Assembly: GCA_964187785.1 (NCBI GenBank)
Contig: OZ076409.1
Span: forward strand, 23,500,001 to 23,564,000
DNA from: Amphiscolops sp. MND2022
Taxonomy: Eukaryota
Direction: 5' to 3'
DNA: 64,000 nt
Below, piece after piece: positions 1 to 64,000 of this stretch. The notes below the pieces were generated by a model. That model was given only the letters and a program-made list of their open reading frames with translations, had not been told where the DNA came from and searched no databases. The translations under genes were made by a program, and so were the position numbers. Each line of letters starts with the position of its first letter. The stretch's first letter is position 1.

Positions 1-780
1 TCATCATTTTGTTCTGTTTCACTGGATTTCATGAGTTCGTTTAGATACATGTGTGTGTCATCAGGGTCTTCTAGCAGTTTGAGTGCAGCGGCGTCAACTG
101 GTCGAATTTGTTTCGTGTCTTCAGGTTTGAGGATTTGTAGTTCCGCCAGTTTTGTATGGTTCTTTATTGTGTGAGGGAAGTCCGTCAAGTTGGCGATTCT
201 GATGTTGAGTCTTTTATTGTAGGCGGTCGCTAACGCTGGTGCTACGATGATTGTCGCTGTTTCGTCGAATAGTGGTAGTTGTTGTACCGCACCAGTGACG
301 TCATTCAAGTTTGTGGTGATTACTATCGCGTTCACTGTTGTTGTTTGTTGGAGTAACAGCGTTTGATACCCTTCTGCCATTATTTGAAGCGTTTTTGGAT
401 TGCAATTTTTCATTTTGTCTGTCATAGCTAATGTCATTTCGACGTGTGGGAAATTGATTGTCCCATTGGCTGTGTCAATTACTGCCTGGTGGTTTCTCAT
501 GAAATTCAGTCCTATGATTGGAAATAACGTTTTCGATAGGATGACGAATGTGTCCGTGAAGGTGTATGTTCCAATGTTGAATTGGATGTCCGCTGTGGCT
601 ATGGGTTGCTCTAATTGTGCGTTTGCGCATTCAATTTTGAAAGAGGGTTGAGGGTACTCCTCTATCACTATTCATTTTGATTGCATTATAATCTGACCAG
701 GACATGACGTTGATGAACGCGCCTGAGTCAACGAGTCCATCCATTGTTATTTCGCCAAATTCAAGTGGCAAATACAGCAT
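1..780 (-). pseudogene. pol: pol N-terminus: retropepsin protease followed by dUTPase-like linker (element A)
   Basis: Minus-strand translation MLYLPLEFGEITMDGLVDSGAFINVMS (DSG at 721-729); later NIRIANLTDFPHTIKNHTKLAELQIL; frame disrupted. Confidence 0.8.
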
Positions 781-1214
781 TCTGCGTCGTTTCTTGAGTA
801 CTATGGTCGAATGAAGTGGTATGCATGTTTCTCTTTCTCGATTACGTACTCTTTAATTGAATTAAGTGAGGCGGGGAAGTCGTCTGGGAAGATAGGTATC
901 TTGGTGGAGCCGTTAGTATTTTCCTTAGTTGGTTGAGACGGTGATTGATCGCGGGGGCGTTTTCGTTTTGTTCTACTTGTGTTGCGATGGACTGTTCTGT
1001 GATGATGGGGGAGCGCTAGTCAGGAAGGTTCATGTGTTGTTTATGGTCGCCTCTGTAGTCTTTATCTTGGGTGTAAAGTTTTCTTTGTTCGATTTGTGGA
1101 TGTGGTTTTCTTATAGAGGCGATTGCTTGTCGTCTCGGCCAATCCTCCGTTGGGGTGCCATTGCATTCGATTGTTGTATCATTTCCGTATGTGGTAGGGG
1201 GACCATCCGTTGAA

Positions 1215-1270
1215 TACGCCCTCGCGTCTACTGTTTCCCCGAAGCGCAGGCGCGGCGTAATTAGTTTTTT
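1215..1270 (-). promoter_or_regulatory. putative -1 ribosomal frameshift signal (A AAA AAC, gag stop, stem-loop)
   Basis: Minus strand TCA AAA AAC TAA followed by TACGCC-GCG...CGC-GAG-GGCGTA hairpin. Confidence 0.7.
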
Positions 1271-2702
1271 GAGTCGTCGACAGAAGTAGCTGTCGTTGGT
1301 TGGACGGAGTTATCCGTCTTTCGTTCTTGTGTAGGATGACGCTCAGGTCGCGGATCATTGGCAGAGTTGGCTCCATTCCAGCAACCGTTTTGTGTGGTTT
1401 GCGGCAAGCGTCGCATTTGAGCGGTCTGCCTGTACTGTTGTTAGCTTGTCCGTTATTTTTCCTGGTTTGCAGCCATTTAGATCGTTTCATTTTCCTGCAT
1501 TCGGCTTTGAAGTGCCCAAATTTAATGCAATAGAAGCAGTATTCTGTTTTGGTGTTCTGCGTAGTGTTTTCACCTTGCTTCAGCTCATTTTTCGTTTGGG
1601 TTGGTTCTATTTTATTTAGGGGTATCAGAGTCACCTCGTCCGGCGCTCCAAGGCCGTTAAGCCGCATTTCTCTTTCTAAGTGGAGCACTATATCGTTATA
1701 GGGTTTGTCCTCAAGGTACGCTCTATTGAGTATTTTCTTGGCGTGATCGGGCATTTTCGCGAAAATTGCCTTCTCAATGAATTGTTGGGCTTCCGATCCA
1801 AAGGCCTCTTTTGCTGTTTTTTGGAGTACATTCAAAATTTTGTGGAGTTTTTGTGTCGAGGGATCGAGTTTATGCGCGTCCCATTCACATCTGGCTTTTG
1901 CCATTGACAAGTAGTGGCCAAATCGACGCTTGAAAATTGTCATTATTTTGTCTAACGAGTCTTTTTTTGAGTCCTCTATATTGCAGAACGCTTGCAGGGC
2001 ATCTCCTCTGAGTAGGAAGTGGAAGTAGTTTATTTTTTGGATTTCCGTAAGATGCGGGTACATTTTTATGTTGTTACGGAAAAGGTCCTCGAAAAGCTCG
2101 AATTTTTTCGTTTTCCCGTCGAAAGTTGGGAGTGATGCCGTTAGAGCTTTTGGCATGGGCAACGCAGTGGTTTCGTTATTATCTGGTGCGAACAGAGTTC
2201 TTGCCATGACCGGGCGTTCTTTTGACGACGGTTGGCTTTGAAACCGTGCTTTTGTTCTTTTGGCTTGGTTGGTGGAGTCGGTTGAAACTCCTGTCACCAT
2301 GTTACGACTACTACACGGGTCGTTATTTTGGGTAGAATTAATTCTGACCGATTTTGAAGGAGTATAGAAGCTCCTTGTTTTGTTTTCTGTTGCTTCTACG
2401 GAGTTATCTCTTGCATTTTCTTTTGTTTCAGGAGGTTTTAGAAGTTTCACCATTTCCTTTTGGGACTCAATGAGGAGATTCGTGATCTCGGACGTGATCT
2501 CCTCCTTTAAAGATGCTCTTAAACTCTCCAAAAAGCTATTACTTATCCCAGGGGATTTTGGTCCCGACGGACCTGCCACGTCGACATCCTGGTTCGGGGA
2601 ATGAGAATTTTCTACAGCTATTGGTGAAACAAAACCCTCACTTACGTTATCATCAGCTTCTCGCTGGGTGTTTTTCCTCTTCTGGCTCCTTGTAGTTGAC
2701 GT
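1261..2702 (-). pseudogene. gag: gag of element A (begins inside the 5' LTR)
   Basis: ORF 1179..2762 has LPTFDGK..FELFEDLF..INYFH..LRGDAL and CFYCIKFGHFKAEC; start is ACG at 2702 where the homologous LTR E has ATG; frameshift near second knuckle. Confidence 0.85.
2288..2299 (-). promoter_or_regulatory. primer binding site TGGTGACAGGAG (tRNA-Leu-like)
   Basis: Immediately follows LTR end ...GTCGTAACA; identical 12-mer follows the 5' LTR of element D (56776-56787). Confidence 0.75.
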
Positions 2703-4819
2703 TTTTGATGAAGAAAGTTTGATTTCCAAAGAATTCAGTTTTATCTTTCTGGTTTTCAACAAAGTTGAGATTAGAACGAGATTAAAGCAAAAGTTGAGAA
2801 CAACTGAATTTTACAGCTCGAAAAGGACTGAGTCCCTTAGCACTAGCAATCCATCATATTTATACCCTCCTAGCATCATTTGATCACGAATAAACCCCTA
2901 ATTTTCCTCGAACATCTAGTCACTTCCTGTATTATCAATGAAAAATTCCTTTTGTTCCCAAATTTGCGTCGACTATTCGTCAAATTTTGAGACACGACGA
3001 TTTTAAACTAGTATTAGTCATCAACCATGATCATATCATTTCATTCCGGCGTCCTTTCGTTTCCTCCCAGGCTGGAAGTAGATATTACTTCAGTCTGTCA
3101 AACCGGAAATATTCCCGTTTTACTGCTTCGATTCGTAAGAAACTAACGCTGGGATGACGCTGACGTGAACAACTAATACCTGATATTGAATATTCACTTG
3201 GAGAAAATGCTTTGACTAATGTTTTCAACATTGGAATTTCCACTGATGCTAGGAAAGGATAATAGCAAGATTATAGAATTAGCAACAATTTCCAAATTAA
3301 CTCCACACTGACTGATTATTATTTAACGGAAAAAATGCAACGGAACATTGACGTTTGAATGAATTAGAAAGCTAGATTATTTAATCTGGAATTCTAATCT
3401 CGGTCATTGGTATTTCGACCAAAAGTGCTATTTAGCGACATAATGTCGTCAATTTACTATTTACACACGTCAACAACACACTGACAACAGGTATTACTTC
3501 ACACATATAGTAATATTCTTGAACACAAAACATCTGACGACATAACGTCGACACTTCACAAGTTAATCAAAGAAACAAAAACTTCAAATTCTTTTAACAC
3601 TCAACTTCAACATTACAGAACGTATAGTAGCAACGTAGGTCAAGTACTTATGGCGCAATACATATGAGCAATGCTCTTCATCAATTTGATTTAGTACAAG
3701 AATTTTGAATAGGTAACTGCTTGATCCTTGAGTGGACAACGACATGCCATCGTCCAAATGAGCAATATAAGAAATACAACTCATACATTGGGTAGTATAA
3801 GATACGAAAGCACAAACATGTTAAAATACGTTTCCAATACGAAAATACATCCAATCTATCTTATTAATATCATAAACTGTGACTTTCATTTATATTATCT
3901 GAAAAATTCCATTTCAGAATGAAATCTTAACGTGGTTTAAATCAGTAATTTATTTAATTTAAACTATTTGACGGACGGATGGCGCTGAATTCGAAATCTC
4001 TCATTATTTCCCTTGTTAAGTTAGCATACAATTCAAACGCATTCCTTGCAGCAATTCGTTAGGATAGTGTTCATTTTGTCATTTTGGATGGACTAAGAAG
4101 CTTATTTCGATGGATTTCGGACGTAACGTGGACGTAGGTATTAGTATTAGACTTAGTCTACCAATATAGCGGACGTGGCGTAGACGTAAATTTGGAATGG
4201 AAGCTAGCTAGCTGCCATAGCTGTGACGTCATATCGTCGTCTGATTTAGAATACTTTCTAACTAGCTAACTAGTTTGTGACGGAGTGCTGACCTAACGAT
4301 TATAGTAATATTTGAAGGTACCGCTAAAACTTGTTTACTCAGCAACGAGATATCGTCCTATTCTACATTAATTGCTGTTCAAAATGCAATTAAGTTGTCT
4401 TTTCTTAGAAGATACGTAAATATTTCGGCGTGCCATCTCAAAGTAATTTCTGTTTTGGATCTGATTGATGTTCTTTGTCAGGGAAGTTTTTGGATATGTT
4501 TTTTTTAGATCGGTCTATGATCCTTTATTCTAGGAGTGTTTTAATTTTTAGTTTTCAGGTGGCGAATGTTCCTTTCTGACGCGACAAAAGCGTCTTGCCG
4601 GAAATGCGTGAAATCATTTTAGCTTATTTTTTTTCTTGCTCTCATTTTCATTTAAAATTTGCGCCAAACGTACCTACATTTGTGTTTCTAGTCACAGCGT
4701 ATTAAGTTTTAAAGTTAGAATGTTAAGTTACCATTTCGGGAAGCGTAGATTGCATCCATGTCCCCTCCCGATTGCAATTCGCCTGCAAGTACATCCCAAA
4801 CCGGGAGCGGGTTGTGACA
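2300..4819 (-). repeat. long 5' LTR (2520 bp) of element A
   Basis: Termini TGTCACAAC...GTCGTAACA; same termini bound the homologous 59492-61975 LTR; TATA-like TATAAAT near 2860 on minus strand. Confidence 0.85.
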
Positions 4820-7800
4820 CCAATTCATTGCAAAATATGAAAAATTTTGAAGGAGGGAACCTTTGGAGGCATTAAAAAGTTTTCGAAAACAAGTCTCACA
4901 GTGCCGCAAAAAAATCCAAAAGGTTACCCTTTAGTTTTGTCTGGTTTTGTATGTTACGATAAAAATGCAGCAAATGAAAGGGGGACTCTTCGCACTAAGT
5001 TGCGGTTTGGCTGGCCGGTTCTGTAGTTTAGTAGTTTCTGTAAAAATTTCTTTTACGGATACGGATTGTTTTTTGACAAAAAAGAGAAAACCTGCCACTC
5101 TATCAGTCGCACTCATTTTGTTGAAATGCGCAGACTAAAAACCAGCCGGTAACGGCCCAAGTCGATGCCATTTTTTATTTGCAATGCCAAAAAACCCAAA
5201 CGGAGACCCATTGAATTCGCAAAACGTTTTCCCCAAGCCTAAAACATTCGAATAAGTGAAGCGTACCACTTTACCGAGGGAATTCTTTCAAAAAAAAGAC
5301 ACAGTATCAAAATAGCCGTATGTCTTTCCACAATTATTGGGAAAACACCCAATAGTCCTGAACTGGACTGAAAAAAATCAGAGGTTACTCGTAAGGCTGA
5401 GAAAACGGTTTTGATCAAGCGAAAGTCTCTCAAAAACCGAAAATTTGAGGAAGAAAAAACCTTTTATTTCGAAAAAGTTTTCCCGATAAATGTCTCTGGT
5501 AAATCGCATAATACCGAAACCCCTGAGTCTTCTATGCCCGCAAAACGTATCGTTTTGAACAGAAACCGATCGAGGGGAAAACGAATTAAAAGGAACGCGT
5601 GGAAAAAACGCCGTAAGAAAAAACTGCAAAACTCGGATATGGGGTGCCGGGTCAGTGCGAAAAACTAAGTTCAGACAAAAAATGAAAATTTTCTGTCTCA
5701 TAGTGCCAAAAAACGTAAAAAGGGATTCTTTGGGCTTTCCTGATATCGAACTTGTTGCAAAATAGCAAAAAATTGACGGAGACGTTAGAAAACGTTCGAA
5801 AAAAATCCTCACAGAGCTGAAAAAATTCAAAAAGTGGCACACTTTAGTCTGTGAATATAAAACAACTATGGATGAGAAAAGAGGGAACTTCCTAATTTGC
5901 AGCCCTGTAATCGAGGCATGCAATAGCGCAAAAACTACGAGTTCATTCGGTGAACGTTTTTTTTGCTTCGAGAGCATTTTTCATGGTCCTTTCTCTGAAA
6001 ATCTTTATAGCCAAAAATTGTAAATTTTTCAACCCCTTCGGCAATCGAAAGTAATGTCAAAAGTGATTGAACAAAAATTTTTAGTCGGCGTTTTTGTAAA
6101 CAGAGCAGATTATGGTTATGACATTTTTAAATACCAACAAATTGACAGAATAGTTCCACCAAAGATTCTTCAATTTTGGCAAAAAACTTTTTGGCCAACT
6201 ACATGTTACATTTAAGCTGCAAAGAAGTCCCCTTCGACAACAACGAAATCCATGCTGGACTTTGCGAAAACCAGATGTAAGGAATTCCTCATATAACGAA
6301 TACCGGATATAACGTTTTCTGGAGATTTTTTCAATGTTACAAAAAGGCCCCATTTCGATTTTTAGGATGTTTAAGGTTAAAACAAAATAATTTGAAACCA
6401 AATGGCCCCTTTCGGATTTTTGTTTGGTTTTGTGGACTTTTCATTTTGACCGAACAGCTGTTTTTTCTCAAACTATTTTTTCTACAGCTATTGGTGAAAC
6501 AAAACCCTCACTTACGTTATCATCAGCTTCTCGCTGGGTGTTTTTCCTCTTCTGGCTCCTTGTAGTTGACGTTTTTGATGAAGAAAGTTTGATTTCCAAA
6601 GAATTCAGTTTTATCTTTCTGGTTTTCAACAAAGTTGCGATTAGAACGAGATTAAAGCAAAAGTTGAGAACAACTGAATTTTACAGCTCGAAAAGGACTG
6701 AGTCCCTTAGCACTAGCAATCCATCATATTTATACCCTCCTAGCATCATTTGATCACGAATAAACCCCTAATTTTCCTCGAACATCTAGTCACTTCCTGT
6801 ATTATCAATGAAAAATTCATTTTGTTCCCAAATTTGCGTCGACTATTCGTCAAATTTTGAGACACGACGATTTTAAACTAGTATTAGTCATCAACCATGA
6901 TCATATCATTTCATTCCGGCGTCCTTTCGTTTCCTCCCAGGCAGGAAGTAGATATTACTTCAGTCTGTCAAACCGGAAATATTTCCCGTTTTACTGCTTC
7001 GATTCGTAAGAAACTAACGCTGGGATGACGCTGACGTGAACAACTAATACCTGATTTTGAATATTCACTTGGAGAAAATGCTATGACTAATGTTTTCAAC
7101 ATTGGAATTTCCACTGATGCTAGGAAAGGATAATAGCAAGATTTTAGAATTAGCAACAATTTCCAAATTAACTCCACACTGAGTGATTATTGATTAACGG
7201 AAAAAATGCAACGGAACATTGACGTTTGAATGAATTGGAAAGCTAGATTATTTAATCCGGAATTCTAATCTCGGTCATTGGTATTTCGACCAAAAGTGCT
7301 ATTTAGCGGCATAATGTCGTCAATTTACTATTTACACACGTCAACAACACACTGACAACAGGTATTACTTCACACATATAGTAATATTCTTGAACACAAA
7401 AAATCTGACGACATAACGTCGACATTTCACAAGTTAATCAAAGAAACAAAAACTTCAAATCCTTTTAACACTCAACTTCAACATTACAGAACGTATAGTA
7501 GCAACGTAGGTCAAGTACTTATGGCCCAATACATATGAGCAATTCTCTCCATCAATTTGATTTAGTACAAGAATTTTGAATAGGTAACTGCTTGATCCTG
7601 GAGTGGACAACGACATGCCATCGTCCAAATGAGCAATATAAGAAATACAACTCATACATTGGGTAGTATAAGATACGAAAGCACAAACATGTTAAAATAC
7701 GTTTCCAATACGAAAATACCTCCAATCTATCTTATTAATATCATAAACTGTGACTTTCATTTATATTAACTGAAAAATTCCATTTCAGAATGAAATCTTA

Positions 7801-10800
7801 ACGAGGTTTAAATCAGTAATTTTTTTAATTTAACCTATTTGACGGACGGATGGCGCTGAATTCGAAATCTCTCATTATTTCCCTTGTTAAGTTAGCATAC
7901 AATTCAAACGCATTCCTTGCAGCAATTCGTTAGGATAGTGTTCATTTTGTCATTTTGGATGGACTAAGAAGCCTATTTCGATGGATTTCGGATGTAACGT
8001 GGACGTAGGTATTAGTATTGGACTTAGTCTACCAATATAGCGGACGTGGCGTAGACGTAAATTTGGAATGGAAGCTAGCTAGCTGCCATAGCTGTGACGT
8101 CATATCGTCGTCTGATTTAGAATACTTTCTAACTAGCTAACTAGTTTACGAGATATTGTCCTATTCTACATTAATTGCTGTTCAAAATGCAATTAAGTTG
8201 TCTTTTCTTAGAAGATACGTAAATATTTCGGCGTGCCATCTCAAAGAAATTTCTGTTTTGGATCTGATTGATGTTCTTTGTCAGGGAAGTTTTTGGATAT
8301 GTTTTTTTTAGATCGGTCTATGATCCTTTATTCTAGGAGTGTTTTAATTTTTAGTTTTCAGGTGGCGAATGTTCCTTTCTGACGCGACAAAAGCGTCTTG
8401 CCGGAAATGCGTGAAATCATTTTAGCTTATTTTTTTTTCTTGCTCTCATTTTCATTTAAAATTTGCGCCAAACGTACCTACATTTGTGTTTCTAGTCACA
8501 GCGTATTAAGTTTTAAAGTTAGAATGTTAAGTTACCATTTCGGGAAGCGTAGATTGCATCCATGTCCCCTCCCGATTGCAATTCGCCTGCAAGTACATCC
8601 CAAACCGGGAGCGGGTTGTGACACCAATTCATTGCAAAATATGAAAAATTTTGAAGGAGGGAACCTTTGGAGGCATTAAAAAGTTTTCGAAAACAAGTCT
8701 CACAGTGCCGCAAAAAAATCCAAAAGGTTACCCTTTAGTTTTGTCTGGTTTTGTATGTTACGGTAAAAATGCAGCAAATGAAAGGGGGACTCTTCGCACT
8801 AAGTTGCGGTTTGGCTGGCCGGTTCTGTAGTTTAGTAGTTTCTGTAAAAATTTCTTTTACGGATACGGATTGTTTTTTGACAAAAAAGAGAAAACCTGCC
8901 ACTCTATCAGTCGCACTCATTTTGTTGAAATGCGCAGACTAAAAACCAGCCGGTAACGGCCCAAGTCGATGCCATTTTTTATTTGCAATGCCAAAAAACC
9001 CAAACGGAGACCCATTGAATTCGCAAAACGTTTTCCCCAAGCCTAAAACATTCGAATAAGTGAAGCGTACCACTTTATCGAGGGAATTCTTTCGAAAAAA
9101 AACACAGTATCAAAATAGCCGTGTATGTCTTTCCACAATTATTGGGAAAACACCCAATAGTCCTGAACTGGACTGAAAAAAATCAGAGGTTACTCGTAAG
9201 GCTGAGAAAACGGTTTTGATCAAGCGAAAGTCTCTCAAAAACCGAAAATTTGAGGAAGAAAAAACCTTTTATTTCGAAAAAGTTTTCCTGATAAATGTCT
9301 CTGGTAAATCGCATAATACCGAAACCCCTGAGTCTTCTATGCCCGCAAAACGTATCGTTTTGAACAGAAACCGATCGAGGGGAAAACGAATTAAAAGGAA
9401 CGCGTGGAAAAAACGCCGTAAGAAAAAACTGCAAAACTCGGATATGGGGTGCCGGGTCAGTGCGAAAAACTAAGTTCAGACAAAAAATGAAAATTTTCTG
9501 TCTCATAGTGCCAAAAAACGTAAAAAGGGATTCTTTGGGCTTTCCTGATATCGAACTTGTTGCAAAATAGCAAAAAATTGACGGAGACGTTAGAAAACGT
9601 TCGAAAAAAATCCTCACAGAGCTGAAAAAATTCAAAAAGTGGCACACTTTAGTCTGTGAATATAAAACAACTATGGATGAGAAAAGAGGAAACTTCCTAA
9701 TTTGCAGCCCTGTAATCGAGGCATGCAATAGCGCAAAAACTACGAGTTCTTTTGATGAACGTTTTTTTGCTTCGAGAGCAGTTTTCATGGTCCTTCCTCT
9801 GAAAATCTTTATAGCCAAAAATTGTAAATTTTTCAACCCCTTCGGCAATCGAAAGTAATGTCAAAAGTGATTGAACAAAAATTTTTAGTCGGCGTTTTCG
9901 TAAACAGAGCAGATTATGATTATGACATTTTTAAATACCAACAAATTGACAGAATAGTTCCACCAAAGATTCTTCAATTTTGGCAAAAAACTTTTTGGCC
10001 AACTACATGTTACATTTAAGCTGCAAAGAAGTCCCCTTCGACAACAACGAAATCCATGCTGGATTTTGCGAAAACCAGATGTAAGGAATTCCTGATATAA
10101 CGAATACCGGATATAACGTTTTCTGGAGATTTTTTCAATGTTACAAAAAGGCCCCATTTCGATTTTTAGGATGTTTAAGGTTAAAACAAAATAATTTGAA
10201 ACCAAATGGCCCCTTTCGGATTTTTGTTTGGTTTTGTGGACTTTTCATTTTGACCGAACAGCTGTTTTTTCTCAAACTATTTTTTCTACAGCTAATGGTG
10301 AAACAAAACCCTCACTTACGTTATCATCAGCTTCTCGCTGGGTGTTTTTCCTCTTCTGGCTCCTTGTAGTTGACGTTTTTGATGAAGAAAGTTTGATTTC
10401 CAAAGAATTCAGTTTTATCTTTCTGGTTTTCAACAAAGTTGCGATTAGAACGAGATTAAAGCAAAAGTTGAGAACAACTGAATTTTACAGCTCGAAAAGG
10501 ACTGAGTCCCTTAGCACTAGCAATCCATCATATTTATACCCTCCTAGCATCATTTGATCACGAATAAACCCCTAATTTTCCTCGAACATCTAGTCACTTC
10601 CTGTATTATCAATGAAAAATTCATTTTGTTCCCAAATTTGCGTCGACTATTTGTCAAATTTTGAGACACGACGATTTTAAACTAGTATTAGTCATCAACC
10701 ATGATCATATCATTTCATTCCGGCGTCCTTTCGTTTCCTCCCAGGCAGGAAGTAGATATTACTTCAGTCTGTCAAACCGGAAATATTTCCCGTTTTACTG

Positions 10801-13800
10801 CTTCGATTCGTAAGAAACTAACGCTGGGATGACGCTGACGTGAACAACTAATACCTGATTTTGAATATTCACTTGGAGAAAATGCTATGACTAATGTTTT
10901 CAACATTGGAATTTCCACTGATGCTAGGAAAGGATAATAGCAAGATTTTAGAATTAGCAACAATTTCCAAATTAACTCCACACTGAGTGATTATTAATTA
11001 ACGGAAAAAATGCAACGGAACATTGACGTTTGAATGAATTGGAAAGCTAGATTATTTAATCCGGAATTCTAATCTCGGTCATTGGTATTTCGACCAAAAG
11101 TGCTATTTAGCGACATAATGTCGTCAATTTACTATTTACACACGTCAACAACACACTGACAACAGGTATTACTTCACACATATAGTAATATTCTTGAACA
11201 CAAAAAATCTGACGACATAACGTCGACATTTCACAAGTTAATCAAAGAAACAAAAACTTCAAATCCTTTTAACACTCAACTTCAACATTACAGAACGTAT
11301 AGTAGCAACGTAGGTCAAGTACTTATGGCCCAATACATATGAGCAATTCTCTTCATCAATTTGATTTAGTACAAGAATTTTGAATAGGTAACTGCTTGAT
11401 CCTGGAGTGGACAACGACATGCCATCGTCCAAATGAGCAATATAAGAAATACAACTCATACATTGGGTAGTATAAGATACGAAAGCACAAACATGTTAAA
11501 ATACGTTTCCAATACGAAAATACCTCCAATCTATCTTATTAATATCATAAACTGTGTCTTTCATTTATATTATCTGAAAAATTCCATTTCAGAATGAAAT
11601 CTTAACGAGGTTTAAATCAGTAATTTATTTAATTTAACCTATTTGACGGACGGATGGCGCTGAATTCGAAATCTCTCATTATTTCGCTTGTTAAGTTAGC
11701 ATACAATTCAAACGCATTCCTTGCAGCAATTCGTTAGGATAGTGTTCATTTTGTCATTTTGGATGGACTAAGAAGCCTATTTCGATGGATTTCGGATGTA
11801 ACGTGGACGTAGGTATTAGTATTGGACTTAGTCTACCAATATAGGGGACGTGGCGTAGACGTAAATTTGGAATGGAAGCTAGCTAGCTGCCATAGCTGTG
11901 ACGTCATATCGTCGTCTGATTTAGAATAGTTTCTAACTAGCTAACTAGTTTGTGACGGAGTGCTGACCTAACGATTATAGTAATATTTGAAGGTACCGCT
12001 AAAACTTGTTTACTAAGCAACGAGATATCGTCCTATTCTACATTAATTGCTGTTCAAAATGCAATTAAGTTGTCTTTTCTTAGAAGATACGTAAATATTT
12101 CGGCGTGCCATCTCAAAGTAATTTCTGTTTTGGATCTGATTGATGTTCTTTGTCAGGGAAGTTTTTGGATATGTTTTTTTTAGATCGGTCTATGATCCTT
12201 TATTCTAGGAGTGTTTTAATTTTTAGTTTTCAGGTGGCGAATGTTCCTTTCTGACGCGACAAAAGCGTCTTGCCGGAAATGCGTGAAATCACTTTAGCTT
12301 ATTTTTTTTTCTTGCTCTCATTTTCAATTAAAATTTGCGCCAAACGTACCTACATTTGTGTTTCTAGTCACAGCGTATTAAGTTTTAAAAGTTAGAATGT
12401 TAAGTTACCATTTCGGGAAGCGTAGATTGCATCCATGTCCCCTCCCGATTGCAATTCGCCTGCAAGTACATCCCAAACCGGGAGCGGGTTGTGACACCAA
12501 TTCATTGCAAAATATGGAAAATTTTGAAGGAGGGAACCTTTGGAGGCATTAAAAAGTTTTCGAAAACAAGTCTCACAGTGCCGCAAAAAAATCCAAAAGG
12601 TTACCCTTTAGTTTTGTCTGGTTTTGTATGTTACGGTAAAAATGCAGCAAATGAAAGGAGGACTCTTCGCACTAAGTTGCGGTTTGGCTGGCCGGTTCTG
12701 TAGTTTAGTAGTTTCTGTAAAAATTTCTTTTACGGATACGGATTGTTTTTTGACAAAAAAGAGAAAACCTGCCACTCTATCAGTCGCACTCATTTTGTTG
12801 AAATGCGCAGACTAAAAACCAGCCGGTAACGGCCCAAGTCGATGCCATTTTTTATTTGCAATGCCAAAAAACCCAAACGGAGACCCATTGAATTCGCAAA
12901 ACGTTTTCCCCAAGCCTAAAACATTCGAATAAGTGAAGCGTACCACTTTATCGAGGGAATTCTTTCGAAAAAAAACACAGTATGAAAATAGCCGTGTATG
13001 TCTTTCCACAATTATTGGGAAAACACCCAATAGTCCTGAACTGGACTGAAAAAAATCAGAGGTTACTCGTAAGGCTGAGAAAACTGTTTTGATCAAGCGA
13101 AAGTCTCTCAAAAACCGAAAATTTGAGGAAGAAAAAACCTTTTATTTCGAAAAAGTTTTCCCGATAAATGTCTCTGGTAAATCGCATAATACCGAAACCC
13201 CTGAGTCTTCTATGCCCGCAAAACGTATCGTTTTGAACAGAAACCGATCGAGGGGAAAACGAATTAAAAGGAACGCGTGGAAAAAACGCCGTAAGAAAAA
13301 ACTGCAAAACTCGGATATGGGGTGCCGGGTCAGTGCGAAAAACTAAGTTCAGACAAAAAATGAAAATTTTCTGTCTCATAGTGCCAAAAAACGTAAAAAG
13401 GGATTCTTTGGGCTTTCCTGATATCGAACTTGTTGCAAAATAGCAAAAAATTGACGGAGACGTTAGAAAACGTTCGAAAAAAATCCTCACAGAGCTGAAA
13501 AAATTCAAAAAGTGGCACACTTTAGTCTGTGAATATAAAACAACTATGGATGAGAAAAGAGGAAACTTCCTAATTTGCAGCCCTGTAATCGAGGCATGCA
13601 ATAGCGCAAAAACTACGAGTTCTTTCGGTGAACGTTTTTTTTGCTTCGAGAGCATTTTTCATGGTCCTTTCTCTGAAAATCTCTATAGCCAAAAATAGTA
13701 AATTTTTCAATCCCTTCGGCAATCGAAAGTAATGTCAAAAGTGATTGAACAAAAATTTTTAGTCGGCGTTTCTGTAAACAGAGCAGATTATGATTATGAC

Positions 13801-16800
13801 ATTTTTAAATACCAACAAATTGACAGAATAGTTCCACCAAAGATTCTTCAATTTTGGCAAAAAACTTTTTGGCCAACTACATGTTACATTTAAGCTGCAA
13901 AGAAGTCCCCTTCGACAACAACGAAATCCATGCTGGACTTTGCGAAAACCAGATGTAAGGAATTCCTGATATAACGAATACCGGATATAACGTTTTCTGG
14001 AGATTTTTTCAATGTTACAAAAAGGCCCCATTTCGATTTTTAGGATGTTTAAGGATAAAACAAAATAATTTGAAACCAAATGGCGCCTTTCGGATTTTTG
14101 TTTGGTTTTGTGGACTTTTCATTTTGATAGAACAGCTGTTTTTTCTCAAACTATTTTTTCTACAGCTAATGGTGAAACAAAACCCTCACTTACGTTATCA
14201 TCAGCTTCTCGCTGGGTGTTTTTCCTCTTCTGGCTCCTTGTAGTTGACGTTTTTGATGAAGAAAGTTTGATTTCCAAAGAATTCAGTTTTATCTTTCTGG
14301 TTTTCAACAAAGTTGAGATTAGAACGAGATTAAAGCAAAAGTTGAGAACAACTGAATTTTACAGCTCGAAAAGGACTGAGTCCCTTAGCACTAGCAATCC
14401 ATCATATTTATACCCTCCTAGCATCATTTGATCACGAATAAACCCCTAATTTTCCTCGAACATCTAGTCACTTCCTGTATTATCAATGAAAAATTCATTT
14501 TGTTCCCAAATTTGCGTCGACTATTCGTCAAATTTTGAGACACGACGATTTTAAACTAGCATTAGTCATCAACCATGATCATATCATTTCATTCCGGCGT
14601 CCTTTCGTTTCCTCCCAGGCAGGAAGTAGATATTACTTCAGTCTGTCAAACCGGAAATATTCCCTGTTTTACTGCTTCGATTCGTAAGAAACTAACGCTG
14701 GGATGACGCTGACGTGAACAACTAATACCTGATTTTGAATATTCACTTGGAGAAAATGCTATGACTAATGTTTTCAACATTGGAATTTCCACTGATGCTA
14801 GGAAAGGATAATAGCAAGATTATAGAATTAGCAACAATTTCCTAATTAACTCCACACTGAGTGATTATTAATTAACGGAAAAAATGCAACAGAACATTGA
14901 CGTTTGAATGAATTGGAAAGCTAGATTATTTAATCCGGAATTCTAATCTCGGTCATTGGTATTTCGACCAAAAGTGCTATTTAGCGACATAATGTCGTCA
15001 ATTTACTATTTACACACGTCAACAACACACTGACAACAGGTATTACTTCACACATATAGTAATATTCTTGAACACAAAACATCTGACGACATAACGTCGA
15101 CACTTCACAAGTTAATCAAAGAAACAAAAACTTCAAATCCTTTTAACACTCAACTTCAACATTACAGAACGTATAGTAGCAACGTAGGTCAAGTACTTAT
15201 GGCCCAATACATATGAGCAATGCTCTTCATCAATTTGATTTAGTACAAGAAGTTTGAATAGGTAACTGCTTGATACTGGAGTGGACAACGACATGCCATC
15301 GTCCAAATGAGCAATATAAGAAATACAACTCATACATTGGGTAGTATAAGATACGAAAGCACAAACATGTTAAAATACGTTTCCAATACGAAAATACCTC
15401 CAATCTATCTTATTAATATCATAAACTGTGACTTTCATTTATATTATCTGAAAAATTCCATTTCAGAATGAAATCTTAACGTGGTTTAAATCAGTAATTT
15501 ATTTAATTTAACCTATTTGACGGACGGATGGCGCTGAATTCGAAATCTCTCATTATTTCCTTGTTAAGTTAGCATACAATTCAAACGCATTCCTTGCAGC
15601 AATTCGTTAGGATAGTGTTCATTTTGTCATTTTGGATGGACTAAGAAGCTTATTTCGATGGATTTCGGACGTAACGTGGACGTAGGTATTAGTATTAGAC
15701 TCAGTCTACCAATATAGCGGACGTGGCGTAGACGTAAATTTGGAATGGAAGCTAGCTAGCTGCCATAGCTGTGACGTCATATCGTCGTCTGATTTAGAAT
15801 ACTTTCTAACTAGCTAACTAGTTTGTGACGGAGTGCTGACCTAACGATTATAGTAATATTTGAAGGTACCGCTAAAACTTGTTTACTTAGCAACGAGATA
15901 TCGTCCTATTCTACATTAATTGCTGTTCAAAATGCAATTAAGTTGTCTTTTCTTAGAAGATACGTAAATATTTCGGCGTGCCATCTCAAAGTAATTTCTG
16001 TTTTGGATCTGATTGATGTACTTGTCAGGGAAGTTTTTGGATATGTTTTCTTTTAGATCGGTCTATGATCCTTTATTCTAGGAGTGTTTTAATTTTTAGT
16101 TTTCAGGTGGCGAATGTTCCTTTCTGACGCGACAAAAGCGTCTTGCCGGAAATGCGTGAAATCATTTTAGCCTATTTTTTTCCTGCTCTCATTTTCATTT
16201 AAAATTTGCGCCAAACGTACCTACATTTGTGTTTCTAGTCACAGCGTATTAGGTTTTAAAGTTAGAATGTTAAGTTACCATTTCGGGAAGCGTAGATTGC
16301 ATCCATGTCCCCTCCCGATTGCAATTCGCCTGCAAGTACATCCCAAACCGGGAGCGGGTTGTGACACCAATTCATTGCAAAATATGAACAATTTTGAAGG
16401 AGGGAACCTTTGGAGGCATTAAAAAGTTTTCGAAAACAAGTCTCACAGTGCCGGAAAAAAATCCAAAAGGTTACCCTTTAGTTTTGTCTGGTTTTGTATG
16501 TTACGGTAAAAATGCAGCAAATGAAAGGGGGACTCTTCGCACTAAGTTGCGGTTTGGCTGGCCGGTTCTGTAGTTTAGTAGTTTCTGTAAAAATTTCTTT
16601 TACGGATACGGATTGTTTTTTGACAAAAAAGAGAAATCCTGCCACTCTATCAGTCGCACTCATTTCATTGAAATGCGCAGACTAAAAACCAGCCGGTAAC
16701 GGCCCAAGTCGATGCCATTTTTTATTTGCAATGCCAAAAAAACCAAACGGAGACCCATTGAATTCGCAAAACGTTTTCCCCAAGCCTAAAATATTCGAAT

Positions 16801-18019
16801 AAGTGAAGCGTACCACTTTATCGAGGGAATTCTTTCGAAAAAAAGACACAGTATCAAAATAGCCGTATGTCTTTCCACAATTATTGGGAAAACACCCAAT
16901 AGTCCTGAACTGGACTGAAAAAAATCAGAGGTTACTCGTAATGCTGAGAAAACGGTTTTGATCAAGGGAAAGTCTCTCAAAAACCGAAAATTTGAGGAAG
17001 AAAAAACCTTTTATTTCGAAAAAGTTTTCCTGATAAATGTCTCTGGTAAATCGCATAATACCGAAACCCCTGAGTCTTCTATGCCCGCAAAAGGTATCGT
17101 TTTGAACCGAAACCGATCGAGGGGAAAACGAATTAAAAGGAACGCGTGGAAAAAACGCCGTAAGAAAAAACTGCAAAATTCGGATATGGGGTGCCGGGTC
17201 AGTGCGAAAAACTAAGTTCAGACAAAAAATGAAAATTTTCCGTCTCATAGTGCCAAAAAACGTAAAAAGGGATTCTTTGGGCTTTCCTGATATCGAACTT
17301 GTTGCAAAATAGCAAAAAATTGACGGAGACGTTAGAAAACGTTCGAAAAAAATCCTCACAGAGCTGAAAAAATTCAAAAAGTGGCACACTTTAGTCTGTG
17401 AATATAAAACAACTATGGATGAGAAAAGAGGAAACTTCCTAATTTACAGCCCTGTAATCGAGGCATGCAATAGCGCAAAAACTACGAGTTCTTTTGATGA
17501 ACGTTTTTTTTTGCTTCGAGAGCATTTTTCATGGTCCTTTCTCTGAAAATATTTATAGCCAAAAATTGTAAATTTTTCAATCCTTTCGGCAATCGAAAGT
17601 AATGTCAAAAGTGATTGAACAAAAATTTTTAGTCGGCGTTTTCGTAAACAGAGCAGATTATGATTATGACATTTTTAAATACCAACAAATTGACAGAATA
17701 GTTCCACCAAAGATTCTTCAATTTTGGCAAAACACTTTTTGGCTAACTACATGTTACATTTAAGCTGCAAAGAAGTCCCCTTCGACAACAACGAAATCCA
17801 TGCTGGATTTTGCGAAAACCAGATGTAAGGAATTCCTGATATAACGAATACCGGATATAACGTTTTCTGGAGATTTCTTCAATGTTACAAAAAGGCTCCA
17901 TTTCGATTTTTAGGATGCTTAAGGTTAAAACAAAATAATTTGAAACCAAATGGCCCCTTTCGGATTTTTGTTTGGTTTTGTGGACTTTTCATTTTGACCG
18001 AACAGCTGTTTTTTCTCAA
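2607..18019. repeat. tandem array of four ~3.85-kb units (partial LTR A plus flanking repeats)
   Basis: tctacagcta(t/a)tggtgaaac recurs at 2611, 6481, 10285, 14159 (periods 3870, 3804, 3874); array ends at 18019; unit 2 lacks 68 bp. Confidence 0.95.
4820..6470. mobile_element. cluster of Helentron-like non-autonomous repeats (HINE/DINE-type), repeated in each array unit
   Basis: T-rich 5' ends TTTTTAGTC(G/T)GCG at ~5139 (-) and ~6076 (+); 3' end GGCATCGACTTGGGCCGTTACCGGCTGGTT (-) at 5139-5169 with subTIR and hairpin; same family at 57600-58010. Confidence 0.55.
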
Positions 18020-21000
18020 TAGTTTATCTTTTAAATCATCTTTCCAGTCATGGCATGATCCTAATACATATGATCATATTCTCCAACTAGAAGAAGTCAC
18101 GTTTTTTTGTCTTTCAGTGGGAGATAATCATTATCTTTTGATATTTGTTTTGAAAATCTCTTCTGGTAACTTCTCTGAATACAGTTGAACTGAACAACCA
18201 ACTCTTCGTCTCACTCAGGCTCAAAAGTCAAAAAGTTAGGCGGCCTCAACCAATCATATGAAACTAAGGTTGCTGTCAACTTTCGATGAGAAGTCACTTG
18301 CCAAAGATAGACTGAAAAATGAAGTGAATCGTGGCAAGCAGAAGAAAGAAGTCAAGCAGATAGAAGCAAACTTTTTAAAGTGAACCACTACGTCATGAGG
18401 TCAGAAGTCAACTTTCGGAGATGAGAAGCGAGTAAGCTTCTCAAAATGCAGATTCAAAACGTTCTTGATGCTTCAGGTAATTTTCTTGCCGTTTTTCCTA
18501 GTCTGAGTAGAGTTGAGTTTCAAGTTGAGCGAGAGTACTCTGAGGTGCAAACATTTTTTTGAGCAATGTTCTCTGGAATATTCCAAAAGCACTTCGCAAA
18601 TTATATCTACGCTTGACGAAAAAACATTAGTGACATCTTTCCTGACAGACGTTCCGACGGCAATTCTGTAATTCGGTTGATTTTCAAAGAGAACGTCGCT
18701 ATGCACTGCATAGCCTGATGTTAGGTAAGAAATTTTCGAAACTTAGTTTTCGCTGCAAAACGCCTGTCATTCGAGTTTTTGTCTGTCAATAAGTTGTTCT
18801 TGCGACCCAGAGAAGCGTCGTTCTATGTCCAACAAAGGAAGCAACATTCTCACAAGATCAAGGAACACCAGGTCAGGTTAACAAGGATGTAGAGTTTTGA
18901 GTGTCGTTGTTAATTTACAAAACTTAGACATATAATGACTAACCGTACTCTACAGTCTATGTTAGAAACGTTGGCAATTTCGAGAACAGACGAGGACTTT
19001 GAGTACTTTGATGAACGTTCGAACGCTCGGGTTCTTTTATTGAAATTGAGGACAGTCTTTCTTGATCAGGAGACTTTGCCTGAGGAAACAGGTTCGAATT
19101 TTGCTAGCGTGCAGAACAAGTTGAAACAAGAACAATTCGAAGTTTGGTGAGAATTGGTGCAATGTCTACATAGAAAGTCATTGAGTTTAGTTAAAACATG
19201 GAAACCTTAGGGCATTCGGACTTAGAAAGTTTTGCAACACTGTTTCAAAAATTGTGAACGTCCTTATAGGAACTCACAAGAAAGAGGGCGCGCTTATTTG
19301 ATGAGAGCTGAAGATATGTTTACCGACGTTGGTAAAAACGTTAGTGATCAAATGCGATGTTCGGTAGTCTTAAAAGGTTTACCGAACAGTTTTGCAAACT
19401 GTTTCAAATTCATGAAGCTAAAACTTCTGCCGATCTAAAACAAGATGTTTTGATTTTCGATAGTGCTGGTTTCCGAGGTCAGACCGACCAAAAACAAGTT
19501 CACATTTCACTAGAGACGTGAAATGTTTCAAGTTTCGTAGAACTGGTCTCCCACAAAGTGAATGCAGAGCAAACGGATCTGCCTTAGTGTGTTACAAACA
19601 AGGTGAAAAAGGCCACAAAGTGATTGAGCGCCCAACAAAGAAACGAATCGAACACAGGGGCTCCTTGTGAGATGGCTCAAAACAAATATTTTTACACGAA
19701 GCCAAATGAGAGTAACTTAACAGCTGAAAAGCAAGGTTGCTCGTTTCAAACTATACGAGTACATTCGACGTGTAAGATCATCGAATTTTTGAAAGACAGT
19801 GGGTGCAAGAGTCGCGTAATGAAAAACGCCGGACTGTTCAGAGACTTGGAGGGTTCAAAAATGGGTAGAATTGAATATGCGAATGGAATTAAGTCCAATA
19901 TTGAAGTTAGATGATCCATCATTATCTCATAAGATCAAACCATGCAACTTGAATAATCGTTTTACGTTCCCCAATACACAAAAACTTAGTTTCGATCAAA
20001 ACACTGAACGAGCAAATGCGAGCGTTCATTTTGATGCGAAAACTCGCTTAGTTCCGGTTGATATAAATTTTCCGTTAAAATGAGAAAATAAAATGTTTTC
20101 TTTACAAAATGATTGTTTGCATCAGCAAAGCAAGGCCGCAACTGCAAGCTTTCAACTCTCAAGACAGACTTCGTCACATTAACAAATTTGATGTTCGAAA
20201 ATTGGCTAAAACTGTAGTCGATATGACGCTAGAAGATGAAGGAAACGAACCTTGAAAAGTGTGTAACACAGAAAAAGCCAAGTGGTTTCCGATAAGCCGT
20301 CAAGTATCAACTAGAGCTAAGAAACTTTCAGACATGGTCCACATAGATACATTGCCAGTAAACACGCCGTGCATAGATAACTTCAAGTACGCTCTAGGAT
20401 TCGTTGATAGCTTCAACAGACTTTATGCTGTTTATCTACTAAGAACAAGAGCCGAAGTCGGAAGGAAGCTCCTGAAATTTATAGCTGAGCTTCGAAAACC
20501 TCGCACTACTGTCACTGAATATGCTAGAGTTCAAAAATGGCTCACCTGAAACGTTTCGATCGTTTGCATACCAATAAGTTTTCCATATAAAACACCTGTG
20601 CTTTCACGCTGCTCATGACACAACACCGTTCGAGAAGGTTTCTGACAAGGCAGCATCAGATGTGCGTCATTTTCGAGTTTTTGGGTGTCGAGCATTCATG
20701 GACTTAAAGCAACCAAAGCGGACAACGTTTGAAAGTAGAGCTTGGAAGGTTTTTTACTCAACGATAGCAATAATTCAAGGCTGTACTTGATCGGAGTTTT
20801 TGATAGCACAGACCTCATCAGGAAAAATAGCTTCAATGTTTAATTTTAGGAGACTGGTTTTCTAGGTAAAACACTCTTCCCAAACAATGAAAAGGAAGTG
20901 AACATTTCTTCGAATTCAACGAAAGGTAAGTAAAACAGAGTTGCAAAACACAGTATCAGCCGCCGTTACACAAAACGTGAAACGCAACGTGAGTGAGTAG

Positions 21001-22127
21001 CTGAACGGTTAATTAATCTATAATCCAGAAACATTGATTGCTGAAAGATGAGACGAGCGTAAAGCACAAATTCAACCTCATAGTTCGACTGTGCATACTT
21101 CTATTAGACACGGACTGAAAGTGAAGCCGCCTGATAGATTTACCTCAGGTGCAAGCAGCAGCTTGTCTTACCATTTAGGTTCTACTGAGTCCGATGAAAC
21201 TGAAGTGCTCGCATACCATAGAGATTATGTTTATCAAGAGTTACCGCGTGCCTTTTTCTTCATAGTGGCATCGTGCAATGAAAGTGGAAAACGAATCTTT
21301 ACAGAAGAATTATGTGTGGGAACTCATTGTATTGCCTGAAGGAAAAAACCTCGTAACTGGTATATGACATTTTGCACTTAAGCAAAACAGTAAAGGAGTA
21401 AAGGAGAAATTTTTAAGTACAAAGCAAGATACGTTGCCAGGGGATACAAACAAAAACAAGGTGTTAACTACGATCAAACATTATAGTCCGACTGCGATAG
21501 TGGAAATGCTCCGAGTTTTGCTGAGTGTGGCAGTTCACAGAGAAAGAAAGTTGAAACAGTTAGACATACGCAGGTTAAGGTCAGGAAATTTTTGTACATC
21601 AGCAACCAAGAAAATCGCTAAAGATTGAAAAATCGTATTTTGAACTGAGACAATCCGGCCAAAAGTCGGGTGTGAAAGCCTTAAATTGATACGTTCAAAA
21701 TCCAGGCTGTAAACATTGGAAAACACATTTTGAGGTATCTAAAGGCAACACGTCGAAAAAAAACTGACGTATACAAAAACCAAAAAACTTGAGCTCAAAA
21801 TTTTCAGTGATGCAGATTGGGCAGGAAAGTCACATGATAGGAAGTCCAACAGTGATTTTAGCTTCTGTTTGAGCTCAACGTTAGGAGCAATCATTTGGAG
21901 GTCTGAATTACTGACAACGGTAGCAATCTCAACAGCTGAGGCAAAAGCAATGTCGTTATTTGCAGATTCTCAAGAACTTGATGTTCAGCGAGGACTAGCA
22001 AACGAGATAGGAAGACAAGGAAAAGCTCACTAGGAAAAACTTAGACGATCAAGCTTGTCGAGAAAACCAGAAATACAGTAATTTCTCGGAAAATGAAGCA
22101 TTTTGCAATGAAGTTGGGCTTCATACA

Positions 22128-24185
22128 TGTCATAGCCAGCTCCCAGGCTATTATTACTTTGAACGCGATTGCTTCCGTTGAATATACTGTTGTGAACTAA
22201 TTGGAATGTTTTTTGTGACGTCATCATAACAGCTATGCTATCATTACGTTATTATTTGGAATGATTGTGTGACGTCCCCAATTAGAGGTATGGAATGATT
22301 TTTTAAAGCTCAACGTAACATCTCCGTCAACCGCTGTTCAACTAGACCTAATCTTTAATCCGTAAGGAGACCGTTTTGGTTCTTATCAAAAAGGACAACT
22401 CTTAATATACTTGTTTCCCTCTCAAACAAATGTAATTCCATATCGAGTGCTCTTGCTGAATCTCATAATTAAATCGTATTTGGCGCACAGGATGACAATA
22501 TGCCTCTGTAACTAATCGTTGCTTGATGTTTTATGCTCATTTTTTACGGAGTGAAACTTTGTCCGTCGTAAGGCTTCCCTTTGATTTTGCGTTTTCTTTC
22601 TATTGCTGAGTTATATAGTTGTGACCCATAAATTTGCCAATTTTGTCAAACTGAATGTAATTTCCAGTAGACACTGGAACATGTAACATTTAGCATCATT
22701 TGTTTCCTTTCACTCATCTCAGTATTTTCTTCATCCTCGAACAGTTTCATTCCGTTTCAGTTACGTCGTCATTTTTGCCTGAATTTGTGACGCGGGACTA
22801 AAACAATATGAATCAAGTAAATTTTTGTGTGATCAAACCCGATTTTCATGATACCTAAAAAATTTTAGGTGAGGAACAAATGATGCCACGAACGTTTAAT
22901 TATGTTCGTTTTATAAATTGAATCAGATAGTTATTATTGATCTTTGTATCACTGTTTGTTGCTGAAACGACTCTTCTTTAAAAACTCAAAACTTTGAAAC
23001 ATTTTGGTTCTTATCAAAAAGGACAACTCTTGAAATACTTGTTTCCCTCTCAAACAAATGTATTTCCATATCTAGTGCTTCTGCTGAATCTCATGATAAA
23101 ATCGTGATTGTCGCACACAGGATGACAATATGCCTTTGTAACTATTCGTTGCTTGATATTTTATGCTCATTTTTTACGGAGTGAAATTTTGTCGGCCGTA
23201 AGGTTTCCGTTTGATTTTAGCATCATTTGTTCCCTTTCACTCATCTCCGTATTTTCTTCATCCTCGAACAGTTTCATTCCGTTTCAGTTACGTCGTCATT
23301 TTTGCCTGAATTTGTGACGCGGGACTAAAACAATATGAATCAAGTAAATTTTTGTGTGATCAAACCCGATTTTCATGATACCTAAAAAATTTTAGGTGAG
23401 GAACAAATGATGCCACGAAAGTTTAATTATGTTCGTTTTATAAATTGAATCAGATAGTTATTATTGATCTTTGTATCACTGTTTGTTGCTGAAACGACTC
23501 TTCTTTAAAAATTCAAAACTTTGAAACATTTTGGTCCTTATCAAAAAGGACAACTCTTGAAATACTTGTTTCCCTCTCAAACAAATGTATTTCCATATCT
23601 AGTGCTTCTGCTGAATCTCATAATAAAATCGTGATTGTCGCACACAGGATGACTATATGCCTCTGTAACTATTCGTTGCTTGATATTTTATGCTCATTTT
23701 TTACGGAGTGAAATTTTGTCGGCCGTAAGGTTTCCGTTTGATTTTGCGTTTTTTTATTGCTGAGTTATATAGTTGTGATACATGAATTCGCCAATTTTGT
23801 CAAACTGAATGCATTTGTAATTCCTAGTAGACACTGCAACTTGTAACATTTAGCATCATTTGTTCCCTTTCACTCATCTCAGTATTTCCTTCAACCTCGA
23901 ACAATTTCTTACCGTTTTAGTTACGTCATCATTTTTGCTTGAATTTGTGACGCGGGACTGAAACAGTATGATTTAACTGAGTTTTTGTGTGATCAAACCC
24001 AATTTTTATGATACCTAAAATCTTTAGGTGAGGAACAAATGATGTCAGGAAAGTTTAATTATGTTGGTTTTATACAGTAAATCAGATAGTCATTAGTGAT
24101 CTTTGTATCACTGTTTGTTGCTAAAACCATTCTTGAAAAATTTAAAACTTTGAAACATTTTGGTTCTTTTCAAAAAGGACAACTC
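22128..24185 (+). mobile_element. LTR-derived fragment nested in the Copia RNase H region
   Basis: Starts TGTCATAGCCAGCTCCCAGG, resembling LTR A/E start TGTCACAACCCGCTCCCGG; interrupts Copia coding remnants. Confidence 0.5.
22374..24185. repeat. tandem repeat, three ~628-bp units
   Basis: ttttggt(t/c)ctt(a/t)tcaaaaaggacaactc at 22374, 23002, 23529, 24158; middle unit has ~100-bp deletion. Confidence 0.9.
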
Positions 24186-25677
24186 GAGGTCAGAGAAGCC
24201 TGAAAATACAATCATTGCACCTACATCAACCCCTATAAAAAACTAAAACGACTACCCAAAATAACACTCCGTTAGCTAGTCTTAACAATACAAAAAATAG
24301 AAATGCGAAACTTGGATGTTGAGTTTCGTCCAACCCGTGAAATGATTTCTGACTTGCTAACTAAACTGTTGGCAGAAGTCAAGAATGAAATATTCTGCAA
24401 ATGACTCTCCAGAGAATATAATATGTAATCAAGCCCCGAAAAGGGGTAGTTTTATGATATAGAAGTCATAGCATGTTTTGAAGCTGCAAAAACGACTCCT
24501 GATATGTATGAACAACTTCTCTGCTAAAAGTCACGCTTTTTTGTATTTCAGCGGGAGATAATCATTTACTTCTTATGTTTGTTTTGTAAGTCACTTTTCT
24601 GTTGACTGTTGACTGTCCTGAATATAGTTGAATTGAAACGACTAACTGTTCGTCTCACTCAGCCTCAAAAGTCGAGGTTATCATACTTGGTTCAAGCTTT
24701 TTGGGCCTTTTGCGTTTTTTGTCAAACTTTTATTTGTTCAAAGGGTACCCTCGGGGCTTTCATAGCTGATTTCGGCTTGAGAAAATGAGAAAAGGTAGTT
24801 TTGCGAGCTGAAAGTTCCCTTTTCAGCACTGAGATTTTTCCGAAACAATCATTTTTTTCTATTTTTCCAGTTGGTAAAAATGTGGTTTCCGAGTACAATG
24901 CGTATCTTTTGGTTTTTTTCGACACCAAGAAATTTATAAAAGTTTAAAAATGTCTTTATACATTCAATAACCTCGCTTTTTTGAAATTTGGGCGGCTTTT
25001 TTTCAACTGATTGCTTCTCAAGAAACATGTTAAGTCAACAAAGAGTCAGTCATAAAAGGCAATATTTGGTTCGAGAGTCAGTCAATTCGCTACGGTTGGG
25101 TTTGGATAAATTCGTGCAAAGCAATTCCTAGTAACGTGAAATGCCGGGTGCAGTATTAGAAATACGTTCAGACAACCAAAAAGTAATTATCATATAAAAC
25201 GTTGTTTAGAAGATATGTTGTTTTGTTATGGAAAAGGTCAGTCGCCATCCATGGAATGCTGCAGGGTCTTTCAGTTTGACAAGACAATAAGAAATGAAAA
25301 TTCTGATGAGTAATAATTAGAGGTTGTGAATAACTACTGAATCAATATGAATTGGTCTGAATTTTGGTTCATCTCATAACCAGGGCAGAAACTCGAAGAG
25401 CTAATAATGCTACTTTTGTCCTGCTTTATATATACGCTCAAGGAAATAAAACTTTCAACCTTCATGAATTCAGACAATGGATTGCTGAGTTTTCACAAGA
25501 TTTCATCATTTTCAAAATGCTGTTATTTCTGCTAATCATGAAATCTTCAAAACCAATTTTTGATAGTTTCAAATTAAAGCTGGACAAAGTGAAGTTCAAC
25601 AGTTTATTTAAACTTTGAAACTTTGAAACCTTCGCTTAAGGAGCAAAGCTTTTTCAGTGAAGTTGACACTTTGAATT

Positions 25678-26070
25678 TTACGACACATGAGACCCATTCT
25701 CAGTTTTACTGAATACAGGGCTGACAACAACTAGCTTAGGAACAAGTTTTTGGGCCAACAATTGCCAGTTGTGGTCAATGTCTTCGTAGGAGCATGTTTT
25801 CACTTGAAAATCCTCTAAATTCAGCAGTCCTTTCTGTTCCATTTCCCATGCATGTTGGATGGCCCTGTTAAATTCTTGGCCTGTATCATAGATGTAACTC
25901 GTGATCACACGTATTTCTTTCTCCCACATGCTGTGAGGGACGAGGGAAACAGCCTCATTTTCAGCACAGCATCCAAACAAAACAACTGTTCCACCTTTGG
26001 CTGTTTTTTGGACTGCTTCTGCTAAACATGGCGCCTGACCAGTACAGTCTATCACCAAATCGTATGTTTC
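25678..26070 (-). CDS. Zn-dependent MDR dehydrogenase, exon 4 (last)
   Basis: ETYDLVIDCTGQAPCL..KGGTVVLFG..KEIRVITSY; AG acceptor at 26072-26071; stop TAA. Confidence 0.85.
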   Translation of the reverse strand, partial: ETYDLVIDCTGQAPCLAEAVQKTAKGGTVVLFGCCAENEAVSLVPHSMWEKEIRVITSYIYDTGQEFNRAIQHAWEMEQKGLLNLEDFQVKTCSYEDIDHNWQLLAQKLVPKLVVVSPVFSKTENGSHVS

Positions 26071-26077
26071 CTTCAAT

Positions 26078-26485
26078 TAGGGATGCCCAAACTTTTTTAT
26101 TCAACTGTTCTGTTTTTTGAATCTGGTATAACTTTTTAAAAAGGACAAACAAAGTGCTTTAATCGAAACAAATTTTAGTTTGAATTCTTACATAGACAGT
26201 CGAAACCTTTGAGATTACGTTTGAATTCTTACATAGACAGTCGAAACCTTGGAGATTACGTTTGCATTCTTACATAGACAGTCGAAACCTTGGAGATTCC
26301 TGGAATACTTCAATAGACAGTCGTTAAGTTAGGTTTGAGACCTTTTTAATGTGCTGTCAGGTCTGGTTCAAGATATGTTTTTACCTAGGCCAGAGGTTCC
26401 GATCCAAAATCTTGTTCCGGGTTCCTTTTCTAGCAGATCTATTAGGTGGCACCCGACCAACTTTTTCACTATTAGGGCATCCCTA
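26078..26485. mobile_element. hAT-like MITE occupying intron 3
   Basis: Perfect 11-bp TIRs TAGGGATGCCC (26078-26088) / GGGCATCCCTA (26475-26485), Ac-like terminus. Confidence 0.7.
26178..26323. repeat. 41-bp minisatellite, ~3.5 copies
   Basis: gtttgaattcttacatagacagtcgaaaccttggagattac-type unit at 26178, 26219, 26260 plus degenerate partial copy. Confidence 0.9.
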
Positions 26486-26486
26486 C

Positions 26487-26774
26487 TGCGGAAATAGTTA
26501 ATTCAGAAACGCTAATTGACACTGCGCCCATTTTCTCAGCAACTGTCATTCGATCAATAGAATGGTCGGTGCACGTGATACGAGCGTAGTCTTCACTCTG
26601 TAGAACCCGGATCCACAAGAGACCAATCATGCCGCAGCCAAAAATCAACACTTTCGGCTCAATTTCTCTTCTTATTGGAGGCTGTATTCTCCAATATCCG
26701 TGTAAAACAGTAGCCAGTGGCTCAATCAAAATCGCATTGAGTGATTGAAATTGATTCGGTATTGGTCTCACGTA
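26487..26774 (-). CDS. Zn-dependent MDR dehydrogenase, exon 3 (Rossmann fold)
   Basis: YVRPIP..AILIEPLATVLHG..KVLIFGCGMIGLLW..ITCTDHS; acceptor ttttag, donor GTAGGG; phase 0. Confidence 0.9.
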
Positions 26775-26792
26775 CTAAAACGAACTAATTCA

Positions 26793-27053
26793 TTGGTTGC
26801 ACATCGAAAATCTCCTAGGTTAAAAACCCCTAAAGTAAGGAATCGTGTTTCGCTACGTTCATACGTACCAACAGTGCCCTAAATGCAGGAACAAAGCACT
26901 CCTGGTCCGGTCCATCGGACGGCTTTGATGAAGGTCGACCTAGAGGGGCACAAAGCGCCTCGGAAGGACGAAGGCCGAGGTATATAACCAATCTTTGGGG
27001 TTTAGATTTTCGTCTTGGAGATTTTAATTTAGGAGATTTTGACCTGATACCAA
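26793..27053. mobile_element. MITE with imperfect TIRs
   Basis: TTGGTTGCACATCGAAAATCTCCTA versus TAGGAGATTTTGACCTGATACCAA; flanked by 7-bp direct repeat TAATTCA. Confidence 0.6.
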
Positions 27054-27499
27054 TAATTCAATTCATTATTGAACGAAAATTTGATGCGGTCCATGCACTA
27101 TGGTACCAAAAAGCTGAAAAATTTGATTCGCTTGCGAAAACCTTTTAAATATCACTCAGAATTGCAACGGAGTTTCCAGTCGGCGCTTTTTGTGACACAA
27201 AAGTGTCCGACTTTTACAGAGACCTTTTTTCTCCAGACCACAGACATCGCACTGAAAAGCTTGTATGTTACAGCATTCTGAAAATTGTTCTAAACTTCAA
27301 CATGAGTTTACAATATGTGCTTTTCTGTCTTTCGACGCTAATTTGATTTTCAGGCACCATTTCTGGAAAATAAAATATTTTCATACTTACGTGCTACGAA
27401 CCTACACTTTACGTCTTTTCAGTTGGCGCTTCCATAGAAAGAGCAGACTATTGAGTGACATTTCTTTTTTTAAGACCGACGAAGTGACAGATTTTATAA

Positions 27500-27804
27500 A
27501 TTTCTATAAATTTTGTTCAACTTGCAGACGTACTAGAACCTCGCAAACATGCCAAGGGTCCCCCTTCGACTACCTCGGTGTTTTTAACTTTGATTTTTTA
27601 GCAATTTTTGACGATCACTAACTTCACAATTAATTTCACATAATTTGCGTCCAATGTAAAGCTTCAGGGTGAAGTTTTCAGTACTATAAGACTTTTTTTG
27701 GATTTTCGAAAATCCTTTATTCAACAAAAGATACTAAAACCATGTCCCCGGGTACACTTTTGTGCCTTGACCGTGGCGCTGATTTGGGCCGTTCCAGGCT
27801 TGTT
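27500..27804 (+). mobile_element. Helentron-like non-autonomous repeat, 3' end (start approximate)
   Basis: Ends GTGGCGCTGATTTGGGCCGTTCCAGGCTTGTT (subTIR, hairpin, TT). Confidence 0.5.
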
Positions 27805-28176
27805 TATATTACGTGGAATACAATTGTTTTTTTTTAGTATAATATTGGGTTAGGGTATATTTGCAAAAAAACGCCGGGTGGACAATGAATTGTAAAAGGT
27901 TTGGCGTTTTGGCGCCGTGGGACTTCTTTTTGGAAATTTATAAATTTCATCAGTTACCCCTTTGAGTTTTCGCTGTCGAAGGTGTTTAAACGGTGTTCTA
28001 AAAGTGTTTAACGAGACTTAAGGGTCTATTTTTGGGTTTTTTAGCACAAAGGTTTTTCGAACGAAGAATATTAAAATTAAATTTCTCCAAAAATTTGGGA
28101 TTTTCTGATATTTTCAGTACAGCAAAAAGTTTTCGAGTCTGAAGGTACCCTTTCGTGTATTTTTTGCCACCGTATG

Positions 28177-28450
28177 TGTTATAAGGTTCTTTATTCTCAA
28201 TAACTGTTATTCTGTTTAGATAACAAAGAAGAGAGCTTAAGTAAGATTCTATTCTCGATCAAGACCATGTGGCAAAGTGAATTACCATTTCTTTTCTGGT
28301 CTATAGCTTTGCTGGTACTATTGGCCAACCATAGTAATTACAAAGACAACTGTATAAATGAGCATACTATGATTGACAGTTTTGTTGACAGTTAAATTGT
28401 TTTTTAATTTAAAGTTTCTTTTAGATTCTTTTTGTGACAGCCCTGCCACA
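28177..28450 (-). repeat. 3' LTR of element B
   Basis: Near-identical to 33200-33473; adjacent PPT at 28451-28461. Confidence 0.95.
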
Positions 28451-29302
28451 CTCCTCCTTCTGTAGTTCTTGGCCATCTCTGCTTTACATGACATGTGTAA
28501 ACTCAAAAATTGGGGCTGTAGTAGTTCGTTATGCTTGTTTATCGTAGGCTGTCTTCGCTAGAAGAGCTGTTTATGATTTCGGGTTTTTCTGCTTTGTCTA
28601 GGCCACAAATCATTACGGCGTCTCCGTAGTATTGGGATGCTTTTCGATTTCGTTGTGGGCGTTTCTCTCAAGTTGATGTGCCGGGTTCATCTGCCGTGTC
28701 TGTTTCTTGTTCACTGAATTGTTTTTCGTGTTCTGTGGGTTCTTCTGGTTCGGATTTTGTCCAGTTTACCGTGGCTTTTATTGCACTTGTTGATGCTTTA
28801 CTTTTTTGTCTTCTCTCGTCTTCCTCCTCGTCTTCTGATTCGAAGAATATTTCTCTCCAGTTTTCGAGGCGTTTAAATTCCGTCGGAATTCTTCTGCTGA
28901 GTTTCTTCTTGGGCTTTATTGGAGCAGTTGTATTTGTTGGTCTTGTTTGAGGCTTTGGTTGTAGCGTTTTGGTTGGTTGATTAATGGTGGCGTTCGCTGA
29001 TTGGTCATTTGTGTTTTGTTTGCTCAGTTGTGGTGTAGCCATTTTATGTGAAGTTGCCACTTCACGTTTGCTGAACAGCGTTGGCAGTGACTTGCCGCGT
29101 TCTTTCATCGTGATTGTATGTGGGGTTTCTGCGGTGATTTGGCCCTACTTTTTCTTATATGCTGTTTCCAGCTTTGAACCTCTGGTTCTTTCCCGTACCA
29201 GAATTTCAGAGTCTTGGGCGGCTGGGAAATCGCTCATCGTCAGCTCGAAGTTGTTGTCGTTGCCTAAAACATTGTAGTTATGTTGTATTGGTTTTGTAGT
29301 TA

Positions 29303-29993
29303 TTATATCTTTGATAGTAGTAAATTTTCGCTTGTGTGTAGTTCCGCTGGTGATATTTTATTTTCTTTGGGGGCGGTTCGTAATGCATATAACAATTCTG
29401 ACAAACGTGTATTATCTTTATCTAATACAATTCTTTGGTTTGCTCTTAGTCTTTCATTTATTGTGCCGATTAATCTTTCCACTTTACCATTTCCTCTATG
29501 GTCGTGTATTGGGCAGATTACATGTTTAATGAAATATTTTTGGCAGAATTCTTGAAATTTTTTACTTTTAAAAACGGTTCCTGGGTCTGTACGGATTTGG
29601 CGTGGGAATCCGTTATCTGCTATAGGGTCCTGCAAAATCAATAGCTATTTCTTCATTTATTGTTTCTGGTGTAGGGATTTTTCCAAATTGTTTTTGTGAT
29701 AATATAGGTTTTACTGATTTACCTGCGTTTTGGCATTCGGAGCATGATTGTGTAAGTAGAGTAATGTCACGATGAATACGTGGCCACCAAATATCTGTTA
29801 TTTGTCGAAGCATTTGGTCACGGCCTGGGTGTCCCCGGTGTAATGAATTTTTAATGGAACTTTGTAAGATTTTAGGAATAACCAATCGATCATCTAGGTA
29901 TAATAAGTCGTTTTCGTCTAATGATAGCGAAGAAAAACGTTCGCGCCATGGGCTGTCGAGTGATTTGATTTTTGATTTGGTGGGATTTTTCAC
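29303..29993 (-). pseudogene. integrase of element B (frameshifted, with internal deletion)
   Basis: LHRGHPG..WWP..CSEC, IAIDFAGP, RTDPG, NGKVER. Confidence 0.9.
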
Positions 29994-30457
29994 TGAATTA
30001 ATGATTTTCTGTAGGGTTTCGTCATCTTTATAATTGGCAATTAGTAGATTTTCACCAATTTTGTTCGCAATAGGGATTTATGATTCAAATTTACTGGAAA
30101 TTGGATTACCTTTGTGTGTATCCGTTGAATGTAATTGGCCCATTTTATGGTGATCGTTTGTTTGCTGTTTATCGCGTGTTTTGAATGACTCGTTTATGTT
30201 TGCACATTTACTGCGTGCGTCGTCGCGTCTGAGCTTGATCCATTTGCGGCCTCTGATTGGTCCGTTGATTTCTTCAGCTAAAATGCTATTTACATTATTT
30301 AGATGGTTCACTGTGAACCAGTTGTTCCATAATTCGTCTGCTTTCACGCTTTCGCCTTCTATTGAGATGGATGTCGTGATAGATAGTCTGCAATGCCAAT
30401 TGTTCGGCCTGGAGCATGAAAGATTTTAAAATCTAATGGAAGTAAACGATCAACCCA

Positions 30458-33200
30458 TCAAGTGAATCTACTCGAGTATGTTTTTTTACACTTGTTGCTT
30501 TTTAAAACTGTAGCGAGTGCTTTGTGGTCGGATACAACTTGGAATTTTATTCCGTATAGGTAGTTCTTAAAGTGTTGGACTGCCCAAACAACTGCCAATA
30601 ACTCAAGTTCATTAATTGAGTCTTTTTCTTCTATTGGTGTAAGGAAACGTGAAGCGAAGTGAATTGGTCTCCAACCAATTTCTTCTTGTTGTTGTAATAC
30701 AGCACCTAAACCGGCTTTACTGGTATCACAAATAATTCGTAATTTTCTATTTTGCTTGAAGTGGCCTACTTCAGTGACTCTTTTGACTTGTTTATTTATT
30801 TCTTCAAAAGCCTTTTCGTGGGTTTCGTTCCAGTTCCATTGTTTATCTTGTTTTAGCAATGGGCGTAGTTTAAAGCATAGTTGTGCTAAATTTGGTATGA
30901 ATCTATTTAGTTGATTCACTGCGCCCAAGTATAATCTGGGTTCTTTTAAATTCTTCGGTTTCAATTTATCAGTTATCGCTTGAATTTTTGTATTGATTGG
31001 TCGTATTCCTGTTTGTGTTAGGTGATACCTTAACCATTCAACTTCATTTTGTGCGAACTTGCATTTTTCCCATTTTAATCGTATGTTTGCTTCATCAAGT
31101 TTTTCTAATACTTGTTTTACTTTTGCGTAATGATCTGTTTGGCTACCTTTTGTCACTTTTAGTATGTCATCTAAGAAAACATACGTATTCGCAATGTTTG
31201 AGAGTTTTTTATCCATAAAATTTTGGAACTCTGTTGCCATCACTGTGAGTCCATAAAATCCAGTGATAAAGCGATATGTGCCTGTTGCTTTACCGCCTAT
31301 TATTTGGAAATTACAGTGACGTGCAGTTTCTTCGTCCAATGGTACTTGACCATAGGCATAGCGCATGTCTAGTGAAGTGTACCACGCTTGTCCGCTTGTT
31401 GAATTATCTAGTTGTTCTGCTACCATATCTACGAGATGTTCTAAATTCGGCATTTGGTATTTGTCTTTGATCAACTCGTTATTTAACGCACGTGCATCGA
31501 ATGCGATTTTTACGCTTTTGTCCCGTTTCACTGTGATTACAACTGGTTGGATAAATTGTTTATCCGTCACATCGGTTATTCGTTCGATGTGTCCTTCATT
31601 TAATAGTCTTTCAACTTCTTCTTGTACCGCGTCTTGTAATTGAATAGGGACTCGTCTACTTTTTTGTTGGGTTATTTTAGCTTCTGGTTTAAACTCAATT
31701 TTCACTGTATGGTCGCGAATTTGTCCTTGTCTAGTGAATAAGGAGGGAAATTGGTTTTGTAATTTAATCTTTTCGTTGTGATTATCGTTATCACTCAAAC
31801 TTTTTGGATTATTTTGTTTACTTGGTTCTATTGTTTTATTTGGTTGTTTAGCACTTTGTTTAATTGTGTAAATAGCGTTGTTACCTTCACTTTTTGTTGG
31901 AGATACGAATTTGTAGTTGAACGCGTTCAGCCAATCACGTCCAATGAGTGATTTTGCGCCTTTGTCTGCAATCAATATTCGAGCTTTATTTAGTTTGCTA
32001 TCACCAACTTCCAAATGACAGAATATGTATCCCAGTAATTGTACTTTTCGTTTATTGAAGTCCACGTATTCTTCATCTTTTGGTAGCTCCCTGATGAATA
32101 GTGTTTTGCGCTTCTTTATTTGTTTTATTTCATCAATCGCGAATATCGTCACTGGTGATCCGGAATCAACCATTGTTTGAAATGGGTTCCCATTGATCTT
32201 TCCTTTCATGGTAAATTGTCCACTTGTATCACCTTCAATTGTGAGTACTACCTTCTCATCGTCTGCAATTGATTCCTCACTGCTTTCGCTCCATTCATCA
32301 ATACGCTGAATATGTTGAGGGGGTTTTGCTACTTTGCGACTTTTCGCAAATGTTCCAGCGCCTTTAGTTTGACAACATCGGGCAAAATGTCCTTTCTTGC
32401 CACATTTCATACAAGTGACACCCAAGGCTTTACACTCCTTAAGACGTTGTGGTGTGAATATTCCTTCGCATCTGAAACACGTTTTGGTTGGTCCCCAGCG
32501 TTTATTGTTTTGGTTAATGTTATTTACTTCCGTTGTTTCAGTTTTTATATTTGGCTTATCCAGCATACCAAACGATTGTTGTCTCAGCGTGCCCTCTTCA
32601 TTAGCAATTGCAAATTGAATTGTTTCTGCTGCTGTTGCTTTTGGCTCAGTGCACAATTTTTGTTGTACATCTTGGTTTATCATGTTCACTGTGAAGACGT
32701 CTTTTACTAAACTGTCTGTTATCGCACCAAAATTGCATTTTGCTGCTTATCCATTTAATTCGTTCCAGAAGTTTTTCAATGATTCTCCTTCTTTCTGTTT
32801 TCGGGACAAGAATTTGAAGCGTCAAGGGTTTCATTTTTGGGTTTCTCAAAGCAATCCTTGGAGTTTTTTAACAAATCTGGGAGTGACACAGTAGCAATAT
32901 TGATAGTGGGGAACTTGTCAGCATTTGATTTGCGTCCTGCAGATCCCAAAGCGAGGTGAAGTACGCTTATAGCTTTCTTTGTTGCTGGTACTTCGTCGAG
33001 GTCACCCATTAAACTTTAATCTTTTTTCCCGTTTTTGTTAGTTCGGCAATGGACATGTTGTTTTTGCCCATTAATGCCACTTCAAATAAATCTCGCCATT
33101 TTTCCCATTTTAATGTAGGGTTTTTGGAGGCATCTTGGCAATAAGTTGGAAGTCCTGCAATCGCCTGAGGTCCTCCAGAAGGTTCAGGTCGCAGCGCCAT
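30458..33200 (-). pseudogene. pol: gag-pol of element B (gag broken; 743-aa ORF with knuckles, PR, RT, RNase H)
   Basis: CMKCGKKGHFARCC, MVDSGS, LDMRYAYGQ, FLDDIL, ICDTSKAGLGAVL, ELELLAVVWA; start ATG formed at the LTR/PBS junction (MALRPEP). Confidence 0.9.
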
Positions 33201-33473
33201 GTTATAAGGTTCTTTATTCTCAATAACGGTTATTCTGTTTAGATAACAAAGAAGAGAGTTTAAGCAAGATTTTATTCTCGATCAAGACCATGTGGCAAAG
33301 TGAATTACCATTTCTTTTCTGGTCTATAGTTTTGCTGGTACTATTGGCCAACAATAGGAATTACAAAGACAACTGTATAAATGAGCATACTATGATTGAC
33401 AGTTTTTTTGACAGTCAAATTGTTTTTTAATTTAAAGTTTCTTTTAGATTCTTTTTGTGACAGCCCAGCCACA
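33200..33473 (-). repeat. 5' LTR of element B
   Basis: Followed on minus strand by PBS TGGCG; TSD GTATG at 33474-33478. Confidence 0.95.
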
Positions 33474-33511
33474 GTATGATATTTGAAAGGTTATGAATAG
33501 CTATCCCGTGA

Positions 33512-35625
33512 ATATTTGCATTTTTAAACCGTGAGCGAGGCGCCGACTTGGGCTCTACGAATGATGTTTAGAGTCGTAACATGCAGGATCGAAAAATGCG
33601 AATAAATAATTTAGCATCGAAGTACTCAGAAATGAATCAAACAAGAAAAGAAATGTTAAATTGCAAGATGATGATAATGGAAAATTTTTGCCGACGCATA
33701 AATGCCTCTAATGAAATTCCAGTGCTGCGACTTAATTTCTCGTTGTTTTTTCTGAGGTACACAAGTTATCCCAGTGTTTGACAACGTGAAAATTTTGTCA
33801 AAATCTTTGTGGCATGAAGTAGACAATTCATGGCCAACTCACAAACAAATTCATGTACCTGCCAAAATCTGATGTCATGTAGTACTCAACATACATTACA
33901 TTGTTGATCTGAGATATAGTTGAATAACACAGCATAGAACTTTGTCTTCAGTTGCTAATTTTATCCTCAGTACGCATTTAATTTAACCTTATTATCCACC
34001 TTTTCTCTCAGTTTACTTTATGGCGCAGTCAGCAATTTGAACAGAACAACATGAAAACCACACCGACCCAAACTCAACGGAAGGTGGACCGAAATCATCG
34101 GAACAGTAAACCAGGACTAACAATAATCAAACAACATCCGAATGGAAGAAAATAATCAAATACAAAATCCCGATTTTATCGGAAAGAGAAACGGATCTCA
34201 CAAAGATCAACCCAAAAATGTGGTGGGAACAGATATCGGAATATATACACCTGACATACAGCCGAAATCTTGACGAAATCATAGATCAAGGAACCGAGTA
34301 CATGGACCGACACACTGTATACCACTTAAAGGGCGACGTCATTTGGGCGCTCGGCCCAAAAACCAAACACGAAATTATGAGAGGTCAATGGGGCCGAGAA
34401 TTAAAAGACGTCAATCTACCGGACTTATTGACATTATTCAAGAAAACATTTCTTCCGGTAAGAAACGTATTTCATAGCAGGGCACAATTCTTCAACATGA
34501 AGCAGGATGGCAACGAAACGTTGGACGAATATTGAAAAAAATTTGGTGGACATTGAGAGAACATGCGATATTTGCATTTTTAAACCGTGAGCGAGGCGCC
34601 GACTTGGGCTCTACGAATGATGTTTAGAGTCGTAACATGCAGGATCGAAAAATGCGAATAAATAATTTAGCATCGAAGTACTCAGAAATGAATCAAACAA
34701 GAAAAGAAATGATAAATTGCAAGATGATGATAATGGAAAATTTTTGCCGACGCATAAATGCCTCTAATGAAATTCCAGTGCTGCGACTTAATTTCTCGTT
34801 GTTTTTTCTGAGGTACACAAGTTATCCCAGTGTTTGACAACGTGAAAATTTTGTCAAAATCTTTGTGGCATGAAGTAGACAATTCATGGCCAACTCACAA
34901 ACAAATTCATGTACCTGCCAAAATCTGATGTCATGTAGTACTCAACATACATTACATTGTTGATCTGAGATATAGTTGAATAACACAGCATAGAACTTTG
35001 TCTTCAGTTGCTAATTTTATCCTCAGTACGCATTTAATTTAACCTTATTATCCACCTTTTCTCTCAGTTTACTTTATGGCGCAGTCAGCAATTTGAACAG
35101 AACAACATGAAAACCACACCGACCCAAACTCAACGGAAGGTGGACAGAAATCATCGGAACAGTAAACCAGGACTAACAATAATCAAACAACATCCGAATG
35201 GAAGAAAATAATCAAATACAAAATCCCGATTTTATCGGAAAGAGAAACGGATCTCACAAAGATCAACCCAAAAATGTGGTGGGAACAGATATCGGAATAT
35301 ATACACCTGACATACAGCCGAAATCTTGACGAAATCATAGATCAAGGAACCGAGTACATGGACCGACACACTGTATACCACTTAAAGGGCGACGTCATTT
35401 GGGCGCTCGGCCCAAAAACCAAACACGAAATTATGAGAGGTCAATGGGGCCGAGAATTAAAAGACGTCAATCTACCGGACTTATTGACATTATTCAAGAA
35501 AACATTTCTTCCGGTAAGAAACGTATTTCATAGCAGGGCACAATTCTTCAACATGAAGCAGGATGGCAACGAAACGTTGGACGAATATTGAAAAAAATTT
35601 GGTGGACATTGAGAGAACATGCGAT
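33512..35625. repeat. 1056-bp tandem duplication (flank, LTR and gag start of element C)
   Basis: 33512-34569 repeated at 34568-35625, near-identical, 2-nt AT microhomology at junction. Confidence 0.95.
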
Positions 35626-38600
35626 TTCAACAGTATCACAGCGGAAGAAATTATCACCTACCAATTTTCGGCCACCATCAAAGACAAAAAGGCCCGAAAC
35701 AAGTTCACAAAAGGTCCGCTGAAAATCCAATTGGTACTGGAAAATATCGATCTCGACAACTACTATCGGAAATACGGAGAAAAAACCGAGAAATAAAAAA
35801 CCCAAAAACGACTCAACAAACAGTTCATCAGGAGACGAACAGATCAAATACAACAACCAAACACGAAAACGAAAACAAACTTGTAACGAGAAGAGAAAAT
35901 TATCAAACCGGAACTGCCGCTTTTGCGGAAAACCGACCTGGTCATTGGAAAACATATGCACGGAGATCACAATGCAACATTTGCAAAAAGATGGGACATT
36001 TTGCCAACGTGTGCAAATCCAAGACCGTCAACCGGATAAGTGAAGCACCGTCATCGGGTAGCAACACCGAATCATGGCCAGAAATTGACCATCTTCAGTC
36101 CGTCAACGGCATCAATCGAATTGATTTCTACAAAGCAATCCTATTGGTCCAGGGACAACCAATAGAATTCATCCTCTATACCGGCTCACCAGTGACAATT
36201 ATACCGCCGATAAATATTTCGACAAAGAAAACAACGAAAAATTTCGTTGATGTAAACAAAAACCCAATCAAATTCAAAGGCGAAGCAATGGTGGAAGTGA
36301 AAACGAAGGAAAGCAAGGAGATATTATCAATTCTCAATACAGAATACAAAAACACTCAACCATTATTGGGCCTAGATTGGATAGATAAATTGGAAATTGG
36401 CCTACAGGGCAGCAAGAAAACAAATGTCATACGTCACATGGAAGAAGACGAAAGACGAGAAAGAAACACCCACGAATACGAAGACTTATTCAAAAACAAC
36501 CATACTATCAAACATCTCACCATTGATATCCAGTTGAAGAAAGACATCAAACCTATTCAACAAAAAGGGCGACCGGTCTCCATACACTTCCCAAAGATCG
36601 TGCGAGAAAAAATAGAAAAACTAATCGAAAAGAGACATCACGAAAAAGCTGGCAAAACCACCGAAAATTGCTTTATGTCACCCGCAGTCATTACCATAAA
36701 GAAAGACAAATCGGTCAAAATAGCGCTGGATTCGAGAAAACTAAACAAGGCATGTGTAAAAAGAAAAGCAGCAACGCCGAACAAGGAGGAATTGATCAGT
36801 AAAAAGTCTGCCGAAATTATCGAAAATGACGGTGACATTTGGATGTCGACGATCAATTTGGATTACGCCTATGGTCAAGCGAAATAACCCAAAGAAGCAG
36901 CTAAACATTGCGTATTTTCGATTGTCGGAGGAGATATTACTGGACATTACTGTTTCAAGAAAAACTTTTACGGGCTGTCGGATACCCCCACGGTATTCCA
37001 GGAACACATAGATACCGTACTGGAATTTGAAACACCAGTTTGGTTATCATTTGCGTAATTAATGGCAGCATTGAAGACCATGAATGGGAAGTGCGAGAAG
37101 TTGTCACAAAATTGCAAAACGCCAGATATCGAGCTAGCGAAAGGAAAATTGAACTATTGAAATTGGAACTGACATAGCTGGGCTACTATATTAACCAAGA
37201 AGGCGTGAAACCAAACAAATATGAAACAGAAGCAATCACCAAATTGGAAGCACCGAAGAACGTAAAAGAATTAAAATCATTCCTGGTCTCCATTCAACAT
37301 CTCTCGAAGTTGTTAACAATCTATCAAAAAAGACAGATAAAATGCGGAATTTCCTGAGGAAAGACGTCAAATGGGAATGGATTCCGGAGATAGACGAAGA
37401 CTTTGAAGGATTCAAAAAAGAGATCAAGGAAGCCCCGTTTCTGGCCCACTTTGACCCGAAGAGAGACAATTACATCACAACTGACGCACGTTATACGGGA
37501 CTGGGCGCAACACTGTGACAAAAGGAAGGTGAAGTATTCAGACCTGTAGCCTTTGCAAGTAGATTTTTTAAACTGATTGCAAAAAAATACGCAATAGATG
37601 AACTAGAATTGTTAGGGGCAATATAGGGGCTAGAGTACTTCAGGTATTTTGTTTACGGAAAAAGGGTAAGTTTGTTAACAGACCACCAGGGCTTCAACCA
37701 ATATTGAAAAAGAAGCCAGCACACAAACAATACAGCGGTAGAATAACACGTTGGTTGGATAGATTGAGCCATTTTGATGTTAATGTACAGTATACGACCG
37801 GTGAAAACATTCCGTTAAAGGAGTACTTGGGCCGACAACTGATCGTACCGACCGAGATTACCGATTTGGAAAACAAAGCGGACGGACAAAAGGAAGAGTT
37901 CGTCGTTAATCAAATGTACGGCCTCTTCGAATTCAACCAAACGCGAGGAAGCATAAAAGGATTCACCGAACAAGCGACCGTGAGAGAACTTTCCGACCAA
38001 TCACAAGGCGACAAAAACATACGTGAACAAAATCAAAAGAATCATTGCTCAAAACTTCATCGTTGTGGAACGGTCCTAATTCAACCGCTTTAAATAACGT
38101 TTTACCGTACTCAATCAACAAAATGGACAAAGTCAATGGCATCGACATGGTATTCATATACCAGAAGCGGGGCCATTCCCCAGAAACAAAATGCCTCTGG
38201 GTTGAGAGAAATCACATCCTGAAGCCAGAGAAAACGAGATTTGTTGGAAAAGGCAAGGACAATGAGAGAATACAAGAGTATCGATCTTCGCAGATCGGCC
38301 GCAAACGGATCGTTGAATTGAACATTAAAATCTAAAACCGCTTCTTCCATTACTGCGAGACTCTTGGAACAACTCCCCTACAAAAAGTTCAACAAAATAA
38401 CAACGAGTCTTGGACAAACAGCAATCATTCTGATGGGGAAAACCAGATAAGCCGAATTAAACAGGACAATTGCCCCAGAACTACGTTGACGAAATTCTGC
38501 AAACACGAAACGGTAAATCTAATACGGTTGAAACAGACAGCAAAAATCAACACTCACAATCCCGAACAAAACGAGAAGACGTCCGAGGTCATAAAAAACC

Positions 38601-41600
38601 GAGAAGGACTTTTCATTGGACTTACCATTACTGGTAGATGAGACCGTCCGGGATATAAAAAATCTTAAATGCAATTGCAGCTAGTGGAAACGAGCAGCAG
38701 GAGAGCATTTCCGACCTTACCGCCCCCACCGATTGCACCTCTCCACAAGATTCCGATTATTATTTTAAAACAATAAAATTGTCATCCCCGAGAACATGAG
38801 GACAACTGTTACTGCCATGCTGCACCAAGGCCACACGTCCGCAGCCAAAATGGATCAGCTCGCTGAAGCTTTCTGATGGCTGGGAATACATAGAAATCCA
38901 GGAAAAAACAGAAACATGCCCGAGTTGCAGAGCTGCATTTAAGAACATTACAACACAAATTCCGTCAACGAAGAAAAATGAATTGGAAATATTAACCGAA
39001 CCGAATCAAGAAACTCAATTGAACTTTGCCGGTCCAATCAAATCGAAGCCGCGCGGCGATGTATTAATTTTAGTAGCTTATGACCGTTTTAGTAAATGGC
39101 CTACCGTACACATTTGTAAAAACGTGGACACACGGATCGTCCTAAATTTTTTGACGGAGTATTTCGCGGATAACGGAACACCACGGTGTATTCGAACCGA
39201 CAACAGTAGCTGTTTTGAAAGTAACGAATTAAAAAAATTCTGCAACGGCTAAAATATCAAGCGCATAAGATGTACTCAGAATTTACGACTCGGTACAGGC
39301 TTAGTTGATCGAACAATACGGACAATTAAATCATTAACCAGAGCAAACATGGCAGACGGACTAATAGAAGACAGCGTCCAATTAGCAATCAAAACAATTA
39401 GACAGACGCTGCATAGCAGATTAAACTTGACACCTTTCCAAATCCACCTAGGCAGGAAACCACGCACCGCACTTACAAATTCAATCGGTAAACCAGATTG
39501 TCTACTATCTAATTGGAAAAGAACATTAACCAATTACAATTTAGCCCAGCCGACGGAATTGCAGGTCTTCGCAATCAACGACTCGGATAGGGAGATGGCC
39601 GAATATATGGTACTCAACGATACCAGGAAGAGGGGCTGTTCGGTAAGCCGGAATGTTAAAAAATATCAATTTTTTGGAAAGAAAAATAAACCTAATTTAA
39701 TGAAATGTGGATTCAAAACTGACAAAATTTAACTGTGATACAAGAAACTGACCACACCACCACCACTGAAGGAAAAAATCATACATAAAAGGCTAGCCTC
39801 TAAAGCCCTGAAGTTTCAGACCTCCAGAAAACCTGACGAACAGAGGAAGACAATCAGCAGATGCCGCAGATGTGGGAAAGTCAGTAGCGGTGAGTACTGT
39901 GAGACTCACAGACGCCTCAGAGTCGAAGGAGACTTAAACAATATTCATGCGCACAACGACGCTGGTCCAAGTCACACAATGCCAACAATGCCATCGGAAA
40001 AGCCCACTTACAGCTGCGTGGTCATGTATGACTCGCCCAGCCGTGACTCGGATTCTATAGTGCCAAATGTGGACAAAGATATCTCCGACGCGGACCATAA
40101 CTCCGAGGAGACCGGTCAGAGGGCCGAAATCGAACGGCAAATCGAGACGCTACGGGCACACACGCCGACAATGACATCGCCAATTGGGTGCAGCACCGCG
40201 ATAGCCCCCACTACATTTGCAACTTGATACATCAGGCACTCCGATAAGAAGCCAAGAGACAAACACCGTCATAGCGGAAGAAGGGAATAAAGAATGAATG
40301 ACAGGTAAACTAAGGTCAAAACAAGTAAACGAAGAAAGAAGGAACAAAGTCAGATTTGAATTAGAGCCACGTAGATCAGAAAGGATAAAAAAGCAAAAAG
40401 GGTGGGAAAATTCGGTGGTGGTTGAAGGTTTTCAATAAATTTAGTCGTTTAGGAAACACCTTCAGCCCCCCTACTCTGAGAAGCTATTCAACGATGCCAT
40501 TCCCTCGTCTGAAGAAGGATATGCCAAACTTCGAATGGTTCCACTAAAACCTGCGGAGGGGGAAATGTGGCATGAAGTAGACAATTCACGGCCAACTCAC
40601 AAACAAATTAATGTACATGTCAAAATCCGATGTCATGTAACACGTAACATACAATACATTGTTGATCTGAGATATAATGGAATACCACAGCATAGAACTT
40701 TGTCTTCAGTTGCTAATCTTATCCTCAGTACGCTTTTAATTTAACCTTATTATCCACCTTTTCTCTCAGTTTACTTTATGGCGCAGTCAGCAATTTGAAC
40801 AGAACAACATGAAAACCACACCGACCCAAACTCAACGGAAGGTGGACCGAAATCATCGGAACAGTCAACCAGGACTAACAATAATCAAACAACATCCGAA
40901 TGGACGAAAATAATCAAATACAAAATCCCGATTTTATCGGAAAGAGAAACGGATCTCACAAAGATCAACCCAAAAATGTGGTGGGAACAGATATCGGAAT
41001 ATATACACCTGACATACAGCCGAAATCTTGACGAAATCATAGATCAAGGAACCGAGTACATGGACCCACACACTGTATACCACTTGAAGGGCGACGTCAT
41101 TTGGGCGCTCGGCCCAAAAGCCAAACACGAAATTATGAGAGGTCAATGGGGGCCGAGAGTTAAAAGACGTCAATCTACCGGACTTATTGACATTATTCAA
41201 GAAAACATTTCTTCCGGTAAGAAACGTATTTCATAGCAGGGCACAATTCTTCAACATGAAGCAGGATGACACCGAAACGTTGGACGAATATTGAAAAAAA
41301 TTTGGTGGACATTGAGAGAACATGCGATTTCAACAGTATCACAGCGGAAGAAATTATCACCTACCAATTTCGGCTACCATCAAAGACAATACGGCCCGAA
41401 ACAAGTTCACAAAAGGCCCGCTGAAAATCCAATTGGTACTGGAAAATATCGATCTCGACAACTACTATCGGAAATACGGGGAAAAACCGAGAAATAAAAA
41501 ACCCAGAAACGACTCAACAAACAGTTCATCAGGAGACGAACAGATCAAATACAACAACCAAACACGAAAACGAAAACCAACTTGTAACGAGAAGAAAAAA

Positions 41601-41625
41601 TTATCAAACCGGAACTGCCGCTTTT
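33808..41625 (+). mobile_element. Ty3/gypsy (Mag-like) element C, decayed, with tandem LTR-internal structure
   Basis: 213-bp LTRs at 33808-34020, 34864-35076, 40566-40778, each followed by PBS TGGCGCAGTCAGCA; PPT GCGGAGGGGGAAA before 40566; CNICKKMGHFANVC, RT LDSRKLN/LDYAYGQ, integrase FAGP..DRFSKW..RTDN. Confidence 0.93.
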
Positions 41626-41670
41626 TTAGTAGGGCACTGTAAAGAGTTTAGAAGTGTATTTATAACTAAC

Positions 41671-41880
41671 TTCAGGAAGGAAGACTGCAAACTCAGACAT
41701 GGTTCCATCGTGGTGGATTCCGTAGGTGCTGTGTTTCTCACAAAAGTTATCGTTGATGCCTTTGTATTTGATGCAGTCAGCGCAAACTTTGCAAGAAAGA
41801 TTCGGTTGAATCACAACTCGTGTTCCTACTTCCAACCTTTGCCCAACATTCTTCCCAATCTCATGAACTTCACCTAAGCC
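41671..41880 (-). CDS. Zn-dependent MDR dehydrogenase, exon 2 (structural zinc lobe)
   Basis: GLGEVHEIG..VGTRVVIQPNLSCKVCADC..NFC..YGIHHDGTMSEFAV; acceptor tttttcag, donor GTTAGT; phase 0. Confidence 0.92.
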
Positions 41881-42675
41881 CTGAAAAACACGCAGTCTGT
41901 TTGGTCATCAGAATTCAAGGCTCTTATAGATTTTTAGGGCTAATTTGGAGCGCAAAAGAAAGTTTTTTCCTTTTTTCCCCACCACGAAAATTTATGGAAA
42001 ATTAGTGAAATTATTAGGACAAAAATAATAACCAATCAAGAAACGTTCAATTTCAAATTTAGTTTTAAGTTGACAGTGTATGATCCAGATACAAATTTTG
42101 TTCACCCTTTTTGTCCTTATGAAGTCACGCATTCTTGATTACGAAATCAACAGCTTCAAATTTTAAGCCACTAAAAAGTGAAAAGATTTTGTGAAAAGAT
42201 TTCTCTGGGCAGAAGAGTCGAAGTGTACTTTAAATATTAGGCTAGTGTAAACAGACTAGCCTAATTGAAAGTGAAACCTTCTTTCATAACAGGAAGTTAA
42301 CGTCTATTAGAATAGTTTTTTGTTTGAAAAGAACATTTTTCATTCACTTTGACTGATTGTCGGTATTCATTGTTCAAATTTGGTGACTCAAAACAGGGCG
42401 CTGTTGATTTCTTTATCAAGAATGCGTGACTTGATAGGCAGAAATAGTGTGAACAAAGTGTGTATCTCAATTCTAGAGATACACCCTAGAAAAAACTGTC
42501 ACCCTAGAAAAAAATTAGTATTGAAGGTTTCTTGTTTGTATTCAAGTCTTTTTGTTATAATATTTCCGCTAATTTTCCAAAAAATGGCGGTGGGGGGGGA
42601 CACAAAAGAGCCCAAAGTGGAATGACTCCACCGAAAAAGGTTAATACTTCAATTGTGATCTAATTTTTTAATTAC

Positions 42676-42855
42676 CTCATGACCATTTACAGCCCCGTCT
42701 TTGCCGGTTATCTTGCCATTTATGACCGAGATGTCCGTTCCACAGACACCACTGGCTATCATCTTGACCAAAACTTCATCGTCTCCACAGAGTGGAATTG
42801 CTCTTCGTTCTAGTCTCAGTCTTTTTTTGCTTCTGTCGATGACTAATGCTTGCAT
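42676..42855 (-). CDS. Zn-dependent MDR (sorbitol/threonine dehydrogenase-like) dehydrogenase, exon 1
   Basis: MQALVID..DDEVLVKMIASGVCGTDISV..NGHE; donor GTAATT; four exons join in frame to ~356 aa. Confidence 0.92.
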
Positions 42856-44118
42856 AACTTGAAAATAAATCAAAAGTCAAATGCTACTTGAAGCATGTTG
42901 CCAAAAAAAAACAAGCAATATTGGTAAACTTTGAAAAACAAAGTGATTGTGAACCAGAAATGCAGTAAAGCCTGATTGTGATAGCAGACCAACTAAGTTG
43001 CTGAAACTATTCATTGCTTGCACTACTCAAGGCATTTAGTATACAAGATTTGGCGTTTTTTACAACCATTACACACTCATACACGTGAAAAATATTACCA
43101 AAGAAGTTTTATTGAAAATACCCTGAAAATACTTACTCTCCTGAGCATTTCCTAAAGCATTAATTTACTCTATTTCATGACTACGCATCAATGCATATTG
43201 AAAAAAGGCACTAGATTCCCAGCATAAAATGAAAACTAAAAATTTATAATAATTTATATATATTATCTGCTAAATTTGTCATGTTTTAACAATATTTTGC
43301 GTGGGGGGAAGTTCTTTTAAATTTTATTAGGATTATGAAATACATCTGAAAAACAAACGTGATTTTTATAACTGACAGAGTGCTTAAATCTCAAAGCAAA
43401 GTACTATCAGAATTCTTATCAGTACTATAGTATACCCACAGAATTCTCGATTAATGACGGCGATGTAAACATTGATTTTCAAAAAAAAATGAAAAACAAG
43501 TGAAACGTCTTTTTCTTATACCCCAATCGAAGCGTTCTAATGGCTGCTGTTGCTGTCAAAAGCTGCTGAAAAGCGTTTTTCAATGTTGAAAATTTTTTTA
43601 TTTCAAAACCCTATGGTCACGCGAATACAAAATTACTAATTAAATTTCACAATCACAAACGAAAATTAATGAACAGTCTTTAGTCAGCATCTTTTTATGT
43701 TTCTTAGTAAAGTTTCTCGGCAATTTTCCAATTTTAAAACTGAAAATCTCTGTGGTTGGGACCATTTATTCAACTGTTGATGATGCACGCAACATCTAAA
43801 AAAATGATAACGCAGTTATGTTATAACGCATAATGTGAAAAAAATGATAACGCAGTGCCACAGCACCTGTAACTTTTCAGGTATCTTATTGGCAACTTTT
43901 TCTTTAAAGCTAACTTGAGAGCTGAATATCAGCTCACGAAATAGTCCACGAAACTATGCATCGTAGAAACTGCTGAAGAAGTGTGAAAGATTGATGAAAA
44001 CCAAGAACACCAAGAAAGTTGTACAAAAAACGATAACAACTTGAGACTTCTGAATATTATACTCTCGTAATCATTTTCACTGTCTTGAGTCCCTACTGAA
44101 ACGTCTCTAGTTGAGTGA

Positions 44119-45357
44119 ATTCGATCACCAGGTTTAAACCCTGTTCTAGGGCAATTTTCCAGCGTTTCTCGAGCGTTTCTAGTTTCAGGGTTCCTATGTA
44201 GCCCACCGGTCAGCTTTCATTTTGTCTAAACTCCTTTTAACTTGAGTAGTAATCTCACTATTGATCAATCTAGCGGTTTCAACTGTTATTTCACTTGTTT
44301 CCTCTACTGTTAGTGTTTAGTGAAGTACTTCATCAGGTCCTCATCTAACTGACTGTCTAACTCACTTCTAGAATAGCCTTCACACATTATATCTACATTT
44401 TGTATATCACAAACGATGTCCGATTGTCTAAAACGCTTCTCCTTTGCCTTTTGTTTTGTAGTGGTGGGCATTTAAGAGGTATTTGCGCTTCCAAGAGTAT
44501 ATTATAGAAGAGTTCAGAGAAAGTGTCGAATTATTATTGACTAACGAGAAATTGGAACTATATTTGCAACTGCGATAGCCGTTAGGTAACGATCAACTTG
44601 TCAGTATCAATTTTGGGAGAAGATGTGTCCTTTGGACAACAGGTTCCGCAATAAATACTCAGCAAAGCATTACAGGCCGAATTTTGCTTGTCATGTAACT
44701 AAATGCAGTGACTAGGGTTTCACCAAAATAGCCCCTATTGGGTCACATCAACATAACGTCACCTTATTGTTAAGTTTAAAATAGCATCAAAAGAAATTTA
44801 GGTATGAAAAACGTTTGGTCCCATTAATCCAAGTATTACATGAGAGAATTATAGTTAGTATGTTTATATATCCGATAACAACACTTCGTGCATGTTATTA
44901 AGAGAGCAAACATTAAGCATTCGGCCGGCGAGAGAAAGCGTAATAGAGCTGAGCTCTGATTGGTTGATTGCATTAAGGACAGCGTACATTTAGCTACAGT
45001 ATCAGGCCATTTGAGCACGTTTCATTCTTTTCATATTGCATGCTATTGATTCATTGAATTTACGTCACCATTTACATTTCTATTCTAATTACATTGAGTA
45101 CATTATCAATTCATCATTTAAAACAGGCACAGAATTGAATAATAAATAACAAAATGTAACCTAGTAAGCTAAAAAGTATTGGTTTTACTGTAGCGGAACG
45201 GACTGAAGGTCCGAACGGTTCAAATAGGGCACAGCCCCCAATGGGATTAATTTGAATGTAGCCATCTGTACTGTTGGTCCGGAAGATTTACATTGGTATG
45301 CCCCTGGCGGGGTTTGTTAGACTGTCTTCAGCTGGGATTTGGTAAAAATTACCGACA
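44119..45357 (-). repeat. 3' LTR of element D (left boundary approximate)
   Basis: Colinear with 56788-58496 (e.g. ctgttctaggg..aatttt, gactagggtttcaccaaa, aaaattaccg..aca). Confidence 0.85.
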
Positions 45358-46082
45358 CTGGCTGCAGCTTGCGACCCCTCCTGTAGGTGCAAAGAGCACT
45401 GTCCCCTCTTTTTTACCAGCTAAGTAGGCATCGAGTCTCTGTTGTTTTTCTTGATAGGATTCGTTGTCACGCGAAGCAGACTCTAAATATGTTAATACGG
45501 TTGTTTCTTCAAATTGTTCATAGCTGCGGCCACCAACAAAACAACCACAGTACTCCCCCTTGTTGGGTTCTCCACAACAGTTGGCGATCCGTTCGCTATT
45601 CCTTTGTATGTCGGAGTTTATCGGTGCCGAGTAATCGATGAAATTAGGCCCCACAATGTCATATCTGCCAGACTTTGGATCTTGTTCGCAGAGCGGGAAG
45701 ATAACGGAGAGTCTCACAACAGTGGTAAGTTCGTGCAGCGATCATTCGGGCAATTCTCCACTTGTCTGCTTGGTTCAGCTCCCATTTCCAATTTGGTCGG
45801 CTAAAGCGCTTCCGACCAAAATTTTTCAAAGTCTGCCTGGGGGAACTCCGGCAAATCGTCACTCGCGCAACTGTAGAGGTCAGTGGTCATTTGTCGTCCT
45901 GCCACTGCGCCTTTTGCCCGCACACGAACATGTCTGTAACAGGCTATGACCTCAACGTCACTATCGTCAGATTGTCGTTCTGTCCCTGCTACAGAAAGAG
46001 TGGCAACGTCCACATCCCTAACTTCATCAGAAGATAAGTAACTGGAAGTATTTCGCTCCTCAAAGGCAAATTAAAGATCCAT
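45349..46082 (-). pseudogene. sense accessory ORF of element D, unknown function (frameshifted)
   Basis: Overlapping ORFs 45801-46013, 45659-45862, 45349-45717 chain into one Cys-containing reading ending in the first codons of the 3' LTR. Confidence 0.5.
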
Positions 46083-46229
46083 TTCGTTTCTGTATCGTTG
46101 CAGAAGTAATTTTTGTCAGCAATTTTGATGTGTATAGTTAGCGACTGATTTGTATCTCAGAGATTATTCGAGATTATTATTTTTTCCGTCTAACCGACCA
46201 AAGGGTTTTACGTTTTTTTAAACTTTCAG

Positions 46230-49200
46230 GCGAGAGATCGAAGGCGCAGATCTCTTCGAACATATCCGAAGTATTTTCATTCAGGTAAGATTCTTTCTTT
46301 CATAGAATTCTGATGATAAGCCGACACTCGTTTTAACTGGTCTTCGAGTGCCTTATGAATTGTTTACACAGTAGCTACAGCGTTATCATTACATAGCTAG
46401 GGTATTAACTAACACTAACTATCGGTAAATAGAATTCAGAATCGAAAAGCGCCGGTCCACGCGGCTACAACCGCTGAACTGACCAATCAGGCGGTCTTGA
46501 CGAATAAATGAAAAAAAGTTTTTGTTTGAAATAAATTGGAGGGAATAATGAGCCTGTGATAATATAAGTTTGATAAAGTAGGTAAATGCGAATAGAATTG
46601 ACGTTCCATGAAAATCTCCTACGGATACTAATCATGGAAAGGGATGATACTTAAGTTATGCGGTATCATGATATTGAGGTAGTTATACGGTGATATTTGA
46701 AAAACTTGAAAACATTTACATGTAGCCACGACGTCCGTTCTTATAGGTGTCAATTGAGTGCGATGGTTGGTAATTCAGTGAGAAACTTAGTCTAGTCTGA
46801 CGATTCAGTAATCATTTTATAGTCTATTCATAGCAGATAATTCGACGCATACTTTTAATATTCTGTGTCTGACTCTCAGGATAGTCATGATTTTCTCGTA
46901 ACTACATAAATCTTTCTCATCGTTAATCCTTTCCAATTACCATTACTACGTACCCTTACGTCACGGTTCATCAGTCATATCGCTTACTACAATAAAGACT
47001 AGCAGTCTTCATAGCCTATGTCGACTTTCGAGGATCCGGTGAAGACCAGATTTGGATTCATCCTGGTTAGCCAACGAGTCTGCGCCTGTCAACTTGTCAC
47101 TAGATGCTGACACTTCTGTTCATCTGTAATGAAAGTAACATCTGGTTGGTTCTTTTAATTTTCGTCTAGACTAAACTTGATCGAGGTATAGTTTTGACTA
47201 GGCATACTTCCTCCATCGTGAACTGTTTTCAAATTGAAACATTTCGTTTGGATTTTACTTCGAGAAGATTTGCAAAATGCGGCAAGATGGACTCAGTTGC
47301 AGACAGTGAACCGCGCAAATTTATGTTTCCGTTTAGATAAAGAGATGGATGGCCAACCACATCAAGATACTGTTGAGACTGAACCGGCTCCACGACCAAT
47401 GCACTTAGATTTTGAAATCAGACCAAACAAACCCCCTACCAGCGATACCTCTGAGCAGATTGATGCTGCAGACGAAGGATCCCAGCAGTCACTTGCTCCC
47501 ACTACAATCTCTCCACTATCTCGCTCGCTTGTTTCTGATAGTAGTGGGTCAACGGAGATCTGTGGCCCATATTTCACCTGCAAGACGTGTAAATTGGGAG
47601 CAGAAAGGATGATAGGCGAACCCATTGAAAAGATTGACCTCGGGACTCGAGAAAGCATTATTGAACTGCTGGCAATAACTCCTGGTGATCACTAATTTGA
47701 GTATCCCTCTGATCACGAGGCTTCATATCCAGCTGTACCCTTTCTCGACTCGCGCAGGAACTGAGAAGAGAGTCATAGCCCTAAATAGCCTTGAGTCGCA
47801 GCTCAGCGTATCTCTTTCTCTCGCCGCAGTCCAACAGAGCAATCAAGGTACAGCCGCTATGGGCCTTCTGTGGAATGAATTACTACACGCGAAATGTCTG
47901 ATGAAGAAGTCGAACAAGTCAGCCCTAAACACCCCCTTCTGATTTTCAGTGAAACTGAGACTGGGCCTGGTACTGACACCGAGTCCTCACATCGTTTTGG
48001 ATCAACATTGGATCAACTTTGGCCCGTCCTCGAAAGCCTTTCTTGGAGTTCAGCGAGGTAAAAATAACCTCAGTCAGACCCTTTGTAGAGCTAAACATTC
48101 GTCCCTTGGGGTCCAGTAGCCACGACCTCAATAAAGAGTAATTCATTGACAGCGAGTCCTTCATTCTTCCTCTGGGGCACCCTGCTGTTTCTTGCACTGA
48201 AGGACAAATTGGCAGTGTTTTGAGGGTTGTCACCGATGAAAATGCCCGTCTATTGAAATGCTTGAAAAACTGATCTACAGAGCCAGCCAACTCAACTTGA
48301 ATGCTGACCAGTCGTCCAAAAAAAGCCACCACAAAGACTGCCACCAAGAAATCTGCTATGGATACTGCTGTGGGTGTGCGTCACCATGGAGCAAGGTGGC
48401 GAATGTAGCGACAGTTGCGGTGCCATTCGGAGTGACGATGATTTTACTAGAATAGGCTACTTGTGGACTATTCCGAACCTGAAGTCATCATATATCCTTC
48501 CCTGACCTCAGCACAGGATTTAAATAGCCAGCAAGACGCTGGGTCAACGTTTGTTGCTTTCACCGCAAGCAGTGCTGGAACACAAACCTTGGCCTCATTA
48601 AAGCAAGAAGCCCCGAATGATAACAGCGCGGACCAAGGAATCCGCGAGGCCGATTCACATCTTCTTCCACGGGAACTAGTATTCGTAGGAAGGTATCACA
48701 AACTTGCACAATCATGAACGAGGCATACTTCAAGTGCATGGATTGGACTAGGACCTTTGTTTTTGGGCCAGTAGATCCAAGGTGCGACTCCTGCAAGTTC
48801 TGCTGCCAGAACTGTAAAGCTAAAATCTCGATTTATGGCAAAGGAGCAAACGACATCATTACACGGGGAAACATTTACGAAAAGATCAGTGTTGGCGGTA
48901 TCAATACTTATATAAGGTCTACTCTGTCACCAAAACTAAGGTATCTAAAATCAGAGGCAGTTTCGGAACGCAGAGTTAGTTGACATCGGGAAAAGCTCTC
49001 GTTCTACGATGAATATGTTGTTGGAGCTGACTGCATGTCCTCATTCTCAGACAACAGGGCTCGAGTACATATCTATCTGCTGAGACGTTTCCTCCCTTCC
49101 TATGGCGCCATTGACACCTTTGGAGTTTCTGACGGGACATTGGACTAGTCAATCACCAGTCTATCTCTTCACCGATTTTAGTTGGGGGTCATTACAGAAA

Positions 49201-50900
49201 GAACGGCCAACAGTAAGTATCCTTTCGACCGATGGAAAAGACATCAAAGTTTTTCGACACTTGTAGACCCATGGCCACTTCGTCTACAATAGTTTTAGCT
49301 TAATATCGGAACATTGTGCCTCAGGCATTATGCCATTACATGTTCTTTGAGATAATGAACGAAATTGGGAACCAGATTATTGTTAACATTGAATAATCCG
49401 TGGAGTTCGCCAACGAGGGCGTGTTTGTATTTGTCCTTGTCCGCTATTGGCTGGAAGATAAAATATGTCGAGTGTTCCTCAGGCCTATCGGACGTATCCA
49501 AAGCCAGACGCAGGCTGATATGTCTGATCTCTAAGTTATGGGTGTCTAGACTCTGAACTTCGTGTCGTAAGTTGTACCGGGAGTACTTCTCGAACCTTGC
49601 AGTTATTGGGTAAGAGTACATATAGCGATTGTGCACTTCAGAGCCCGCCCCATTAGAGAAACTTGAATGAAGCCTTGAACCTGACTGGGTACTACTCGCT
49701 CCTGAACATTTCAAGGTTGGTCCCTCTCAGGACGTGTAACAACTTTCCCTAATGTCATAGCTCTCCTCAAGTCTGTATATGTATTTTAAGCGAGCAGAGC
49801 TTGTCAAGTGGACTTGACTGATCTAGCAACCCTGTGTCAGGAGCTTCTCAGTAATTGAACACGAGTGAGTGTTACCTCAATAAACATGCCCCTAATCATG
49901 AAATGCATTGGTTCCTAAAACAAGTTGGTAGTTTCGAGCCACTAGGACCTTTAGTCTCATACGATCTTTTAATACTCTCATTTTCAGCCACAAAACCTCG
50001 AGTGGTCAGTTGTGTACAAAAACTTGTTCCCTACTCGGTTCGAGTTATTTTGTGGTATTATCCGAGAAAACACTGGACGTTTTACTTTGAACACTAAGCA
50101 CTGCCCAGACCGAGGCGTGCAATAAACACCGATAGTTGTGTCCATCCTAACAGTTTGCCTGTTCAAAATGACATTCGAGGCATTCTCAACTTGTCCATCA
50201 CTGACGCAATACATTCAAGTGTTCTTGACTTTCTTTTCCGGTCTAAGCTAGATTCCCGACTCGATGTGGCATGTATGTTAAGAGAGGAGGGAAGACAGGG
50301 AGAGGGGAAAAACGAAAGACTAAATTTGGATGCCGTCAAAGATATGAATAAAGTGGAGTTCGGACGTGCCGCCCAGATGTATGTTGTCGTTTTCTTCAAG
50401 GGGCCAAAAGGGGTCAGCTGTTTCAGTTCATATATCGGAAAAGGACATGGGTCACTTGATCTTGATGTTATGCTTGTCAATCCACTAGACTGTGCGACTT
50501 ACTGTTTCAAGCAGTTATTTACTAGCTTCAGTTTGCGAGGGTTGTTCCAGATTTTTGGACAGATTTTGACGTATTCACTTTGACATCCAGCAGCCCAAGC
50601 TGCTCATCTCACCTGCTATTGATTTTGTATCTAGCCAAGATTCCCTGAAGTCCCGTCCATGTCTACGCAGAATTTTCCGCCTTAGTAGTCGTTGATTGGA
50701 CGAAACACAATTCTCTCTCTCCTCCTGTGAAATTTGGATCGTGCCGGACAGATGAGCCAAAGAGTCCCTTGTTTTATGTAGTTTCACCTGCTCAATCCTA
50801 TCTTGGTAATGTTTCCTGTGCACTAGATGTCTTTACCTCTGATTCTTCCGTGTCCATATTTACTTCCATGTAGTTGGTCTTTGGGAATGATGGTTTGATT
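46230..50900 (+). pseudogene. antisense multi-exon cargo gene of element D; BED-finger/hAT-transposase-like
   Basis: Splice-like sites (tttcag 46229, GTAAGA 46285, tttag 47336, GTAAGT 49213); W..F..CQNC..RHHYTGKH finger at 48714-48880; SVEFANEGVFVFVLVRYWLEDKICRVFL at ~49397-49480. Confidence 0.55.
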
Positions 50901-51284
50901 GATGTATATTTTTGAGACAGCATCAATCACTCTGGTCGAGTACTTATTGGAGATACGTTGATCATTGTGTGTCAGAACAACGAGAATTTGTTGCCGATGC
51001 GTCCGATAGTAGTAAACATTTAAAACTTTCCGAATGCCCAAGCCCAATAGGCGTCGCACTCATTTACTCTCTTAGGAAGAACTGTCCAAATCAGAGCAAC
51101 GCCTGGGTGCCAGCTGTACTATACACCAACCTTACGATATGTACAATTGTTATCTAGTGTGATGTTTTTGTTATATGTAGACTTTCGACGGCTTGCATTC
51201 TCTTTTAACTTGATAGTGAGAGATGTCCCAGATAAATGTCAGTATTAATCAAACAGGACTGTATGTTCACCTATCTGGATAGTA

Positions 51285-54200
51285 TCTGTATTCATCCTTG
51301 AAATTGGGTGTGGAGTTAGGTGGAAGGTTATACTTTCCATTCCTAGGAGTTTCATTGTCTACAAAGATTTCATCATTTCCACTGTCCGATACTTGGAGCA
51401 CGATAGTAACGCTCCCTCCTGATGATTGTTGGTCCTATAGGCAATTATCCGCGCAGTCTGTATTTTTTGCTGGGTCAAGAGAGACATTTTCCTCTGGCCC
51501 GGTGGACCGAGGTTCTCGTCGATGAAAATTTGATCGATCCTGAGCGTCTAAAGGAGACTCTATAATAACAAATCGTGACGTAGTTGGTTCGTTTCGAAAA
51601 TCAGTTGGAAATTCACCAAAATCTGTCTCCCACGTGATAACGTATAAGTCGTCTTGCGGTATAACACTTCCATCATCAGGCGGTTAGATGCCTCCCGGTC
51701 TTCGGCCCTGTACGGTATTCGACACATATTTACGTAGTCTTTTTCGGTGTAAAATTTGCGTTTTGATTGAATTCAGCTTTCGGGTTATATAGTTTTCATT
51801 AGGTATTCATTCAGTTTTTCTCAACAATGTAAGGTCCAATCCACCGAAACTCGCGAATCGGGTTTTTCGATCCCTGGTGGTCTGCAAACGGTTGAAGTAT
51901 GAAGCAGTAATCAATTCGCTTCAAAAGAGCTGCTTTGGTTTTTCGGTCAGAGTAGTGTTTGTATTTCAAATAGGTTTGCACGATGTTTTTCTTTAAAGAA
52001 TCGATTTAATGTTTTGTTCGTCTTAGAAACTGATTTGCAAAGTTTCTAGTTGGTAGGACCTCCGGGTTGGAATTGAGGCCTAGATTGTGATCTAATATAC
52101 TATGGTTTTCGTCGGTGGAAAATCCTCGAAGGCTCACGGCCTAGAGTGGAAACATAGGTTGTGTAGTAATTGAACACTGCTTTTGGCATATACTTTTGCC
52201 ATTGTAGCCAGCACTCTCCTAAAGACATTTTGAGATTTATTTTGAGACCAGCATGAGCGCGCTCTTGTTTGCCGATTATTTGTTGAAGTTTTGTTGTCGG
52301 ACATTCAATTCGTAATCCCAAAATCTGCGCAGTTTCGACTAGTACCTTTGACGTGAAGGCTATTCCTTTATCGGTGATCGAAGTTGTTAGCAAAATGGTA
52401 TGCTTTGTCATGATATCAGTAGTAACCTTTGCCGTGTTTGAGGCCGATGCTTCTGTGACCGAGTAAGCAAAACAAATATCTTGAAAAGACGTCCATAGCG
52501 GTGATAACCTTTTCACATCCAGCGCTTGGGGAAACTTCGGTAATAAATCGATCTGCATTGCGTCCTCTGGACCCATTCTGGTAGTTGAAGTAGTTCGCAG
52601 TTAATCGATGAATTAGTAATTTGTTTGTCATTACTGCATATTTTGACACCATTTACCCATTTCATGACATGTTTTGCCATGGCGGGTCATAATATTTTCG
52701 CCAAATTTCTTGCAACATTTTTGAAATTCCTGGGTTATTACTTGCTTACCCATTGAGAGATTCGAGCAGGTCGGTCACGAGATATTTCGGTAATAACGTT
52801 TGAAAAAATGCAACAGAGCCTCTTTTGTCGAAATGTTGTCTAGTGATAATGTCATCCATCACGGACAGTCGGTCCAATTGGCGAGAGTAATGTTGATATC
52901 GGTTCTCTTGTACCAAAATGGTCTCGGAGTTTTCCTTTAATAGTAACGAGGGTTTAGGTTGTTTCGAATGACTTAGTGGTTCTGTTCATTGGCCACGATA
53001 TTGGTACAGGATAGCTTTTGAAAAATTGTACGTTTGTGAAAGTTGCTGTTGAGTATGCTAAGTTGTCGGATGAAATGTCTGGCAATTAATGTGTCGGATT
53101 GTTTCTCGAACTTTTTTTCTTTGTGATCCGTTTATTAGTTTCATTGTAGTCCCATTTATAGAAATTTTCGTCCTCCTTAGAGACTCCCGCTGATTGGACG
53201 CTCAGTTCAATAGGCGTTGTTGGGATGTCTTTTCTAATATGGATGATTAATTTTTCTTCCGGAGATATTTTGAGACAGGATAAGTTTGAGACTTCTCTAG
53301 CGGATCATATTCGATGAGGACTGCGCAACCTGCTGCTGTAAAACAAGTATCGGTCATGAAGGCTACTTGTGCGACAGGCAGAGGTTGTTTGAGTGCTAGT
53401 TCACAACATCGGTCAAGCGCCCTGTTGATCTCGGTGAACTCTTCAAAACAGGCCCGGTTTTACAAGGACTTTTTCGTCGTTTTTCTAAGTTTTGATGAAA
53501 GGTTTAAGTTATTCTGAGAGCCTTGGGGTGTGGTTCCGATAGTAGTTAAAGAATCCCAATTATCGCTGGAGTGCCTTCTTGGATTTCAAAATTTCGGTAT
53601 TTTCCAGGATTTTTGTGGCATTTTTGCGTTGTCAGTTTTAACCCTGCCTTCTGATTGCATTGAAAAGTCGCTTTGAGCATATTGATTACTTATTCGGCGT
53701 CATTCGCGGCATTTCCAATGTCATCAACATATTGCGCGCATTGGTCTGTTTTTTTAACTTTGTCTAGATACTCGCGCATAAAACTGGAAAAGGCCGGAAA
53801 GGTTCGACTAAGTTCCTGTGCCATTTTACTGTAGGCAAATACTCTGCTTGCAAAGTTGGAGGCAAGCATTTTGATAGACTTTTGGTCTGCAATATTGGAG
53901 GCAGTGATATGCTTGAGAGCAGTATAACTTGCAAAATTGTTTTTGCCTGCCCTATGTTGGATTGCGTCGGGTAAAGATTGACAGGATGGTTGCTGTTGAT
54001 ATAGATGTCTGAAATCATATTGTTTACTTCTCGAAGGTCAACTAAAAGTCAGGGTTTTTTTGGGCAAAAGTTGTTCTTGCATAATTGGAAATTGGGAGCG
54101 TCGTTATGATCGCATAGCAATGGAATCGCCCCAATTGGACAAGAATTTCCCCTTTGAGATTTAGCGGGGTCCATATACTTTGAATAAAGGTCAGAAATCA

Positions 54201-55400
54201 CCTTTTAGCCTTAATTTGACCTTGAATTTCTCATTCGTGCCTATGTAGAATCGGTGTCTAATGATTATATCGTGATGATTGACTGAGAGAGTTGGTTTTC
54301 AATGCGGGCACTTTTATCTGGTTGTAGCATAGAGTCCATCCAGTCAAAATTGGTCAGGAATGGACGTCTTGAGTTCCTTCAGAGTACGTTTCGGAATTGG
54401 TGTGTGATGTCGAGGAACCCCAGGGTCCTCTGGTGTAGGGAACTAGTAATTTACCTAAAATCCTCAGGTTTATTAGACTTGATCAACCTACTTGCCAAGA
54501 GAGCAGCGTTTTTCGGATTGTTCTGCAAGTGGTGCCATATGGTCATCAAGTCTATGGGTTTAGCGTATTTCATCTGTTCTGGTGTCAGGATAGGGAAATT
54601 CGCAACTTGTGACCCTCTTTTGGGGGTGTAGGGACTGGCAGTGAAGGTGTTCAGATGAACCTCAACTTGAGCAATGGTCAATGACTAGAGCAGCGCAGAA
54701 AGCTATATCGTTATCATCAGTAAGTGCGTTGCTCGGTTGGAGTTTGTAAGTGACTGTAGTATATTGATGCCATGCCATTAAGACCGGTCTTTATCATTAG
54801 TTGTGAAGGTGGCATTCTCCTTTGTGTAATTAGGCTCCATGAGATTGGTGTATTTGTGGTCTGCTGTTTTCAGTTGCATTGAGAAAACTGGGAGATTCGA
54901 GATCCCCTGTCTCATTTCCAGAATAGTGTTTTTCGAACCAAAGGCCAATAAAGAGACTAGTGAGGTTTTCCATGACCATGATATTTTCATGAAACACTTT
55001 TCGACCAATCTCAAAATTCAATTCGACAGTGCTCTTTGATCAGCTTCTCGGATTGCGCTAGATAGGGCTCCCTTGTCTGCAAGGCCATTCAAAGTTAGTT
55101 CGCCCCAATCCAATGAGGAAAAGAGCATTCGTCGTTTATATTCGAAGCCAATTTTGGTTGTCAGCGGTACATAATCGTGTTCTTCTGTTCTCGTGACTAA
55201 GTCATCACAAAGAGTGCTTCAACGACTGTAGCCAAAGTGACAAAAGATCCCCCACGGTGAACTTCCTTCCCCGTCTCACTTTGAGCTAGTTGGCAAATGG
55301 GGTTACGTTTAGGTTGCCATGGATCAACTCCTTCCTTGACGAAGACCATTATTAGAGCCCGATCATTTTCTTGGGAATCGGCCTCTTTTCCATGCTTTTA
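51285..55400 (-). pseudogene. pol: pol of element D (heavily decayed; boundaries approximate)
   Basis: Integrase GPEDAMQIDLL..AMDVFSRYLF..ITDKGIAFTS..ERAH (52100-52652); RT remnant AQYVDDIG at ~53720-53745; C-terminal KYNL..N..PNF at ~51300. Confidence 0.8.
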
Positions 55401-55720
55401 TATGTCCAAATAGTGATAGAAATTTGGATGATTTTGATTGTAGAGGTTAACGTTCAGTAGCGGTCGAAGCTAGGGTCTAGGTCGATGTAGTAGGGGTTGT
55501 ATTTATCTTTGAATGGAAGAGGTCGTGAGCGGTGAGTATTAGTATGTAGTCTACAGTCTCATGGTCGGCAGTGGATAAATAAGTAGGAGCAGTTGTCATC
55601 TGCTGCTGCCAGTCATCGTTTTAGGTTCTGTGTAATCTTTGGTATAAAACACATTTGAAGATTAAGATATTATATATTGTCTAACTCGAAGTTTTTCATC
55701 AATTTGAAGTCGTGACAAAA

Positions 55721-56788
55721 CTAATTTTTTAGATTGGTGGATGAATCATCAGTTTTTGAAACCTCTATTTTGAAATTTTTGGGATTTAGGTGCGGATCTT
55801 TCAAACACCATTCAGCTTGGTCGTTTGTTTTGTCACAGGAGGGGGGGGCATTTTGGATATTCGTTTTTGGTGGACTGCCCGTCGTTGTGTTTAAGTTCCT
55901 CCTTTCGTTTCAATTTCCGACAGTCGTTTTTGACATGGGTGGTTTCTTGCAGTAATTGCAAGTGGCGCGTGGGTCAATGCCAGGAGAAAGGATGTCGTTA
56001 CCCGGTCGTGTTGCTGTAGGGGCTGCGAACATTGTAGTGACCGGAATATCGTCACCTTCCTCAAATCCATTGAGCTCCAATTAACGCTCTAAGTGCTTGA
56101 CAATCTAGTAGCATTTTGCATGCAAGCCATGTTGACCAAGCGTTTGAGTTTTCGGGGAGTTGGGCGTGGATAAAACTGTCAATCATACCTCGGGCGTTTT
56201 CACCAAACGCTTTTGCTGCATGGGCCGGCCTGATTGAGTTGTTCAAGGAATCTGTGTAGTTTCATGGTTTTTGGGTCAAACACCAGTCTGTGCCGCTTAT
56301 GCTTGGCAGTCGCCTTGGACTCTTGTTCGACGTTTTTTCTTCTGTCCTCAAGAGTTTGCCTGTTTGCTGAATTGATGTTCCGGAAAGTTAGAAGTGCTTT
56401 TTGGCGGAGTAAAGAACTGAAGTGATTTCTTTTCCTTGTTTCCGTCATATCGGATTGCATGTATATCATTGTGTGGAAAAGATCCTCAAATACTTCAAAC
56501 TTTCCTGATTTCCCATCGATTGTCAGTGTGATTGTACTGACTGGGCGTACCATCAGTGTTTGTGCTGATGATTTGTTGTGCATACCAACTAGCACTTCAG
56601 CAAGCAAGGCGATTGATGGGGTCAGTAGATGTGGTATTTAGTGCTGAAGTCTCTGGTACTAAGGGAACATTGTCTGTAGGCTGATTGAGTGACGAATGTT
56701 AGCATTGCAGGTTTTCTCGGGACTGCATGGGTCGTCCTGTCGGAAGTTCAGGAACCGTATGAAGGGTAGGGTTGGCTCCTGTCACCAT
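55721..56788 (-). pseudogene. gag: gag of element D
   Basis: MVTGANP start at LTR/PBS junction; TIDGKSGKFEVFEDLFHTMI..AKAFGENA..IDSFIHAQLP homologous to gag A; ends CTA AAA AAT TAG. Confidence 0.8.
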
Positions 56789-58496
56789 GTCGTTTACCGA
56801 CTTTAAAGCCTGTTCTAGGGTAATTTTCTAGCGTTTCCCGAGCGCTTCTAGTTTCAGGATTCGTTTAAAGCCCACCAGCCTGCTTTCATTTTGTATGACT
56901 TCCTTTCAACTTGACTAGTAATTTCACTATTGAATATTCTACCGTTTTCAACTGTTACTTCACTTGTTTTCTTTACTGTTAGTGTTTAGTAAAGATATAA
57001 AATCTTACCTGTTTGGATTAGTATTTCTCTGTTGTTCTTCAGACCATATATAACTGTCTGTCTAACTCATTTCATCCCTTACATTTTCTTCCTAGTATAG
57101 CTTCCTAACATTATATCCTTGTTTTCCATATCAGACATGACGTTCGAATATCTAAAACGCTTCTTCTTCGCCTCTTGCTCTCTAGTGGAAACATTTCAAA
57201 GGTATTTGCTCTTTCAATTGTAAATTATAGAACAACTCAGAGAAAGCGTCGAATTAATACTGAGTAACAAGAGATTGGAATTGTATTCGCAACTGTGATA
57301 GCAGCACATAATGATCAACGTGTCAGTATCAATTTTGGGAGAAAAGGTGTGCTTTGGACAACAGGTTCCGCAATGAACACTCAGCAAAGCATTACCGGCC
57401 GAATTTTGCTTGTCTTGTTACCAAAAATAGTGACTAGGGTTTCACCAAAGTAGACCCTATTGGGTCACATCAACATCACGTCACCTTTTTGTTATTAACA
57501 GCATCAAACGAAAATGCGGTATAAAAAGCGTAAAATCCCATTGGTTCACGAATTACATGAGAGATTTATGTTTAGTGTTGACATGTTTGTATAACCGATA
57601 ACCAGACGGGAACGTCCAACGTTGGAGCAATATCTAAGGCTCAAAAAGCGAAAAGTCTTTAAATTCGTAAAAAAGGGGACTGTTTCGACTTTTTGAAAGT
57701 CCAGTTTGTTGCAAAAAATCAAAAAAAATGAAGGGGGGCCTTTGGCGACAAAATATTCGAAAACATGTCGCACGGGGCCAAAAAATTCAAAGCGGTACCA
57801 TGTAGTCCCGTTCGGTTTTGTATTTCTCGTTAAAAATTAAGTACACGAAAGGGGGGAGCCTTTGCACTAACTTAGATGTGTTTCCGCTTGCCGGTCCAGT
57901 AGTTTAGTAGTTCTGTAAAAAGTGTGCACTACGCATACATTCTCTTGTCTGACGAAAAAAACTTGCCACTGTAACAGTCGGGCTCATTTTGATAAAATGC
58001 GCCGACTAAAAACACTTCATGTATGTTATTATGAGAGCAAACAGTTAGCATCAGTCTGGTGAGAAAAAGCATAATAGAGCTGGGCTCTGATTGGTTGATT
58101 GCATTAAAGATAGCGTGTATATTTAGCCACAGTATTAGGCCACGTTTCATGCTTTCCATATTTCATGCAAATGGTTCATTGAATTCACTTCACCAATTGT
58201 TTTTCGATTCTAATTACAATTAGTACATCATCAATCAATAGCAATTCATGATTTAAAACAGGCACATATTTGATTATTAAAAAACAAAATGTAACCTCGT
58301 AAGCTAAAATGTATTAGTTTTACTGTAGCCGTACGGACTGAAGGTCCGCACGGTTTAAATAAGGCACAGCCCCATTGGAATTAAATTGAATGCAGCTAGC
58401 TCTACTGTAGGCCCGTACAATTTAAATGGGCAAAACCCCTGGTGGGGGGTTCGTTAGACTGTCTTCGTCTGGGATTCGATAAAAATTACCGTCACA
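56788..58496 (-). repeat. 5' LTR of element D
   Basis: TGTGACGG...AAACGACA then PBS; contains a ~410-bp insertion absent from the 3' LTR. Confidence 0.85.
57600..58010 (-). mobile_element. Helentron-like non-autonomous element inserted in LTR D
   Basis: Absent from sister LTR (empty site ccgataacaacacttc at ~44872); 5' TTTTTAGTCGGCGC, 3' GGACG-TTCC-CGTCT hairpin then GGTT; no TSD. Confidence 0.7.
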
Positions 58497-59055
58497 GGAA
58501 GTCGGCAGCCTGCGACATTTACCAATTCTAATTTTTGTGCAGATGAAATACATTTTCTTTTTTGCTGTCATTCAAAAAAAGAGACAATGCAAGCACTCTC
58601 TTTACACCTACCAAAACAAGTAACACCGAATGTAGACCCTTGAACTACCAAATGAAACTCGATTTGAGAGATATCGCTGTGAACTTTCCTAACGCCAAAT
58701 TCTGAAGGAACCTAACAAATAGTTTTTCAAGTTTCATGGAGAAACTGGTCTGATGAAGAGATGTGAAGGTATTTCAACAAGCAGTTCGATGAAAACAACA
58801 CTTGTACCTGGTTACAGATCTGCGACTATGGACAATGCAGAGTCATAGATAAAAGATTATGAAAAGAAACATGGGAACAATCCTGTCAGCAGAAGCTTAA
58901 AATTATCAACAACAAAAACAATAGTGAAATTTTTCTTTTCCCTCATTTTCAAAAAAAAAACGTGCAAAATGGCAAAGTTGGCATGATGTAGTAGCTGATT
59001 CTATGTATTTTCGTGTATTTATTGAAATAGAGTAAAATAGACTGTTTTAGATATG

Positions 59056-59362
59056 ACAAAAGGTAGTTTTAGAAGAATTCATTAAAATTATAAATTTAGT
59101 TTGTTCACCGTGTGAGGGGCAAACGGAAGAAGGGCCCAATCGTGAAGCAAAAGAAACAAAGATTTCGGCTAACTGCGACTTGAAGAGCGTAATCATTATG
59201 TCACAGGCGTTCAAGGTACCAACCACGCTATCACGTCCTGAATTTAGAAAATTTGTGTTGTCCTGCGACCAAAATTTCACATCACAAGATTGTATATCTG
59301 GTGGTGCGAAAAGTAGAAAAGAAGTTCCCAACAATAGTAATGCTTGGTTACCAGATATCTAG
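59056..59362 (+). pseudogene. possible hAT transposase relic
   Basis: VIIMSQAFKVPTTLSRPEFRKFVLSCDQNF loosely resembles the hAT 'PF..VE.PGFR.F...L.P.Y' segment; weak. Confidence 0.25.
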
Positions 59363-59491
59363 TTCTTGAGACTCTTGGTACGGCTCTCACCAAGATTCCT
59401 AATAAAGATTGGTAGACAATGTTAGAAGTGTCAAATCCATTCTTCCTGTACTGATCTTGAATTAGTTACGGCGGGAAAATTCCGTTTTCCC

Positions 59492-61975
59492 TGTTACGAC
59501 ATGCTATCGAGTCGTTTTGAGTTGAACTTATTCTCACTGACTTTGTAGGGGTATGAAAACTTCTAGTCTCCTCTTCTACTTCTTCCTCAGTATTCTCCCT
59601 GATGCTTCCCCTTGTTTCAGGTTTTAGTAGTTTCAACATCTCTCTCTGGGATTCGGCAAGAAGAGTCTTAATTTCTGATGTTATTTCTTCTTTCAAAGAT
59701 GCTCTCAAACTCTCTAAGAAGCTATTTTCAATTCGAGGAGATTTTGGTCTAGAAGGACCCGACACACCTACGTCTTGGTTTGGACAACAGGGATTTTCTA
59801 CCACTATTGGTGAAACAAAGCCTTCACTTACGTCTCTGTCGCTTTGTTGCTCATTCCTTCTTTTCTGGCTTCTAGTTGTAGACATTTTGAAGAAAAGCTT
59901 TATCTTGAAGAATTGATTTTCCAAAGATAATTTTCAACAAAGTTAGCTGAGATTAGAGTTTAGCGAAATTGAGAATTCAACTGAATTAAACAATTGCAAA
60001 AGACTGAGTCCCTGAGTCAATGAAAATCATCCTATATATACCCTCCTAGCATCATTTGATCACGATTAAAATCCTAATTTTCCTCGAACAATTAGTCATT
60101 TCCTGTATTTTCGATGAAAAAATCATTTTGTTCCCAATTTTACGTCGATAACTCGTCAATTTTTAAGACACGACAATTTCAATCTAGCATTAGTCATCAA
60201 CCACGATCATATCATTTCAGCTCGGCGTCCTTTGCTTTCCTCCCAAGCAGGAAGTAGATATTACTTCAGTCTGTCAAACCGGAAATGATTCCCTGTTTTA
60301 CTGCTTTGGTTCGTAGGAAAATGACGCGGAGATGACGCTGACGTGAACAACTAATACCTGATTTTGAATTTTTACTTGAAGGAAATGCTATGACTAATGT
60401 TTTCAGCTTTGGAATTTCCAATGATGCTAGGAAAAGTAAAGACAAAGCTATGGAATTAGCTTCAATTTTTGAGTTGAATTCCCAATTCAGATAAATAGTA
60501 ATTAAACCAAATTAATGTAACACCAACGTTTACATTAGAAAACTAGAATGATTTGGCAACAGCTCTTGGCTTCTACAAAATTGGCTGAAAAGGTGGACGG
60601 AGCTATGACGTGTTAAAATCAAAGGTATTAACGAGTATGAATTTCGTAATTGAATTCATTCATACTCGAGTTTAAACTTTGACGTCTTAACGTCGTTGGA
60701 TTGAACTAATAAAAGTGAAACAGTCAGTTGCCAAAAGTGGTATGAAAATGATCACAATGAGATGTATAAAAACAACAACAAGCACAGTTATATTGGGGGA
60801 AAACACGAATATGAATATTACAAAAATGTGACCTCATTATTAAAATATAATCTTTGCTGGTTCATAGCCCATAACTTTTCAGATACGTCAGATTGACGTC
60901 AGGTTACACACAATCATATTTATGGTCTGCTTCAAACAGCATAAAATGTACATTAATAACATTCCCCTTTTTGGAATAAAGTGTGACTTTAATTATGAAG
61001 AATATGGAAATCCTAATCGGGTCATTTTACAATGTGATTCCAAAAGATTAGTATTTTTATTGACGGGAACAGGACGTAAATTACCAAGTTTTATCCTTAA
61101 CCTCGTAGAGTTCTAAAACATCTTTAAACGTTTCTTTTCCGTCAAATCCGACATATTAATATTCATTCCGCTGAACTGGATGGATTAAATCAACTATTTT
61201 GATGGATTTTGGACGTAACGCGGACGTACGTATTAAGATTAGCCTTAGTCCGCTGGTATTGGACGTAACGCGGACGTATTTAAAATAAGAATTAGTCCGC
61301 GCCGAGAAGACAACACCGTGACGTCACTATGGCGGATAATTGGAATGATTTTAAGTAGTGCTACTAATATAGGCGGTAAATTGGAATGGTTCTCTAGTGA
61401 GCGCGGACGGAACGGTGACGTCACACTATATACTTTCAAGTCTGCTTCTTACCGACGTTTAATATACATGTATTCTTTATTTTGTTTACTTAGCGCAGTG
61501 CCGACGTCCTAATCCGCACTAACTGCTGTTCAAAGTGCAATTAAGCTGCCTTTCTTAGAAAAGGAGTGGATATCTCAGTGTGTCATCTCGATGTACTTTC
61601 TATTTTAGATTCAGATAATGTCCTTTTCCCAGTAGTGATTTTGGGTATGTTTTCGTTTAGATCGGTCTATGGTCTTTATTTCAAGACGTATACTTAATTA
61701 AGTTTTCAGGTGGCGAATGTTTCTATTTTGACGAGATGAAAACGTCCTGCCGGAAGTGTGTGAAATCATTTTGGCTCATTTTAGTTTCTTTTCTCATTTT
61801 CATTTAAACTTTGCGCACGTTAGACGTACTTTTAGTCACAGTTTATTCTAACATTAGTATGAAAGTTCAAGTCAGTAGCCAAAATACCTTTTCGAAAGTT
61901 TCGCTGTACAGCCGTGTCCTCGTCCGAACCCAATCCGTCTACATCCACAATCCAGTCCGGGAGCGGACTGTGACA
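59492..61975 (-). repeat. long LTR (2484 bp) of element E containing Gag N-terminal ORF
   Basis: TGTCACAGTCCGCTCCCGG...GTCGTAACA; ATG 59885 MSTTRSQKRR..LKEEITSEIK open to the LTR end. Confidence 0.9.
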
Positions 61976-62009
61976 GGGCCACTGTCATGGGTCGTATAAC
62001 TCTCCCGGG

Positions 62010-62636
62010 TTAGCGAAACTGGAACGGCTGATATTGATTGTTTTCTTTGTCGTCTCCTGGAGTACGCTTCACTGCCGCTGACCGTATTGCTGCTTGCTTT
62101 TCCAAGTCGTTTAGTGGACTAATCGGACGTGGAATTACTCTCTTCAGTGGGCCTGGGGGTGTCTCGAAAAGAGAAATATTGTCCTCTTCCCTGTGGATTT
62201 CCTCCAAATATTCGTTGATAATGCAGCTCGTGATCGATTGTGGGCTTGGTGCACGATGGCCTTCCACCACGAACACTTCAGGGTTCGATTTATTGTCGTC
62301 CTCTTCCTGTTCGTCCGGACTGTCTGGACTCTCCTTCATTGAGCTGTATTCAGACTTCGGCGAAGCGTTGTTAAGTTCTCCTGATTCTAGGGATTCGAAA
62401 GACGAACTCAGCCGCATCCTCTTGCAGTCCGCTTCTAACGAGTCCGCTGAGACGTCGAAATACTCTTCTTCGTCAGCTACTGCTCTGGCGGATGAATTTG
62501 AAACATTTAGGATGACTCTAATATTGGGTAGTGACCCACTGGGAAGGGGAGTTGATGATCTCTCGGACGCCTCTGTTTCGTCTTCACTAGCTGACGAGAA
62601 GTCTATTAGCTCGTATATTTCCAGTAGATGGGTCAT
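62010..62636 (-). CDS. acidic Ser/Pro-rich sense accessory ORF of element E (~208 aa)
   Basis: Uninterrupted ORF MTHLLEIYELIDF..DKENNQYQPFQFR ending 34 nt before the 3' LTR. Confidence 0.6.
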   Translation of the reverse strand: MTHLLEIYELIDFSSASEDETEASERSSTPLPSGSLPNIRVILNVSNSSARAVADEEEYFDVSADSLEADCKRMRLSSSFESLESGELNNASPKSEYSSMKESPDSPDEQEEDDNKSNPEVFVVEGHRAPSPQSITSCIINEYLEEIHREEDNISLFETPPGPLKRVIPRPISPLNDLEKQAAIRSAAVKRTPGDDKENNQYQPFQFR

Positions 62637-62744
62637 TTTCTTCAAGAAATTCTTTCTTTCTTTGCAGCTGACTTTTATCTTTTGATTGTTCCTCAATGAA
62701 TTCAGGATTAATTAGGATTAAGGAGAATATTGGGATAAATCCCT

Positions 62745-63050
62745 CCATTCTGATTGGCTATTCAATCATTTTAATCCTTTTCAATTCTCAGATGTTGACG
62801 TTATTCCAACGCCGCTTTTTATTGGCTGCAAATTAAATTAATCCGCTTAGTCAAGATTGTCAACGTTATGCTGACGTCATTATAGGTTATAGGATTAATA
62901 ACCCAATAACCTTTTTGTCGACGTTATGCCGACGTCAATTTCGCTGATTTTCCAATCAACTTTTTGGTGCTGACGTTATGCCAGCGTCAATTTCGTTGGT
63001 GATTTGCCAACTTTAGGTTTTGTCACCGTTATGATGACGTCAATTTCGAA
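62745..63050. promoter_or_regulatory. putative bidirectional internal promoter
   Basis: Five ACGTTATG(C/A)YGACGTCA-like motifs incl. TGACGTCA (CRE-like) and ATTGG/CCAAT boxes between divergent ORFs. Confidence 0.5.
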
Positions 63051-63081
63051 GCTCGTTTTCATTGTTTTGCTTCTTTTTCAG

Positions 63082-64000
63082 ATTCCCTGCTGCTTCGTAA
63101 TGGATTCTCGTCCATCTGTTTCTGTTGGTTTTGACCCAGGAGCTCTGAGTGGTCATGAGACCCAGTTCTTATTTTCGGAAGGAGATGTTCGTCGGAGTGA
63201 CGCAGATGATATTCATGTTTCAGCACGTGGTAAGTTTATCATTCCTTGATCCATTAAGCTTTCGTGAGATATACTGACAACAGATAGGCCTTTTCTGTAT
63301 TTGTATTTCCACAGCTTAGATTTTCTTGACGCGTCGATGTTGGAATGATCTTTTTGGGTGCTGAAGCTACTCCTCCTTCCCCTACTGCCGATGAGCGTGA
63401 GCCACTTCACTCGTCTACTCCTATCGCAGGTTCCTCTTCAGTTCCCGTCCACGTTCCCGTGACGTCTTCCATTGCATTTACTCCCCCGGTTGTTTCTACT
63501 GCAGACTCAGCTTCAACTCTGGGAGGATTTGACGTCCCTCTTACGCAGTCCATTGTCGGGCCTTCTTCTAGGGACGCAGATAAAACTGCGAGTTTCTGCT
63601 CACGTAGGTGAGACAGTATGCCCCCTCCCCAATGAGGAAACGCTACAGGTAGCAGAGACAACACCATCCTGTGGTGCCGCGGGTTCATCGCCGTCCCCTG
63701 GGTTCCTTGGTGGATTCGAGAAAGCACGGGCGGAGTCGTCCAAGAAACGGGCATCGCAGAAAGGTAATGGATTACTGCTGAGTTATATAGTGTATACTTT
63801 GGAGTTTGCTAATCCCATTTTCTATATTGGGTTTTTGATTATGTATTTAGTGCCGAGAGAATTGTCTGCGGTGTTGCCTTTTAAGAGGAGACGACAAGTG
63901 CGCGTTTCAACCGCCGATTTGCAGGTCTCGCAGTTTACTGTCAGCGGTAATGTTGAATTCTTTGTTTTTAAATTCGTTGTGGCGGTTGTTGCAGTTGTTG
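63082..64000 (+). pseudogene. antisense multi-exon gene of element E (5' exons)
   Basis: ttttcag 63081, ATG 63100 (MDSRPSVSVGFDPG), GTAAGT 63230, ccacag 63314, GTAATG 63764, tttag 63850; QK/VPRELSAVLPFKRRR joins in phase; exon 2 has indels/stops. Confidence 0.5.

Follow-up and report, generated by a model that had tools for sequence, protein, structure and literature searches.

The question raised by the medium-chain zinc dehydrogenase gene in this stretch of Amphiscolops sp. MND2022 DNA (the window, 64,000 nucleotides in all) is whether its third intron was created by the transposable element lying inside it. Read on the minus strand, the intron consists of a G, an element of 408 nt and ATTGAAG, 416 nt together and thus 8 nt more than the element, whose ends match each other inversely at 11/11 positions before the match breaks at position 12; this composition, which the first-pass annotation had described, was reproduced when the coordinates were read again (Table 1). 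The element is short and, having stop codons in every frame, without coding capacity, as is typical of a MITE. Our analysis indicates that the 416-nt gap probably arose when a hAT-type element entered an exon at a target with AGG at its end, and that this element would be removed together with one duplication length.

Table 1. Positions in the window of the dehydrogenase exons and introns and of the parts of the element in intron 3.
Feature	Positions	Strand	Remarks
Exon 1, medium-chain zinc dehydrogenase	42676..42855	-	60 codons, ATG to GHE; ADH_N, E 8e-6; family search
Exon 2	41671..41880	-	70 codons, structural-zinc cysteines; ADH_N, E 1e-8
Intron 2	26775..41670	-	14,896 nt, contains decayed LTR retrotransposons
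Exon 3	26487..26774	-	96 codons, nucleotide-binding GxGxxG; 3' end ...TCC GCA
Intron 3	26071..26486	-	416 nt, phase 0, GT-AG; predicted splicing
Element inside intron 3	26078..26485	-	408 nt
5' terminal inverted repeat TAGGGATGCCC	26475..26485	-	first T completes GT donor
In-frame TAA	26472..26474	-	immediately after 5' repeat
Fragment (~110 nt) of a different, old dispersed repeat	26331..26442	-	inside element
41-bp tandem repeat, 3.6 copies	26178..26323	.	146 nt, within element
3' terminal inverted repeat GGGCATCCCTA	26078..26088	-	
Upstream 8-mer TTCCGCAG, expected site of first duplication copy	26486..26493	-	last G = intron base 1
Downstream 8-mer ATTGAAGG, expected second duplication copy	26070..26077	-	AG at positions 6-7 = acceptor; final G opens exon 4
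Exon 4	25678..26070	-	130 codons plus stop; ADH_zinc_N, E 3e-10

The front part of the gene was located 15 kb upstream by a family search, and the four exons join into an uninterrupted reading frame of 356 codons. As expected of a dehydrogenase, this frame encodes both an ADH_N and an ADH_zinc_N domain; the zinc ligands are in place, and all introns are GT-AG and in phase 0. In an unspliced message the frame would stop four codons into intron 3. Among 20 in-frame GT/AG pairs around the site, 26486/26071 alone keeps the linker of the protein, the next best pair costing 8 residues, while one GC donor near the site costs 1 residue; the earlier proposal that splicing restores the frame is therefore upheld for this predicted pair. 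An apparent exon at 26869-27009 was rejected as part of intron 2. At least two LTR retrotransposons, both decayed, lie in this 14.9-kb intron. One has 274-bp LTRs that are 96% alike (28177-28450 and 33200-33473). Near the 3' end of the intron are 24-nt inverted arms of 83% complementarity (26807-26830 and 27017-27040). Elsewhere in the window there are a tandem array of ~3.8-kb units with 98-99% identity (2608-18029) and a three-copy array with units of 527-630 bp (22374-24185).

The boundaries of the element sit 1 nt and 7 nt from the predicted splice sites of intron 3, as is characteristic of introners. The intron begins with GTAGGG and ends with AATTGAAG, and the donor GT is indeed composed of the flanking G and the first T of the inverted repeat (26486/26485), as had been proposed. 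Both splice sites are non-optimal, the donor being GTAGGG and the acceptor AAG instead of YAG. The supposed lack of a pyrimidine tract holds insofar as only 12 of 28 acceptor bases are pyrimidines, but as a distinguishing feature it loses weight, because the contrast with the other two introns of the gene, which have only 15/28, is small. As a whole the intron folds no better than shuffled sequences (z -0.87), its ends do pair in the model, and Rfam gave no match. The two flanking 8-mers, TTCCGCAG and ATTGAAGG, agree at 2/8 positions, in keeping with the initial caveat that they no longer match. Scored singly, they lie at the 33rd and 18th percentile of real targets and so within their range, and the upstream 8-mer fits the target profile nTnnnnAn of the hAT elements described below.

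Pairs of the pattern TAGGGRTG..CAYCCCTA with a spacing of 385-415 occur 73 times in the genome, compared to 5 for a reversed control pattern. Ends of the TAGGG type also adjoin matches to the hAT dimerisation domain PF05699, and the exact 11-mer of the intron 3 element, or its C-start form, terminates three older duplication-flanked MITEs (L027, L070/L185 and L189), the interiors of which are unrelated to that of the intron 3 element. The terminus of Ac, TAGGGATG, is similar. Since the ends are enriched as pairs, adjoin this domain and are shared with duplication-flanked MITEs, they are hAT ends as judged by sequence, and their original assignment was borne out. Ends of this kind, together with 8-bp duplications, are shared by several hAT MITE families of the genome. 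We examined 50 of the 73 pairs, that is 49 elements besides the one in intron 3, and their duplications, from which the above profile was read, matched at 8/8 positions in 33, at 7/8 in 7 and at 6 or fewer in 9. None of these 49 elements interrupts a long frame.

The element in intron 3 stands apart from these relatives. No 8-bp target-site duplication is recognisable at its flanks, where 2/8 positions agree, compared to 7-8/8 in 40 of the 49 other elements, and searches of the genome with the DNA and with end or internal motifs, which miss copies below ~80% identity, returned the locus itself alone. Examination of all 46 TAGGGATGCCC sites in the genome yielded two other MITEs, again with unrelated interiors, and the exact motif of the 41-bp tandem repeat occurs nowhere else in the genome. 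The fragment of ~110 nt in the interior is ~70% identical to copies of a dispersed repeat at 9 loci, which was ruled out as a sibling element because it represents another repeat family without TAGGG ends. The composite nature of the interior, a diverged repeat fragment next to a 41-bp array, points to an old insertion.

The geometry suggests a simple route from insertion to intron. The hAT elements of this genome start with TAGGG and duplicate 8 bp. When such an element hits the sequence NNNNNAGG in an exon, the last G of the first copy and the first T of the element would form a GT donor, while the AG of the second copy would serve as acceptor. The cut would then comprise 1 nt, the element and 7 nt, so that the ordinary spliceosome would take out the element plus one duplication length and the frame would survive. 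In this form the rule is predictive, requiring only that the element starts with T and that the 8-bp target ends with AGG. The insertion in intron 3 would be an old one, whose interior later gained, or already contained, a second repeat together with a tandem array. Intron-making is probably an occasional by-product of ordinary hAT MITEs rather than the activity of a specialised intron-spreading family.

The first-pass annotation had proposed a search for other introns of this build, and one clean case was found in a UDP-glucuronosyltransferase gene with a UDPGT domain (G000:C8:757594-757772; L267 minus strand, L313). There, an element of 163 nt with an inverted match of 13/14 is flanked on both sides by ATTGCAGG, a perfect 8-bp duplication. 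G, element and 7 nt add up to 171 nt and contain an in-frame stop, so that the transferase gene needs the predicted cut. The gene is complete and has a dN/dS of 0.13 against an intact paralogue over 369 codons. At 16 of 19 paralogous loci the alignment crosses the site and shows no intron, the remaining 3 falling short of it, and two of the intron-free paralogues, ~80% identical, are gapless across the site. The element belongs, in shortened form, to a family for which there are 46 DNA matches; both ends were found at 7 of 29 sibling loci, every one with a duplication of 7-8/8. The second case thus has the predicted geometry plus the features missing from the intron 3 element, namely a duplication, a parent family and intron-free paralogues, and the layout agrees with that of intron 3, even though the two elements are unrelated in sequence and belong to different hAT families. 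Close to its start, the transferase gene contains a further intron, which is absent from the paralogues L315 and L317. L314 (G000:C9:48400137), one of two near-identical transferase paralogues, has an in-frame stop.

The search was a partial screen that covered 462 loci and looked for AGG at a distance of five bases after an element end, or for AGG directly before an element start. The hits examined in the successive sets were 64/125 plus 3, 30/82, 30/119 plus one found by coordinate matching, 70/74, 10/10 and 7/7; most hits repeating one 8-mer, which are parts of other repeats, were left out, and the design excludes elements with other ends or those that lost their duplication and lack AGG. 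Within this scope, eight other elements combined the AGG layout with a duplication of 7-8/8, and around seven of the eight no recognisable exon was found. The resulting exonic excess in the partial screen (1/8 compared to 0/48) was not significant (P 0.14). The elements prefer targets with A at position 7, which a target ending in AGG does not have (1 of 80 target readings), and this preference, together with the fact that most landings are outside exons, explains the rarity of such introns.

Whether intron 3 is young or ancient as an intron was assessed from homologues. Homologues were found by a full HMMER search and by an alignment search, but not by two word-based protein searches with single exons. 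The nearest proteins, 41-51% identical, are named by their sources as those of the acoels Symsagittifera roscoffensis and Convolutriloba macropyga, which makes it likely that the host is an acoel too. Five records, P0066, P0067, P0074, P0164 and P0075, all gene calls on long genomic contigs, read through the intron 3 site in one frame, so the proposed comparison with orthologues found no intron predicted there in relatives, which are only 45-51% identical and whose intron state was read from protein fragments. P0067, P0074 and P0075 start with intron-derived residues that are not present in spliced proteins, indicating that these calls were taken from unspliced DNA, and P0069 and P0075 break at the positions of introns 1 and 2 of this gene. 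Since the read-through records fall on both branches around the dehydrogenase in the tree, a lineage-specific gain is the simpler reading, and intron 3 is likely such a gain. P0001 is 98% identical to exon 4 and begins at its fifth codon, just past the intron, which suggests that the break also exists in another haplotype. The linker has 15 residues as spliced here and in P0072 and P0163, compared to 17 in P0065 and P0068, and the two lengths are tied on the tree as the ancestral state. In a distant paralogue the linker is also interrupted by an intron, which an alignment from the N side places five codons further upstream.

This last intron bears on the strongest of the alternatives, according to which an older lineage-specific intron was present first, the MITE inserted at the border of this intron, and all but 1 + 7 nt of the old sequence was deleted, so that the element would occupy an intron that it had not made. 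Such a history would account directly for the missing duplication, MITEs within existing introns are common here (L058 is one), and alternative transposition of hAT elements is described as producing flanking deletions (10.1101/2020.01.07.897926). However, it needs two events that each ended exactly at a splice junction and jointly left 8 nt, a number that the insertion model alone predicts. Moreover, the gene calls of the five relatives show no intron at the site, and the second case argues that the direct route works. We therefore regard a pre-existing intron as improbable.

Under the preferred origin by insertion into an exon, the loss of the duplication has to be explained. Substitution alone, with the 11 inverted pairs left intact, has a probability of at most 2e-4; if splicing constrains all but five of the pairs, the value becomes 5e-3. 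A match as poor as 2/8 was found in just one of the 49 other elements. Given the low probability of plain decay, either selection or some further event has to be invoked. We tentatively favor, as the simplest description, that both copies were originally identical and that the six inner bases of the first were then lost in frame, by which A and G would remain and two codons would be gone, an idea for which only two bases serve as a test. Small deletions of 1-2 nt inside one copy account for 3 of the 9 other poorly matched elements (L126, L132 and L146). Many substitutions in the first copy represent a possible, somewhat less favored course, whereas a flanking deletion made by the transposase seems rather unlikely. 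The attempt to prove the six-base deletion by the length of homologues was dropped, as linkers of 15 and 17 residues both occur and the tree is tied.

A further alternative assumes that the insertion is not cleanly spliced and that the gene is a disrupted allele or a young pseudogene, in which the frame-restoring pair is a coincidence. With a weak donor, an AAG acceptor and single-stop pseudogenes occurring in the genome (L314), this reading has some appeal, but it is very improbable, since the repeat fragment in the interior is ~30% diverged and the insertion looks old, yet 356 codons are open with their zinc ligands. Furthermore, P0001 suggests that the break is shared by a second haplotype, and an AAG acceptor was also read in the paralogous dehydrogenase L109. 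The intron of this paralogue (minus strand 1660-2131, G000:C12) is 472 nt long and has identical 10 bases at both junctions; it has no inverted ends, and its interior is a common repeat. Finally, it is hardly credible that an ordinary intron has the inverted repeat by chance. Although the 11-mer by itself is barely enriched genome-wide (46 compared to 36) and the element has no close copy, intron 3 is the one span with an end-to-end inverted repeat of more than 7 nt out of the 408 in the window that run from GT to AG over 416 nt, the 11-mer terminates real duplication-flanked MITEs, and both arms are placed where the 8-bp model expects them. Intron 3 is thus likely a real, transposon-made intron with a decayed signature.

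The mechanism itself has already been described. Introners of the hAT type that co-opt both splice sites and have an 8-bp duplication are reported for Panicum virgatum (fam14) and Styela clava (fam1) by Gozashti et al. (2025; PMC12130899), and the class in which both sites are recruited appears in an earlier study (Gozashti et al., 2022; PMC9860276), where an introner family is defined as at least four introns that are similar end to end. Judged against this definition, the element in intron 3 is present in one copy and the second case is unrelated to it, so that intron 3 works like an introner without belonging to an introner family. Membership in such a family is accordingly not supported, the element having neither a close copy nor a recognisable duplication and the second case deriving from a different hAT family. 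The likeness to the Panicum and Styela introners lies in the non-autonomous hAT element, the terminal inverted repeats, the 8-bp duplication and the splice sites from the insertion site, with Styela, a tunicate, being likewise an aquatic animal host. In contrast to those families of at least four similar introns, the introns described here are, by sequence comparison, two unrelated singletons from two hAT families with canonical GT-AG borders, and intron 3 has lost its duplication.

Similar features are found in the MITE-like introners of Micromonas and Aureococcus and the MITE-derived introns of Fritillaria, which are described as short inverted-repeat DNA transposons removed at the RNA level with a splice site in the duplicated target (PMC11282704). 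Those elements account for hundreds or thousands of introns and bring their own splice site or non-canonical ends, whereas here there is no spread and the element contributes the T of the GT only. Likewise, maize Ds1, a hAT element of the Ac/Ds group, is spliced out of exons via sites near its termini, although several donors and acceptors inside the element and changed messages are described for it (PMC5432752), in contrast to the dehydrogenase, where a single pair at or beyond the border of the element is predicted to allow in-frame removal. A literature search found no report of introners in acoels, and four acoel names were absent from 12 of the 14 supplementary files of PMC12130899, which perhaps did not screen acoels; the host group is therefore new as far as literature searches go.

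Although the surprise is limited by the mechanism being known, the origin of a new intron is seldom observed directly in animals, and published screens found introners in few animal groups and required at least four similar introns. One young case with empty-site paralogues and one old case provide a before-and-after pair of a fading transposon signature, and it is likely that the known hAT route to new introns operates at a low rate in this animal. If the rule holds widely, some ordinary-looking lineage-specific introns would derive from common MITEs that are missed by family-based searches. It is conceivable, if doubtful, that TAGGG-ended hAT families jointly constitute a slow multi-family intron generator, each of them able to make a clean GT-AG intron on hitting NNNNNAGG in an exon, whose singletons are invisible to family screens and whose inverted ends are kept in old cases by selection, since their pairing aids weak sites, while the duplication decays.

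Several other repeats were encountered in the genome. The motif CATCCCTARTYSAAG, tried as a signature of intron ends, was enriched (42 compared to 4) but was rejected, since most of its occurrences lie at the end of another element, which is 555 bp long and has no duplication. A dispersed element of ~555 bp (L043, L046, L051, L059, L063 and others) has the ends ATCCCT..AGGGAT, which resemble the hAT motif in inverted orientation, and shows no target duplication. At L258 (G000:C6:45922546), a 147-nt stretch with inverted ends of 11/12 has AGG on both sides (5/8) and no recognisable exon. The old dispersed repeat whose fragment sits in intron 3 has grown elsewhere (L481-L509, G000:C5:19219669-19227448) into ~8 kb of a 33-bp tandem repeat. 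MITEs with TAGGGATGTACCGG ends and a remnant hAT dimerisation domain inside were found at L058, L205 and L208, of which L058 lies in an intron and has a duplication of 8/8.
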